From Bdellovibrionales bacterium (lineage in GTDB: Bacteria > Bdellovibrionota > Bdellovibrionia > Bdellovibrionales > JAUICD01): 64,000 bases of DNA. The notes below the pieces were generated by a model. The model saw only the letters and a program-made list of their open reading frames with translations. It did not search any database and was not told the DNA's origin. Both the position numbers and the translations under genes were made by a program. Numbering within the stretch: the stretch's first letter is position 1; each line of letters opens with the position of its first letter. Positions 1 to 64,000 of this stretch are shown piece after piece. The stretch spans positions 576,001 through 640,000 of the forward strand of contig OZ253553.1 in NCBI GenBank assembly GCA_965262715.1, written 5' to 3'.

Positions 1-606
1 GTTTCTATGGCTCTCAAAAAATTGACTGATATGGTGTATACGTGTTGCCTTATAGAAATCATTCGCTCCAGGAGAATAGGCCGTAGGTATGTAATTGTGA
101 CTTCCTTTATCAACAACAAAAACTATTTTTATCTGTGGAGGAACAAAAGGATTCACCATATTGATTGTATTACTATTACAAGGAGGTGTTGCAGCAAATT
201 GAGGGCAACCAGATTGACAAGGGGGATTTGGCACTTGAGGACAAGATGGACAAGTGGCTTCTGCTGGAAGCCTTTCTGGAACATGAGATGGATTATTAAA
301 AGAAAGTTCTAGAGGTGTAGCAGGAATAGGAGGACGAGGTATTGGTCTGTGTTGAGGTGTTGGTCTATGTTGAGATGTTGTTGGAGGCATATTATTAGGT
401 AAACTCAGACCTCCTGAAACTTCTGAACCTGTGTTTTCATTTAAAGTTAAACCAGTATCAGAATTTTCTAAAGATAGTTCTCCTTCATTATTATTTTCAT
501 TATTATTTAATACAGAATCTTCGTTAATTGGCTCCATCTTTGACCCAGAACATGCTGAAATTAAACAAATAAGTAAAGCTAATAAAATAGGTTTTAATAA
601 TTTCAC
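1..606 (-). CDS. Lipoprotein with Pro/Cys-rich linker and probable vWA-like domain (runs off the window edge)
   Basis: Not in the ORF track. My translation from GTG at 606 (GAGG upstream) is open to position 1: MKLLKPILLALLICLISAC (lipobox)...CPSCPQVPNPPCQSGCPQ...IKIVFVVDKGSHN (vWA-like first strand). Confidence 0.75.
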   Translation of the reverse strand, partial: MKLLKPILLALLICLISACSGSKMEPINEDSVLNNNENNNEGELSLENSDTGLTLNENTGSEVSGGLSLPNNMPPTTSQHRPTPQHRPIPRPPIPATPLELSFNNPSHVPERLPAEATCPSCPQVPNPPCQSGCPQFAATPPCNSNTINMVNPFVPPQIKIVFVVDKGSHNYIPTAYSPGANDFYKATRIHHISQFFESHRN

Positions 607-1228
607 AGTTGCACCTCATGCTTTTTGTTTGTTGTTAATAAAATTAAATTGGTTAGCTTTTAAAAAACACAATTCTAATCATATAGAGGCAAAATGGGGG
701 CCATAATCATGTCTCTAATTGAAACAAATGATAGAAACTCATACTCAATATGACTTTTGATACTACTTAAATATGACCTTTGACACTATAAAAATTGATA
801 ATCTCTAGCCTATATATTAGAAAAGATGAAATTATTATTTTTTAAAAAATCAATATTTAGAAAAAACAAGACATAGGCTTTGAGCTTTTCATAACAGAGT
901 CTAGCTTCTGCATAAAACAAAAGATGAGGTAAACACTGGTTTTTCTGTCAAAAATATAACTCTGTTAAATATATAAACAAAAAAATGCTTTTTAGTATTT
1001 TACAGGTTTTGTAGATCACAAGTTGCCGAAAACAGATTGCCGGCTTGCCAGACCCCAGACAAAACTCTTACTAAAGGAATAAACATCTTTTTTGTCACTT
1101 TAATGTCCCTTTCGGGGAAGGCTCCCAATCCCTCACCTTTAGACGACGCTCAATTTTCAGTTATGTGAATTTACAAGCTTATAATATCAGATATAGTATA
1201 GTACTTATTGCTAATAATTTAGATTAAA

Positions 1229-1450
1229 GAGCCTACAGCAGGTATCTTCACTTGCAGCAGGCACCCCCGCACATCACAAAAGATTGTGACTATAATTTTT
1301 TTGATAGGATAAACATTTTTTTAGAATTTTTGGTTTAAATGTGGTGGCCTGAGCCAGGTCAGAAACCTGCCGTAGGCTTAAATAAATTTTAGTCAACTTC
1401 TAATTGACTTTTCATTTAAACCCCTCGACTTCAAGTCGAGGGTTGTTTAG
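1229..1450. other. Structured intergenic element: long imperfect hairpin plus IS200/IS605-like terminal hairpin
   Basis: GAGCCTACAGCAGGT (1229) pairs with ACCTGCCGTAGGCTT (~1365-1379) with nested inner stems; adjacent hairpin CCCTCGACTT-C-AAGTCGAGGG (~1421-1442). Confidence 0.4.
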
Positions 1451-1453
1451 TTA

Positions 1454-2431
1454 TTAGATTGTAGTCGTGGTAGTAGTAGTAGTAGTAGTAGTAGTGGGGA
1501 TATTAGTGGTTGTTGTAGAGGTGCTAGTAGTAATTGTAGATGTGTAAGTGGTAGTTGTGGAAGTGCTAGTAGTAGGTGAGGTTTCATCTAAAAGCAGTAT
1601 ACCACTAGTCATTTTATAACTTTCTTCACTATAAGTGATACAATTCTCACCTTCTAGCTGAGTGAAAAATTCTAATGTGATGATATCCCCCTCTACGATG
1701 TTTAATCCAATTAAACTCAACAGGGTGTGTTGACCAACATTGAATGGGCTACCTTCAACTCTTTGACCATTATGTCTTACTTCCCATAGGCCATTGCTTA
1801 TATTCATTACCTCTCCGTCGGATCTATCCACAAAAAATGAAAATTCATTGAGCGGCAACGAAGTTGATGTAGAGTTTAAGATATCTTCAAGAGGTGGATC
1901 GTCTGATACAGTTTCATTATTATAAATCTCTAAAGGGGAGTCTGCGCATTGTCCAATCACTATATTTCTACCTATAGTTAATGGAGATACATTCTCTAAA
2001 GCTGTTATATCTACTGAAATATCATATACACCTATTTTATTAAAAGACCATTCGTAATTGGGTTGATCTGTTATCCTTTCGCTATCATCTTGGTTGAGAA
2101 CAGCTAGATTACCCAAATCTTCATGTAGAGAAATAAACCATTCAAAATTTGTGTACGCTTCAAGTTCAGCCTGGTCGCTAAAAGCCTCTACAACAAATGT
2201 CACTGAAGTATTAACAGCAAAATCATCAGCGAGAATCTTTACAACATTCGAGCCTCCATCTGGTAGTAGTAAAAGGTTAACAGTATTTGTTGTTGATTGG
2301 CGATGTGATGCTAGATCGATTATATGTCTTTGATTTTGACAATTTTGAAATCCAATTATTAAAATCAGAAAAAAAGAAAATGATATGAAGATAGATAGAT
2401 ATTTCTGACTTTTTTTTCCAAATCTTTGCAT
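1454..2431 (-). CDS. Exported FQNC-type lipoprotein with Thr-rich C-terminal tail
   Basis: Hydrophobic N-terminus ending GFQNC; poly-Thr tail encoded by (GTA)n on the + strand. Confidence 0.7.
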   Translation of the reverse strand: MQRFGKKSQKYLSIFISFSFFLILIIGFQNCQNQRHIIDLASHRQSTTNTVNLLLLPDGGSNVVKILADDFAVNTSVTFVVEAFSDQAELEAYTNFEWFISLHEDLGNLAVLNQDDSERITDQPNYEWSFNKIGVYDISVDITALENVSPLTIGRNIVIGQCADSPLEIYNNETVSDDPPLEDILNSTSTSLPLNEFSFFVDRSDGEVMNISNGLWEVRHNGQRVEGSPFNVGQHTLLSLIGLNIVEGDIITLEFFTQLEGENCITYSEESYKMTSGILLLDETSPTTSTSTTTTYTSTITTSTSTTTTNIPTTTTTTTTTTTTI

Positions 2432-2480
2432 TATTGAAATACCTTTAAAAAGATATAATTGACGGCTTTTTATATAAGTA

Positions 2481-2507
2481 TTTCGGTAGAAGCCTTAAAA
2501 TACTTAA
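2481..2507 (-). promoter_or_regulatory. sigma28/FliA-like promoter candidate
   Basis: Minus strand TTAAG-N16-CCGAAA, 50 bp upstream of the 2431 start; the same geometry recurs at 53336 and 55437. Confidence 0.5.
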
Positions 2508-2704
2508 ATAAAATATCTCTTTGTCTATGGATTTATATTAAGTATCAAATAAATCTGATAGCCTTATTGTAATTTCTTGCCTAAAACTGCATTTCTGAAA
2601 TCTAATTTACTGCTATCATGTATTTTTGAGATGGCTTTTAAAAGAAAGCTTTTTAGACTAAAAATCTTTTGAATTTTTTTCATTTTAGTGTTTTAATATT
2701 ACTT

Positions 2705-3208
2705 ATGAGAGAAGGTAAGATTTTACATACGAGGCAAATTGATAAAAGGGTTTTTGATCAAGATCTAAAATTTCTACATAGAACCAATTTAACCCCTACA
2801 TTAAAAAATGACACAAATGTAGAGCCAATAAAGGAAACATCAATTAAGAATTCTTTATTCTCTTCAGGTATCAATGAAGCTCAAGATAAAAAAGAGTATT
2901 TTCAACTCTTAAAAAAGATTCAATTTTTAGAGAATAATTTTCAATGGATGTTGGAATGCCTAAAACAAACCATAAAGGATCATAAAAAGCAATATGATAA
3001 GTTATTTGAAAAAATCCAAACCATTAAAAAGAAAGATGAGCAAATAGAAATACTTGTGGAAAGGCAAGACCAGATGGTTTTAATGTTCCAGCAGAAAGTT
3101 CATCAATTGCAAAATCTCATTAAACAGCAAGAAGTCAAACTTATCAACACTCAGTCAGCATTGAGTGAAGCTCGTCAGCACTTAGAGCGTATGAAAAATA
3201 GTAAATAA
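2705..3208 (+). CDS. Coiled-coil hypothetical protein
   Basis: Q/E/K/L heptad-like C-terminal half; in-frame ATG at 2705 preferred over TTG at 2669. Confidence 0.65.
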   Translation: MREGKILHTRQIDKRVFDQDLKFLHRTNLTPTLKNDTNVEPIKETSIKNSLFSSGINEAQDKKEYFQLLKKIQFLENNFQWMLECLKQTIKDHKKQYDKLFEKIQTIKKKDEQIEILVERQDQMVLMFQQKVHQLQNLIKQQEVKLINTQSALSEARQHLERMKNSK

Positions 3209-3325
3209 TTTTCCTAAAAGTCATTCGTTTATATCATATATTATAAAAAATGCTTGTTAAGCTCTAAGAAGTTGTTATACATAGGTTATTAAAAAATTGT
3301 AAGAACAATTAAAGGTAATAATAAA

Positions 3326-4555
3326 GTGGACTTTTCCTACATTCAAGATCAATTTCCAATTTTAAAGCAAAAGATAAATGGATATCCTTTAGTTTATTTA
3401 GATAGTGCAGCCACTAGTCTTAAACCAAAGTTTGTTATAGATAGAATAACCCAGCATTATTTGATGCAGGCTTCAAATGTTCACAGGGGATCTCATACGT
3501 TAAGTGATCAAGCTACCACAGACTATGAAAATGCAAGGTCTACTCTACATCAGTTTTTAAATACATCCTCAAATGAAGAAGTGGTTTTTACTCGCAGTAC
3601 AACAGAATCTATTAATCTTATAGCAAGTTGTTTTGGGGAAGTCTACTTACAGAAAGGTGATGAGATATTGATCACAGAGATGGAACACCACTCTAATATT
3701 GTTCCTTGGCAAGTTTTAGCTCAAAAAAAAGAATGTACTCTTAAATTTGTTAAAGTAAATGAATATGGAATTCTTAATCTTGATCAGGTGCAGGAGTTAT
3801 TAAGTCACAAAACGAAGATCTTTGCATTCACTTTTATTTCAAACACTCTTGGAACAGTAAATCCGATCAGAGATTTGATAACATTGGGTCATAAAGTAGG
3901 GGCAAAAGTGATTATAGATGCTGCTCAAGCTTTAGCGCATACTCAGATAGATATTCAAAAACTTGATTGTGATTTTTTAGTTGGTTCTGCCCATAAGATC
4001 TTTGGACCTACAGGTATTGGTTTTCTATGTGGTAAAAAGGATTTATTAGAAATGATGTTACCTTATCAATATGGTGGTGGAATGATATCAAAGGTCAGCC
4101 AATATGAAAGCACCTATGCAGATATTCCCCAAAAGTTTGAAGCAGGAACCCCTCATATTGCAGGTGCCATTGGTTTTGCTGAAGCTCTTAAATTTTTTCA
4201 AGGCTTTGCCTATACATCTATTGAGCAACATGAGCAAGAATTAATAAAACAGGCAATAGATGGTTTAGCAGATATAAAACGTGTACGTCTTATTGGTAGA
4301 GTAGATCAGGTGGGAGCTTGTAGAAAATCTGTGATCTCATTTGTTGTAAAAGGATGTCATCATCAAGATATAGGGCAGCTTCTCAATAACTATGGAGTGG
4401 CTGTAAGGACAGGCCATCACTGCACTCAGCTTTTAATGGATAGATTTCAAATAGAAGGTACAGTGAGGATCTCTTTTGGTCTTTACAATACCCGCCAAGA
4501 TATTCAGCACTTTTTAACATCTCTAGAGAAATCCATTCAGCTTTTAAAGGCTTAA
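3326..4555 (+). CDS. sufS: Cysteine desulfurase, SufS family
   Basis: YLDSAATS, EHHSN, SAHK (PLP lysine), RTGHHC. Confidence 0.95.
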   Translation: MDFSYIQDQFPILKQKINGYPLVYLDSAATSLKPKFVIDRITQHYLMQASNVHRGSHTLSDQATTDYENARSTLHQFLNTSSNEEVVFTRSTTESINLIASCFGEVYLQKGDEILITEMEHHSNIVPWQVLAQKKECTLKFVKVNEYGILNLDQVQELLSHKTKIFAFTFISNTLGTVNPIRDLITLGHKVGAKVIIDAAQALAHTQIDIQKLDCDFLVGSAHKIFGPTGIGFLCGKKDLLEMMLPYQYGGGMISKVSQYESTYADIPQKFEAGTPHIAGAIGFAEALKFFQGFAYTSIEQHEQELIKQAIDGLADIKRVRLIGRVDQVGACRKSVISFVVKGCHHQDIGQLLNNYGVAVRTGHHCTQLLMDRFQIEGTVRISFGLYNTRQDIQHFLTSLEKSIQLLKA

Positions 4556-4665
4556 TTATAGGCTTTTTAAGAAAGTCTATCTGTTTTTAATGTTTGACTT
4601 ATTCTCATTAATTATATAAAAAAACCTTATGTTTATATAAAGTATGAACACAAATAAGGTCAATT

Positions 4666-5673
4666 ATGTTAAAATATTTTTTAAGCCGTCTTTATGCTTT
4701 GATATTCACATTTATTGGTGTTTCCATCGTAGCCTTTGGATTTATACGTGCTTTACCTGGAGACCCAGTTCAAGTCATGCTTGGAGAGAGAGGTGCTGAC
4801 CCTAAAGTTTATGCTGAAATGAGGGCTACTCTAGGCTTGGATCAACCTCTTCATATACAATATTTTAAATTCCTTTATAGGGCTCTGCAAGGAGATCTTG
4901 GTGCTTCTATTATAACAAATACTCCTGTTACTGAGGAGTTTTTTGCGCGTTTTCCTGCCACACTTGAATTAGGCTTTGCCGGACTCCTATGGGCTATCCT
5001 ATTAGGTGTTCCACTTGGTATCCTTATTGCTCTTAAAAGAAATTCTTCTTTTGATTACACTGTGATGACAGGCGCTCTCTTTGGTTATTCCATGCCTATT
5101 TTTTGGTGGGGACTTATGCTAATTTTATTTTTTTCTGTCTACTTAGGAATAACTCCTGTATCTGGGCGTATAAATGTTTTATACGATATTCCAACGATCA
5201 CAGGATTTTTATTCATTGATTCCTTATTTAGTGGGCAACAAGGGGCTTTTTTCAGTGCTTTCAGCCATTTGATCCTGCCAGCTATTGCCCTTGGAACCAT
5301 CCCTTTAGCAGTGATCACACGTATGACCAGATCCAGTATGCTAGAGGTTTTAAGTGAGGATTATATCCGAACAGCCAAAGCAAAAGGATTAAGCAAATTT
5401 GATGTAGTGGCCATTCATGGTTTAAGAAATGCCCTGATCCCTATTGTTACGGTGATTGGCCTTATGTTGGGCACTATCATTACAGGGGCTATTTTAACAG
5501 AAACCATTTTTGCTTGGCCGGGTATTGGCAGATGGTTGGTTTTTAGTGTAAATTCTAGAGATTACCCTGTTATTCAAGGGGGTATTTTACTGATTGCTAT
5601 TATGATTATGTTGATCAACATGGCAGTAGATATGACCTACGTGATTATAAATCCTAAAATTAGAGGTCTATGA
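4666..5673 (+). CDS. dppB: Dipeptide/oligopeptide ABC permease
   Basis: PGDP, GLDQPL, DYIRTAKAKGL, RDYPVIQG. Confidence 0.9.
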   Translation: MLKYFLSRLYALIFTFIGVSIVAFGFIRALPGDPVQVMLGERGADPKVYAEMRATLGLDQPLHIQYFKFLYRALQGDLGASIITNTPVTEEFFARFPATLELGFAGLLWAILLGVPLGILIALKRNSSFDYTVMTGALFGYSMPIFWWGLMLILFFSVYLGITPVSGRINVLYDIPTITGFLFIDSLFSGQQGAFFSAFSHLILPAIALGTIPLAVITRMTRSSMLEVLSEDYIRTAKAKGLSKFDVVAIHGLRNALIPIVTVIGLMLGTIITGAILTETIFAWPGIGRWLVFSVNSRDYPVIQGGILLIAIMIMLINMAVDMTYVIINPKIRGL

Positions 5674-6570
5674 ATGAGTGAAACATGTTCTGCGCCACAG
5701 AAAAAGCAGTTACCTATGCACCCTTTAATAGAGTTTTGGTATTTCTTCTCTCAAAATAGGGGAGCTGTTATTGGGTTATTTCTTATCATCATATTTATAT
5801 TTATTGCTCTACTAGCTGATTTAATTGCGCCTCATAATCCTAGTGAGCAATTCACAGACCATATAAGGGTATTTCCTGTATGGACAGGAGGTAACTGGAG
5901 ATTCATTTTAGGTACTGATGACTTAGGACGAGATGTTTTAAGCCGTCTTATTTATGGAACAAGAGTATCTCTGACTGTTGGGTTTTTAGTGGTTTGTTTT
6001 TCAGCTACAACAGGGGCAACTCTCGGGTTGATTGCAGGTTATAGCAGAGGGTTTTTAGATCAAGCTATTATGAGACTTACTGACATATTAATGGCTTGGC
6101 CCAGTGTTTTGCTGGCTATTATTGTAGCATCGCTTTTAGGTCCTAATCTATTCAATGCCATAGTCGCTGTAAGTGTTGTAGCTATACCTAGCTTTATCAG
6201 AGTTGCAAGAGCCTCTGTGTTAGCTGAAAGAAATAAGCAATATGTGATAGCAGTGAAAAGCTTTGGCAGCAGTCATTTTCGAATACTGATTTTGAATATC
6301 CTTCCTAACTGCATTGCGCCACTCATTGTACAAGCGGCATTGAGTTTCAGCGATGGTATTTTAAATGTGGCTGCCTTGGGCTTTTTAGGGTTTGGTGCTC
6401 AACCTCCTACAGCAGAGTGGGGAACCATGTTATCAGATGCTCGTGATTATATTCAGACAGCATCCTATTTAGTCACACTTCCTGGCCTTTGTATTTTAAT
6501 TGTTGTTCTTGCTTTTAACCTTTTAGGAGATGGGCTTCGGGATAGTTTTGATCCGAAGTTAAAGAGATAA
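5674..6570 (+). CDS. dppC: Dipeptide/oligopeptide ABC permease
   Basis: LGTDDLGRDVLSRLIYG, EWGTML, GDGLRD. Confidence 0.9.
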   Translation: MSETCSAPQKKQLPMHPLIEFWYFFSQNRGAVIGLFLIIIFIFIALLADLIAPHNPSEQFTDHIRVFPVWTGGNWRFILGTDDLGRDVLSRLIYGTRVSLTVGFLVVCFSATTGATLGLIAGYSRGFLDQAIMRLTDILMAWPSVLLAIIVASLLGPNLFNAIVAVSVVAIPSFIRVARASVLAERNKQYVIAVKSFGSSHFRILILNILPNCIAPLIVQAALSFSDGILNVAALGFLGFGAQPPTAEWGTMLSDARDYIQTASYLVTLPGLCILIVVLAFNLLGDGLRDSFDPKLKR

Positions 6571-7574
6571 TGAATCTGTTAACTGTAAAAAATCTTACTA
6601 TAGAATTTGAAACACTGAGAGGAAGGCTTAGGGCAGTTGATAATGTCAGTTTCGAGCTTAAAAAGTCAGAAACATTGGGCATTGTCGGAGAATCAGGATG
6701 TGGAAAAAGCCTTACAAGCCTTGCAATTATAAGACTGCTCTCTCCAAATGCTATTATAAAAGCAGACACTTTGATGTTTAAAGATATTGATCTTTTAACT
6801 GCAAGTCCAAAAACGTTGCGTTCTTTGCGCGGATGTTCTATTTCGATGATTTTTCAAGACCCTATGACAAGCCTTAACCCTAGCTTTACTGTAGCTTTTC
6901 AAATGAATGAGATTTTACGTGTTCACAATATGGGGACAAGGCTTGAACGTAAAGATCGAGTTTTAGAGCTATTGCATTTAGTGGGTATACCCGATCCAAA
7001 ATCTTGTATCAAAAGATACCCTCATGAGCTTTCAGGTGGAATGACTCAAAGAGTGATGATTGCTATGGCCATGTCTTGCAATCCAGATCTGCTTATTGCT
7101 GATGAGCCTACAACAGCATTGGATGTCACAATGCAGGCACAAATTCTTGCCCTACTTCAAGAGCTTCAAAAAAACTATGAAATGGCACTTATGCTCATTA
7201 CACATGATATTGGGGTGGTTGCTCAGATGGCTGATAGGATACAAGTGATGTACACAGGACGAATTATAGAATCAGCATCAGCTGATAGCATTATTCGAGA
7301 GCCTCAACACCCTTATACTCATGGATTACTGCAAGCTCTTCCTGAATTTCAAGGATCGTTGGATGATAATAAAAGAAAACGCCTTAATAGCATCAAAGGC
7401 GTTGTACCTGACCTTATCCATAGACCTACAGGTTGCCAGTTTCATCCAAGATGTGGTTTTTGCCAAAGTAAATGTGAACAAGAGACTCCCACTTATACAC
7501 AGACCAAAACAAATCACTACACCAAATGTTTTTTTCCTCTTTTATCTAAAGAAGCAAAGGAAGATATCTTATAA
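6570..7574 (+). CDS. dppD: Peptide ABC transporter ATPase
   Basis: [23 protein letters not shown]-terminal Cys cluster. Confidence 0.9.
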
Positions 7575-7606
7575 TGAAGAATGTTCAAGAGAAGGAATAT
7601 CACTAA

Positions 7607-8572
7607 ATGATCAACAAACCTATTCTATCTGTTAACAATGTTAAGAAATATTATAAGATCAAAGGGTTTTTCTCTAATAAGGGTATAGTTAAGGCTGTAG
7701 ATGATGTGAGTTTTGAGTTGGTAAAAGGAGAAACCCTATCTATTGTGGGCGAATCAGGCTGTGGTAAAAGCACTCTTGCAAGGTTATTGATGAGGGTAGA
7801 GCCAAGAACAGCTGGAAAATATATGCTTTGTGACAAAGATATAGATATAAAGGGTCATTGGCCCAAAAATGAATTTCATAGAACTATACAAATGATTTTT
7901 CAAGATCCTTATAGCAGCATAAACCCAAGAAAAAAGGCATGGCAAATTGTTGCAGAACCACTTTTTGTCAATACCAATTTTTCAGTTAAAGAGTGCCGCC
8001 TAAAGGCGATGGAGGCCTTTGAGCAAGTTGGAATTAGAAGAGAGTGTATCAATCGCTATCCTCATATGTTTAGTGGTGGACAGAGGCAGCGCATTGGTAT
8101 TGCAAGAGCTTTAGTATTAAAACCTAAAATTTTAGTATGTGATGAACCTGTCTCTGCGCTTGATGTCTCTGTTCAAGCACAAGTTTTGAACTTATTAATG
8201 GATATTCAAGAGCAGATGGACTTAAGTCTTATTTTTATTTCACATGATCTTTCTGTTGTAAGACATATTTCTGATCGTGTTTTGGTCATGTATTTAGGCA
8301 GAATTGCAGAGATTGGAGCGCGTAATGATGTGTTTCAAAAACCCATGCACCCTTATACAAAAGCTCTTTTAGAAAGTAGACCTCAAATACTCAAAGGTAA
8401 AATAACACAACATCGCTCTTTAAAAGGAGAGTTGCCTTCACCGATGAATCCCCCTCCAGGTTGTATCTTTCATTTGAGATGTCCAAAGGCTACTGATATT
8501 TGTAAAAAGAAGATTCCTCCTTTAAGGCAAATAAGTAATCAAAAAGTGGCTTGCCACCACCCTGAGGTTTAG
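7607..8572 (+). CDS. dppF: Peptide ABC transporter ATPase
   Basis: [25 protein letters not shown]. Confidence 0.9.
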   Translation: MINKPILSVNNVKKYYKIKGFFSNKGIVKAVDDVSFELVKGETLSIVGESGCGKSTLARLLMRVEPRTAGKYMLCDKDIDIKGHWPKNEFHRTIQMIFQDPYSSINPRKKAWQIVAEPLFVNTNFSVKECRLKAMEAFEQVGIRRECINRYPHMFSGGQRQRIGIARALVLKPKILVCDEPVSALDVSVQAQVLNLLMDIQEQMDLSLIFISHDLSVVRHISDRVLVMYLGRIAEIGARNDVFQKPMHPYTKALLESRPQILKGKITQHRSLKGELPSPMNPPPGCIFHLRCPKATDICKKKIPPLRQISNQKVACHHPEV

Positions 8573-8612
8573 AAGTTTTTCCTAGTGGTTATTTACCTTT
8601 CAGAGAGAAAGT

Positions 8613-8700
8613 ATAACCTATGTGTCCAGGATGGGCCTCTGGCAATCGGGCAAGCCGGCAATCAGTTCCCAGCAGCTGCTTGCCGGACTACTCCCGGGTA
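8613..8700. repeat. GC-rich palindromic intergenic repeat (family B) with IS481-like end
   Basis: AACCTATGTGTCCAGGATGGGCC is the near reverse complement of GGCCCATTCTGGAGACATAGGT (~14183-14204); CTGGCAATC/TTGCCGG motifs shared with ~1025, 14110, 16840, 39305, 57680. Confidence 0.6.
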
Positions 8701-8853
8701 GATAAAGATACTTTGAAATTGAACTATCGTGTTATTTGTGCAATATATATGAATCTGTCCGTCAAGCAAGTAAAAAAATATTGACTTTGCAATCTCTTTA
8801 ATCAAAATATGCCTTAGGTAACTTCAACTTTATTTAAAATCAAAGGAGTCATT

Positions 8854-9450
8854 ATGGCTATAGAATTGCCACCACTGAATTATAAACAGGACGCTCTAAG
8901 TCCTTACATTTCAGATGAAACAGTGAATTTTCATTACACAAAACACCATAAAGGTTATGTCAATAAGCTCAATGCAGCTATTTTGGACACACAGTGGGAT
9001 ACAAAATCTTTAGAAGAGATTATTCAGCAAGTCCCTCAGGAAGGGAAAGGGATAGGTATTTTTAATAATGCCGCACAGATATGGAATCATACACTTTATT
9101 GGAATAGCCTTTCACCTCAAGGAGGAGGCATTCCCACAGGGTCTCTTCAAGATGCTATTTGTGAGAGTTTTGGTTCTTTTGAATCTTTCAAAAATGATTT
9201 TACCAAAGTAGCTACAACGACTTTTGGCTCTGGTTGGGCATGGGTTGTTCTATCATCATCTTCAAAAAAGCTAGAAATTATGTCTACAAGTAATGCTCAA
9301 ACACCTTTAACAAATAGTGGGCTTAAACCTATTCTTACTTGTGATGTTTGGGAACATGCCTATTATATTGACTATCGCAACGCAAGGGATAAATACATTG
9401 ATGCTTTTTGGAATGTTGTCAATTGGAAGTTTGCTGCTCAAAATCTTTAA
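8854..9450 (+). CDS. sodB: Fe/Mn superoxide dismutase
   Basis: FHYTKHH, FNNAAQIWNH (Fe-type AAQ), DVWEHAYY. Confidence 0.93.
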   Translation: MAIELPPLNYKQDALSPYISDETVNFHYTKHHKGYVNKLNAAILDTQWDTKSLEEIIQQVPQEGKGIGIFNNAAQIWNHTLYWNSLSPQGGGIPTGSLQDAICESFGSFESFKNDFTKVATTTFGSGWAWVVLSSSSKKLEIMSTSNAQTPLTNSGLKPILTCDVWEHAYYIDYRNARDKYIDAFWNVVNWKFAAQNL

Positions 9451-9541
9451 TTTTTAGCGACAACATTGTAATTTCTGTGCAGATAAGATTCCAATAAGTA
9501 AGTATAATAGTAGCTTAAATATTTATCAAACCAATAATTAA

Positions 9542-9973
9542 TTAAGCTACTTTTAATACCTTTCTTTGACTGCGTGGTCTGGATAGATCAATGTTGTATA
9601 ATTTTACCTTTCTATAAAGTGTTGCTCTACCAATACCAAGAGATGCAGCTGTTTTTGTAAGATTACCTTTAAATACATAAATAGCTTCTTGAATGGCTAC
9701 TTTTTCTACATCCTTGATTGTTGAGGTTGATGGACCTGTTGCTTCTGAGTGTTTTGAAGTATTATCAGGAAAAGGTACAACTTGCCCCATGTTTGAATGG
9801 TTAGGAGTTGTGAAAAATCTTGACCTGAAAGCAGGGTTAGAAAGCCCATTTTGCCATTGAAGCGAAGTAAAAGTCTTGATGTTATAATTATATTCGTTTG
9901 ACCATTGCCTGGCTTTGTGAATATCGTCCTGGTTATCACTGATAAAAATTAAAGTAGAGTTGGGATTGATCAT
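9542..9973 (-). CDS. Fis-type HTH protein
   Basis: C-terminal GNLTKTAASLGIGRATLYRK. Confidence 0.85.
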   Translation of the reverse strand: MINPNSTLIFISDNQDDIHKARQWSNEYNYNIKTFTSLQWQNGLSNPAFRSRFFTTPNHSNMGQVVPFPDNTSKHSEATGPSTSTIKDVEKVAIQEAIYVFKGNLTKTAASLGIGRATLYRKVKLYNIDLSRPRSQRKVLKVA

Positions 9974-10392
9974 AACAACCTTCCTTTTTGGTTTTTTTTA
10001 TTAAAATTTATTCTTTGTATTAAATACATCGGTTCATTGTATTAATTTATTAAATACTTTCTGATACATTTTATATCATAAAAGTCCTGTCACATTTAAA
10101 CTATATAACCGACTAATATTACAAAGAAAAAATACTGATATAGCTTTTAATATACAGGCTATTTCCATTCATTTAGACACAATATTTACAATCATCTCTT
10201 ATTTTAAATGTGCTTTTTTAAAACATTTTGTTTCACTGAAATGCATTTGATTTTACTTAATGTCATGAAAATAAAAACTGTTAAAGAAAATATCAGAACA
10301 GAACAAAATTTGTCATCTAAGAGAATTGCCTTAGTAAAGGATATAAAGAAAGACTTCTTCTTGAAATAAAAGGACTTTAAGAGAGTATTTTT

Positions 10393-10408
10393 TGGCACTA
10401 ACTTTGCA
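10393..10408 (+). promoter_or_regulatory. sigma54 (-24/-12) promoter
   Basis: TGGCAC-TAACT-TTGCA, exact consensus spacing, ~43 bp upstream of CDS 10451. Confidence 0.75.
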
Positions 10409-10450
10409 CTTACTAAATATAAGCAATTAAGAAAGCAAGGAGATAATCTT

Positions 10451-10963
10451 ATGATGACAAAACAAAATAATAAGCAAATACAGTCTATTTTATACGTAAC
10501 ACTGTTATTCTCAACTTTAATACTTACCACAGGGTGCTTTGGTAAGCCTGACGGAGCTGTTGTTAATACTGGCGGCCACAGAATGGGTAACAATGGATAT
10601 CCTAATCCAAATCAACTAAATCAACCTCAAAATGGCTCATATATATCAAATTCTGTTTTTGAAAGCTTTGTAGGTGAGCCTTTAGTAGGAGCTGTTATAG
10701 ATATGACAGTTGAATTTTATGATAATGGTGATATTGTTACCATAGTTATATTGGACGAACATCCCTTACAAGATCCTTTTGAAGCTACCTTAAATTACAG
10801 CGGCCATGATCAAGGATTTGTCTCTTTTAGTGATGATACAGGTACAGTCTATTTTGAAATAACAGAGGATCCATCAGTTTCTCAGATTTACTTTGAAAAT
10901 ATAGATGGCACATCTGGTATCTTAGGAGATATTGATACTTGTAGAGTAGAAGGCACCTGCTGA
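10451..10963 (+). CDS. Hypothetical lipoprotein
   Basis: LILTTGC lipobox, GGAG RBS, acidic mature part. Confidence 0.75.
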   Translation: MMTKQNNKQIQSILYVTLLFSTLILTTGCFGKPDGAVVNTGGHRMGNNGYPNPNQLNQPQNGSYISNSVFESFVGEPLVGAVIDMTVEFYDNGDIVTIVILDEHPLQDPFEATLNYSGHDQGFVSFSDDTGTVYFEITEDPSVSQIYFENIDGTSGILGDIDTCRVEGTC

Positions 10964-11061
10964 AACATCTTATAATCTTCAGCTGAGCTTTTTAAACCTC
11001 AAAAGTGACCTTTAGATTTTATACTTGCAAAGCTATGGTTATTTGAGTAAATGAGTGTATT

Positions 11062-11790
11062 ATGCTTCACACTCAAAACAGTAATACTCTACAAAGCCAG
11101 CATTCATCAATCAATAAAGCAACTATTGGCCTTATAGATTCCTGGAAGAATCTACTTTTAGAAGAGTTTGACAAAGACTATATGAAAGAGCTGAAGGCCT
11201 TTTTAGCTTCAAGATACTTAGCACAAAAGACTATATATCCTCAAAAAAATCAAATTTTTAATGCTTTCAATATAACTGCCTTTGAATCAGTTAAAGTTGT
11301 TCTTTTAGGCCAAGATCCCTACCATAACCCTTTTCAAGCTCATGGACTTAGTTTTTCTGTGAATAAGGGCATTAATCTACCTCCATCGCTTAAAAATATC
11401 TTTCAAGAATTAAAAGACGACTTAAACATCAATAACAATCAACATGGAGATCTTTCTCATTGGGCAAAACAAGGCGTACTTTTACTTAACTCTATTTTAA
11501 CAGTTGAAAGAGGGAAGCCAGGATCACACCAAAACAGAGGATGGGAGAGGTTTACAGATGCTATTATCCAAAAATTAAATGATAAAAGAGATCATTTAGT
11601 TTTTCTCTTATGGGGAAGCTATGCAAAAAATAAAGGACAACTTATAGATACCACTAAACATTTAGTGCTCACTGCGCCTCACCCATCTCCTTTTTCAGTA
11701 CATAAGGGGTTTTTTGGTTCCAGGCCTTTTTCAAAAATAAACTCTTACCTCACAAGGCGAGATCAAAAACCTATTGATTGGACTAATTAA
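11062..11790 (+). CDS. ung: Uracil-DNA glycosylase family 1
   Basis: GQDPYH, GVLLLN, HPSP. Confidence 0.96.
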   Translation: MLHTQNSNTLQSQHSSINKATIGLIDSWKNLLLEEFDKDYMKELKAFLASRYLAQKTIYPQKNQIFNAFNITAFESVKVVLLGQDPYHNPFQAHGLSFSVNKGINLPPSLKNIFQELKDDLNINNNQHGDLSHWAKQGVLLLNSILTVERGKPGSHQNRGWERFTDAIIQKLNDKRDHLVFLLWGSYAKNKGQLIDTTKHLVLTAPHPSPFSVHKGFFGSRPFSKINSYLTRRDQKPIDWTN

Positions 11791-11937
11791 TGATTTCTAT
11801 AAATGATCTAAAAAAAATAATGATTTTTAGCTTGCCTTATATTATTTTTAACATAAGTATATAAAAGTACATCTCATATTGTTTGATATTGTTGAGATAT
11901 AAATCATTTAATAAAATATAATTGTTAGGAGGTAAAC

Positions 11938-12192
11938 ATGAATTTTTTTAATCTTTTAAAAACTGTATCTTTCTTATCTTTGTTGTTGGCTTTTATTTCA
12001 ACCACTTCTTGTACTAGAAATCAGGAAGAAGCTGCTGAAGAAACAATGGAAGAGCCAACAGTAGAAGAGGCAGTAGTAGAAGAACCAGTAGCGGAGGAAG
12101 AGCCACCAGCAGAAGAACCTACTACTGAGGAAACAACTGACACAACAGAAGGTGCAGAGAATAAAGAAGAAGTGGAAGAAAAAACAGAATAA
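11938..12192 (+). CDS. Small acidic lipoprotein
   Basis: AGGAGG RBS, signal peptide ending TTSC, Glu/Thr/Pro-rich body. Confidence 0.75.
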   Translation: MNFFNLLKTVSFLSLLLAFISTTSCTRNQEEAAEETMEEPTVEEAVVEEPVAEEEPPAEEPTTEETTDTTEGAENKEEVEEKTE

Positions 12193-12246
12193 TTACAAGT
12201 TAAGAAATCAATGCATTAAATAGGGCGCGTATTTCAATTAAAGTGC

Positions 12247-13023
12247 TTATTTTTGAATTTTTTCAAAAAATTTGTAGAAATGATGATTTCGAGCTTGAAA
12301 GTAAATATGTCCAAAGTCTTCTGTTGAAAGTAGATTAATTCCGTTTATTTTTAAAAGCTTAGAAATAAATGGATGTGGATGTCCGTATCTTTTTTTTCTG
12401 GCACTGCTGATTGCGGTACCTCCTTTTTTCAAGGACTTTACCAACTCTTTTGAGGTACTATTTTTAGATCCATGATGTCCTAAAATCAGATATTGACTTT
12501 TTTTATTAAAAAGTGAGTTTAAAATAGGAAGCCACTTTTGATCTGTTTTTTTAGAGCCATCTCCAGGAATAATAATAAGAGAATTAAAAAAGACACGCGA
12601 CCAGTTGTTACTTGTTTTAATAGAGCCTTCTGGTGAATAAGCATAGAAGGGTATGTTAGAAGTGTTTTTGCAAGAAGGTAGAGTAGAGAGAAATTGTCTT
12701 TTATAAGATGAAGATGGGCCATTTGGAAGATAAAGGATACAAGAGTTTAAGACAGTTCTTGCCAATTTACGAGTAAGTCCTATATGATCCCAATCCCAGT
12801 GAGAGAAAGAGAAAATATTATCTTTATTTTTGCAATATTTTTTAAACTTTTTATAGTCAAAAAATTCTCCTCCTGCATCAAAATGATAACATATATGATT
12901 ATCTATATAAGATACACATTGGCCTTGGCCTACGTGCCATACAACCCAAAAAGGCAGGACCCCTTCATTGATTTGTTGACAAAAGCAAAAGATATAAAAA
13001 GTAGTAGATAAAAAGTATTTCAT
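12247..13023 (-). CDS. ComEC-associated metallo-beta-lactamase-fold nuclease
   Basis: VGQG, SHWDWDH, PGD, GHHGS, YGHPH. Confidence 0.85.
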   Translation of the reverse strand: MKYFLSTTFYIFCFCQQINEGVLPFWVVWHVGQGQCVSYIDNHICYHFDAGGEFFDYKKFKKYCKNKDNIFSFSHWDWDHIGLTRKLARTVLNSCILYLPNGPSSSYKRQFLSTLPSCKNTSNIPFYAYSPEGSIKTSNNWSRVFFNSLIIIPGDGSKKTDQKWLPILNSLFNKKSQYLILGHHGSKNSTSKELVKSLKKGGTAISSARKKRYGHPHPFISKLLKINGINLLSTEDFGHIYFQARNHHFYKFFEKIQK

Positions 13024-13910
13024 AATAACCTTGATTTTTTTACAGGTGGTCTAACAAAGGAGAAATACAGACAGATAAAGAGATGCAAGCTTAATAAGTA
13101 AAAAAAACCTTGTTGTAAGCTGAGATGAGCTTCTGGTTTGAAAAGTGGTAGCTCTTTGGCAATGATATTTAAAAAATACAACAAAAAGGACCAACTACCA
13201 TCTACAACTATTACAAATGGGGAAATAAACACACTCAATAATGTTAAAGGGAAGAAAAAAAGACCAAATAGAGGTAGAAATAGAGTATTTATCAAAATAC
13301 TTACCGGATGAGGATGGCTCATGCTTCCAAGTAAAGGAGCCATCATCAAATAGACAATAAGGTTTCTTGCAAGTAGGCTTTTATCTTTACCTAGTGCCAA
13401 AGCCAAAGAAGCAGCCCAACTCAATAAAAAAGAAAAAGAATTGTACCAGTGAGAAAAAAATAACAGGGCTATAAACGAAACATACCAAACAGAAAGTGTA
13501 TGATTCCAATTGAGAGCAAAGCGTTTTCTAATAAAAGTTATAATAAGAGAAAACCATGCTCTAACAACTGGAGGATTAAGGCTTGTGCTAAGAGCGTAGA
13601 TGGCTAAAAGCACAGCCTGAAAAATAAAAGGCATTTTTATTTTAGACAGCGCATTACGTAAACCACTTAAATGCATTCCAGAGACAACAAAAATATGCAA
13701 GAGTCCTGTTGTTACAAACATTTCACGCAAGCCTAAATCTTCAATCCTTTTCCCACAAACTAAAGCCTCATACACTTGAGGAAATTTTGTCTGAGGGAGC
13801 AGTGACAAACATTTATGATGCAAGAAGTTAATAGGCAGATCCAATAAATCTTTAGGATCTATTTGAAGGATATGAAAAGAAATTAAGAAAAATAAGAGAC
13901 TCAACCACAT
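13020..13910 (-). CDS. comEC: ComEC/Rec2 competence membrane domain
   Basis: GLLHIFVVSGMHL, PVVRA, SFLLS; overlaps the MBL gene by 4 bp. Confidence 0.85.
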   Translation of the reverse strand: MWLSLLFFLISFHILQIDPKDLLDLPINFLHHKCLSLLPQTKFPQVYEALVCGKRIEDLGLREMFVTTGLLHIFVVSGMHLSGLRNALSKIKMPFIFQAVLLAIYALSTSLNPPVVRAWFSLIITFIRKRFALNWNHTLSVWYVSFIALLFFSHWYNSFSFLLSWAASLALALGKDKSLLARNLIVYLMMAPLLGSMSHPHPVSILINTLFLPLFGLFFFPLTLLSVFISPFVIVVDGSWSFLLYFLNIIAKELPLFKPEAHLSLQQGFFYLLSLHLFICLYFSFVRPPVKKSRLL

Positions 13911-13925
13911 ATCTCAAGAAAAATA

Positions 13926-13941
13926 AGCAATTTTGGTGCCA
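13926..13941 (-). promoter_or_regulatory. sigma54 (-24/-12) promoter upstream of comEC
   Basis: Minus strand TGGCAC-CAAAA-TTGCT. Confidence 0.65.
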
Positions 13942-14108
13942 ATTAAAAACCTGTTTTTTGGCAGTTTCAGGTCCGTAATTCATACAATGTGCTGTTTCCC
14001 TAAAAATAGGTCCATTCTTGAGACATAGGTTACAGTTTATTTAAGAAGACATAGATAATACTTTTTATTTTATACGCTAGATGCACTTTCTTAAAATATT
14101 TTTATTTA

Positions 14109-14209
14109 TCCGGGAAACTGGCAGTTTGTTTCCGAGAACTGTCTTCCGGATTTCCGGGAGCTAGATCCCGGACAAATGAAAGGGCCCATTCTGGAGACAT
14201 AGGTAACAG
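14109..14209. repeat. GC-rich palindromic repeat (family B) ending in IS481-like GACATAGGTAACA
   Basis: CCGGGAAACTGGCAG...CCCGG core; a second copy of the end motif (CCATTCTTGAGACATAGGTTACA) at ~14012-14034. Confidence 0.55.
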
Positions 14210-14300
14210 ATTCTTCAAGACAATATGTCTAGCTACTCATTTGAATATTCAGATAAGTTCTTTTTTTCACACTTGATTTCTCGACATCATTTCTATTTAT

Positions 14301-15110
14301 TTGTATGGTAAATTTATGTTGATGATTTTTGTATCCACTTTATTTCTTATGATTCATTTAAACGGCACTACAGTCATAGCTGTATCTGATGTAGATATAA
14401 TATTAGGGAAAGGTTTAAAGAACTATCAACAAGGTCAGTATGTAGAGGCTCAAAATGCATTTCAATCTCTCTTAGAATCATATCCTAATAACCCTACCTT
14501 GCTCTTTAATTTAGGTTTAGCCCATTACCGACTAGGACATTATGGTTTTGCAACAGGCTTGTGGCATAAAGTGCTTGATCAAAACCCTTATTTTGTAAAA
14601 GCGACTGAGGCCATCAATTTTACCCAAAAACAAATATCTATTCAAGGACCATCAAGCCAAACTTCGTGGGGAGAAAGAATTAGAAAATGGGTGTTAGTTT
14701 ATATTCCCTGGGATGTCTGTTTATTTTTAACAGCTATTTTTGGTTTCTTTTTTTTATGGCTAAAAATCAAGTATCTTGCTATTTGCAGATTTGTTGTAAA
14801 AAAAGGTGATGAACGCCCTGCTATACCGACAAGTTTAATTGTTCTAGGTCTTACTTTTGTATTTGTTCTTTTTGTAACCCTGATGAAGGTAAAAGATCAT
14901 ACAACCCTAAGAGCTATTACTATATCCCCTAAATCTCTTGTTTATGTCAGTCCTAGTCAAGAGACAGCTTCTTTATTTGAGCTATCTGAAGGTTCACATG
15001 TTATTATAGAGCAAGTCAACAACAATTGGGTCCAAGTTATTGATCTAAAAGGACAAATAGGCTGGGTTCAACAGAAAGATATCTTTCATTATGCAGGTGA
15101 AAAACTATGA
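14301..15110 (+). CDS. TPR + SH3-like membrane protein (BatE-like)
   Basis: LFNLGLAHYRLG TPR, two TM segments, C-terminal WVQV...GWV; start uncertain. Confidence 0.75.
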   Translation: MYGKFMLMIFVSTLFLMIHLNGTTVIAVSDVDIILGKGLKNYQQGQYVEAQNAFQSLLESYPNNPTLLFNLGLAHYRLGHYGFATGLWHKVLDQNPYFVKATEAINFTQKQISIQGPSSQTSWGERIRKWVLVYIPWDVCLFLTAIFGFFFLWLKIKYLAICRFVVKKGDERPAIPTSLIVLGLTFVFVLFVTLMKVKDHTTLRAITISPKSLVYVSPSQETASLFELSEGSHVIIEQVNNNWVQVIDLKGQIGWVQQKDIFHYAGEKL

Positions 15111-15655
15111 TAAATGATCTTTGGGTGAATCTCTTTAAAAAAACGAATAAAGAAGATCATCATTTAGCTATTTTAAGAAAAAATATACTTTTTGAGACTC
15201 TCAACAAATCAGAGCTTTATTTCGTTAGCAAAACCATCCATGAACGTAGCTATCATACTGAGGAAGTTATTTTTCAGCAAGATAGCTTAGGAACAGGAAT
15301 GTATGTGATCGTTAAAGGAAGTGTTGATATTTTTATTAAAGAAATGGATCCAAAACAAGGAACTATTCACAGCGTACACGTAGCTCACCTTATAGAAGAA
15401 GATTTTTTTGGAGAGATGTCTTTGGTAGAAGAAGATAATAGACGAACTGCAACAGCTGTAGCCGTTGAAAACACAACTCTGATAGGGTTTTTCAGACCAG
15501 ACTTACTAGAGATTGTAAACAGAAACCCTATAATAGGAGGGAAGATCACTTTCCAGTTAGCAAAAATCCTGTTGCGTCGATTGCAAGCCACAACAAGTAA
15601 GATCACGCACCTTAAAAAAGAGTTAAAAGTTTTGGCAAGTTTTCAAAAAAAATAA
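15107..15655 (+). CDS. Cyclic nucleotide-binding domain protein
   Basis: MYVIVKGSV, FFGEMSL, RTATAVA. Confidence 0.9.
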   Translation: MINDLWVNLFKKTNKEDHHLAILRKNILFETLNKSELYFVSKTIHERSYHTEEVIFQQDSLGTGMYVIVKGSVDIFIKEMDPKQGTIHSVHVAHLIEEDFFGEMSLVEEDNRRTATAVAVENTTLIGFFRPDLLEIVNRNPIIGGKITFQLAKILLRRLQATTSKITHLKKELKVLASFQKK

Positions 15656-15690
15656 GATACACAAAGAAGTATGATCAAAAAGGCTTTTGA

Positions 15691-16806
15691 ATGGCTTTAA
15701 ACACATCAACCAATGATAAAATGTATCCCAATATATATCAAAGAGACTTTCTCGTTCATACAGGTATGCGGCGTGAGACATGGTGGAAGTTAACAGTTAT
15801 TACAGGAATTGTTCTCTTATTCATCACGGTACTTGTGACAGTAGACAACATGCTCTCATCCTTTATATTTGCTTTTGCAATCAGCTATGTATCTGAACCT
15901 CTTATCAGTTATTTTGAACGTAGAGGAGTCAGGCGCACTTTTAGCATCTCTTTATATTTTATCTTTACTGGCCTTATTCTAACTATTTTAATCGTCAAGT
16001 TAGCTCCTCTTATCACTCAACAAGCGACTCTTTTACAGTCAGAAATACCCAAATATGTTGAAGGCATCACACAATTTTTATTCATTTTAGAAAGTAACCT
16101 TTCAGGTCCGTTCTCTTCTGTTTATGATCTTCAATTTAGTTCTAGTATAGGAGGTCTTTTTCAAAAGTGGATTGAGCTTTTTATTGGAAGCGTCCCTGTT
16201 ATTGCTCAAAATACAGTAACTATTCTTATTTTATCTCCTTTTTTGGCCTTTTTTCTTTTAAAAGATGGACAGGTCATGCGTAAAAAATTCTTAACACTAG
16301 TACCTAATCTGTTTTTTGAAATGGCTCTTAATCTCACTCATAACCTCAATCTCCATATAGGAGGCTTTATCCGTGCTCGTCTCCTTGAAGCCATGATTGT
16401 TGGCCTTGTGGTTTTTTTAGGACTAACCATCGTTCAATTTCCCTACACAGCTTTTTTAGCATTATTTGCAGGTATTACAAATCTGATTCCTTATATAGGG
16501 CCTATTATTGGAATGATTCCAGCCTATATGATTGCGCTGGCTGGTGAGAATTTAGAAATCACTATTTTACTGATAACTTTTGTGTATTTAATTGCACAGC
16601 TTATTGATGTTTTCTTTATTATTCCTCTTGTGGTCGCAAGAATTGTAGACTTGCACCCCATAACTGTTGTTGTCGTTATCATTATTGGGTCTCAGGTTAT
16701 GGGAGTTCTTGGAATGATTATTTCAATTCCTGTGATAAAGTGCATTAAATTAACTGTTTCAACGATTTACACACATCTTGTCGAGTTTAAGTCAGAGCAT
16801 GTATAA
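15691..16806 (+). CDS. AI-2E family transporter
   Basis: NLIPYIGP, LHP, multiple TM segments. Confidence 0.88.
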   Translation: MALNTSTNDKMYPNIYQRDFLVHTGMRRETWWKLTVITGIVLLFITVLVTVDNMLSSFIFAFAISYVSEPLISYFERRGVRRTFSISLYFIFTGLILTILIVKLAPLITQQATLLQSEIPKYVEGITQFLFILESNLSGPFSSVYDLQFSSSIGGLFQKWIELFIGSVPVIAQNTVTILILSPFLAFFLLKDGQVMRKKFLTLVPNLFFEMALNLTHNLNLHIGGFIRARLLEAMIVGLVVFLGLTIVQFPYTAFLALFAGITNLIPYIGPIIGMIPAYMIALAGENLEITILLITFVYLIAQLIDVFFIIPLVVARIVDLHPITVVVVIIIGSQVMGVLGMIISIPVIKCIKLTVSTIYTHLVEFKSEHV

Positions 16807-16884
16807 AAACATAAGTCACAGTAGGAACGTGGGAGGAAACTGGCAATCCGGCGGCAGACTGCTGTAGGGAACTAATTCCCAGCT

Positions 16885-16936
16885 TGCCAGAGGCTTGCCT
16901 CGAGAGGCTTGCCTTGAGAGGTTCGCCTTGAGAAGG
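16885..16936 (+). repeat. 14-bp tandem module x3
   Basis: AGAGGCTTGCCTCG AGAGGCTTGCCTTG AGAGGTTCGCCTTG; reverse-complement array at ~27085-27130. Confidence 0.8.
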
Positions 16937-16998
16937 TCAGAGGTATTTTTAGGGATACAGCTTTTAACATTGTGTCAAAGAACGAAAAGAGTCTCTTT

Positions 16999-17297
16999 CC
17001 TCAAAATGAACAGATTTTTGAGGCGGTTAGCATTTTATTGAAGGCGTGAGCCTTCATGCTGACCGCCAAAAAATGGTCAGAGGCTCATCTCAAGAGACCA
17101 GCTCATTTTTAGAGGAAGAGGTAGTAAGAGGAACTTTCCCTTAACATCATATTAAAAAACGAGGGGAGTCTCCCTAGTAAAAATGAACGGATTTTTGAGA
17201 CGGTTAGCATTTTATTGAAGGCGTGAGCCTTCATGCTGACCGCCAAAAAATGGTCAGAGGCTCACCTCAAGAGACTAGTTCATTTTTAGTGAAACAG
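16999..17297. repeat. Two tandem copies of a ~120-bp MITE/REPIN-like element (family A)
   Basis: Near-identical copies ~16999-17115 and ~17172-17297, ends AAAATGAAC...G(C/T)TCATTTT, central hairpin TGAAGGC-GTGA-GCCTTCA. Confidence 0.85.
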
Positions 17298-17361
17298 TAT
17301 TTGACTTTTTAACGGTACAGTTTATATATTCAATAGGTGTTTTATTTATAGGGTACTTTCA

Positions 17362-18267
17362 ATGATGGCAAGATGGGTATTATTACTTTTTTATGTAAGT
17401 TTTATTGGTTGTTCTTCTGTTCAGAACAATGAGGTGGGTTCTGCTGCAGATGCTAAGATTTTATTTCAAAAAGCTATGGATTTAAAAGAGAAGCGTTATT
17501 ATGAAGAGTCCTTAGAAGTATTTACAAAGGTGAGAGATCAATATCCTCATTTAGATTATAGTGTAAAGTCAAAGCTAGAAATGGCCAATATTTATTTTAA
17601 ACAGAGGGAATACATATTTGCTCAAGGTTCTTATGAAGTTTTTAAAAAGTTACATCCTAACCACCGGCCTGATTATGTGTTTTATCAATTAGGACTATCT
17701 TATTACCACAGCTTACCAGGAGCTATTGATAGGGACCTTTCTCTCGCAGTCAAATCTGTTGATTATTTCCATGAGCTTTTAACGAGGCATCCTCAATCTG
17801 AGTTTGCTAAGGATGGACAGGCTAAGTTAAGAGAGGTACAAAAAAAACTAGTTCAAAAAGAACTCTACATTGCTGATTTTTATTTTAAACAAAAGACATA
17901 TAAAAGTGCTTTGTTACGTTACACCCAGATGATTCATGATGCAGTCTATGCTGATTATTGGCAATCTCTTCTTAAAAATACTTCTTCTCTTAAGGGTTGG
18001 ACCAAAACGATAGACAATGCAGACCAAATAGCAAAACTACCAGGTGAGCAAAAAAAACAGCAATTATATAGAAATACTTTATTAAAATACTCTCAAGAGG
18101 GTTATTCTTATTTATTACCAAAGCTTCTTTTTAGAGGGGGGATCAGCGCAGCAGAAGTTAATGAGAAAACACAAAGCAAATACTACTTTGATATATTAAA
18201 ACTCAATTTTCCTACATCTGCAGAAGCTCAAAAGGCGCAAAAGGCAATTCAAAAATATGAATTATAA
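17362..18267 (+). CDS. bamD: Outer membrane assembly lipoprotein BamD
   Basis: FIGC lipobox, TPRs, DRDLS, ELYIADFYFK. Confidence 0.85.
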   Translation: MMARWVLLLFYVSFIGCSSVQNNEVGSAADAKILFQKAMDLKEKRYYEESLEVFTKVRDQYPHLDYSVKSKLEMANIYFKQREYIFAQGSYEVFKKLHPNHRPDYVFYQLGLSYYHSLPGAIDRDLSLAVKSVDYFHELLTRHPQSEFAKDGQAKLREVQKKLVQKELYIADFYFKQKTYKSALLRYTQMIHDAVYADYWQSLLKNTSSLKGWTKTIDNADQIAKLPGEQKKQQLYRNTLLKYSQEGYSYLLPKLLFRGGISAAEVNEKTQSKYYFDILKLNFPTSAEAQKAQKAIQKYEL

Positions 18268-19003
18268 TCAAAATGACAGTATCGACAATAATTTTGATGA
18301 ACTCTTAGACCTTGCAAGACAAAATTTTATTGAAGGTCGGTACAGACAAGCAGAGCCAATACTTCAACAGGTTTTGTTAAAAAATAATAAAGAACCTGAA
18401 ATTTTCCAAATGCTAGCTACTATTTACTATGATCGAGGAAAATTCAATAAGGCCATTAAAACTTTTAAGAGGGCTTTAGAAATTGACCCTTCCTACACGG
18501 ATGCCTCTGTGGGTTTATCTATTATTTTAAATGACTTAGGCCGTTATGAAGAAGGTCAAGAGGTATTTGAAGTAGCTCAAAAGGTTTTAGAAGAAAAAAA
18601 GAAAAAAAATGATCCATTTATCGATAAACTAATAGCTCAAAAACATGAGGAGTTAGGTGATATTTATTTTGACAATAAAAGATATAAAGAAGCTATTGAA
18701 GAGTTTTTAAAAGCAAGGCAGCTGAGCGAAACAAAGGTTGATATCCATTTAAAAATGGTGGATGCTTTGATAAAGGATGAACGTCCTTTTGATGCTGTCA
18801 AGCAGCTGCGCCAGATGATTGCAGACCACCCTGAGTGCTTTATGGCAAGGCAAAAGTTAGGTCAGCTTTATTATGATGCAGGCAGAGTGGTGGATGCGAT
18901 TGAAACATGGGAGTCTGTTTTGTTACATGATCCTCATAATTTGCTGGCAAAAACTTCTCTTAAATTAGCTTCTGAAGCAAAACTCACAGTTTCTAAAGTG
19001 TGA
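18257..19003 (+). CDS. Tetratricopeptide repeat protein
   Basis: Multiple TPR motifs (AIKTFKRALEIDPSY). Confidence 0.85.
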   Translation: MNYNQNDSIDNNFDELLDLARQNFIEGRYRQAEPILQQVLLKNNKEPEIFQMLATIYYDRGKFNKAIKTFKRALEIDPSYTDASVGLSIILNDLGRYEEGQEVFEVAQKVLEEKKKKNDPFIDKLIAQKHEELGDIYFDNKRYKEAIEEFLKARQLSETKVDIHLKMVDALIKDERPFDAVKQLRQMIADHPECFMARQKLGQLYYDAGRVVDAIETWESVLLHDPHNLLAKTSLKLASEAKLTVSKV

Positions 19004-19032
19004 TCATATTAAAATAAAAAAAGAGAGAAAAG

Positions 19033-19593
19033 ATGATAAATAACAGAAGAGATAAAATTTCAAGAGTTATGAAGGAAGATTTAACTCTTTATATCACAAA
19101 ACAAGAAATCGATGAAATGGTCACTAGACTTGCTAAGGAAATTCAAGATGAATACCAAGAAGATGAAGTTATTTTGATTTGTCCACTTAAAGGCTCTTTT
19201 TTATTTGCAGCCGACCTTATAAGAAAAATGAACTTGCTCCTCAAAATAGATTTTATAAAACTAACAAGTGCATCTTTAGAAAATGAACTTAATGATGGTA
19301 CCATTAAAATAATTAAAGATATTTCTCTTAATGTTTTGAATAAAAACATTCTAATTATAGAAGAGATTATTGATGAGGGCCGTATCCTCAATTTTTTAAA
19401 AAACAGATTGTTAGACAGTCATCCAGCTTCTATTAAGATCGCCACTCTCTTGAACAGACCCGCGAGGCGATTGATTAATATCCAACCTGACTTTATTGGG
19501 AAGGTCATTGAAGACCGTTTTGTTATCGGTTATGGCTTAGATGATAATGAAATTGGACGTAATTATGCAGATATTTACCATTTCAAGCAATAA
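19033..19593 (+). CDS. hpt: Hypoxanthine phosphoribosyltransferase
   Basis: LKGSFLFAADL, IIEEIIDEG PRPP loop, FVIGYGLD. Confidence 0.85.
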   Translation: MINNRRDKISRVMKEDLTLYITKQEIDEMVTRLAKEIQDEYQEDEVILICPLKGSFLFAADLIRKMNLLLKIDFIKLTSASLENELNDGTIKIIKDISLNVLNKNILIIEEIIDEGRILNFLKNRLLDSHPASIKIATLLNRPARRLINIQPDFIGKVIEDRFVIGYGLDDNEIGRNYADIYHFKQ

Positions 19594-19655
19594 AGAATTA
19601 TTAAAATAGAGAGAAATCTTATAAGTTCATACCTAGTTAAGAGCTTTTAATAGAT

Positions 19656-20894
19656 ATGAAAAACTTCAGACTCATTGTTTATTTTATCTTGTCTATATTA
19701 TCATTAAGTACATCTTTAAACTGTTTTGCCTCCAAAGATGCACCTGCTTTAAAACCAAACAAAAAAAGTAACAGACAAATAGCTTATACAATAGATTCTG
19801 AAAATCAAAAAATCATTGTCGAACATCTTTCAAAATCTTGGTCTGAAGACTTAGGAGTTATATGGGGTTTTGACTTTCTTCCTTTACCTAGGGGTGCTGA
19901 TCAGGATCTTCCAAGATTGATTGTTACGGAAAGGGGTGGGAGTATGTACTTTCTTTCTTTAACAAATGGTCATCAGGAACCTATTTCTGGTCTTCCTCAA
20001 ACGGTAGAGGTGGGTCAAGGAGGATTGATGGATGTGAAGCTTCATCCTCAGTTTGCTAAAAATAAATTAGTTTTTTTTTCTTATGTGGCTAGGTATGAGG
20101 GGGGTACAGGAACAATTGTTGCTAGAGCTAAGCTGCAAGGGTCAAAATTAAGAGATATTAAGACTTTATTCAAATCATCTCCTCCTGGATCAAGCGGCCG
20201 TCATTTTGGTTGTCGTATTGTGTTTAAAAACGGTAAAGTCTACTTTGCTATAGGTGATAGAGGAGATAGGCATAAAGCGCAAGACCTAAGTTATCCTAAC
20301 GGGAAAGTCTATCGTATTTATGAAGACGGTTCTATTCCGGAGGACAATCCTTTTGTAGGAAGGGAATTAAAGAATGGACGTAAGGCTTTACCTGCTATTT
20401 GGAGTTATGGACATCGAAATCCACAGGGGTTGGCAGTACATCCGCACACAGGTCAGCTTTGGGAACAGGAACATGGGCCAAGAGGCGGTGATGAAATTAA
20501 CCTCATTCAAAAGGGGAGGAATTATGGTTGGCCTGTGATCACTTACGGAAAAGAGTACTGGGGGCCTTCTATTGGAACAACTCATAAAAAAGGAATGGAG
20601 CAACCTATAAAATTTTATGTTCCATCTATTGCCCCTAGCTCTTTAATGATCTATTCAGGCCGTTTATTTGCCAATTGGAAGGGTGATTTTTTTTCAACAG
20701 CTTTAAAAAACCCTTATATTAGTCGTGTTGTGATAAAAAATAAGAAGAAGTCTAGTCAAGTGAGTTTTAAAGTTGTCAAAGAGGAGTCTATTTTAAATGA
20801 CTTTCCTCATAGGATCCGGCATATAAGTGAGTCTCCTAATGGGCAGATTATTTTTTCTACTGATTCAGGGCACTTTTATAGATTGAAGCTATAA
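19656..20894 (+). CDS. PQQ-dependent sugar dehydrogenase
   Basis: GQGGL, HFGCRI, SYGHRNPQG, EHGPRGGDEIN, NYGWP. Confidence 0.92.
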   Translation: MKNFRLIVYFILSILSLSTSLNCFASKDAPALKPNKKSNRQIAYTIDSENQKIIVEHLSKSWSEDLGVIWGFDFLPLPRGADQDLPRLIVTERGGSMYFLSLTNGHQEPISGLPQTVEVGQGGLMDVKLHPQFAKNKLVFFSYVARYEGGTGTIVARAKLQGSKLRDIKTLFKSSPPGSSGRHFGCRIVFKNGKVYFAIGDRGDRHKAQDLSYPNGKVYRIYEDGSIPEDNPFVGRELKNGRKALPAIWSYGHRNPQGLAVHPHTGQLWEQEHGPRGGDEINLIQKGRNYGWPVITYGKEYWGPSIGTTHKKGMEQPIKFYVPSIAPSSLMIYSGRLFANWKGDFFSTALKNPYISRVVIKNKKKSSQVSFKVVKEESILNDFPHRIRHISESPNGQIIFSTDSGHFYRLKL

Positions 20895-21052
20895 TAGGCT
20901 CAAATAGATTCAAAATTATAAAAAGAATATGTATTATGATAGACAAGCTATAAAGATTCTTGATAAGAGGTATTATTATAGTATATGATTATTATATTAA
21001 TATTAAAAATCACTGATACATTTAAACCTTTAGTATTGAGGAGGGTCATATT

Positions 21053-21757
21053 GTGAAATATTTTAAGAATTTAAATCTTTTAATTTTACTTTTATTTGTT
21101 ATGTCTGCTTCTGTGTCGTGCAGTCATGGAAATGGAAAAAGGGATAAGCACAAAAGTCATAAAAGCATGTGGAAAAAGATGGATGTCAATAAAGACCATC
21201 AAGTTTCACATGAAGAGTTTATGAAAGCTCACGAGAAAAAATTCAAAAAGATGGATGCCGATGGTGATGGCAAAGTATCAAAGGCAGAGAAAAAGGCATG
21301 GAAGAAAAAGAAACACAAGAAACACAAGAAACAACATACCGCATGTAAAGAGGGATGTACTTGTGAAAAATGTGAAAAGAAACGCCATAAGAAGCATATG
21401 TGGAAAAAGATGGATGCTGATAAAGATGGCCATGTTTCACGTGAGGAGTTCATAGGTGCTCATGAGCGTAAATTCAAAAAGATGGATGCTGATGGCGATG
21501 GTATGATCACTAAGGCGGAAAAAAAGGCATGGAAGAAAAAGAAGCATAAGAAGCACAAAAAGGAAAAATCTGAGTCTTCTGATGATACAGCAGCTGAAGC
21601 AAAAGATGAGTCCAAATCAGAGGATAATAAGGGAGAGAAAGAAGAAGCTGAAGCTGAAGCTGAAGAAGAAAAGGCTGAAAGTAAGACTGATGAGAGTGCT
21701 AGTGCTGACAAAGACAAAGAAGATTCAGACACCACTACAACTACTCAAAAATCATAA
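21053..21757 (+). CDS. Exported EF-hand protein with internal duplication
   Basis: Four EF-hand loops (DVNKDHQVSHEE, DADGDGKVSKAE, DADKDGHVSREE, DADGDGMITKAE); signal/lipobox SVSC. Confidence 0.85.
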   Translation: MKYFKNLNLLILLLFVMSASVSCSHGNGKRDKHKSHKSMWKKMDVNKDHQVSHEEFMKAHEKKFKKMDADGDGKVSKAEKKAWKKKKHKKHKKQHTACKEGCTCEKCEKKRHKKHMWKKMDADKDGHVSREEFIGAHERKFKKMDADGDGMITKAEKKAWKKKKHKKHKKEKSESSDDTAAEAKDESKSEDNKGEKEEAEAEAEEEKAESKTDESASADKDKEDSDTTTTTQKS

Positions 21758-21792
21758 AGTTTTGATTTATTTATGTGATCTAGAAAAATAAT

Positions 21793-21821
21793 TGCCCATT
21801 TTGTTACATACAAAGTGGGCA
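21793..21821 (+). terminator. Hairpin, probable terminator
   Basis: TGCCCATTTTGT-TACAT-ACAAAGTGGGCA, 35 bp after the stop. Confidence 0.55.
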
Positions 21822-21983
21822 TAGATCATAAAAATCTTTTTTTTAAGTAGACATAACTAGACAGTTGAATACTTGTTTATCTATTTCTCTCCTCTTCTCC
21901 ACTTATATCATTAGTATTTGACATGTCTTTTTCATTTAGATTGCTATCATTACTATATATGAATTCTTTATCCTAAGTGGTGA

Positions 21984-22068
21984 TATTGATGGTGTTAATC
22001 GCCTGAGCTAATTGTCCAAAAATTGTCAGAGACTCGTCTCAAGAGACCAGTTCATTTTTAGTGAAACG
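21984..22068. repeat. Partial family A element
   Basis: CCAAAAATTGTCAGAGACTCGTCTCAAGAGACCAGTTCATTTTTAGTGAAAC matches the right half of the 17172-17297 copy. Confidence 0.75.
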
Positions 22069-22899
22069 AATTAAGTGCAAAAATTTAAAGTTACTGATGA
22101 CAGATACAGCTTGACGGATGACCGGTTGCTCGAATGCCAGAAGAAGATAAAGACTTAGTAAGATATAACTTGGAATTTCAAGAGCTTATCATGAAATGGC
22201 AACAGCCCTTAGTTATTTTTCAAATAATTAAAGCAAAACATCATGAAGCTATGGACTATTTTATTAATTAGAGCTATTTCTTTGCTTATTTCAAATAAAC
22301 CAATTACTAATTTATACATTAGCTCTAAAAAATTATAAACTTTCAAAAAGAGAGGTATATATATGAGGTTATTTATCTTTTTATTCTTAACTGTCACAAG
22401 TTTAAGTATGGCAGAAGCACAAAATACAAGCTGCCCACGGCTTGCAGAAGGTTCGACAACACATAAAGTCTCAATGCAATGTTTTTTTTATGGACCTCAA
22501 ATATCGATGGAATATGGAAGCATTTACTTTAATATAGCAAGAGATGATCATGAGGTTCTTTTGCTTCTGCTGCGGGTTCAAAGAACTGAAAGAAATAGAT
22601 ATACACCAGATAAAATGAGAAATTTGATAGAATACTTAGTATTGAATATCCACAGGCAGTTATGGAAAGATTTTACCTTCTGGAGAAAAATATTACCTGA
22701 AGAAGCTGTAGCCAAGATGTTAGAGGTGCGCAAAGAATTCACCGATAGATTTACAGATATTGAGAGGGTTAATGATGAGGCATCCAATGATTTTGTTTTA
22801 TCTTTCTCTAGAGATTTCTCACAGTCCAAATTAGATGAGCTGCATGACTGGCTTGTTAATAATAAAATAGGAGACTTCAACGAACAACTTGATCCACTT

Positions 22900-24855
22900 C
22901 CCGACTTCGTCATATTGCGCATGCGTCATTCAATGATTACAATAGCTTATGTAGTTCAGGGGTCACTACACTTTTTGTTGATTTGATGGAATTTTACGAG
23001 AATATATTTAACTTATTGGAAACTCTTTTTCTCCTAAGAATCTTGCTTGAGTGAATTTGATATTAAGAGCTTCATAAATTTGTTTATGAAGACTTGTGAT
23101 GTTTGAAGGTAAAATGAATCTCTTGTTCGTCGTCTTATCTAATACAATACTATATTGTATAATCTTTAACTCATCCCTAAGTCTCTTGAAGCTAAGATCA
23201 ATGTTCTTCTGTTTTAATTGAAATTTAATAAAGGTCAGTACACTATATGCTATATAACAAATTAAAATATGAGCCCTAATTCTTCTCGGTGTCCAATGGT
23301 AGATAGGACGCATCTTAAGGTCATGCTTATTAACTCTAAAAGCATTCTCTATCTGCCATAAACCCTTGTATCTTTCTAAGACCTCTGATGGTTTTAAATC
23401 CTCTGGTTTATGATTAGTGATAACTCCGTGAATACCATCCCATTGAGCCTCTTCATCTATCTTCTCTTGATTTAAAGTTGCTTCTTGTTTATTCTTCCTA
23501 TCAATCTTAAGATACTTCTTAGTTCCTGTATTCTTTATAAGACTCGATAAAGATATCTTACCCTCATGCATCTGTCTTTTAAGCCTCTCAATAAGATTTA
23601 AACGATTCTTCTCATCTTGATAAGCTCTATCCTTACTATAACTTATAATTAATCTCTGATTCTCATATTCATAACTCTTACTAAAAAAAGACTTGTTAGG
23701 CATCTGCCTCCGACTCTCTTGTACATCTGTAACTATCTGGGACTTCATAGCTCTAGACATTGTCTTTAGCTTAGCAGCTACTATAAACTTAGTCCCCTTC
23801 TCATGTAGAGCTTGTAAGTTTTGCCTTGTAAACATCGCCCTATCTGCTACTATGGATACATCTAAAATACTATATGTCTTCTCAATCTTTTCTATAACTC
23901 TGATCAATGTCTTACCTTCATACGTATTACCCGGGAAAAGCTCATAACCTACAGGAAGACCTTCTACACTTGTCATAAGAGCTAGTACCACTTGAGTCTC
24001 TTTCACCTTATTGTCTTTGCTATAACCACATAACCGAAGTGTATCCGGATCAAAACTCTCAAAATATAATGTCGTCACATCAAAAAATAAAACATGTACT
24101 TCTTCCTCTAATAAACTCAATGTCCTACGAAACATCCTTGCTTTTATCTCATCCTCTCTCTTATACAGCTTATCCATCATCCGATACACTTTATTTAAAT
24201 CAAATTGCTGATAACGATGTCTTTCTATATCTTTAACACTTTTTCTCTTACTCGATGGATCACTTAAGCGAGCAAGAACAATCTCTTTTAAAAGCGTATT
24301 AAACTCTCCTGTCTTATAACCATCTCCTATAATCTTATGAAGCTCTAATTGCTCAAAAGACTTGCCAAATACATCTTCTATACCTTGATGAACACGAGCC
24401 TTCTCTTTTAAAGTTTCTAAACATACCAAGTTATCAGGAATATTCTGTCTCTTTTTTTGAGGTGTATGTACTGACTCCAAACCTTCAAAAGTAGGGTTAA
24501 TTTCATTCTTTATCTTTATAACCATCTCCTCACCTATCTTTTGAAATCTTGAAATCTCCTTAACTTTATCCTTATGAGTATGCCCTATACAGCAGACATT
24601 CTTTTGTTTCATCTTTCCATTGATCCGTTTATTCTCAACGATCCTTACGGAAACATGGTCATTTGGTCTTTTTACAAGGCGGACAAACATGCTCATAAAA
24701 ATAAAATCGCAATATTAAAAAGCTCTGTCAATAGCAAGGGACACTACAAGAAACAACAAAAATTAAAAAAAATGAAAATCCCGAATTGATAAGCTTCCTA
24801 AGAACTCAAAACGTACTTATCAATATCAAAAGTAAACGAAAATGACGAAGTCAGG
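22900..24855 (-). mobile_element. IS1634-family insertion sequence (1956 bp) with 38-bp target duplication
   Basis: TIRs CCCGACTTCGTCAT (22900) / ATGACGAAGTCAGG (to 24855); perfect direct repeat 22862-22899 = 24856-24893. Confidence 0.92.
23008..24696 (-). CDS. IS1634-family DDE transposase
   Basis: FDVTTLYFES, GYSKD, VADRAM, YKGLWQIENAFR, RPIYHW. Confidence 0.95.
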   Translation of the reverse strand: MSMFVRLVKRPNDHVSVRIVENKRINGKMKQKNVCCIGHTHKDKVKEISRFQKIGEEMVIKIKNEINPTFEGLESVHTPQKKRQNIPDNLVCLETLKEKARVHQGIEDVFGKSFEQLELHKIIGDGYKTGEFNTLLKEIVLARLSDPSSKRKSVKDIERHRYQQFDLNKVYRMMDKLYKREDEIKARMFRRTLSLLEEEVHVLFFDVTTLYFESFDPDTLRLCGYSKDNKVKETQVVLALMTSVEGLPVGYELFPGNTYEGKTLIRVIEKIEKTYSILDVSIVADRAMFTRQNLQALHEKGTKFIVAAKLKTMSRAMKSQIVTDVQESRRQMPNKSFFSKSYEYENQRLIISYSKDRAYQDEKNRLNLIERLKRQMHEGKISLSSLIKNTGTKKYLKIDRKNKQEATLNQEKIDEEAQWDGIHGVITNHKPEDLKPSEVLERYKGLWQIENAFRVNKHDLKMRPIYHWTPRRIRAHILICYIAYSVLTFIKFQLKQKNIDLSFKRLRDELKIIQYSIVLDKTTNKRFILPSNITSLHKQIYEALNIKFTQARFLGEKEFPIS

Positions 24856-25072
24856 ATAAAATAGGAGACTTCAACGAACAACTTGATCCACTTGCAAACA
24901 ATTGCCCTATAACAGGTGATTTGAGTCCGATTTTGGAATCTACACAAGAGTGTGCAGTATGGAATAGCATTAATCAAAATGCAGAGCCGAACTTTTAATA
25001 ACATCAGAATTGGGTTAAAAAAGAACTAGTTACAAGTCTTCTTTAAACCATATCTTACATTCCAAAGAAAAG

Positions 25073-25669
25073 TTAACTACTTACGGGGGAAATAACTGAT
25101 CTTTTTTCATCCCACTTATTTTTATAAGTGTTTTCTGAAGGTATTTGTTGATCTCTGTTGAAAAAAGTTTGTGGAACCATTTCCTGTTGTTGCATCATCA
25201 TTGGTGTTGAAACTTCAGGCAGCGCGCTGATTTGTTCATTAAGCAGTTGTAGATGGGCTTGAAGTAAGGCTCTTAAATTTGCCTCAATTTGGACTTTAGT
25301 CCTCTTTAACTCACCGATCTCATAATAAATACGTTTTAGAGACTCCTTTGCATCACGAATAATAAAATCGGCCTTTTGTTGAGCATCGTTAATAATGAGC
25401 TTACCTTCACGATCACATTCTTCCCTAATTTTTTGACTCATTTTTTGAGCGGTCTCTATAGTGTTTTTAAGAGCTTTATCTTGGTCTTTGTGCTTTAAAA
25501 TCTGGGTTTCTCTATCTCTTAGAGTTTCTTTGAGATTGTTATTTTCCCTAATAAGTCTCTCCATTTCATGTGTAACAAATTGCAAAAACTCTGAGACTTC
25601 TTCAGTGTTGTAACCAAGCATCTTTTTATTAAAGGTTTTATGTGCAATATCTTTTGGAATGATTTTCAT
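25073..25669 (-). CDS. divIVA: DivIVA-domain protein
   Basis: PKDIAHKTFNKKMLGYNTEEVSEFL followed by coiled coil. Confidence 0.88.
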   Translation of the reverse strand: MKIIPKDIAHKTFNKKMLGYNTEEVSEFLQFVTHEMERLIRENNNLKETLRDRETQILKHKDQDKALKNTIETAQKMSQKIREECDREGKLIINDAQQKADFIIRDAKESLKRIYYEIGELKRTKVQIEANLRALLQAHLQLLNEQISALPEVSTPMMMQQQEMVPQTFFNRDQQIPSENTYKNKWDEKRSVISPVSS

Positions 25670-25830
25670 ATCTGCCCCCTTATGATATTAAAGTAACCTT
25701 TAATATTATGATATAAAATGTCTATTTATGAAGCAACTACTATTAAATAAACAAAAACTTTTTTTAGATTTTAAAGCGTGTTAAGTTGTTTTTTGTAAAA
25801 TGAAGTATAAAAAATGCAAAGAGAGAAAAA

Positions 25831-26727
25831 GTGCCTATTATCAAAGAAAACATAAACTTATCTCCTTATTCTGCATGGCGTGTGGGAGGATATGCTGATT
25901 TCTTTGCTGAACCTCAAAGTATTGAGGATATTAAGTGGATAGAGACACAATCAAAAAATCAAAAATGGCCAATAACCATTATCGGAGGAGGTACAAATTG
26001 CCTGATTTCTGATGATGGTTTAAAAGGTCTAGTTATTTCCTTAAAAAAACTGGTAGGCATCACCTCTTTTGTAGAAGATGACTTCTTAAAAATTGAATGC
26101 CTTGCTGGGACACCTAAACTTCTCTTAATGAAGAAACTTTTAAAATATCAGTTAGCACCTGCTATTTTTTTATCAGGTATTCCTGGTTGTGTAGGAGGAG
26201 GAGTTGTAATGAATGCAGGTGTGAGTGAAAATATAATGCCTTACGAGTTTTCTCAAATTGTTGATTGGATTGATATCGTTTATGACTATCAGGTTGTTCG
26301 AAAAAAACATTCTGATATAAAATGGTCTTATCGAAGTTCAGGAGGTTGGCAGCCGGGAATTATAACTCGTGTTGGGTTTAAGTGGCCACTTCAGCCTATA
26401 GAACATCTATCTCAAAAAGTTAAACAGGCAAGAGATATGAGGTTATCAAAACAACCTTTAAAGGATGCCAGTTGTGGCTCCACATTTATTAATCCTAAAA
26501 AACACACAAAGCTTAGTGCTGGACAGCTTATTGAACAAAGTGGACTTAAAGGGTTTCAAATAGGCCAAGCTAAAGTTTCTGATAAACATGCTAATTTCAT
26601 TGTCAACTTAGGAAAAGCAACAGCGTGGGACATTCATTCGGTTATTTCTCATGTTCAAAAATCTGTTTACGACAAAACAGGGATTCTCCTCCAAACAGAG
26701 ATTAAGTATTTAGGAAACTGGGAGTAG
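25831..26727 (+). CDS. murB: UDP-N-acetylmuramate dehydrogenase
   Basis: GGGTN, GIPG, MNAG, SCGSTFINP, KHANFIVN. Confidence 0.95.
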   Translation: MPIIKENINLSPYSAWRVGGYADFFAEPQSIEDIKWIETQSKNQKWPITIIGGGTNCLISDDGLKGLVISLKKLVGITSFVEDDFLKIECLAGTPKLLLMKKLLKYQLAPAIFLSGIPGCVGGGVVMNAGVSENIMPYEFSQIVDWIDIVYDYQVVRKKHSDIKWSYRSSGGWQPGIITRVGFKWPLQPIEHLSQKVKQARDMRLSKQPLKDASCGSTFINPKKHTKLSAGQLIEQSGLKGFQIGQAKVSDKHANFIVNLGKATAWDIHSVISHVQKSVYDKTGILLQTEIKYLGNWE

Positions 26728-26739
26728 GGAGATACTTCT

Positions 26740-27365
26740 CTGTTTCCCTAAAAATGAACTGGTCTCTGACCATTTTTGGGCAATCAGCCTGACGGTTAGC
26801 ACCGTCAGTAAAATGCTGATTACCTCAAAAACTTGTTCATTTTTAGGAGGGAGACTCTCCTCGTTTTTTGACAAAATGTTAAGGAAAATTTCCTCTTATC
26901 GTCTCCTCCCTTTACAAATTACACCAAATCTTTTCATACCAACTTAAAATTTGATGTTTATGGCAAAAACAAGTTCTTTCACAGAGCGATAGCTCGAGGA
27001 CTACTCGGATTTGCCATAAATATCAAATCAAAGCCTTCAAAGATTTTTTCCTGTTTTTCTAAAAAAACAACACTTCCCTGGCCTCTCGAGGCGAGCCTCT
27101 CGAGGCGAGCCTCTCGAGACAAGTCTCTGGCCACTTTCTGGCGATGCCCCCGACGACTCCGTCGGTAAAATGGTCATCGCCTAGAAAGCTTGACTATTTT
27201 TAGGAGGGAGATACCCCTCGTCTCTTTACAAGATGTTAAGGAAATCGTTTACTTACTTTCTCTCCTTACAAATCACACTAAATCTTTATATCTAGATATC
27301 TAGATTAAAGTTTGCCATAAACATCAAACCAAAGCTATTAAGGGGTTTCTTATTTTTTCTAAAAA
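26740..27365. repeat. Cluster of family A elements, 14-bp modules and a duplicated flank
   Basis: 26740-26847 is an inverted family A copy (hairpin CTGACGGT-TAGC-ACCGTCAG); ~27132-27205 is a variant (CCGACG-ACTC-CGTCGG); TTTTAGGAGGGAGA...TGTTAAGGAAA and TTTGCCATAAA(T/C)ATCAAA each occur twice. Confidence 0.8.
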
Positions 27366-27483
27366 ATAATCTCTACATAACTGTGTCAAAAAGAGTCAAT
27401 AAAAAGAGTTGAGCAAAAGTTTTAACTCTAAAGTAACCGATATATTTGAGAGAAAAATAGATACTTAAAGGAATAAGTGGATA

Positions 27484-29598
27484 ATGAAATTAAAAGTTTC
27501 CCAGTTAGAAACACCTCTGCAAGAAATTTGTTTCTTATTAACAGTAATGATGGCTATTTTCACTGTTGTAGGAGGCATGATTTTTCTTCTAACTCCTGTT
27601 GAAGAACTTCATACATTTTTTGGTGTATTAGGAACGAATTTCCTTTTTCAAATCTTTCACATCTTAGGACTTTCAACTTTTTTGATCTCTGTCAGCATTC
27701 TTTATATAGGTGGAAATATGACAGCTAGATGCCATCAGCTTTCAGATATTCCTAGAAATTATCTCTTTTTTAGCTCACAAGTGCTCTTTCATAGTTGTTT
27801 TTTAATCCTAATTTCTAGTCTTTTTACAGTTTTGCAATTGCATTTTCAATACCTAACTCTCGATCGCTTGCAACAAGGAGCTGGAGGGATCATTGGTCAA
27901 ACTACAGGAGGTATTCTTTATGATAACTTTGGCCTTTATGGTGCTTTAACAGTATTAGTTTGTACTGCTCTCATTGTTGGTATTACTTCTGGACAAATAG
28001 CTCTTGTTAACATTCTATTATGGATTAAAGATCATATTCAGATATCCATTTCTTACGTTCTTTCTACCTTTAAAATGGGATTTAAATATGTCTTATTTCA
28101 TTTAAATAGTGTCACTAAAAAAATAGGATTAGACTTTTATCCTAAAGCATCTCTTGTTTCTCCTCTTAATGTTGTTCAAAATGAAGATTATCAAAAAGGA
28201 CATAATTCTTTAAAAAAACAATATCTTCAAGATATTATCTCTGATAGTGAGGATAGCATCGATGATGAAGGCGATATAAAAGAAGAAGAAGATAAATATG
28301 AAAAAAATCAACGGCAAGTTTCATCAAAAGAAGATCTATCTAAACGAAAAGCCACAAAGAAAGCTGAATCTCCACAAAAAGAAATCCGAGAAGATCAAGA
28401 TAGTCAAGGTCTTTCTATCACTGTGAAAAAATGGGTGAAATCCTATAAAAAACCTGACGTTAATTTACTGAGCTCTCCGCAAAAAATGCCTAAGAAAACA
28501 GATAATCAATCCAAAAATCTTGAAGAATGCCTTCAAAATTTTCAAGTTTCTGGTAAAGTTGTGAATTTTCATGTTGGAGCTACACTTACAATGTATGAGT
28601 TCCAGCCTAATTCTGGAGTTAAAGTCAGTAAAATCTCAAATCTTAGCGATGATTTAGCTCTCTTATTAGGTGCAAAGTCAATTCGTATACTCACACCTAT
28701 TCCTGGTAAAATGACTGTGGGTATTGAGGTACCTAATAAAAATCCTTATATGGTTTCTTTTAGGCAAATGGTTCAACCTATGCAAAAAAGTAGAAAACAG
28801 CTGCCATTAGCATTAGGATTGGATGTTTATAATCAAGCTATCATAGAAGATTTATGTGACATGCCCCATCTTTTAGTATCTGGAACAACTGGTTCTGGTA
28901 AAAGTGTATTTATCAATACAGCTATCAATAGCCTTTTATTTAATAAGTCTCCCAAATATCTTAGATTTCTTATGATCGATCCGAAGATGATTGAATTAAA
29001 TCCATATAATAGAATTCCTCATTTGCTTTATCCTGTTGTTACAGACCTTACAGAAGCAAAAGATGTACTGTGCTGGGCAGAAAAAGAAATGGATATGCGT
29101 TATCAGAAATTTTCTGACCTTCATTCTCGAAATATTGATTCTTTTAATGAAACTATTAAAAAAGATTCTAAAAAGACAGCGCAAAGACGTGCAGGAAGAG
29201 AATTTCAATGGGAATGGGCTGAACTGCCTTATATTGTTATTGTTATTGACGAGCTAGCAGACCTCATGATCACTCAAGGCAAATTAGTCGAATTGCCAAT
29301 CACTCGTATTGCTCAAAAAGCAAGAGCATGTGGTATTCACATGATCATGGCCACCCAAAGACCTTCTGCTGAAATTGTGACTGGATTGATAAAGACAAAC
29401 TTCCCTACACGTATCGCTTTTAAAGTTTCTTCATCCATAGATTCTCGAACAATCTTAGATTCAACAGGAGCTGAAAAACTTTCAGGAAATGGTGATATGC
29501 TTTTCATGAAACAAGGGCAGAATATTGAACGCTTGCAAGGTTGTTTCCTCTCGGAGGGAGAAGTTAAAAAAGTCAATGATTTTCTTAAATCATCATAA
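27484..29598 (+). CDS. ftsK: DNA translocase FtsK/SpoIIIE
   Basis: N-terminal TMs, GTTGSGKS, IDPK, IDELADLM, ATQRPS; ends without an obvious gamma domain. Confidence 0.9.
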   Translation: MKLKVSQLETPLQEICFLLTVMMAIFTVVGGMIFLLTPVEELHTFFGVLGTNFLFQIFHILGLSTFLISVSILYIGGNMTARCHQLSDIPRNYLFFSSQVLFHSCFLILISSLFTVLQLHFQYLTLDRLQQGAGGIIGQTTGGILYDNFGLYGALTVLVCTALIVGITSGQIALVNILLWIKDHIQISISYVLSTFKMGFKYVLFHLNSVTKKIGLDFYPKASLVSPLNVVQNEDYQKGHNSLKKQYLQDIISDSEDSIDDEGDIKEEEDKYEKNQRQVSSKEDLSKRKATKKAESPQKEIREDQDSQGLSITVKKWVKSYKKPDVNLLSSPQKMPKKTDNQSKNLEECLQNFQVSGKVVNFHVGATLTMYEFQPNSGVKVSKISNLSDDLALLLGAKSIRILTPIPGKMTVGIEVPNKNPYMVSFRQMVQPMQKSRKQLPLALGLDVYNQAIIEDLCDMPHLLVSGTTGSGKSVFINTAINSLLFNKSPKYLRFLMIDPKMIELNPYNRIPHLLYPVVTDLTEAKDVLCWAEKEMDMRYQKFSDLHSRNIDSFNETIKKDSKKTAQRRAGREFQWEWAELPYIVIVIDELADLMITQGKLVELPITRIAQKARACGIHMIMATQRPSAEIVTGLIKTNFPTRIAFKVSSSIDSRTILDSTGAEKLSGNGDMLFMKQGQNIERLQGCFLSEGEVKKVNDFLKSS

Positions 29599-29643
29599 TA
29601 TAATTATATAATTTCATATCTTATAAAATAGAGTAGGCAAAAA

Positions 29644-30243
29644 ATGCAGAGTAAATGGGTAAATGAAAGTTTCACTTATGACGGATATCAACTGAGATCC
29701 TCATTTGGGTATTCACAATATGGTATATTAGGTGACTCTTTAATAAGCTGGAGAGGATCTTGCGACGTACAAAGAGATCATATTGTGGATATAGAAGACT
29801 TGTTGAACAAATCAGAGATTCATAGCCAAGAGATGGTTCATTTTATTATTGAAATGTTTAATCAGCCATTATCTACTGCTGTTGCTTACCAACGCCTGTT
29901 TGTCACATTAACTAAAGATGTGATTTGTCAGTTCTTATCTGAAATACCTCATAACAACATTCCATCTCATCTAACAAAGTTCTATGATAAGCTCAAAAGA
30001 AAAGGAGATGATCTCTATTTTGAGGATAAAAAAATAAATGTGAGTGTTGCAACAACAAGTCCTATCTCTAGTTTAATACATGTTGGAGTGAATGTTATTT
30101 CTAAGGGAACACCTGTACCTACAATGGGGTTAAATGATTTCAATATAGATCCTTATGAGTTTTCAAAAAAGATCATGGACTGTTTTGTGGAAGAGTACAA
30201 CTCTATGAAAAAGGCTATGTGTAAAGTCAAATGGGTCCGCTGA
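29644..30243 (+). CDS. DUF366 family protein (lipoate/biotin ligase-like)
   Basis: YDGYQL, MVHFIIE, YQRL, GDDLY, KINVSVAT, HVGVNV. Confidence 0.75.
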   Translation: MQSKWVNESFTYDGYQLRSSFGYSQYGILGDSLISWRGSCDVQRDHIVDIEDLLNKSEIHSQEMVHFIIEMFNQPLSTAVAYQRLFVTLTKDVICQFLSEIPHNNIPSHLTKFYDKLKRKGDDLYFEDKKINVSVATTSPISSLIHVGVNVISKGTPVPTMGLNDFNIDPYEFSKKIMDCFVEEYNSMKKAMCKVKWVR

Positions 30244-30358
30244 TTTTTTATTTTTCAAAAACAGACTTGAAGAAAGCTGAAACCTAGATATGCTCCGAAG
30301 ATTATGTCAATATAATGGAGTTTAGACTTTAGAGCCTAGAGTGAATTTGTTGATAAGC

Positions 30359-33300
30359 TTATTTTCCGATTTCTTGATAGACAAAACTAGGTCGCCTCAA
30401 TAAATTGAATGTATCCACAGTGATAGGCTCTGTGCTTTGTCTAGCTTCTTTCATTGCATTTGCAACTAATGGGGCTTGAGCATTTTTATTCCAAAAGGGA
30501 TGCAAAATGATAATGTTTTTTCCATTTATACAAAACCCAGGCAACTTACCATATTCTTTTGGTTTGCAATCAAAATTCAAACAAAATTTATTTCGCAGAG
30601 ATATTGCTCCATTTATCCCATCTATCCACCCTTCAAGTTCAGGAGCAGAGAAATCATTATCGATACCACACTTGTAACTTGAACTAAAAAAGGTTTTAAG
30701 AAGAGATACAGCTAATCGCCAATCAAGAAGGCCATGATAATGAATATTGCGATAAGCTTTCAAACATTTATGACAAGATGAGTCACACCCTTGAATATGC
30801 TCTTCTTCATAAAGACTCTGCATAAATCGGCTATTTATAGGGTTTTTTATTTCATTTAGAATTGTTGGGAGGGTTTTTTCAATTTGAGTAGAAAATCCAG
30901 CACCATTAGGCAGATGGTCATTCAATCTGATTTCTCCACTATCTTTTCCAGTTTGTAATCGTTTTCTGACGATATTTCCGACATCTAGTTCCTCTGGATC
31001 AATATCTAAATGTTCTGCAACAAGTGTTCTTAGTAGAAAGGCAGCAGAATAGTAAGCCCCTTTCATAGCAGAATGTTTTTTCAAAAGATTCAAATCCAAA
31101 TCATTAGGAATAGAAGCATGTATAATGCTAAAAACCTCTGTTTGTTTTCTAGAAGCCAAAGCAACAGTCATGTTTTCATTAGATTCAGATATGAATTTAA
31201 AGCCATTTTTATTTTGCTGATATTCTGAGGCAATCCATTGTTGATTTAATTCCCTACTATTCTTTTTCACAGTACCTATAGATCCAGAAAAAAACTGTTT
31301 GTTGTTATCATTGATTCTAAACACATTCCCTTCATTTGTGACGCTTATTTTGCAATTAAGGTTATCTAATAATTCATGATTGAAATCTTTTTCAATAAAA
31401 CTTCCTGCTCCCTGAAACACAGGCAGATCAATATCTTCAGCATCTTTTCCATTGGAAAAATCAGTTCGAAAGCCCTTTGGAATCACATATTTAAATTCAA
31501 CAATATATTTTTCTTTTATATTTATCTCACATTTTGGACATTTTACATAATTAGGTTTATTGTCAGATGACTCAATACACCGGCATGATTCACACCGAAA
31601 GAGCCACTTTTCCTCATAGATTGGATCATCTGTTTTTATATGATTATATTGTCCATATAAAGGTGATGTGAAACCAATAGCTGTATGAATTTTTTTATCT
31701 TTTGTTTTTTGAGAACCAGGAGCGAAATCAGAAATAGCTATCTCTAAATCCCTATCAATTGTTTGAAAGTCTTTTCCACGTTGACCATGATACAGATATC
31801 GAACTCTTGAAGGCATTCCAAACATAGGTAGAAGATTTTTTTCTGCCAAAGCCTCTGCTAAACCCATTTTAGGATTTTGACCTTTAATACTCTTGTCAAT
31901 CAATGCATAAAGCTCATTTTGAATAAATTCTTTGATGTGATTTTTATCTATATTTTCAACACCTACTGTCAGAGTTTCTATTATAGAATTAAAATTTCTT
32001 CCTATTTCTTCCAGATATCTTTTAATTTGACCTTGGCAGTCTTTTTCATTATTTTTCCATGTTTCAACCGTACCAAACTCCCCATGAGTGTCTGTATTTG
32101 TAGGTCCATCTGATCCAGAAAATCCTGCTTTTTCAAAAGCCTGTCTGAGAACTTCCTTTATAATAAGACGTCGAGCAATTTCCTGTCTGGGCATAGACAA
32201 AAAAGGTACTGGAGGAGCATCATTTAAAATCTGTTCTGGGTAATGGAAGTAAAAATTATCAAAGCTATTGCCTCGACATAATGTTAAAGCAAAGGAAAAA
32301 GCTTGATTTCTTCTACCGGCTCGGCCCACTCTCTGTTGGTAATTAAATCTTTGTGGAGGCATATTAGCTAAAAATACTGATTGTAACGGACCAATATCTA
32401 CACCTACTTCCATTGTAGTTGTAACGCTCAATATATCTATTTCTTCTACAATTTTGTTTTTTGAGTCATCGAGGATTAAGCCACGAAAATGTCTCTGTCT
32501 CTCTGGCTGTTTGTTTTTATCTGTTTGAGCAGATAATTCTTCACAGTGAAGACGAATAGGTTCTCTATTATCTTTAACAGACTTTGAATAGTAATTTTTT
32601 TTGTACAAATCTTTACAAGTTACATTTGTTTCTTCTTCCAGCTTCGCAAAGCAGTTGCTACATATTCTACCACTATTATGCAAATGAGGTCGTCTACACT
32701 TTGGACACTCCCAAGCAGGGTCATTTGGGTTAGCGATTTTTATAAAAAGGTTTTTTGACTCTAAAATCGCTTTTCTGTGACCTTGTTCTTCACAAACTAA
32801 TTTCCAAATGATTTGCTCTAACTGATTTTCTTTAATTTGGTGAATTTCTGCACATTTTTTAATATATTCTTTTATCTTTTTTTTCAAATTACTTATAAAG
32901 TCAACACTTTGAACTGGATAGAGGCTGTTTTCATATCTCCCGGCATCTCCAAGCATTCTTATAAAACTATTACATATTTCTTTTAAGGAGTTTGAGGACA
33001 AAGATGTATTTTTATCTAAAATTTCATTTTTTTGTTTCTCTATAATGTGATTTTCTATGTTGAGACAAGGAAATCCTAAACCAGAAGACTCAAAACCAAA
33101 GTAAAGCCTTTGAAATAGAGCTCTAAAAATTCTTTGTTTAATCTCATTTCTAAACTCTCCTCTTTTTTCTTTTAAAGTTTGAGAAACTCCATCATTCCAA
33201 ACTTGATATTTTGATGAGTTAAATAAATCATACCATGGATGTTCTTGATTATTTTCTGAATCCCAAGATTTATCTAAAGTATTACCAGCAGGATTGACAC

Positions 33301-35998
33301 CCATATTTTTTAGCCTAAGTAGTAATGTTTCTTCTGTGTTATCTTCAAATAAGATATTGATTGGAAGAATTTGTGTTTCTTTCATCCGTTTTATTCTATC
33401 TATTTCTTTCTGATATTTGTCTTTATTTTCTTTTAGTTCGTCAATTAAATCTGATTGTTTTTCACAAAATTGGATGTAATCAATATATTTTTTTAACTTT
33501 TGAAAATGCCCCGGATGTTGACTTTCATATCTTTTAGCCATATCACTTTTTGCCTCTTGATATTGTTCTAAATCTTCTAGAAATTCTGGCTCTCCTTTAA
33601 CAATCAGCTTAAGTTCAGTGTAAAGAATTTCTCTAATCAAATCTTGGTAATGACTTCTTTCAATACCATTAGAAACCCTTGCCGCTTCTTCACGGCTATC
33701 TGAAAAAACAATCATTTTTCTATTTTTTTGATTTAAATGGTAAAACATTTCTTTAGATAAAATCTGTATCATTTTTGAAAATCCTGTTCGAAATCCTTTA
33801 ACGGGAGTTTTTAATTTGCTCTTTTGATAGTTTGCTCCACAGCTTGGACAAATAGAGGATAAAGCCATTATTTTTGATAAATCATCCCTAGAATCAGAAG
33901 TGTTAAATAAATAACCATTGATACAATCATCTTCATGATTATGCTCAAGTTTAATTTTCCCTGATTTTTTATGCAGATTTGCTTTACTCCATTTGTATTT
34001 GGATCGAGATTGTTTCCCTGATGTGGTAGTTAAAGGTTGTGACCACGGTGGTTTATTCTCTATTTCTGAATCAATAGATTGTCCTTTAGGACAAGGCCAA
34101 AACAAGGCATAATCCTTATAACTTCTTTTTTCTACAAAAGGCGTGATCTGCTCATCTGGTATCTTTTCAATGTCTGAAGTGGTTTGCAATAATTCAAAGC
34201 CATTATGATCCTCTCTATTAAACCTTATGCCGCCAAAGAATAATGTGCCACATTGTTCACAGTAAAGGGATTCAAAGACTTTGTGTTGAGCCTTGCAGAG
34301 CAAAGGCGGGTCTTGCAACCATAATTTACCTAAAGAGTTGTTATCATTGTTTTGATCTCTATATTCTTTAGAACATTCAGGATGGGTACAAGCCCATAAA
34401 CCTTCTATATTTTTAAAAAACAAATGAAATCTAAAGGAAAGTTTGATCTGTTTATAATAATTGTGGATAAAGCAAAATAATCCTTCTATAGCTTTTACTG
34501 CATCTTGATCTTCACTAAATATTTTTTTTGAAAGTTCATCTAAAGCAAGAGCTTTTTTACTTTCTTTTTTGAAAATATGACGTATTAAAACATTTATAGA
34601 ATCAAAAATATCTTGGTCTTTATCCTTCTTTAAAGATTTTTTAAGCTCGTTAAGAATTTCTGTTGGTTTATCATTGTTTTTTAGAAAAACTTGAGATGAC
34701 AAGTTTTTAAGATGATGATCAGAAGTCTTAGGATCATCAATTTCACCACTGACGATTTGATCTTTTTTCCAATTTATTCCAAAGAAGTCTTTTAAAAATC
34801 TCAAGCTCTCTGACTTTTCAGGTTCTAGTGAAGCACTAGATGCCAATATTCTTAATTGTGGACTATCAGGTGATAAACCAAGCCTATAGAGAAGTAAACG
34901 AATCAAATAAGCCACTTCCGCACCAGCTGTTCCACGATAAAGGTGCAATTCATCCACAGTCAAATGAAAAATATGACTTGGATCTTTTTCTAACCACTGA
35001 CGAGTTTTTTTAAAAATATCTTTATCAACGTCTCTCATCATCATAATGCTAAGCATGCTGTAGTTGGTGATCAAAATATCGGGTGGGTGGTCCTGCATGT
35101 CCCAACGGTTTGTCATCTCTGCTCTGTTGATTGTTGAGAAAAAATATTGCAATTCTTTTTTTTCTTTTTGATCAGAATGTTTCTCTAACTGTTGTTGTGT
35201 TTTATCTGTTTCTTCTAAGAATTGAGTGAGTTTTTTCAATTTACTTGTTTTCTTTTCATGTCCTGGGACAGGGGTCATACCTGTATAACGACCAAAATAA
35301 AACCGATTGGAATTACGATTTTCAACAAACCACTTCTCTGCACTATCAGAAGTTAAAGCCTTTCTTAAACGAGAAAGTTGATCTTCTACAAGAGCATTCA
35401 TAGGATAAAGAATTAAAGCTCGAACAGCTGGATCTCTTTTTTCATGGTCCCTTTGAGAAACTCTATAACTTTTTTTTAAGCCTTTGTTATTTTTCTTTTG
35501 ACAGGATTTTTTCCAATCCTCATTTTTCCACCAGTCATTTAAATGAATATCAGGCTTGTCTGGCTTTTCCCAAGTGAAAGACTCTTTCACAAGACTTGCA
35601 AATAAAGGTAATAAAAAGGACTCGGTCTTACCTGAACCTGTTCCAGATGTGATCACTGTATTTTGACCTTTAAGACTTTTTGTCAACATTTCATATTGAT
35701 GTTGATAAAGTTCCATATCTTCTTTTAAAAATCCAGAATGAGCAAAAGCTTGAAAAGCCTTGACCTGATTGGGTGAGAAACCTTCCAAATCCTTTTCTGT
35801 TAAATCAGATATTGTTTTGTTTGATCCTTTGTATTTTTGGATCAATTCAATGTAGGGTTTTTGATAAAAAAGGCCTTCTTTGTCTAGAATTTCTGCTCTT
35901 TCTTTTTCAAATGAAGGAAATTGTGTAGCAAATCGAGTCTGCACATAAAGCTTAAAATTATCCCTGATTTCCTCAAAGGCTTTTATTGGATTACGCAT
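30359..35998 (-). CDS. Large DEAD/DEAH-box helicase with C-terminal DUF1998, DruE-like
   Basis: SGTGSGKTES, YPMNALVEDQ, DELH, TTTMEVGVDIG, YQQRVGRAGRR, several CxxC pairs, GAGF and CDSSCHKCL (DUF1998-type). Confidence 0.85.
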   Translation of the reverse strand: MRNPIKAFEEIRDNFKLYVQTRFATQFPSFEKERAEILDKEGLFYQKPYIELIQKYKGSNKTISDLTEKDLEGFSPNQVKAFQAFAHSGFLKEDMELYQHQYEMLTKSLKGQNTVITSGTGSGKTESFLLPLFASLVKESFTWEKPDKPDIHLNDWWKNEDWKKSCQKKNNKGLKKSYRVSQRDHEKRDPAVRALILYPMNALVEDQLSRLRKALTSDSAEKWFVENRNSNRFYFGRYTGMTPVPGHEKKTSKLKKLTQFLEETDKTQQQLEKHSDQKEKKELQYFFSTINRAEMTNRWDMQDHPPDILITNYSMLSIMMMRDVDKDIFKKTRQWLEKDPSHIFHLTVDELHLYRGTAGAEVAYLIRLLLYRLGLSPDSPQLRILASSASLEPEKSESLRFLKDFFGINWKKDQIVSGEIDDPKTSDHHLKNLSSQVFLKNNDKPTEILNELKKSLKKDKDQDIFDSINVLIRHIFKKESKKALALDELSKKIFSEDQDAVKAIEGLFCFIHNYYKQIKLSFRFHLFFKNIEGLWACTHPECSKEYRDQNNDNNSLGKLWLQDPPLLCKAQHKVFESLYCEQCGTLFFGGIRFNREDHNGFELLQTTSDIEKIPDEQITPFVEKRSYKDYALFWPCPKGQSIDSEIENKPPWSQPLTTTSGKQSRSKYKWSKANLHKKSGKIKLEHNHEDDCINGYLFNTSDSRDDLSKIMALSSICPSCGANYQKSKLKTPVKGFRTGFSKMIQILSKEMFYHLNQKNRKMIVFSDSREEAARVSNGIERSHYQDLIREILYTELKLIVKGEPEFLEDLEQYQEAKSDMAKRYESQHPGHFQKLKKYIDYIQFCEKQSDLIDELKENKDKYQKEIDRIKRMKETQILPINILFEDNTEETLLLRLKNMGVNPAGNTLDKSWDSENNQEHPWYDLFNSSKYQVWNDGVSQTLKEKRGEFRNEIKQRIFRALFQRLYFGFESSGLGFPCLNIENHIIEKQKNEILDKNTSLSSNSLKEICNSFIRMLGDAGRYENSLYPVQSVDFISNLKKKIKEYIKKCAEIHQIKENQLEQIIWKLVCEEQGHRKAILESKNLFIKIANPNDPAWECPKCRRPHLHNSGRICSNCFAKLEEETNVTCKDLYKKNYYSKSVKDNREPIRLHCEELSAQTDKNKQPERQRHFRGLILDDSKNKIVEEIDILSVTTTMEVGVDIGPLQSVFLANMPPQRFNYQQRVGRAGRRNQAFSFALTLCRGNSFDNFYFHYPEQILNDAPPVPFLSMPRQEIARRLIIKEVLRQAFEKAGFSGSDGPTNTDTHGEFGTVETWKNNEKDCQGQIKRYLEEIGRNFNSIIETLTVGVENIDKNHIKEFIQNELYALIDKSIKGQNPKMGLAEALAEKNLLPMFGMPSRVRYLYHGQRGKDFQTIDRDLEIAISDFAPGSQKTKDKKIHTAIGFTSPLYGQYNHIKTDDPIYEEKWLFRCESCRCIESSDNKPNYVKCPKCEINIKEKYIVEFKYVIPKGFRTDFSNGKDAEDIDLPVFQGAGSFIEKDFNHELLDNLNCKISVTNEGNVFRINDNNKQFFSGSIGTVKKNSRELNQQWIASEYQQNKNGFKFISESNENMTVALASRKQTEVFSIIHASIPNDLDLNLLKKHSAMKGAYYSAAFLLRTLVAEHLDIDPEELDVGNIVRKRLQTGKDSGEIRLNDHLPNGAGFSTQIEKTLPTILNEIKNPINSRFMQSLYEEEHIQGCDSSCHKCLKAYRNIHYHGLLDWRLAVSLLKTFFSSSYKCGIDNDFSAPELEGWIDGINGAISLRNKFCLNFDCKPKEYGKLPGFCINGKNIIILHPFWNKNAQAPLVANAMKEARQSTEPITVDTFNLLRRPSFVYQEIGK

Positions 35999-36971
35999 TA
36001 TTTTTCCTGTTTTGAAACCTTAGTTTCTGTTCCAGTTTACAAGCGATAAGTTCCGCTATTTTATAAGGAACACTTTTGAAGATAAATTTTTTATTTTCTC
36101 TAATAGGAGGAATTCCAGAAAGCAACGTCAATCCTCTTTCAAAAATAGCTGGAAACCGAAGTTTCGAGCACAATTCAAATGTTTGTTTATCATATTCTAA
36201 TACAGGACAATTTGATTGCTTTGCCATAATAAAACGTCCCCAATCTAAATTGACTTTTGCTTTATCTTCGTTTGAAGACTTAAAAAGATAATATGTGTGA
36301 GATTTTTCATAATGTGATATTTTAACAAGAGATAAGTCATTTCTAAATTGCTCTTTTGATTCAAGGTTTTGAAACTTTAAGGTGCTTGTATCGAAAAACT
36401 GTTTAATATCTGATGTATTGCCACTATGCCATTCTAAAGATAAAGACTGCTCGTATTGATTTATATCTCCAGTAAATTCTAATATATCCCAAGCTATAGG
36501 ATGTTCACAAGCTTTTATATAACCTGATAACTTATTTCCTTGAAACGCAACTTTTTGTAGATGATCTTCCAAATCTTCTCTATTTTCAGGTTTTATCATC
36601 ACAGTAGCTGGAAGACATTTATGACTTGTTATTTCAGTTTGAAAATGAGATTTGATCGTTTTCAACAATTCAGGAATGCATGCTCCTGTCAGAAGAAAAA
36701 TAGGCGTAAGATAAGGCAGGGCCACCAGCATAGGTGGAGTTACTTTGATATATGTTTGGCTGTTATTTTCTCCTATGTCTATGTATCCTAAAGCACTTAA
36801 TTTTCTGGAGAGATTAAGTATAAAATATTTGTCTTTCTCTAAAGAGTCTCTTCCATAAAGAATCTCTACATACTTTTTGAAATCATGCCATCTCAAAGTC
36901 TTTTTTTTAGAGAGTAAATACAGCAAATAATGACCCGGTTGACCTTTAGACTTTAACATGTTCTGCCTCAT
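35991..36971 (-). CDS. Hypothetical protein, Druantia accessory-like
   Basis: Overlaps both neighbours (8 and 26 bp); LSALGYID, ERGLTLLSG; position directly before the helicase. Confidence 0.6.
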   Translation of the reverse strand: MRQNMLKSKGQPGHYLLYLLSKKKTLRWHDFKKYVEILYGRDSLEKDKYFILNLSRKLSALGYIDIGENNSQTYIKVTPPMLVALPYLTPIFLLTGACIPELLKTIKSHFQTEITSHKCLPATVMIKPENREDLEDHLQKVAFQGNKLSGYIKACEHPIAWDILEFTGDINQYEQSLSLEWHSGNTSDIKQFFDTSTLKFQNLESKEQFRNDLSLVKISHYEKSHTYYLFKSSNEDKAKVNLDWGRFIMAKQSNCPVLEYDKQTFELCSKLRFPAIFERGLTLLSGIPPIRENKKFIFKSVPYKIAELIACKLEQKLRFQNRKNNA

Positions 36972-39024
36972 TTAAAAGTTTTTTCCATTCTTGTTTTTGT
37001 GGTTTTGAATCAAGGTTAAGTTGAATACGTTTTCTACGATGCCAGATGATTTTTTTCCATTGATCGATTTGTTTTCTAGAAAATTTGTTATTTGTATCAG
37101 TAAGTGATGATTTGAGTACATTTCCAAGATAATGTGCTATAGCCTTTTTATGTGTCTTAAAATGAATCATCCAATTAGCAGTCCATTTTAAATCTGTCCA
37201 TGATACAGAAATTTGCCCTGGTGTATCTCCTATCCAATAAATTTTTCCATAAGTGGGTAATTCAATATTTGGAAACCTTGTATAATCCTCTTTATGTTGT
37301 AAATAAGGTCCATAAGTTCCTTGAAGAAGTTGATTATTTTCGTTTTCCTCTTTTAAATTTCCAAAACGATCCATTGCATACCCATTCGAATATTCATTAA
37401 ATTTCTCTAATTGAGTTTTTACAAGCATAAGATGTGATTTTGTTGGTAGTCTTGAATCGCTGCCTTTTAATATGATCTCAATCCGTTCATTATAAGGAAT
37501 ATCTTTAGGAAGTAAAAAAGAATAAGAGGATTTACCTGAAGGAATCAGCTTCTTTTCTTCATTATTGACTTTATAAAAAGTCTCTGGGTCTTGATCTCTA
37601 CATCCTATAACTTTAACTTGAGGAAGGGCAAAATCAAAAAATTGATTGCCTTTAGAAAGACGAATACCTCCTTCAAAATGAATTTTAGAATGTTCATCTA
37701 TGGCAAGAGCAGGTATGGAATCTTTAATCAGACTATCATTTTTTACGCCTTTTATTTTGAAAAGATGCCAATTTGTTGGCAGGCCTGTAAAGTCATTTAA
37801 TTTTTGAAATTTGTCACATTCTTTCTGACCCCATCTTTGGACTTTCTCAACAAGATCAGAATGAACAGCAAGATAAAATAATTCATCTGGCGTATATCTC
37901 TGACCTGATACCCATCCGTCTACTTCTAATTCACTACCCTTTGTGAATATTTTGTATTTTTCTCCTTTATAGTGAAAGTGATATTTATTATCATCGGTTA
38001 TGCTAGCAGAAAAATCTTTTGCCCAATCTTTAATGGAAAACTCTTGGATGAAACCAGATATAGTAGATGATGGGGATGGCACTTGCCATTCCTTATTTTC
38101 ATTTTTTAAAATAAAATCTTCATCAGGCAATCCATTTGCTTTTTTACACCTAAAAGAAACCTTAACAGTTTTAGCTGTTTGATCTATATCATTTAAACAG
38201 ATGAGAATTTGCCCTCTTTTTTGATGGCGGCCAGCTGATGTTTCTTCTATCTGATCTTCATCATAGTTTTTAAGTTCTTCTAAAAATCTATTACATAATT
38301 GAGAACGAAAATCAAGTCTGCCTTTTTCAATTCTTTTTTGAGTCCTATTTGAAAGCTTTTGTTTATATCTCTTTAAGGCTTGCAAAATCTCTGCTTCTGT
38401 GGGGATGGAATCTGAATCCCATCCCATTTTCCAAAATATTTCAGGAAGATGCTGTTGATCTTCTTTTGTAAGGACTACTTGATAATAAAGGATACCGACA
38501 TAAAGCCGTCCACCGTATATATCAAGATGAAACTCCCCAAACCCACCTTGTTTATCTTCTAAAGTCCATTTTTCTAAATCCTCCCATAAATCTGGTATGT
38601 TTTTAAAGTCTTGTGTTGAAAGGTTCTCTCCTATAAGCTCATTAAGTCTTGGATAATAAGCTATTTCAGAAAAATCTTCATTATTTCTCCCATGGCTGAC
38701 AGCTAATACAAATAAAGCTAAATAGGCGGTATAGGGTGGATATTTAAATTGACTTTTATCACTTTCCCACTTTTTAAATATCTTATGAGCTTTTTTACAG
38801 ACATTGTTTTGTTTTAAGTCATTTTTGATCTCATCAGGGCCTAATTTAACAACCTTTATAAATTCTTCAAAAGTGGTGTTGTTTTCTTTAGCAATTTTTC
38901 CTATTAAATCTTTTTCGGCAGAAAACCACATGCGTTGTCCGGACTTGTTCTCATTGAAAAAATAACTTGCAATTGCATCATTCCACTCCAGATACTTCAA
39001 GACAAAATCCTTTCTGATTTTCAA
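36946..39024 (-). CDS. Hypothetical protein, Druantia accessory-like
   Basis: YLEWNDAIASYFF, PPYTAYLALFVLA, YYPRL, LWEDLEKW; first gene of the helicase operon; TTG start. Confidence 0.6.
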   Translation of the reverse strand: MKIRKDFVLKYLEWNDAIASYFFNENKSGQRMWFSAEKDLIGKIAKENNTTFEEFIKVVKLGPDEIKNDLKQNNVCKKAHKIFKKWESDKSQFKYPPYTAYLALFVLAVSHGRNNEDFSEIAYYPRLNELIGENLSTQDFKNIPDLWEDLEKWTLEDKQGGFGEFHLDIYGGRLYVGILYYQVVLTKEDQQHLPEIFWKMGWDSDSIPTEAEILQALKRYKQKLSNRTQKRIEKGRLDFRSQLCNRFLEELKNYDEDQIEETSAGRHQKRGQILICLNDIDQTAKTVKVSFRCKKANGLPDEDFILKNENKEWQVPSPSSTISGFIQEFSIKDWAKDFSASITDDNKYHFHYKGEKYKIFTKGSELEVDGWVSGQRYTPDELFYLAVHSDLVEKVQRWGQKECDKFQKLNDFTGLPTNWHLFKIKGVKNDSLIKDSIPALAIDEHSKIHFEGGIRLSKGNQFFDFALPQVKVIGCRDQDPETFYKVNNEEKKLIPSGKSSYSFLLPKDIPYNERIEIILKGSDSRLPTKSHLMLVKTQLEKFNEYSNGYAMDRFGNLKEENENNQLLQGTYGPYLQHKEDYTRFPNIELPTYGKIYWIGDTPGQISVSWTDLKWTANWMIHFKTHKKAIAHYLGNVLKSSLTDTNNKFSRKQIDQWKKIIWHRRKRIQLNLDSKPQKQEWKKLLNEAEHVKV

Positions 39025-39302
39025 CTAACTGATCAATGGAGAAATAAACTTTTATCAATAATAATTTTGGATTATTCTAAAGAGATATCTTTAGATTTAT
39101 GTAGCTATAAAAAGGATCGGTAAAATCCTAATCAATCTTTAGGCCAAATAACTTTTTTTAAAATTTACTTTTTATGATATTTTGATACATGGCCGTTTCT
39201 AATTTTGAAATAAGGGTGTTAGATAAGAGAAGATAAAATAAAATAGATTCTTATGAGAAGTAGTCTGAGAAAATAGATATTGCATTTTACAATATATGTT
39301 CT

Positions 39303-39393
39303 AGGATCCGGCAGTCCGGCAATCTGGCAGCTGTGCCCGGAAGCCGTTCACGGAACCTGAATACCGGTTTGTCCGATTGACAGACCCCGGAAT
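39303..39393. repeat. GC-rich palindromic repeat (family B)
   Basis: CCGGCAGTCCGGCAATCTGGCAG...AGACCCCGGAA. Confidence 0.55.
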
Positions 39394-39429
39394 AAGAAAG
39401 GCTTAACTAATTATGAACTTACTTTATTA

Positions 39430-39816
39430 TCATTGACTTATGTATGCATCAGCTTCAATTTCAATCAGCATTTCAGGATTAATTAATTGCTTGACCTCAA
39501 CCATAGTTGTTGTAGGAGGATGGTTTTCAAAAAATTCTCTATGTGCTTTCCCAAATAATTCCCATTTTGAAATATCAGTTACAAACATTCTTGTCCGCAT
39601 AATTTTAGAAATAGGTACATCTAATTTAGCGAGAGTGTCTTCGATAATCTGTAAACATTTTTTCGCTTGTAAATAAGCATCATTAGGAGCAAAAACATGA
39701 CCATTGCTGTCAATAGAAGTTGTTCCTGTCACATATATATGATCACCAGCCTTCAACGCTCTACAATAACCTACTTTTTTTTTCCATGGCGTGTTTGTAA
39801 ATGTTCTTTGAAACAT
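39430..39816 (-). CDS. RidA/YjgF family protein
   Basis: VGYCRA, VTGTT, RTRMFVTDI, PTTTMVEV, IEIEADA. Confidence 0.9.
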   Translation of the reverse strand: MFQRTFTNTPWKKKVGYCRALKAGDHIYVTGTTSIDSNGHVFAPNDAYLQAKKCLQIIEDTLAKLDVPISKIMRTRMFVTDISKWELFGKAHREFFENHPPTTTMVEVKQLINPEMLIEIEADAYISQ

Positions 39817-39964
39817 TATCTTTTCCTTTCTATTTTAAAAATTTATCTTTTTTATAGAGGTCAAAGATATGGGTTAAAATGTAAAATAAAAATATACTCA
39901 AGGCAAATTGAAAATATAGACTTAAGGTTTTTTGTGTGAAAATGTGACATAGAAGACACATAAT

Positions 39965-40065
39965 CGGAATAGATGGAAGGTAGAAAGAACTTTTGCTTGG
40001 CTTCAAAATTTTAGAAGGTTAGTGACTCCATATGAAGTAAAAGACGAGATTTTAAACAACCTTAG
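39965..40065 (+). pseudogene. IS5-family transposase C-terminal remnant with IS end
   Basis: Translates [24 protein letters not shown]; followed by TTTTAAACAACCTTAG resembling an IS5-type right end. Confidence 0.75.
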
Positions 40066-40089
40066 TTATAATAATTCTCCCAGAAATAT

Positions 40090-40541
40090 CTATGGAAGTA
40101 AATTTATATGTGTTTTATTTTTATATATATGTCCCCTAGGCTTATTGATTATTCGATGATCTGTGAAATCTTCATGTAAATCTTTATCCCCTTTATCACC
40201 ACCAAATAACAGTCTGGCCCTTCTCTCTACTAATGCTATAGCAAGAATATGTGTGTCATTGGACCTTATTGAAGTCTTGTTGATCTTACGAGTAAGATCA
40301 ATTTTTTCTTTCATCTCTTTTGATTCAACTCGATAAGTAGCTCTTTGTAACCTTATGATCATTTTTTTCATGTTAGGAGATTTTTTATTTCATCTATGCT
40401 TTTCTTATCATTACCATATACTAATGTTAATTTTTGTTTTTTAATACACTTATGAATAGGTACTGAATCTTCATGATTCATATCTACAAATTTGTGAAAA
40501 ACACTAGCATCAACAATTATTCCCGGCTTTGACAATCCCAT
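40090..40541 (-). pseudogene. PIN-domain protein, frameshifted or split into 57-aa + 93-aa halves
   Basis: ATG 40541 (AGGA RBS) gives MGLSKPGIIVDASVF..., stopping at TGA 40370-40368, which overlaps the ATG of the 93-aa ORF containing SNDTHILAIA...GDKDL; one extra A in the A6 run (40381-40386) fuses them into 150 aa. Confidence 0.7.
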
Positions 40542-40583
40542 AATTCTATCCTATTTTTCTAAATTAAGATGTTGTAATAAAAC

Positions 40584-41879
40584 TTAATCTTCTAATCCTA
40601 ACAATTCATAATCTTCTTGTAAAAAAAAGTCTGTATAGCTGTCTGGTTGATTTTCAAGATTTCCGTTGGAGTCAATAGTGATTGGATGAATTTTAGTTGC
40701 TCCATTTTTTAATTCAAAATATAATATTAAAAAGGCTTCTGGCTTAAGATTTTTTTTCTTAATCTCAATACTTGACCTCTTAATGATATAATCACTATGA
40801 GTCTCACAGATAAATCTGTATTTTTTATCATGCTCATTGATCATATTGATCATATTGATCATATTGATCATAAGAGTTGCAAATTCAGCTTCTACCTTCG
40901 GATGAAGGTGAACTTCAGGCTGTTGTATCAAAAATGTATTGTATTTTTCTTGGTCTGAAATAAGCACGTTCCCCAAAATTGGCAAAAATTGATTGACTCC
41001 ATAACCAACATTTGTGATATCTGATTCTAATTCATCAACTTTAACTTTTATTGAAAATGGAGAGAACTTATCTTCTTTATTTAATATATGTATATCTAAA
41101 TCTTGAAAAAGGCTTGAATCTTTACCAAATTTTTTAAGCTTTTCTTCTATTTCATTCCAAGCTTTCTTTCTTTTCATCTGTGCCATCTCACATAAAACAT
41201 AAGATGAGTCTGTAGTTTTAATTCGACTAGGCTCATATTGTTTTTTCGGTTCCAGATGTATTGGGTTAAAAAGATTACAATTCATTTTTTTCCACTGTTC
41301 TTGAAGTTTTAATAAGTTGGTTATTTTTGAATGTAAAATTTTATTTTTTTCAAGAAAGTCTTTTGGATTATTAGATAAAAAAGAAATAATATGAAAAAAG
41401 TTAATATCAAAATCTAAAGGCATAGTGCCTTTATATTCCTCTTGTTCGTTCACAAGAATTCTTATCATAATATTTTCTTCTATGTTTATCTCTATATTAT
41501 CTTCAGAACAGTTTATCAGAATCCTGTTGCATATTTCCCCCTTTTTTATTGAATATTCTATACTCCATTTATCTCTACCAATTTGTAATGTTGCTCCAAT
41601 CTTTATTGTATTATCATCAGATTGCTGTCTTACAATGCTTTCAGAACCTCCAAGATATTTATATATTGGATCTTTCAATAAGTCTCCTATAGATAAGGGT
41701 TTTATAGGTTTGTCTTTATATAAAAGGTCATGGATGAGTTGATAAGAGGCTAAAAAGGTAGTTTTCCCTGTGTTATTTTCCCCTACAATTATAGTAATAG
41801 GACGGATGAGACTTTTTACTTCTGAAAAACATCTTAAGTTTTTTATTTCTAGACTGTTGATGACCATAATGACCTCCAT
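40584..41879 (-). CDS. ABC-type AAA ATPase (AAA_21/DUF3696-like)
   Basis: Walker A GENNTGKT, VGYGVNQFLP, IQQPEVHLHP, ETHSDY. Confidence 0.88.
   Translation of the reverse strand: MEVIMVINSLEIKNLRCFSEVKSLIRPITIIVGENNTGKTTFLASYQLIHDLLYKDKPIKPLSIGDLLKDPIYKYLGGSESIVRQQSDDNTIKIGATLQIGRDKWSIEYSIKKGEICNRILINCSEDNIEINIEENIMIRILVNEQEEYKGTMPLDFDINFFHIISFLSNNPKDFLEKNKILHSKITNLLKLQEQWKKMNCNLFNPIHLEPKKQYEPSRIKTTDSSYVLCEMAQMKRKKAWNEIEEKLKKFGKDSSLFQDLDIHILNKEDKFSPFSIKVKVDELESDITNVGYGVNQFLPILGNVLISDQEKYNTFLIQQPEVHLHPKVEAEFATLMINMINMINMINEHDKKYRFICETHSDYIIKRSSIEIKKKNLKPEAFLILYFELKNGATKIHPITIDSNGNLENQPDSYTDFFLQEDYELLGLED
40836..40871. repeat. In-frame 9-bp tandem repeat x4
   Basis: (ATTGATCAT)4 encodes MINMINMINMIN. 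Confidence 0.95.
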
Positions 41880-43303
41880 AGGTTTAATAAAAAATCTAAT
41901 TTGTTTTCTTTTTTAAGTTGTTTATCACGTTGTAATACTTTGATAACTTGTTTATCACCCTTTCCCACAATGTTTGAAAAGTAACAATTTTTATTACATA
42001 GAGATTCATCTTTATTTATTGTTCCAGACAAGAAATTATATTCTAGTTTTTTTAATCTTGGCCACCAATTTTCAGACAAGATAAAATGTAACATCATTAA
42101 GACCTCTAGACTGGATAGGTTTTGACTAAAAGGGAAAATATTTGCATTTCCAAAACCTCTCTTTGAATGTAAATACTCAATATATGAAGGATTATCTAAA
42201 GAACCATCAAGTTCCATAGATACGTCTGAAGTTGTATATTGTTTTCTACATAGCATGCACTTATGTCCATAAGTTACGATGTGACAACCCCATCGAGCAT
42301 CAAAAAATTTATCATGCCTTTTACTAACAGCTATTCCTCCATCAATTACAGGTATCAAATAGGCATAAGCTATATGATTTAAAACATCTCTTGCCAAGGG
42401 TTTATCTACACAACTAAAAATGATATCACAGTCTAATACTGATCTAAAGGCAGATTGTGTTTGTATAGGCTGTATAATAGCTTTTACTTTTATCTTCTCA
42501 TTCACAGAATGTTTTAATATTTTTTCTTTGAAAAAATCTGCTTTAAATTTTCCAATATCCTTTCTAGTTGCATAAAGTAGCCGATCTAAATTATGCTCTT
42601 CAATTTTATCATGATCTATTAAAATAATATTTTCGATACCTATTCTAGCCAAATTTTCACTCACAATAGAACCTACACTGCCAAGTCCTACAATACCTAT
42701 TTTCATTCTGCTAATTTTTAACTGTTCCTTTAAACTCCAAGTCTCAATAGTCCTTCGTAAAATATTTTTATTTTGAGATTGATGATATAATTGCTCATTA
42801 AAAGTAACCTTAAATTGATTTCCTACAACTTTTACTTTATCACACCAGAATCGTTTAAACTTTCTGTTTTTCTGTTTTATCCAGAATCTGGCACTCCAAC
42901 TCTCATTTGTGCCTATTGTTAAACCTACCAAAGGCTTTTTTGTACTATTTGCTGGAGGTGCTATTCGATCTCTTTCAGCAATAATATCTGTATGACTCAT
43001 ATCTTGCCATCCTTCAGTAGGATGACTATGCATAAAGGCAAGTCCTGCTTTTTTCTCTATAGCTATTCGTAATGAGCGAGCTAAAAATTCGGGAGAAAAA
43101 CTTGTATTACCATGAAGATTTCTTTCACTTCTCTTAGGAAGAATAATTTCAGAAATAAGAGCTGTTGTTTTACTTTTTCCAATGCAAGGATTCCAAATTG
43201 CAAAACAGAGTTCTTCCTGATGTTTATCCTGTTTAAAATGAGAGAGTAAATGTTCAGAAGCAATTTTGTGGGCACTTTCTGTTAAAATAACTTCATATTT
43301 CAT
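41849..43303 (-). CDS. JAB/MPN-like peptidase fused to ThiF/E1 adenylyltransferase
   Basis: N-terminal QEELCF and HSHP...SHTD (JAMM-like); C-terminal GLGSVGS, DHDKIEEHNLDR, CVD..LAR, IDGG, CMLC. Confidence 0.88.
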   Translation of the reverse strand: MKYEVILTESAHKIASEHLLSHFKQDKHQEELCFAIWNPCIGKSKTTALISEIILPKRSERNLHGNTSFSPEFLARSLRIAIEKKAGLAFMHSHPTEGWQDMSHTDIIAERDRIAPPANSTKKPLVGLTIGTNESWSARFWIKQKNRKFKRFWCDKVKVVGNQFKVTFNEQLYHQSQNKNILRRTIETWSLKEQLKISRMKIGIVGLGSVGSIVSENLARIGIENIILIDHDKIEEHNLDRLLYATRKDIGKFKADFFKEKILKHSVNEKIKVKAIIQPIQTQSAFRSVLDCDIIFSCVDKPLARDVLNHIAYAYLIPVIDGGIAVSKRHDKFFDARWGCHIVTYGHKCMLCRKQYTTSDVSMELDGSLDNPSYIEYLHSKRGFGNANIFPFSQNLSSLEVLMMLHFILSENWWPRLKKLEYNFLSGTINKDESLCNKNCYFSNIVGKGDKQVIKVLQRDKQLKKENKLDFLLNLWRSLWSSTV

Positions 43304-43722
43304 AAGTTTTCCCAGAATCGTCTCAAATGCGATTCAAAAAAAATAAACAGATTTTTTTTTGAACTGTCTAAATCATCCCATATATCTTGAGGTGGCCTAC
43401 TCAACACTATCCAAGTTTCTTCTTCAATTATATATTTCTCATATATTTTACCTATCTTGCCTATGATCTCTTCATTAAACTCTTTTTTTTTGAGGTGTAT
43501 AAAGTGAGGAGGTAATCTAGGATAATCATTTGGAGGAAGTTCTATTCCAATAATAATTTTTTTCCTCTTTAAAGAGCCACAAGGAATAAGGTATTTGAAT
43601 AGGCACAATTGCCCCTCCCTTTTTGATTGAAGAGGTAGATTTAGCATATTTTTTATATCTTGTAGATTACAAGAAGGAATATTTTTTATTTCTATTTGAA
43701 TTTGTTGTTTTAAACTTTCCAT
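43300..43722 (-). CDS. Prokaryotic E2/UBC-like protein
   Basis: IELPPNDYPRLPPHFIH (E2-fold YPxxPP), WIVLSRP; lies between the Ubl and E1 genes. Confidence 0.72.
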   Translation of the reverse strand: MESLKQQIQIEIKNIPSCNLQDIKNMLNLPLQSKREGQLCLFKYLIPCGSLKRKKIIIGIELPPNDYPRLPPHFIHLKKKEFNEEIIGKIGKIYEKYIIEEETWIVLSRPPQDIWDDLDSSKKNLFIFFESHLRRFWENL

Positions 43723-43725
43723 TAA

Positions 43726-44196
43726 TTATGCCACAGGAGTCGGTCCAGAAGAAAGTGCCAAAAATTCATCCCCATTTTCAATTAATACTTTTTCATTTAA
43801 ATCTTTATAGTCCATGTTTGTTTTAGCATTAAATAATTTAAATTTTTCTACAGGTATAAATTCTGCCTTTTCAAGTATCTGTGCCACTGTTTGTTCATTA
43901 TTTGTAGCTAGAATTTCTTGATCTTCTCCATTAACAGTATAGTGAATTCTTAATTCTTGAGACTTGTAGTGAATAGTAAATTCATCTCCACTTTTAACTT
44001 CAATCTTTTGATGTAAGTGTTGTTCTATTCCGTTCCATACTTCTTCTTTTTCCCCACCTTGAATTCTAAAAATAATATAGACATTATAAGGTTCTTGTTT
44101 TTTCCCAATTTCTAAAATGTCTTTGGGTGTTATAAAAGGTTTTGACCATGGTTTTTCATGGTTGTCTATTTTTATATATATATCAGATATAGTCAT
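43726..44196 (-). CDS. Multi-ubiquitin-domain (tandem beta-grasp) protein
   Basis: Two similar units, IYIKIDN..ITPKDILE..IEVKSGDEF and IHYTVNG..TVAQILE..VLIENGDEF; tail SSGPTPVA; AAGGA RBS. Confidence 0.78.
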   Translation of the reverse strand: MTISDIYIKIDNHEKPWSKPFITPKDILEIGKKQEPYNVYIIFRIQGGEKEEVWNGIEQHLHQKIEVKSGDEFTIHYKSQELRIHYTVNGEDQEILATNNEQTVAQILEKAEFIPVEKFKLFNAKTNMDYKDLNEKVLIENGDEFLALSSGPTPVA

Positions 44197-44397
44197 AATG
44201 AAAACATCCTTTTATAGGGTTAATTTGTCAAAGTAATTTGATTCTTAATGGTCAAATAACTAGAAGCGGTCTCAAAAATAAAAGTTTAATAAGTATTGCC
44301 AGAAATTCATAACTTTATCTAACTATAATATATCTCTGTGTTCACCTTCGTCTATAAACGTTTGTACCTATTACCTCTAGCTTCTTATATAAAAGAG

Positions 44398-44500
44398 CTG
44401 TCTTCCTCAAAATGAATCACGCCGCTGGCGTGCTTTCTGGCACTGATCCGATGGTGAAAAACCATCGGATCAGTACCTAGAAAGCCTATTCATTTTGAGT
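44398..44500. repeat. Family A-related palindromic element
   Basis: CTCAAAATGAAT...ATTCATTTTGAG ends; perfect hairpin CTGATCCGATGGT-GAAAA-ACCATCGGATCAG; CTTTCTGG...CCTAGAAAG shared with the 27132 copy. Confidence 0.75.
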
Positions 44501-44831
44501 ACAAGCCATCTCATGAGTTGTTTTGTATAATGCAAAACTGGTATCTTTTTTAAAACTTTTCTCTCTAGGAGCATTTTTGAGATGGCTTTTAGCAAATAAG
44601 TTACCTAATATACCAATAGAGTCACAAATTGTTTTGGGCAACCCATTATAGATAATAGCATATCTGTTATATAATAACAAATCATAATAGATGGTGGCAT
44701 ATTTATCATTTTTGGGTATCAAGCAGAAAAAATGTTTATTTTAGAAACTTAAGCTTCTTCTAACACAAATAAAGAATAATCTACAAACCCTTCCCTATGG
44801 TTTTGCTGAACCTGTCAATAAGAGATGAAGA

Positions 44832-45413
44832 TTACTTTAAGCTATAGGGACTTTTCTGTGGAGATGTGACGATGTCTTCAATGATTTTACGGAACTCTTT
44901 ATACGAATCATCAAAATTATCGTTAACAATTTGATATTTATATTGATCTGCTAACTGCATTTCCTTTTCTGCATTTTTTAACCTCAATTCTAGAGAATCT
45001 GTCTTATCATCCCTTTTTTGCAATCTTTTTTTAAGTTCATCAATAGAAGGAGGTAAAATAAAGATAGTGTGTGCAAAAGGATAGTGCTTTCTAAGTTGAC
45101 TCGCTCCCTGCACATCAATATCCATAATGATCGTCTGACCCTTTTTCCAAGCGTTATTCAATTGCTCTTTTGAAGTGCCGTAATAATGGGAGTGCACCTT
45201 AGCCCACTCTGCAAAAAAATCTTTTTCAATCAAATTAAGAAATTCCTTTTCTGTGACAAAAAAATAATGATCGCCATTAGCTTCATTCGGACGAGGAATC
45301 CGTGTTGTATAACTAATACTATGAACAAGCGTTGGAAACTCGCTGAGAGCCTTATTACAAAAACTGGATTTGCCAGCTCCGCTTGGAGCTGAGACGATAA
45401 TTAAAGAGGTCAT
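44832..45413 (-). CDS. gmk: Guanylate kinase
   Basis: SAPSGAGKS, SYTTR, YYGT, DIDVQG. Confidence 0.96.
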   Translation of the reverse strand: MTSLIIVSAPSGAGKSSFCNKALSEFPTLVHSISYTTRIPRPNEANGDHYFFVTEKEFLNLIEKDFFAEWAKVHSHYYGTSKEQLNNAWKKGQTIIMDIDVQGASQLRKHYPFAHTIFILPPSIDELKKRLQKRDDKTDSLELRLKNAEKEMQLADQYKYQIVNDNFDDSYKEFRKIIEDIVTSPQKSPYSLK

Positions 45414-46306
45414 TCTATATTTTGTACTTGTTCTTTTATCTTTTCAATAAGAGATTTTGATTCCACAACCAAACGACAAGTTTTAATATGAGAAGACTTC
45501 ATTGCAATGGTATTAACTTCCCTAAACATTTCCTGTGTATAAAAGTCGAGTTTCTTACCTTTTACTTCTTTACCAGTCTTGAGAGGACTTATTAGTTCTT
45601 TCTGAAAAGCATTAATATGCTCTTTAAGTCTTACAACTTCCTCTGTGATATCATACTTATTTATTTGAGAAAACATCTCTGCTGTCCATCTTTTTGGATC
45701 TGATTCATAAGAAAGAGACATTGACTTCAGTTTATCTTTAAGTCGTTTTTGTAAACTTTTTGGAGTTTGTTTTTCTAAAATTTCAATTGATTTTATACTC
45801 TTACTTAATAGAGATATAAGTGCTTTTAATTCTTTCAAAAGTGCTTTGCCTTCACGCTTTCTTTCAATATCTAGGGCAAGAAGTGCTTTATTGAAAGTTG
45901 CTAAAAACAGTTTTTTTTCATTGGGACGTATAGCAAGTTTTTGTGTGATCAAATGCTGAAAAGAGGATATATCTAAAGTCAATTTATTGCCTTCAGGTAA
46001 AGAAAGAATACGAGATATTTGCTGATAAGTTTCTGCCCATTTTCTGACTAAGGTTGGGTGAGTGGTCACTTCAATTAAGGCGGATTGAGGAGGTAGCTCG
46101 CAAGTGATATAGATATTTAAAGTTCCTCTTTGAATACACTCTTTGATCTTTTGTGTGATCTCTTTTTCAAATAGTTGGTATTCTTTAGGTAGGCTTTGTA
46201 GGTTTATACTTAAAAACCTTCCATTGTAAGCTTTTAAATGGATCTCTAATTCAATGTTTTTATTTGCAACCTTTGCAAGGCCAAAACCTGTCATACTCTT
46301 TATCAT
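45410..46306 (-). CDS. yicC: YicC/YloC family endoribonuclease
   Basis: MIKSMTGFG, DITEEVVRL, GKKLDF..QEMFREVNT, KEQVQNIE. Confidence 0.93.
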   Translation of the reverse strand: MIKSMTGFGLAKVANKNIELEIHLKAYNGRFLSINLQSLPKEYQLFEKEITQKIKECIQRGTLNIYITCELPPQSALIEVTTHPTLVRKWAETYQQISRILSLPEGNKLTLDISSFQHLITQKLAIRPNEKKLFLATFNKALLALDIERKREGKALLKELKALISLLSKSIKSIEILEKQTPKSLQKRLKDKLKSMSLSYESDPKRWTAEMFSQINKYDITEEVVRLKEHINAFQKELISPLKTGKEVKGKKLDFYTQEMFREVNTIAMKSSHIKTCRLVVESKSLIEKIKEQVQNIE

Positions 46307-46315
46307 AGTTCACCT

Positions 46316-47338
46316 TTATTGTTTAAGAGCCTCTCTAATATAAGTAGAGGCTGTATCTAAACTCCATACAGCAATGACAATCAATACTGTCAAACAGCCC
46401 ACTTCTCTCCAAAGTCCTAAACCTACAGATTGGACCAGCAAAGTGCCAATACCTCCACCTCCCATAATTCCAACAAGAGTGGCCATTCTTACATTGATAT
46501 CCCAACGGTAAATTGTAAAAGAAATATAAGGAAGTAACACTTGAGGAAGTATAGCAAACCAGATCACCTGAAGAGGCTTAGCACCAGTAGATCTAATTCC
46601 CTCTATAGGTCCTTCTTCAACACACTCGATCAATTCACTGTACAGTTTAGCAAGAGCGGCAATAGAATGAATCATTAAACCCAGCATACCGGCAAAAGGG
46701 CCAATGCCCACCCAAACTGTAAAAATAATTGCCCAAATTAAAGGTTCAATAGATCTTGTGATATTGAATATAGTTCTTAAACTGATATAAATCAAAAATC
46801 CAATCACACTAGAACCCATAATATTTTTTGCGCATAAAAAACTAACTACAAAAGCTAGAGGAACAGCAAGTAGAGTTGCCATAAAAGCAATGAAAATAGT
46901 TTCTAAAATCGCCTTAATACCTTCAGGCAAAATAACCCAATCAGGATTTAAAAGCGCAAGGGCAATTCTCTTCATTCCCAACATGCCATCAATATCTGTC
47001 AGTTCATAAAAGCTGATCTGAGACATATAACAACCCACTGTAAATGTAGTGACAAATAAAATAACTAAATGGATCTGCCAAAATTTTTTACGTAGTGATG
47101 TATCAGTTAATTGGGCTTTTCTGGATAAAGGGTCAAAAATCACTCTTCCTAAAGATAAGATGCCAAAATGAGATAAAAAGTAACTGATAATAAATCCTAG
47201 AATAAGAGCAATGGCAAGAAATAGAAACATCTGACGTAATTGCGAATAGATTTCATCTGATGGCTGAGAAATAACAATCAGAGCAATGATAAAAAGATAA
47301 CCAAATGAGATACTATCAAAAATTTTTACTTTGAGCAT
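46316..47338 (-). CDS. phnE: Phosphonate/phosphate ABC permease
   Basis: GIGPFAG, KLYSE, YRWDINVR. Confidence 0.9.
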   Translation of the reverse strand: MLKVKIFDSISFGYLFIIALIVISQPSDEIYSQLRQMFLFLAIALILGFIISYFLSHFGILSLGRVIFDPLSRKAQLTDTSLRKKFWQIHLVILFVTTFTVGCYMSQISFYELTDIDGMLGMKRIALALLNPDWVILPEGIKAILETIFIAFMATLLAVPLAFVVSFLCAKNIMGSSVIGFLIYISLRTIFNITRSIEPLIWAIIFTVWVGIGPFAGMLGLMIHSIAALAKLYSELIECVEEGPIEGIRSTGAKPLQVIWFAILPQVLLPYISFTIYRWDINVRMATLVGIMGGGGIGTLLVQSVGLGLWREVGCLTVLIVIAVWSLDTASTYIREALKQ

Positions 47339-48100
47339 TTAGTAAATATTCACTTCTTTAGCATTATTGCCATATATCTTTTTAAACCATGGTGGACCAA
47401 TATTGGGGCCTCCATCATAAATAACTTTTCCTTCTGCAAGGGCAATAACACGCATAGCATATTGCCTGACTAAACTCAAAACGTGTAAATTACAAATAAT
47501 TGTGATACCAAACTGCTTATTTATTTTCTCTAAGTAATCCATAATTGTATGACTCATTGCTGGATCAAGGCTTGCCAGAGGTTCATCTGCTAAGAGGACT
47601 TCAGGGCTTTGCATTAAGGACCTTGCAATAGCCACACGTTGTTGTTGGCCTCCAGATAATTCATTGACTCTCTCTGAGGCTTTACCAGCTATACCTAAAA
47701 TATTCAAGTACTCTAAAGCCCGATCTTTATCTTCTTTAGAAAATAAACCAAGAATACTATTGATACTAGTAATTTGAGAAAGGCACCCCATCATGACATT
47801 ACTAAGCACTGTATGGCCAGAAATCAAATTAAAATGTTGAAAAATCATTGCTATTTTTTGACGTAATAACCTTGCTGACTCATTTTTTAAATGGGTTATA
47901 TCTTTATCTTTAAAGATAATCTTTCCACTTGTTGACTCCTGAAGATGATTGATGCACTTTAAAACTGTTGATTTTCCAGATCCACTCAATCCTATAATAA
48001 CCAGAAGCTCCCCTTTATGAACATCAAAAGAGACATCTTTGAGGGCGTGTGTCCCGTTAGGATAGATCTTATTAAGCTTTTTTATAGATAAAATAGGCAT
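47339..48100 (-). CDS. phnC: Phosphonate ABC ATPase
   Basis: GLSGSGKS, LSGGQQQRV, ADEPLASLDP, NLH. Confidence 0.92.
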   Translation of the reverse strand: MPILSIKKLNKIYPNGTHALKDVSFDVHKGELLVIIGLSGSGKSTVLKCINHLQESTSGKIIFKDKDITHLKNESARLLRQKIAMIFQHFNLISGHTVLSNVMMGCLSQITSINSILGLFSKEDKDRALEYLNILGIAGKASERVNELSGGQQQRVAIARSLMQSPEVLLADEPLASLDPAMSHTIMDYLEKINKQFGITIICNLHVLSLVRQYAMRVIALAEGKVIYDGGPNIGPPWFKKIYGNNAKEVNIY

Positions 48101-48112
48101 TTGTTTTTACTT

Positions 48113-49042
48113 TCAGATGAAGTCTTCAGGTGACTTATTAAGTGTTTTTAACATCTTTCTTACATCATCATAGGTGCTATCAGAACATTTGACTAAACCA
48201 GTAGCTCTTACAAGTTCATGAAATATCTTTTTACCTTCTTTTGTAGACATATAGGATAAGAGACCATTGATAGTATCTTCTTTTAGCTTTTGAGGCATAC
48301 CTGCGCGAAAAACAATAGGATCATTTGGAACGTGATCTGTAAGGCTTATAATTTTAACCCGCTTTTCTATATCTGTGTATTGAGTTTGAACTAATAAACG
48401 TGCATCTTGCATTTTACCATTATGAGGTGGGGAGTGCCAGGTGGCACCTGCATCTACTTGTCCGTTGTACACCATGGTTACAACATTATCGTGTCTTTGA
48501 GCAAAAATTGTTTCTTTGGGTTTGATTTTGTTGTCAGTAAGAAGTTTTTCAGGCATTAAATATCCCGACAGGGACATAGGATCGACATAAGCAAACTTTT
48601 TGCCTTCAATATCAGCCAGTGATTTTATCGGTCCATCAGCCCTTGCAATAATTTGTGACTGATAAGTGATTGATCCATGTCTTTGGACAATAAGACGTGC
48701 CTCTGTTTTAAAACGATTATTAGCTAAGATATATCCAGGAGCATTAAGGGTAGCTACATCAGCTCTCTTTGCGCCAAGAGCTTCTACTACAGCAATATAA
48801 CTGGTAGGAACAGAAAATCTATACTTATAAGGTGTTTCAGCTTCTAGGTAGCGTTTAATAAAAGCAGCTGTGCTGGCTAGCACTCTCACATCTGCAGAAG
48901 GAAGCAGTATAAATTTAATAGGGTTTTCTTTTGACCCTAAAGGAGGTCTTTGTTGTCTAGTGCATCCCTCTAGTAAAAATAAAAAAGCAAGTAAAACCCC
49001 AACAAAAACACAAAGATTTTTTTTATTCTGAAAGTATGTCAT
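48113..49042 (-). CDS. phnD: Phosphate/phosphonate-binding lipoprotein
   Basis: LEGC lipobox, YIAVVEAL, DPMSLSGYLMP, HDNVV, PNDP. Confidence 0.88.
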   Translation of the reverse strand: MTYFQNKKNLCVFVGVLLAFLFLLEGCTRQQRPPLGSKENPIKFILLPSADVRVLASTAAFIKRYLEAETPYKYRFSVPTSYIAVVEALGAKRADVATLNAPGYILANNRFKTEARLIVQRHGSITYQSQIIARADGPIKSLADIEGKKFAYVDPMSLSGYLMPEKLLTDNKIKPKETIFAQRHDNVVTMVYNGQVDAGATWHSPPHNGKMQDARLLVQTQYTDIEKRVKIISLTDHVPNDPIVFRAGMPQKLKEDTINGLLSYMSTKEGKKIFHELVRATGLVKCSDSTYDDVRKMLKTLNKSPEDFI

Positions 49043-49364
49043 ATAAGATTCCTATTTTTGCTGACATGTGTGGTTGGCAATAACTCCTAAGATAAAATGG
49101 CTTAAGCTTTACTACTAAATATATCTATTAAGAAATGTGTGTCCTGTTGATAGTGCCCCTTCATATATATAACATATTTAATAATTATCAAACCCTATCT
49201 TTCTCTATTGTTTTATTTGTCACAATTCAATAAATAATGCCAAGCAAAAAAGTATTCCACTCAAGATATATTTATATGATTTTTCGTGGAGGTTTTGCTG
49301 AGTTCTTAAGGTTTTCTTCTATGCGTAGTTAAATAGCTAGAACTTAAGGTGAATTTAAGATCAC

Positions 49365-50711
49365 TCAATTGCGGTTTCTTTGCTTTGGTGGGGATATGAG
49401 TGGGTAAAAGTCAGAAGGGGTTAAAGCCTCAGCTTGTATATGTGTGGAAGCAAAAAACGCTAAGCTTTGACTTCTATCTAAGCCACCGTGGAGGCTTTTG
49501 ATACGGCCTTTTAACTTTGAAACAAGTTTAAGAAGAGGGTTTGCAAAAGCATAATCTTTATAAGTACTTACAAGCACAGAAGGGGACTGTTGGGCGTTTT
49601 TATAAAATCCTTCCCAAAGAGAGATAACTGCATAAGGGTACTGATTATTTAAGCTAAGATAGAAATATTCTTTCCAAGTCAGTGTTTTTGACTTTTGAAA
49701 ATACTTTAAATGTCCCAAAGGATCATGACCTGATATTAAAGAATACTGCAGAGTTTTTGAACCCTCATCTATCTGTATTTTAATATGCCCTTGGGTTTGA
49801 TGATGAGAAGACATTGAAGAGAAGATTTCTATTTCAGAACGGTTTTGAGAAAAGGCGGACAAATGCACTCCTTCTAATTGAGTCACATCTTTTGCTAAGG
49901 CTTTACGTTGAGAATCTTGACAATACAAGGCAGCAAAAGACAGAATTTCTGGTACGTGTAGGACAATATCTTTTAAATCTTTAAGATGATTTGAGAGGTT
50001 CCAGCCTTTCTCTGTCATTTTTTTATAATTGATAAATTTAGGTTTAACGTAAACATTTCCATGATCAGAAAATAAAGTGATTTTTAAAGGTTTTTTATGT
50101 TTTTTCATGATTTGTTTTTGAATTTGCAGCAGAGTTTGGTCTAAATGTTTGAGTAAATCCAGAATAAAACTTTCTCCTTTAAGATGTGCGAGGTAATCAG
50201 GAACAGAAAAATAAACTGCATAGAATTTTTGATCTTTTTTTAAAAAGTCCCTTTGAAAAATATCTACAAAATGCCGACTTGCAGTAAAACTCCATCCTAT
50301 AATAAATAATCTTTCTAAGGCAGTTTGAGGAATAAAATCAAAAAAATCATGCCATGAAAATTCTTGCACAGCTTTTAAGAGGTGACCTTTTATACGGCCT
50401 TTTCCATCAGCATAAGACTCACTCAAATCAAAATACTTATCAGTAGTAAAATCCTTAGTTACAGGTATTCGTAGTAGGCGGTTCCAATTAGGGCCAGAAA
50501 TTGTAGGAAAAGTGGATACCAGAGGCGCAAGAGTTACAAACTCTCTAAAGTATCCTCCCTTATACATCTTCTGAAAGGTTTGAAAGCCTATTCCATCTAA
50601 AGCAATTAACAAATGGCCAGATGTGTCATCTTCAGATTGAGATATAGGATTAGAGGCAAAAAGAGATAGGGAAAATATTGTTATAAAAAAGAGAATGAAT
50701 AGTGGTCTCAC
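49365..50711 (-). CDS. Secreted alkaline phosphatase superfamily protein
   Basis: IALDGI, STFPTIS, PDYLAH, FSDHG, HGGL. Confidence 0.8.
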   Translation of the reverse strand: MRPLFILFFITIFSLSLFASNPISQSEDDTSGHLLIALDGIGFQTFQKMYKGGYFREFVTLAPLVSTFPTISGPNWNRLLRIPVTKDFTTDKYFDLSESYADGKGRIKGHLLKAVQEFSWHDFFDFIPQTALERLFIIGWSFTASRHFVDIFQRDFLKKDQKFYAVYFSVPDYLAHLKGESFILDLLKHLDQTLLQIQKQIMKKHKKPLKITLFSDHGNVYVKPKFINYKKMTEKGWNLSNHLKDLKDIVLHVPEILSFAALYCQDSQRKALAKDVTQLEGVHLSAFSQNRSEIEIFSSMSSHHQTQGHIKIQIDEGSKTLQYSLISGHDPLGHLKYFQKSKTLTWKEYFYLSLNNQYPYAVISLWEGFYKNAQQSPSVLVSTYKDYAFANPLLKLVSKLKGRIKSLHGGLDRSQSLAFFASTHIQAEALTPSDFYPLISPPKQRNRN

Positions 50712-50835
50712 AATTTTTAGCTCCGCTTTTTGACAGACAAGTCCTTACTCACAGCTAACTTGTTTATCCGTAAGCTAACATATTTTATAATAAAGTATAC
50801 TTTTTAATGACATATTTTAAGTGAAATAAAATTGT

Positions 50836-52797
50836 TTATAGATTTGCAAGTTTTGCTTCTAATTGTTGTAACTGTAGAGCTCTTTTTGGAGATAGTTCTC
50901 CATTATAATTATGACGTCTCTTTGTATAGAAGAAGTGTATTTTGCAAAGTAGATTTGGACGAGTATCATTGTCATCTAGAAAATTTGAATCGTTATAATA
51001 ACTAAAGGGACATAAAAATTCATTGTCCCTGCTCAAATCGAGAAGTTCAAGTGCAACAACTTTTTCTGGTGAAGGAGGCTGGTCTTCTAATTGTCTTCTT
51101 CTAAAGTCAAAAAATCCTTCTATGATATCTAACGCGCCTGTATCTGGATGATCCTCTCCTTCTTCAACCATTAATCTATGTAGTTGTCTACTTACAAACC
51201 AGTAATCTACGAAGTACAAATCTATACGTATAGCTAGATCACGATGATTTGTATATATTTCATCAAAGAGATCATCTTCATTCAGATGATTTAAATCCCA
51301 TTCTTCAAATGTTCTTATCATACCTCTATATTGACTTTGACCAGATGTGATTGTATAGAAGAGGTGTGTTTTGCAGAGTAGGTTTGGATGGGTATCATCA
51401 AGGGTACCATCAAATAAATTGTTAAAACTACATAAAAATTCGTTGTTTTTTGTTAAATCGAGAAGTTCAAGCGCAACGGCTTTTTCTGATGAATGAGGTT
51501 GATTTTCTAATTGTCTTTTTCTACGGTTGAAAAGTTCTTCTATTGTGCGTAATGCCAGTGTGTCTGGGTGATCCACTTCTTTTGTGAGCCTTGATTCATT
51601 TAGTTTTCTGTTTACAAACCAATAATCTATGAAGTGCAAGTCTATATGTATAGCTAGATCACGATGATTTGTATATATTTCATTAAAGAGATCATCTGCA
51701 TTCAGATGATCTAAATCCAATTTTTCAAGTTTTCTTATCATACCCCTGTACCGATCTAGGTTACCTCCTTCTTCAGGTATTTTTATCATTGTATTTATAT
51801 ATTGAGTTGAATTGTCGCTTTCTTCAAATATTCTTATCATACCTCTATACTGACCCAAATCTCCTTCTTCAAATGTTCTTATCATCGTATTTATAGATTG
51901 AATTATATTTCCAGATTTAAACCACCTGCGAGACCATAATCTACCTATTGGATGATCCATTGTCTTTAAAAGTTCATCTGCAAAGCTTGTCATCTCTTCT
52001 TTTGTATATATTTGAACATTTTGATTTTCTTGATCTATTTGAACTCCGTGACCTACTGTAGTTACACTCAGTAGTGGGACACCTACAACACCTAAAGCAG
52101 TACGCGCTTTATTGTTTTGTACAAACTCAGCTTGTCTTTTTACAGCTTGGGCCCCTCTTGTTTGAGAGACAAACGATCTAACTTGAGGTGGTGTTAGTGC
52201 ACGGACGCCTGATCCTATCATACGGAATGTTCCAATAATCCCGCGAAGCACAAGGGGAAACACAAAGGCTGAAACTCTTTCGATAGCATAAAGTTGTAGG
52301 ATTCGCGCAAACCAGTTAGCTCTACTATCTACTCTTAAGATGGTGCTTCTCATGTTTTCAAGTAAATCTTCAAAGACTAAACCTCTCTCTTCTGCGCAAT
52401 CTCTTATAGCATCTTCAAATCTACTTTCATTTACGAACTCATTGACTTGGTTCATATTCGAAAAGAAAAATTTACGTTCACTTCCACCGCTAAAAATCCA
52501 ATCTTTAAAAGCACTGTATAAAGATATACGATCTATTGAGAGCCATGCGTCTATACCTTCTCGAAATCTGAAATCATCGATGTAGGGTTGTCTAAAAGTT
52601 GATGGCTGAATACGTTGGTCAAAATAGGAAGACTGATCTCTATAATATGTTGCTGCATAACAGAGTCTGTGAGCTATTCTATAAGTGGTCATTTGAGCGG
52701 ACTGAGAAAGTGACTGGCTTGCATGTGTAGAGTGAGAAGGGTAGAAGAAACAATAAATAATGAACAGTTTTAATATGTTTTTTTGATAATTTTTCAT
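50836..52797 (-). CDS. Exported hypothetical protein with a duplicated ~140-aa C-terminal domain
   Basis: Signal peptide; YRGMIR...EIYTNHRDLAI...DHPDT...PNLLCK.H.FYT occurs twice, 420 bp apart. Confidence 0.75.
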   Translation of the reverse strand: MKNYQKNILKLFIIYCFFYPSHSTHASQSLSQSAQMTTYRIAHRLCYAATYYRDQSSYFDQRIQPSTFRQPYIDDFRFREGIDAWLSIDRISLYSAFKDWIFSGGSERKFFFSNMNQVNEFVNESRFEDAIRDCAEERGLVFEDLLENMRSTILRVDSRANWFARILQLYAIERVSAFVFPLVLRGIIGTFRMIGSGVRALTPPQVRSFVSQTRGAQAVKRQAEFVQNNKARTALGVVGVPLLSVTTVGHGVQIDQENQNVQIYTKEEMTSFADELLKTMDHPIGRLWSRRWFKSGNIIQSINTMIRTFEEGDLGQYRGMIRIFEESDNSTQYINTMIKIPEEGGNLDRYRGMIRKLEKLDLDHLNADDLFNEIYTNHRDLAIHIDLHFIDYWFVNRKLNESRLTKEVDHPDTLALRTIEELFNRRKRQLENQPHSSEKAVALELLDLTKNNEFLCSFNNLFDGTLDDTHPNLLCKTHLFYTITSGQSQYRGMIRTFEEWDLNHLNEDDLFDEIYTNHRDLAIRIDLYFVDYWFVSRQLHRLMVEEGEDHPDTGALDIIEGFFDFRRRQLEDQPPSPEKVVALELLDLSRDNEFLCPFSYYNDSNFLDDNDTRPNLLCKIHFFYTKRRHNYNGELSPKRALQLQQLEAKLANL

Positions 52798-53294
52798 AAA
52801 ATACCGCAGTTTATTTATAGCCTTCTGTAAGACATAGGATGCTTTATTAATTTTGTCAATGATTTCACCCTATTTGTAAGAATTACATATTCCTTTTGTA
52901 AGTTTTACATAGTTTTTACCTAATATGATTTTTGGTTGTCAAGGCAAGACTTTGTGTTAAAGATTTTCACCTAAAGCTTAATTAACTTGTACCTATAAAT
53001 AATGAATGGGATTTATTGATGGTTGCCAAGAGTTTATCTTATTTTTTTGTATTTCTTATTTCATGTCACAACTTTGTCTTTTAAAGTTATAAAGGTTGCG
53101 TAAGGTCAGTTATGAAAGTGGTAAAAGGTATCTTCACTATAGACAAAGGTCAGGTCTTGTGTCGATGTGAGCTTAATGTCAAAGTTCATATTTGTGTAGC
53201 AAATCTGCTTAAGCTATAGCATTGATATTTTTGATAAAGGTATATCACCGGTTAATCGACAGATAACTGCGTCTTTCCATCCTAATTTGTTTCA

Positions 53295-53439
53295 ATTTAA
53301 CATGTCGTAAAATTGTACATTTTTCAATTTCCAACTTAAGTTTTAGTGCGTCTTAACCGAAAGACTTTAATAGTGGTTATCTAAGCTAACAGATATGAAT
53401 AATAGAAGAGGCACTTGTGACGATAAAAAATACATTAAT
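53295..53439 (+). repeat. 145-bp direct repeat, left copy (target-site duplication)
   Basis: Identical to 55396-55540. Confidence 0.95.
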
Positions 53440-55395
53440 CCTGAGTTTGACACTTAATTTGAATTTTCGTGATATTTTTTTCAAGGAATGTTGTATTTAT
53501 AGTCATTAGCGGTTATTGTGTTTGTATTTTGGTCAAAAAGTGTAGTGTACTTATTTATCATACACTACGCGTCATATACCTTATTTTCTTTTATTTTTTA
53601 TATTTTTCTTGTAATGTATTTTTATGTTCATAAGGTCTACAAGAAATCCGAGAGGAGACATATATTATCATCTTGTTGAGAGCTACAGATTAGGTTCTCA
53701 AGTGAAGCAAAGGATTCTAATGTCTTTAGGTAAAGCCGCGGATAAGGAAGTTAACTTGAAGAAGCTTCTAGAAGTATTATCTAAAGAGTTAGAGATAATT
53801 CCTGCTAGTAAGTTATTAAAAGAGATTGATGTTAAAGACACTTTTATATTAGGTCCCTTACTTATAATAGATGCTATTTTCAAACAATTAAATCTCTATG
53901 AATTATTAACAGATTTAAAACAAAAGCACCCTAAAGTACAATTTGATTTTGTTAAGATTATTTTTACATTGGTTATAAGCCGTTTTGTAGAGCCATGTTC
54001 TAAGCTTAAAGTATTTTCACACTGGCAGAAGTTATTTTACCCTGATTTTTTAGAAGAGGAGCTTCATCTTCAAGACATTTATCGTTCTTTAGATATTCTA
54101 AGTAAGCATAAGGAAGATATAGAGAAGACTCTTTATACACAAGGTAAGTCTCAGTTAAGTTTTTTCAATGAGTGTGATGTTATTTTGTATGATTTAACGA
54201 CATTGAGATTTGAGAGTACCCGAGAGGATTTAGATAATCTTCGAAGATTTGGTTATAGCAAAGAGAAGAGGAGTGATTGTACCCAGGTGGTATTTGGACT
54301 TTTAGTAGATAGAGAAGGTATGCCCTTAGGCTTTGATGTTTATCCTGGAAATACCTTTGAAGGTAAAACCATACCTTCAGTTATGGAGAAACTAAAAAAG
54401 AAGTTTAAGATCAGAAGATTTATATTAGTAGGAGATAGAGGTTTATTTTCTAATGAGAATTTACAATCTGTAAAAGCAAAGGGAGATGAATTTATAGTAG
54501 GATTAAAGCTAGGTTTATTAAAGGATCGTCATGCAGAGATATACAATTTAAAGAATTTTAAATTTATAAATGAAAATTTAGCTATATACGAGACGAGTTA
54601 TAATGATAATCGTTGTATAATTACCTGGTCAAGAAAGAGAGCAGAACGAGATAAGAAAGTAAGAGAAGATATTCTATCTAAGTTAGAAGATAAGCTTTCA
54701 AAATCGTCATCAAGCACAAAGGATTTTGTATCTAATAGCAATTATAAGAAGTATATTATTCATCCTAAGAGTAAAGGCAAGCCTACTTTAAATAAGTCAG
54801 CCATAGAACAATCAGAGAGGACAGATGGTTTTTTTGGAATCATTACAAATACAGATAGTTTAAGTTCTGAAGAGATTATAACGAACTATAAGCAATTATG
54901 GAAGGTAGAGAATTCATTTAGAGAATTGAAAGGTACATTAAAGACACGTCCTATGTTCCACTGGACAGATAAGAGGATCTTAGGACATTTAGTTGTGTGT
55001 TTTTTATCTTACTTATGTGAGGCTTATTTTTCAAAGAAGTTACATCAGAGAAACATCACATTAAAAGATAAAGCAATTACAGACAAGAGAATAAAGTCAA
55101 GGCCATTGAGTGTGGCAGAAGCTATGTCAAAGCTGAAAGAAGTACGAGCTATACCTGTGAGGGTAAAGGATAAGACACTTTGGATCAGAACAGATATTAA
55201 CGGTAACAATGCTGATGTATTTAAAGCTATAGGAGCAAAGATCCCATCAAAACAACTTAAAGTAGAATCTACTTAGACCTACAAACAATCTCTTAAATCT
55301 CTACCACAAAATCAAAATGTAGTGGTACAAAATCACACATCCACTGTAACTAACTAAAATAACTTAACTTTATTTTCGCAACTGTCAAACTCAGG
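53440..55395 (+). mobile_element. IS1634-family insertion sequence (1956 bp)
   Basis: Perfect 13-bp TIRs CCTGAGTTTGACA / TGTCAAACTCAGG, flanked by the 145-bp direct repeat. Confidence 0.95.
53624..55276 (+). CDS. IS1634-family DDE transposase
   Basis: YDLTTLRFES, FGYSKEKR, VGDRG, YKQLWKVENSFR, RPMFHW. Confidence 0.95.
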   Translation: MFIRSTRNPRGDIYYHLVESYRLGSQVKQRILMSLGKAADKEVNLKKLLEVLSKELEIIPASKLLKEIDVKDTFILGPLLIIDAIFKQLNLYELLTDLKQKHPKVQFDFVKIIFTLVISRFVEPCSKLKVFSHWQKLFYPDFLEEELHLQDIYRSLDILSKHKEDIEKTLYTQGKSQLSFFNECDVILYDLTTLRFESTREDLDNLRRFGYSKEKRSDCTQVVFGLLVDREGMPLGFDVYPGNTFEGKTIPSVMEKLKKKFKIRRFILVGDRGLFSNENLQSVKAKGDEFIVGLKLGLLKDRHAEIYNLKNFKFINENLAIYETSYNDNRCIITWSRKRAERDKKVREDILSKLEDKLSKSSSSTKDFVSNSNYKKYIIHPKSKGKPTLNKSAIEQSERTDGFFGIITNTDSLSSEEIITNYKQLWKVENSFRELKGTLKTRPMFHWTDKRILGHLVVCFLSYLCEAYFSKKLHQRNITLKDKAITDKRIKSRPLSVAEAMSKLKEVRAIPVRVKDKTLWIRTDINGNNADVFKAIGAKIPSKQLKVEST

Positions 55396-55436
55396 ATTTA
55401 ACATGTCGTAAAATTGTACATTTTTCAATTTCCAAC

Positions 55437-55463
55437 TTAAGTTTTAGTGCGTCTTAACCGAAA
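55437..55463 (+). promoter_or_regulatory. sigma28/FliA-like promoter candidate (duplicate at 53336-53362)
   Basis: TTAAG-N16-CCGAAA, ~55 bp upstream of GTG 55518. Confidence 0.5.
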
Positions 55464-55517
55464 GACTTTAATAGTGGTTATCTAAGCTAACAGATATGAA
55501 TAATAGAAGAGGCACTT

Positions 55518-57584
55518 GTGACGATAAAAAATACATTAATCTTTACTTTCATTTTTCTTGCTTTTTCTTTTCCTAATCAAGTTTCTGCACGCAGTTCTAC
55601 TTCTAAGATCAAAAAGCAGGTTAAAACTCAGAGCAATATATCTCAGAGGCAAATACCTTCTCATATAAAAAGAAAGGCTCTTGCACGCAGAGATCTAATA
55701 AGGAATTACAAAAAATTATCTGCAAAACAAAAACTGCACCTGCTTACTTCCATGGTAAGAACAATGGCTGCATTAGAGCTTGCACATAGCAGGCGTAGAG
55801 GCAGAGTTTCTACAAATTATCATGACTCTTTATTTCATCCTTTTTGGTCCTTATTTATTATGCGAGCTTATGCTGATGATAATAGCAATACCTGTTTTTT
55901 AGGTGGCCATTTGGTACCAACAAATGAGGGCGTTTGTGATTGGGGTGCTGCAAGGGCAGATGATCGTGTCAAATGTACATTCGGTGGAAACCCGGGGGTT
56001 AAATGTAATTCTGCTTTATTTCCCTCAAGCCCCTGTGTTAAAGACTTTAAATATGGACCGCGTATACTCAATTATAGTTCAACTCAAGCTTGTGCCTATG
56101 CTGATGCACATAATATTAAAAAGCATATTGAAGATGGTGGCAGAGATCTAACAAATATATCAGTAGACCCAAATATTGTATCAGAGCAATTAAATAAGCC
56201 TTCCCTTTGGGCATCAGCAAATCCAAATGTTTGGGTTGATGAGAGAGATAAACTATTAGATGGATATAAAGATGCATATGCATTACTTCTAGCAGGTCAT
56301 GATGATGGAGAGATTGTCATTCAGCTACAAGAAATTAAAGACAGATGTGAGAGTAATGTCTCTAATCGTTTTGAAAAGAAACATTGTGATGCTTTTGAAA
56401 AAGACTTAGATCATCTAGGCGTGATTGAATCAGAGCCATCTCCAGGTGAATCTGAAGATGATCCTTCACCAGGTGAAGAAGAGGGAAATGATGGGTGTTT
56501 TGCTTTTCATGAACTCCCTGGAGAGCACTTTTGTCAAGTGCGTGTAGCAACCGATCGTAGTCACAGTGAAAAAGATCATTTAATTGTCCGATTAGAAGGT
56601 ACTATCAATAATGCTGTTGCTGTGATAGACTCCCCTAGCAGAAATGCTGTTGCTGTGATAGACTCCCCTAGCAGAAATGCTGTTGCTGTGATAGACTCCC
56701 CTAGCAGAAATGCTGTTGTCTACCGTTTAGACAATGACAAATACTGTAAGGACTCTGGGTTTAAAGGTAAAAAAGCTTATTCTGAAAATACTTCAAATTT
56801 TTGGCACCCAAATGAGATATGTGGCGATGAAGCTTCTCACCCAGCATCCTTTTCTTATTTTGAAGTTAATCTTTCTATTGAGAAAAAGAATGGTAACAAT
56901 ATGTGTAAGTTTAATTTCTCTGACCATCAAGATGATCAACATTTATTGATCCCATTTAATCTAAGACTTTTAAAGGATTCCAGTAAGTTAAGTAACTTTC
57001 TTCCTGGTGTTAAAGTTCATTGTCCGTATATTAATATTGATGATGGTATTATTCCTAGAGGAAATGATACCCATATAAATTGTGCGCAACTTAAGAATAA
57101 GTTGAATGGTCCAACAAATGCTGATAAGTGTATAGATCCCGATGTAGTGGCCTTACGTGATGCTGCCAGCTCTTTGAAACACCTTGAGCAATGCAGTGGA
57201 GGACAAACCCTCACTATAAGGATAAGAAAAGGTAGAGGAGAATATCAACTATTAGATGATTGGTTGGAAGACCATCAATCTCTTGATGATGGGACATATG
57301 AAATAAAGATACAAAGAAAAAAGCCTGGTAGTAATAACACTTGGACAGGACATTATGAGTTTAATTCCCATCTTGGGGATACAGATGATCAATTTCCTCA
57401 TGGCCGAAAACATCGCACGATTTCAGATTGGCTTTATGGAAATGGAAAATCTGTGAATGATGCTGATGAAGGCGGTGGATTAAATGGCGTTGTCTCAGGA
57501 TTATGTCATCGACCACAGAGAACAAAGCTCCCACCACCACCATATCAAATTAGAGGGACTGGTAGTGGTGGACGTCCAGATTAG
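55518..57584 (+). CDS. Secreted Cys-rich hypothetical protein
   Basis: Signal peptide (VSA), basic N-region, CFLGG, many Cys, GAGG RBS. Confidence 0.8.
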   Translation: MTIKNTLIFTFIFLAFSFPNQVSARSSTSKIKKQVKTQSNISQRQIPSHIKRKALARRDLIRNYKKLSAKQKLHLLTSMVRTMAALELAHSRRRGRVSTNYHDSLFHPFWSLFIMRAYADDNSNTCFLGGHLVPTNEGVCDWGAARADDRVKCTFGGNPGVKCNSALFPSSPCVKDFKYGPRILNYSSTQACAYADAHNIKKHIEDGGRDLTNISVDPNIVSEQLNKPSLWASANPNVWVDERDKLLDGYKDAYALLLAGHDDGEIVIQLQEIKDRCESNVSNRFEKKHCDAFEKDLDHLGVIESEPSPGESEDDPSPGEEEGNDGCFAFHELPGEHFCQVRVATDRSHSEKDHLIVRLEGTINNAVAVIDSPSRNAVAVIDSPSRNAVAVIDSPSRNAVVYRLDNDKYCKDSGFKGKKAYSENTSNFWHPNEICGDEASHPASFSYFEVNLSIEKKNGNNMCKFNFSDHQDDQHLLIPFNLRLLKDSSKLSNFLPGVKVHCPYINIDDGIIPRGNDTHINCAQLKNKLNGPTNADKCIDPDVVALRDAASSLKHLEQCSGGQTLTIRIRKGRGEYQLLDDWLEDHQSLDDGTYEIKIQRKKPGSNNTWTGHYEFNSHLGDTDDQFPHGRKHRTISDWLYGNGKSVNDADEGGGLNGVVSGLCHRPQRTKLPPPPYQIRGTGSGGRPD
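56610..56718 (+). repeat. In-frame 33-bp tandem repeat x3.3
   Basis: (AATGCTGTTGCTGTGATAGACTCCCCTAGCAGA)3 = (NAVAVIDSPSR)3. Confidence 0.95.
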
Positions 57585-57679
57585 GATAGTGAAATAATAA
57601 AAATTCGATTTACAAAGGCTTTATTAAGAAGATATCAAAAGTTATCTTAAGAGTTTATCCTAAAAATAAGAATTTTTAT

Positions 57680-57783
57680 CTGGCAATCTGGTAGGCAGGA
57701 AATCCGGAAAACAGTTACCGGGAACTGTTTGCCAGAGTGCCTGTTTGCCGGAGTGCCTGAATGCCAGAAGCCATATCCCGGTA
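57680..57783. repeat. GC-rich palindromic repeat (family B)
   Basis: CTGGCAATCTGG...AACAGTTACCGGGAACTGTTTGCCAG...TTTGCCGGAG. Confidence 0.6.
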
Positions 57784-57800
57784 AAAAGAGTTCAAAAGTT

Positions 57801-59186
57801 TTATAAAGTATGGATGCTCAAAACATCTTCTGTTTCCATACCATAACGATAGGCAAGTTTTTGCAAATACTCAGCACTTTGCCCTGTCTCTTTTGACCAT
57901 ATAGGGATCATTTGCAAAGCTTTTTGAATTTGAGCAAAAGTGATTTTAGGATTGAGTGGTTCAAGAGTGCGAGAGTGTGTAAAGCCTAAACGATCCTGAA
58001 GAGGAAATGTTTTCAAAATATGATCTACAACATCTAAAGCTATTTTTCTATATGTTGTAAGTTTGCCTCCTGCTACAAAAGTGACATTTTGCAAATCCTG
58101 ACGATCTGTCCAAATTTTATGTCGACGACTTACCTGTGTTGAGATCATCTTATCATCTGCTTTAACCAGAGGTCTAATACCTGCATAGGCACCAATAATA
58201 TCTTTTCGAGTTACTTTCATCTTTGGAAAATAATTAATACATTGTGTCAGTAGATAATCAACATCTTCAGGTAAGACTTTTACTTCACTTGGGTCTTCCC
58301 GATAACTGGTTTCTGTTGTCCCAACAAGAAGAACATTGTCTCTTGGGATGACAAAGACAATACGAGAGTTCTTATCATCTGGTACAACCACGGCATGGTT
58401 GATGTTCAATTTTTCTTTTTTTAATACGATATGTACTCCTTTTGTTGGAAAAAGAGATGTTTTCCATTTTGCAAAGTTTTTTTGACCAAAAATATCTACC
58501 CATGGGCCCAAAGCTCCTACAAAATGTTTTGCGCGAACAATAAATTGTCTATTTGTTTTTACGCACCGCACTTGGACAGCTTCACACTGTTTATTTTTTA
58601 ATATGACTTTTTCTACAGAAGCATGTTGTAGACACAGAGCTCCTTGCCTTTGGGCAGATGTCATTGTCTCAATAGTTAATAGTTTGTCATCTGTATAGGC
58701 ATCTAAATAAATAAAGGAACCTAAAAGGTCTGTTTGCTTTAGAGGAACTTGGTAAAGAGTCTGTTTGACATTTAGCCTTCGATGTACAGCTAAACTCCCT
58801 CCGCCAAAGAAGGCTAATAGATCATAAAGACACATACCCACACTCATTTTGTTCATACCGATGCGAGATTTTTTATAAATAGGTACTACAAAAGGTAAAG
58901 GATGGACTAAATGAGGAGCAATTTCAAAAAGAATAGATCTCTCTCTCAAAGATTCTAATACCAATCCGATCTCTAAACGTTCTAAGTAGCGGATACCTCC
59001 ATGAATCAATTTACTGGATTTAGAACTTGTACCAGAGGCAAACTCACCTTTTTCAAATAGCGCAACTTTCATTAAGCGACTATTAGCATCTCTGGCAATT
59101 CCCGCTCCTGTAATCCCTCCACCAATAATGACTAAGTCAAAATATTGATCTTCAGCTTTAGAAATTTGTTTGTCTCTATTTTCCAT
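57801..59186 (-). CDS. glpD: FAD-dependent glycerol-3-phosphate dehydrogenase (C-terminus looks short)
   Basis: GGGITGAG, GTSSKSSKLIHGGIRYLE, KGVH, GIRPL, GGKLTTYR. Confidence 0.9.
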   Translation of the reverse strand: MENRDKQISKAEDQYFDLVIIGGGITGAGIARDANSRLMKVALFEKGEFASGTSSKSSKLIHGGIRYLERLEIGLVLESLRERSILFEIAPHLVHPLPFVVPIYKKSRIGMNKMSVGMCLYDLLAFFGGGSLAVHRRLNVKQTLYQVPLKQTDLLGSFIYLDAYTDDKLLTIETMTSAQRQGALCLQHASVEKVILKNKQCEAVQVRCVKTNRQFIVRAKHFVGALGPWVDIFGQKNFAKWKTSLFPTKGVHIVLKKEKLNINHAVVVPDDKNSRIVFVIPRDNVLLVGTTETSYREDPSEVKVLPEDVDYLLTQCINYFPKMKVTRKDIIGAYAGIRPLVKADDKMISTQVSRRHKIWTDRQDLQNVTFVAGGKLTTYRKIALDVVDHILKTFPLQDRLGFTHSRTLEPLNPKITFAQIQKALQMIPIWSKETGQSAEYLQKLAYRYGMETEDVLSIHTL

Positions 59187-59345
59187 AAAAATAGACTCAT
59201 CCTCAAAATCTGTAAAAAGTTGTATTCTAACTTTACAACCTCTTTACTTTATCATTATTTACTGTTAGGTTGCGTATCGAATTATAAAGACATAAATAAT
59301 ATAAGATTTGCTAGAAATACAACTAAAATTTATAAGGAGTGATAA

Positions 59346-60143
59346 ATGAAAATCATTTCATGGAATGTTAATGGAATTCGTGCTATCTATAAAAAAGGCC
59401 TAATGTCCTTTTTAAAACAAGAACAACCTGACATCTTTTGTGTTCAAGAGACAAAAGCGCATGTTGATCAAGTCCCAGAGGAGCTTAAGGATCACTCAAT
59501 GTTCTCTTATTGGTCAAGCGCAGAGAGAAAAGGATACTCAGGTGTTGCTACATTTTCTTTAGAAGAACCACAAAAAGTGATCTCACAAATCGGTAAAAAA
59601 CAATTTGACAATGAAGGCCGCTTCTTAATTAGTTACCACGGATACAGTTCAAGAACTCAGGTATTCTCAAAGGAAGATTTTGTGCTATACAATGTGTACT
59701 TCCCAAATGGAAGAAGTAAACAAGAAAGACAAATTTATAAAATGCAATTTAATAGAGAACTTTTAAATGTTCTGAAAAATGACATAGCATCTGGAAAAGA
59801 AATCATTATTTTAGGAGACTATAATGTAGCTCCAACAGAAATAGATCTTTATGATCCTGAAAAACATTGTCATGTGAGTGGATTTTTGCCGGAAGAAAGA
59901 GCTTGGTTTCAAGATCTACTCGACTTAGGTTTTATAGATATATTCAGACACTTCTTTCCAGATAAAAAAGATTGTTACACATGGTGGAGCCAAAAAGAAG
60001 CAGCCCGTCTTTCAAATAAAGGATGGAGAATAGATATTATTTGTATCACAAAAGGCTTGGTTGATAGGGTGTTAGGAGTTGATATTTTAGATCAAGCCCA
60101 AGGATCAGACCATTGTCCTATAGCTGTAGAAATTGAAACATAA
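59346..60143 (+). CDS. xth: Exodeoxyribonuclease III
   Basis: SWNVNGIRA, QETK, GDYNVA, WRID, SDHCP. Confidence 0.95.
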   Translation: MKIISWNVNGIRAIYKKGLMSFLKQEQPDIFCVQETKAHVDQVPEELKDHSMFSYWSSAERKGYSGVATFSLEEPQKVISQIGKKQFDNEGRFLISYHGYSSRTQVFSKEDFVLYNVYFPNGRSKQERQIYKMQFNRELLNVLKNDIASGKEIIILGDYNVAPTEIDLYDPEKHCHVSGFLPEERAWFQDLLDLGFIDIFRHFFPDKKDCYTWWSQKEAARLSNKGWRIDIICITKGLVDRVLGVDILDQAQGSDHCPIAVEIET

Positions 60144-60448
60144 GTTTCTATTAAATAACTGTGTTTGATGATTTTAAGGGGTTCATTTTTGTATAAATTT
60201 TTTATTTACATATAAGAAAATTTTATGGTATTAAAACAATATAATAATTAAAGTAAGCTTGATATAAAAAGTATAAGATTTTATATTAGTCTTTAAGGTT
60301 TTTTAATTAACTTTGATTTTTTAAAAAATATAGAAACATGACCTTTATTAAAGGCATTTTTAAAAAGCCAAAGAGGTAACAGTGTGAGTTAAGTTTAAAA
60401 TAATTTATTTATGTTTCATTAGACCATCATTAAAGAGGGGGATGTACA

Positions 60449-60817
60449 ATGAAATTACAAGAGAACTTTGTGAATCAATGTAAGCACAAATTATTACAAG
60501 AAAAAAGCAACATTATAAATCGTGTTCAATCTTACCGTTATAATTTATTTTCCTCTATAGAGAAAAGTGGAGATGAGGCAGATCAAACTTCGGCACTTTT
60601 GCAAGAGAAGGAAACTCTTTCTTTGCATGAGAGGCTCAAGTCAAAACTTATGGAAATTGAAAAGGCTTTAACTCGTATCGAGAGGGGCTCCTATGGAGTT
60701 TGTGAAGAAACAGAAGAGCCAATTGAGGTTGAAAGGCTGCGCACCATTCCTTGGACATCTTTGAGTATTGAAGGTGCTGAGATTAGAGAGAATGTCATGA
60801 AAAAGTACGCCAGATAA
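60449..60817 (+). CDS. dksA: DksA/TraR family protein
   Basis: GDEADQ coiled-coil tip, ALTRIERGSYGVCEET..I...RL..IPW. Confidence 0.88.
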   Translation: MKLQENFVNQCKHKLLQEKSNIINRVQSYRYNLFSSIEKSGDEADQTSALLQEKETLSLHERLKSKLMEIEKALTRIERGSYGVCEETEEPIEVERLRTIPWTSLSIEGAEIRENVMKKYAR

Positions 60818-60823
60818 ATACAT

Positions 60824-60870
60824 AAAAGCTCAAGGTTTCTTTACTTAGAAGAAACTTGAAGAGCTTTTTT
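60824..60870. terminator. Probable bidirectional terminator
   Basis: AAAAGCTC...GAGCTTTTTT hairpin between convergent genes. Confidence 0.65.
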
Positions 60871-60906
60871 GTGTTTTTCTTATCTTATATTACATATCTT
60901 TGATTT

Positions 60907-62736
60907 TTAGACTTGTACAATTGGGATTTGAAATTCGCTTTGCAGCTCTTTCATAAGATGACTTGAAAATTCTGAACGTTTACTTTTACCTAAAAGGATT
61001 GTTTTTATATCCATCTGTCTCTTAAGAATTCCGATACCTTCCAACAAATCACCAGGAAGTGTTTTAACTGTTAATACCATACTTCTAGAAGCATAAAGAG
61101 GAACAACTTGTTGCAAAATAATTCTTTGTAGAGATTCATAAAAGAAACCTTCGTTGTGTTCATCAACATGGAAGACAATAAGTTCAAAGGGATCTCCACG
61201 TTTATCTTTGAGAAGATAGTTAATGGCTTTAGTGATCAGGTATCTCATTCCTGTTCCTCCAGTACAAAGAACATATTTAGTAAGTTCTGTTGGAAGTTGT
61301 TTTTTTTGAGAGTAATCGCCCAATCCTATATGTAGATCTGAACGATCTTCTAATCTTTTTTCTAGAACACCCCATCTATAAAAGGCCATGACTAATAAAA
61401 TTCCTAGTAAAAGTTGGAGTCCCATCGCTTGTGCACTTGCAGAAGAAAAAAACATCAGGACAATTTGAGCTATTAAAAGTACAACTCCAGAAAAAAGAGG
61501 AATGACAGGAAAAATTATACCTTTAAAACTAAAGGTTTGCTTTGTAAGAAACTCTACTGGGAGGTGTCTTGGCTTTTTACGATTTCTGACTAGAATCACT
61601 CCAATCACAAAGCTAACCATGACACTTATAAAGGCCATTTCGTAAACTCTAGCAAGAACCTTAACCTCTCCGGGAACAATAGCGACCATAACCAAGGACA
61701 TAAGCATAAAAGGCAAGGCAATTAGAGGATAACCATCTATCCAAGCAAAATTAGGAGTCAATCTTTTCAATAACCATTGAGGCAAATTACCTTGTTGGGC
61801 CATGGTTTTGGCAAGACCAATAAAACCAACAAAGGCTGTATTCACTGCCGCAAATAAAGTCAAAGCAGCATCTATCACAACAGTAATCATAAGGGCTTGA
61901 CCGCCTAGTTTTAATCCAAAACTGGCTAAAAGAAAATCTTTACCTTCAACAATTTCACTTTCAGAAAGGATAGCTAAGCAAAGAAAAGAAATAAATGGCG
62001 CTGTAAAAGAGACAAGTAAAATCACAGTTGTGTAAAGCATACGAAGTGTATTGAGTATAGGTGGTTTTAATTCTTCTATAATTTGTGCAGCTGACTCAAA
62101 ACCTGTGATACCTAAAAAGGCTCCTGCAAATCCGTGCATCAACATAGCAAAGGTCAATTCAGAGCTAAGAGTTATTTTGCTCATTTTGGCAAAGTCAATA
62201 TCCTGCCAATTCCAAAAGATAAATCCTGTTCCCCAAATGACGAGTATAATGAGGAAGGCAAAATGTAACCCAGAAATACCAGTGATCAGTTTGGCAGGCT
62301 CTTTAAGACCTTTGCAGTTAAGAATACCAAATAAAATAATAGGGATAGCAGAAATCAATACAATACTATCTAGGGATATACTTTCACCCATAAGAGAAGA
62401 TATATAAAAAGCACCAGAAAGAGCGCTGACTGTAGCTGTTGCTAAATAAGAGAGGATTGTTAGCCCTCCTGCTAACACTCCAGACCTGCGTCCAATACCT
62501 CTTAAAATCATGGTGTATGCACCACCATTGTGAGGGCTCAAAGCCAATCCCTCTTCATAAGTTTTTTTGAAAGCCCACATCATTAAGCAGATGAGAAGTA
62601 TGAAAAAAGGAGATAAATATCCTACATAACCAAAAAGTAGACCCGTACTATAGAAAACAGATGTACCAATATCGGCACCTACAATCCCTGCCCCAAGAAT
62701 CCAACTCAATCCCGCATTATTTTTGGTGTTGTTCAA
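60907..62736 (-). CDS. APC-superfamily permease with cytoplasmic C-terminal domain
   Basis: ADIGTSVFY, GGAY, ITGFESAAQ, about 12 TM segments. Confidence 0.85.
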   Translation of the reverse strand: MNNTKNNAGLSWILGAGIVGADIGTSVFYSTGLLFGYVGYLSPFFILLICLMMWAFKKTYEEGLALSPHNGGAYTMILRGIGRRSGVLAGGLTILSYLATATVSALSGAFYISSLMGESISLDSIVLISAIPIILFGILNCKGLKEPAKLITGISGLHFAFLIILVIWGTGFIFWNWQDIDFAKMSKITLSSELTFAMLMHGFAGAFLGITGFESAAQIIEELKPPILNTLRMLYTTVILLVSFTAPFISFLCLAILSESEIVEGKDFLLASFGLKLGGQALMITVVIDAALTLFAAVNTAFVGFIGLAKTMAQQGNLPQWLLKRLTPNFAWIDGYPLIALPFMLMSLVMVAIVPGEVKVLARVYEMAFISVMVSFVIGVILVRNRKKPRHLPVEFLTKQTFSFKGIIFPVIPLFSGVVLLIAQIVLMFFSSASAQAMGLQLLLGILLVMAFYRWGVLEKRLEDRSDLHIGLGDYSQKKQLPTELTKYVLCTGGTGMRYLITKAINYLLKDKRGDPFELIVFHVDEHNEGFFYESLQRIILQQVVPLYASRSMVLTVKTLPGDLLEGIGILKRQMDIKTILLGKSKRSEFSSHLMKELQSEFQIPIVQV

Positions 62737-63099
62737 AGTATCTTAAATTCCTTTTAAGTTAATTTTTTTTGACAGATAACCTGTTTTTAATAGAGTCATC
62801 TTAATATATATAAATTTTTTTGTGTGCCTATATCAGTTATAACCCATCATAATTGTGTAGTGATGTAGTATTTCTTAAAGATATGCTTAAATCTTACTTT
62901 TGTAAGGCTTATGATAAAAATAAGATAAAAGTCCTTGATTTAAATATATTTTAGTAATAACTAGTCACTTAATATAATAATTCATAATAATATCTTTTAT
63001 TATTGATATTTATTTTTAATGTATAAGGACATTTTTATAAAGATTCAAATAAAAAAATACAATAAATTTATTTTGGTATTTTTGATGAGGTAACATTTT

Positions 63100-64000
63100 A
63101 TGATTATTGGTATACCCAAAGAGATCAAATTAGGAGAAAGCCGTGTAGGAATCACTGAGTTGGGTGTTTTCCAAATGGTTAAAGAGGGGCATAGGGTTTT
63201 GATTGAAAAGGATGCAGGTGTAGGAAGTGGTATTTCTAACTCCTGTTATGAAGAAAATGGTGCTGAGATTGTAGAGACAAAGGCACTTGTTTACAAACAA
63301 TCTGAGATGATTGTAAAAGTTAAAGAGCCTATTTCTGAAGAGCATGATCTGTTACAAGAAAATCAAGTTCTATACTGTTACTTACACCTTGCTGCAGAGC
63401 CTGAACTTGCAAGTGTTCTTTGCCAAAAAAAAATAAAATCTATTGCTTTTGAGTCTATTGAAGATGATCAGGGAGGCTTACCTCTTTTAGTGCCTATGAG
63501 TGAGGTGGCAGGACGTTTGTCTGTTCAAGTAGGTTCTTATTTACTGCAAAAAAATAATGGTGGTAAAGGGGTTCTATTAGGAGGTGTGACAGGTGTACAT
63601 CCAGGAAAAGTCACTGTGATAGGAGGAGGAATTGTTGGTATCAATGCTATTCGAATAGCTGTTGGTTTAGGAGCTTCTGTCACTGTCTTAGATATTGACC
63701 ATAAACGCTTAGAATTATTAGATCACCTTTACAAAGGTCGTATTGTGACTTTATATTCCAATGAAAAAAATATCTTTGATACAGTGGTGCACTCAGATTT
63801 GGTCATAGGGGCTGTATTGATCCCTGGCTACAAATCTCCCCGCTTAGTGACAAGAAAGATGGTTGAGATGATGGAGGAAGGGTCTGTAATAGTAGATGTT
63901 GCAGTGGATCAAGGAGGATGTATTGAAACTTGTCGCCCAACTAGCCATGTCGATCCCACCTATGTTGTTAGTGGTGTTATCCACTATTGTGTGCCCAATA
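63100..64000 (+). CDS. ald: Alanine dehydrogenase (runs off the window edge)
   Basis: Not in the ORF track. ATG 63100: [17 protein letters not shown]...VKVKEP...YLHLAA...PMSEVAGR...GGGIVG...[13 protein letters not shown]. Confidence 0.95.

Follow-up and report, generated by a model that had tools for sequence, protein, structure and literature searches.

Does the locus at 40090..44196 of the window (the whole 64-kb stretch of Bdellovibrionales DNA that was analysed) encode a single pathway, or two modules that travel together? The open reading frames called in the window place five genes here, all on the minus strand, in the order Ubl-E2-JAB-E1-ATPase-PIN (Table 1). We lean, with about an even chance of being right, to the answer that these are two autonomous modules in one co-inherited cassette, likely an anti-phage defence in two layers, and that in this genome the tagging layer alone would be intact.

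Table 1. The five genes of the cassette, with positions in the window.
Gene	Position	Strand	Length and features
Ubl (BubA-like), two predicted beta-grasp domains	43726..44196	-	156 aa, C-terminus ...SSGPTPVA
E2-like, serine-type (BubB-like)	43300..43722	-	140 aa, S108 in W-x3-SRP, H76
JAB peptidase-E1 fusion (BubCD-like)	41849..43303	-	484 aa
OLD-family ABC ATPase, DUF3696-like tail (NsnB-like)	40584..41879	-	431 aa
PIN-fold predicted RNase gene, frameshifted	40090..40541	-	pieces 40541-40368 (57 aa) and 40371-40090 (93 aa)

The recomputed junctions are tight: a gap of 3 bp between Ubl and E2, an ATGA overlap between E2 and JAB-E1, an overlap of 31 bp between JAB-E1 and the ATPase, and a gap of 42 bp between the ATPase and the PIN gene. 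The first-pass annotation had given exactly this layout, and the folds that it expected are borne out (Multi_ubiq-like, E2-like, JAB with ThiF, AAA_15/AAA_21 and PIN). The five genes are probably co-transcribed; scans for promoters and terminators did no better than chance (36 against 32.2 +/- 4.5). That annotation named no described system with this five-gene combination, and we found none in the published literature searched; pairs of an ABC ATPase and a PIN protein may be described in the study of conflict systems by Krishnan et al. 2020.

The affiliation of the core is best read from the JAB-E1 fusion, whose best match in the PDB is Citrobacter BubCD, with both domains covered (E 2.1e-22); its ThiF domain is recognised by Pfam at E 4e-35. 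The JAB site E30/H92/H94/D106 aligns with E28, H91, H93 and D104 of BubCD, and these residues are kept in 190 to 195 of 195 sequences. In the same sequences, the E1 loop (residues 353-404) has no conserved cysteine, tyrosine Y374 of the crossover loop is invariant (195/195), and so are cysteines 349, 352, 436 and 440, a predicted zinc site. In the profile alignment, Y374 faces a tyrosine 8 residues before BubCD Y370, and its motif SYI resembles GYI; as the sole invariant nucleophile of the loop, Y374 may be the counterpart of Y370. The E2-like protein gives an E-value of 0.014 with Pfam RWD and, as a single sequence, has no match in the PDB; the top PDB match of a profile of 33 relatives is Citrobacter BubB, a weak match (E 0.069) in which S108 is aligned opposite the serine of the BubB motif SRH. 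Among 70 sequences, S108 is always present, H76 is present in 68, and no cysteine is conserved. The Ubl falls below the cut-off of Pfam Multi_ubiq (E 0.001), and a profile of 16 relatives matches solved multi-ubiquitin proteins, the best being 9cd2 (E 5.8e-10), with BilA, 8u38, at E 8.6e-7. Its C-terminal end is PTPVA: in the motif survey the terminus is V[A/S] instead of glycine, and the glycine six residues from the end varies across 69 loci (G, E, T, A, K, S and others). The iterated Ubl profile had absorbed E2 domains through Ubl-E2 fusions, and for this reason the Ubl labels were re-derived by position.

The core belongs to a branch sister to Type I Bub, without catalytic cysteines, and is neither Bil nor CBASS. 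The first-pass annotation had named Bil and CBASS, beside Bub-type operons, as settings of such gene sets; the first two comparisons do not hold: the fused JAB-E1 is closest to BubCD, and a catalytic cysteine is conserved neither in the E1 loop nor in the E2. With Type I Bub (Citrobacter BubAB/BubCD/BubE, formerly 6E.1/DUF6527; Ye, Gong, Chambers, Corbett, 10.1101/2024.11.21.623953) the cassette shares the JAB-E1 fusion, the crossover loop with an invariant tyrosine and no cysteine, an E2 with an invariant serine and no cysteine, a Ubl with several beta-grasp domains, and relatives that lie under IrrE/HTH or HATPase/STAS regulators. There are also differences. The gene bubE is present in "all Bub operons", whereas the cassette lacks it: the single match to DUF6527 that this genome has lies some 550 kb from it, four other genomes have either none (three of them) or one far from the cassette, and the fetched loci have no match to this genome's DUF6527 protein. 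The Ubl of Type I Bub has a conserved C-terminal glycine, in contrast to the V[A/S] end; its E2 has SRH, with a histidine two residues after the serine, and an upstream aspartate, where the cassette has SRP and the upstream His76; BubCD has no CxxC, unlike the cassette E1 with its four cysteines; and in the cassette the core is followed by ATPase and PIN genes. Bil types I and II (Hor 2024; Chambers 2024), as described in the two Bub preprints, are alike in having a separate Ubl and E2, JAB and E1 activities and a Ubl of two beta-grasp domains, and differ in encoding JAB and E1 as separate genes and in using cysteine chemistry. Type II CBASS has a CD-NTase and an E2-E1 fusion (Cap2), and the cassette has neither: the PADLOC E1-E2 matches are confined to the ThiF part, and no nucleotidyltransferase is found among the scanned ORFs of the window. 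No strong E1 match appears in 60 relatives or in 400 genomes of the phylum; a distant E1 is present in 11 plasmid records.

We now turn to the second half. The ATPase matches Pfam AAA_15 (9e-22), AAA_21 (3e-14) and, below the cut-off, DUF3696 (0.002); among PADLOC profiles the best is NsnB (1.2e-36), followed by PDC-M55A (5.6e-31) and AriA (3.6e-27), and the GajA profile also matches. PADLOC recognises the ATPase of the presumed defence pair and has no profile that matches its PIN partner. Walker A is intact, a GxG signature is present, and the acidic pair of Walker B is replaced by QQ in 110 of 111 relatives. In the tree, the cassette ATPases form one clade (support 100/100) on a long branch of 1.5 changes per column. 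Menshen, reportedly described by Millman in 2022, is the closest relative of this half among the systems compared. In its NsnB-NsnC pair, too, a PIN-fold protein comes after an ABC ATPase that has an altered Walker B, a GxG signature and a tail resembling DUF3696 (Li et al. NAR 2025, PMC12065111). However, Menshen has the ParB/DUF262 protein NsnA directly upstream, where all linked loci have JAB-E1; its NsnC joins an inactive PIN to a variable C-terminal effector, whereas the cassette PIN retains its catalytic acids and lacks any further effector domain; and its Walker B reads EN, that of the cassette QQ. PARIS (AriAB), Septu (PtuAB) and Gabija (GajAB) also pair an ABC ATPase with a nuclease, but have no ubiquitin-like core and no PIN-fold partner. 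The nucleases of these three systems are of the TOPRIM or HNH type (for GajA, PMC12065111).

The PIN protein was modelled from an alignment, on the intact orthologue of a related locus, L004, since the fold of the single sequence reached a pLDDT of 39 only. The resulting model (pLDDT 93) has only PIN domains as top structural matches, the best being VapC 5x3t (Z 8.9, rmsd 3.3, 121 aligned residues). Foldseek returns no match for it at E<=0.001, the best being a VapC at 1.7e-3, and the profile finds nothing genuine among PDB sequences. In 145 family members, of which 75 match Pfam PIN, D11, D99 and D128 are always kept, D122 in 144 and E51 in 143. Intact relatives measure 153-169 aa (the single-domain form has 154 aa, with D/E/D/D kept), and the family counts 1179 clusters at 50% identity; no PIN relative was found on plasmids or among 82 candidates in viral contigs. 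In this genome the gene is broken: compared with four intact relatives, one base is missing from a run of A at about 40381-40386, and the two resulting pieces overlap by ATGA. The same break stands in a 17-kb contig of run X1, which agrees with the window throughout 39500-44284 (0 differences, 0 gaps); this argues against an assembler slip, and is not evidence of an independent strain because X1 may derive from the sample of the window itself. A near-identical PIN protein encoded on another contig (P0470) continues past this point uninterrupted, and contigs of close relatives carry fragments of cassette genes, from decay or read errors.

Are the two halves inherited together? The five genes have identical order in all five genome loci examined (L001-L005) and in L114, that is, in seven loci with the window. 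The fourteen four-kb flanks of these loci show similarity in one pair only, short and more than 2 kb away. Median dN/dS is between 0.12 and 0.24 for all five genes, as under purifying selection, and the distances of E1 and ATPase are correlated over the seven loci (rho 0.89, p 0.0014). In a Bdellovibrionales lineage the five genes move together; the seven loci are kin and are therefore counted as one origin. All five genes recur in this order in L035, a distant record of high GC content: its ATPase is just 24% identical, and its PIN matches a profile built without its own cluster at E 4e-19. The best tree separates the clade of its ATPase from the cassette clade, and one could conjecture an independent recruitment; since the tree in which the two are forced together is not rejected (p-AU 0.113), two origins are not established.

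Each half also lives alone. Of the core loci, which number at least 566, 80 metagenomic ones were compared: the ATPase is absent from 79 of them, and from 61 of the 62 whose downstream sequence reaches 1 kb or more. Conversely, all eight other ATPase + PIN loci that were fetched lack core genes within their 12-14 kb; two of these stand-alone pairs are in this very genome. One genome (G512) has a cassette-type ATPase with neither an adjacent core nor an adjacent PIN ORF of at least 90 aa, and a sister clade carries in the corresponding slot a conserved DUF2971 gene. Core and pair are each autonomous, and stand-alone pairs are widespread. The reading of the first-pass annotation is supported in part: the core is linked to the pair in seven loci and in L035, so that it cannot be said never to be, and is mostly found without the ATPase.

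A coupled pathway would account for the gene overlaps and for a strict order kept in seven contexts: the core would replace the Menshen sensor NsnA, and conjugation of the Ubl to the ATPase, to the PIN or to a phage protein read by the ATPase would trigger the RNase, or else the ATPase and PIN would guard the core against phage inhibitors. The very long branch of the cassette ATPases is as expected from specialisation, L035 has the same arrangement, and the sister-clade DUF2971 gene sits in the same slot, as if the core needed an effector. However, the DUF2971 gene is encoded on the other strand, each half is common without its partner, and the catalytic set is identical in cassette and stand-alone PIN proteins. 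Direct coupling of tagging and RNase is possible; the pathway as a whole we judge unlikely. Less likely still is one immune pathway where conjugation of an Ala-terminated Ubl, by cysteine-free chemistry, would unlock a PIN RNase held by the ABC ATPase, with a Bub-like core in place of Menshen's DNA sensor; more widely, Bub-type cores would then be hubs of signalling in which one slot accepts different effectors (ATPase + PIN, DUF2971).

Toxin-antitoxin-like modules are usually disarmed by loss of the toxin first, here the PIN, and the PIN is indeed what was lost first in this genome. The ATPase and PIN may form such a module, retaining a mobile tagging cassette, or the operon may be a general stress response, as Bub itself may be (PMC13373217). 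The nearest PIN folds are VapC toxins, and the cassette occupies varied, unrelated positions whose neighbours include transposases and toxin-antitoxin-like genes. However, neither an integrase nor terminal repeats were identified as part of it, and ATPases of this family are components of tested anti-phage systems (PMC12065111); we regard this explanation as improbable. There is finally the conjecture that the modules met once in a defence island and were co-inherited with no shared function. Chance adjacency is conceivable because as many as three ATPase + PIN pairs and one or two cores occur in this genome and its kin. The seven loci are one lineage, and the test on the tree does not reject a common origin with L035. 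Against it, the five genes stay joined and keep their overlaps while all flanks change, and their order recurs at 24% ATPase identity; of the readings considered it seems to us the least probable.

In the preferred reading, that of two defence layers, the operon is likely anti-phage. By analogy with Bub chemistry, the E1 would adenylate the C-terminus of the Ubl, likely a terminal alanine rather than glycine, the Ubl would pass as an oxyester via Tyr374 to Ser108 of the E2, and the E2 would join it to a lysine of a target, most likely a phage protein as in Bil. Because bubE is absent and the Ubl has no tail that needs trimming, the role of the JAB domain would be that of a deconjugase. In the second layer, modelled on Menshen, PARIS and Septu, the C-terminal tail of the ATPase would keep the PIN inactive; the ATPase is predicted to bind ATP and, since its Walker B pair is QQ, to barely hydrolyse it. 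Infection would release the PIN, which would cut RNA and arrest the cell, as an abortive RNase. The layers would share a transcript and a history, and need not touch.

For Bub pathways the chemistry is solved; the Bub authors could not show phage protection by any Bub operon (10.1101/2024.11.21.623953). A branch without bubE, with apparent non-glycine conjugation and a linked predicted RNase, offers a direct test of the biological role and targets: the read-out is toxicity, catalytic mutants can be made on either side, and the operon itself encodes two candidate targets. A single pathway, if true, would explain why Bub operons alone gave no phage protection; independent halves would make a modest case of defence-module fusion. 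The stand-alone pair of an ATPase and an active PIN, with more than 1000 clusters and no PADLOC profile for the PIN, is in itself a Menshen-like two-gene candidate.

The wider neighbourhood also has an immune flavour. IrrE-like peptidase genes are found in 21 of the 80 core loci and HATPase + STAS pairs in 4, both being regulators reported beside immune operons (PMC13373217). PADLOC places Druantia genes next to the five-gene set, as had been noticed earlier; they are an unlinked neighbour and no part of the system, being absent from L001-L005 and separated from it by a RidA-family gene. In L035, a DruE-like helicase lies behind the cassette.

The link between the core genes (Ubl, E2 and JAB-E1) and the ATPase and PIN genes is real and inherited. 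In 5 of 5 further loci from Bdellovibrionales bacterium genomes (L001-L005), the order of the five genes is the same and the PIN gene is intact. Among 101 family genomes, 9 contain E1, for a total of 10 matches: the 6 in the window's clade all have five genes, and none of the 4 in the sister clade has an ATPase or a PIN gene. On this joining the first-pass annotation is borne out: the five genes are found in order in 7 cassettes, which, being related, represent a single origin. The flanks of these cassettes are unrelated: across all flank pairs, only 1 short piece is held in common. Median dN/dS over 21 pairs is 0.24 for Ubl, 0.19 for E2, 0.12 for E1 and 0.22 for the ATPase, and also 0.22 for PIN (15 pairs, window excluded); the distances of E1 and ATPase are correlated (rho 0.89, p 0.0014). 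Searches of 60 relatives and of 400 phylum genomes did not turn up the cassette. L035, a high-GC metagenome record, has the same gene order; its ATPase is 24% identical, and its PIN is matched at E 4e-19 by a profile lacking L035's own cluster. For contigs of its ATPase cluster, 7 of 8 sizes recur in its Ubl cluster, an indirect sign that the two genes are co-located. Trees set L035-type and cassette ATPases apart, with a single origin not rejected (p-AU 0.113).

The two halves of the cassette are also separable. Keeping the best 80 of 566 metagenomic stretches that encode E1, the ATPase is present in 1 core locus (L035), or in 1/62 of those having at least 1 kb downstream. The PIN family comprises 1179 clusters at 50% identity, and 8 of 8 other fetched PIN loci are ATPase and PIN pairs without core genes, two of them in the window's genome. 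Such a pair is a candidate Menshen-like two-gene system, its PIN apparently active; the family is large, and PADLOC has no profile for its PIN. Another genome, G512, carries an orphan cassette-type ATPase adjacent to an apparent rRNA region, and neither a core gene nor a PIN ORF was found beside it. In the sister clade (L110-L113), a gene in convergent orientation, about 335 aa long, stands in place of ATPase and PIN, and nine metagenomic loci (L026, L028-L034, L044; several near-duplicates) carry it as well: it resembles DUF2971 (under the cut-off in 6 of 8 tested; Atlas 0.96). The genes following E1 in L058, L060, L038, L043, L069, L103 and L104 are varied, and include SMODS nucleotidyltransferase, Cas2/GhoS-like small proteins, SIR2-SLOG and Beta protein.

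Coordinates of the cassette, its Druantia neighbours and related loci
Feature	Sequence	Coordinates	Strand	Remark
Ubl	window	44196-43726	-	
E2	window	43722-43300	-	
JAB-E1	window	43303-41849	-	484 aa
ATPase	window	41879-40584	-	
PIN	window	40541-40090	-	split into two frames
DruF, DruL, DruE	window	30359-39024		692, 326, 1879 aa; PADLOC Druantia type II/IV profiles
ATPase+PIN pair (L108)	G000:C1 (window's genome)	1431579-1433461		stand-alone
ATPase+PIN pair (L109)	G000:C1	225863-227695		stand-alone
Orphan ATPase	L119 (G512)	8619-9902		
DUF2971-like	L110	7967-8971		convergent to E1
DUF2971-like	L111	5303-6340		convergent to E1
DUF2971-like	L112	8232-9164		convergent to E1
DUF2971-like	L113	5444-6454		convergent to E1
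DUF2971-like	L028	2644-3672		convergent to E1

In the window, a guanylate-kinase-like gene borders the block on one side and a RidA-family gene on the other. Recomputing the junctions reproduces exactly those first reported: a 3-bp gap, an ATGA overlap, a 31-bp overlap and a 42-bp gap. The PIN gene is broken into frames of 57 and 93 aa that overlap by ATGA: a run of A near 40381-40386 is one base short with respect to four intact relatives, and P0470, a close homologue, runs through the site uninterrupted. A 17-kb contig of sequencing run X1 matches 39500-44284 with 0 differences and 0 gaps, so an assembly slip is unlikely; X1 may be the source sample, and thus no second strain. A repeated element of about 337 bp lies at 44263-44601, upstream of Ubl and about 65 bp from the start of that gene. 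The element is one of 7 near-full copies in the genome, and may disturb the operon promoter; the two sides of the site are joined directly in a contig of run X5, which indicates a related strain without the element there.

On sequence evidence, the core is a sister branch of Bub, the bacterial ubiquitin-like pathway. The initial claim of an Ubl/E1/E2/JAB core akin to Bil, CBASS and Bub is therefore kept for Bub only: among solved structures, JAB-E1 comes closest to BubCD of Citrobacter (E 2.1e-22, the match covering both domains), and the core fails the defining tests of Bil and CBASS. The JAB site residues are E30/H92/H94/D106. Over 195 non-redundant JAB-E1 relatives, Y374 is invariant, C349, C352, C436 and C440 are kept in 194-195, and the stretch that follows the CxxC (349-352), up to residue 404, has no conserved Cys. 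The four cysteines likely bind zinc, a role we presume by analogy with ThiF/MoeB. A deeper E1 profile extends to BubCD residue 402 (E 1e-28); in it BubCD, unlike the window protein, has no CxxC, and Y374 falls opposite a tyrosine that precedes the catalytic Y370 by 8 residues, an offset that leaves Y374 a putative catalytic residue. For E2, 69 loci having two upstream ORFs were compared with the window, leaving out 12 single- or fused-ORF loci: S108 is found in 70/70 sequences and H76 in 68/70, with no conserved Cys. The top PDB match of the E2 profile, BubB, is weak (E 0.069), with S108 aligned on the SRH serine. The Ubl profile matches solved multi-ubiquitin proteins, and the usual C-terminus is x-[T/V/M]-x-V-[A/S]. 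The conjugated residue is likely Ala or Ser, since the Gly of the terminus GPTPVA varies among relatives, and both tails and Ubl-E2 fusions start after V[A/S].

In Pfam, the ATPase has matches to AAA_15/AAA_21 and a weak one to DUF3696; among PADLOC profiles, NsnB of Menshen ranks first (1.2e-36). All 111 aligned relatives keep an intact Walker A, and the acidic pair of Walker B is QQ in 110/111, from which we predict a protein that binds ATP and hydrolyses little, as in mutants of ABC ATPases. Six residues that are absent in relatives, MINMINMINMIN, come from a 9-bp tandem expansion at 40839-40872. The model of the intact PIN orthologue from L004 (pLDDT 93, 145-row alignment) has PIN domains as top structural matches, the best being VapC (Z 8.9, rmsd 3.3, 121 aligned). 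Pfam PIN is matched by 75/145 family members, and the catalytic acids are retained in the family. In Menshen, according to the available portion of PMC12065111, NsnB stands downstream of a ParB-type sensor and uses DUF3696 to bind an inactive PIN domain; in the cassette, by contrast, PIN looks active and stands alone, and the window cassette has no NsnA.

In its predicted working, the cassette would resemble Bub plus a sensor-less Menshen; by the defining tests of each, it belongs to neither, nor is it PARIS, Septu or Gabija. In the accessible part of 10.1101/2024.11.21.623953, Bub operons were gathered by DUF6527 and bubE is in all, Ubl and E2 are separate in some Type I Bub, and no phage protection was found; the words 'ATPase' and 'Bdellovibrio' are absent from its two supplements. 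No bubE was found in our operon. A literature search that covered few subscription papers found no account of the five-gene set, which had been called a candidate undescribed system; an earlier description may still exist.

The most likely reading, to which we lend about even credence, is that one operon holds two autonomous layers: in one, a protein of the invader would be tagged by oxyester-type chemistry; in the other, the ATPase would restrain an RNase. In the window's genome the RNase layer would be disabled, unless both PIN pieces are made and reassembled. Coupling of the two, with conjugation triggering the RNase or the RNase guarding conjugation, seems rather unlikely beside halves that occur apart, even if the five genes are inherited together. 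We hold an addiction or stress module to be more doubtful still. Least probable is a frozen adjacency of two modules. A role in defence is suggested by the setting of the core loci. IrrE-like peptidase genes occur in 21 of the best 80 core loci and HATPase+STAS pairs in 4; they resemble the regulators CapH/CapP and CapK/CapS, reported, in the part of PMC13373217 available, beside immune operons and Bub.

The Druantia adjacency noticed earlier is real: the window cassette adjoins DruF, DruL and DruE, and a DruE-like helicase neighbours the L035 cassette. Druantia is absent from loci L001-L005, and is therefore a neighbour and not a part. A 550-aa ORF at 53624-55276 is presumably an IS1634-type transposase. 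Elsewhere in the genome, at G000:C1:1165495-1167199, a 403-aa gene is followed by a DUF6527 (bubE) gene; the two lie in a region of defence-like content and may be a Type II Bub operon or what is left of one.
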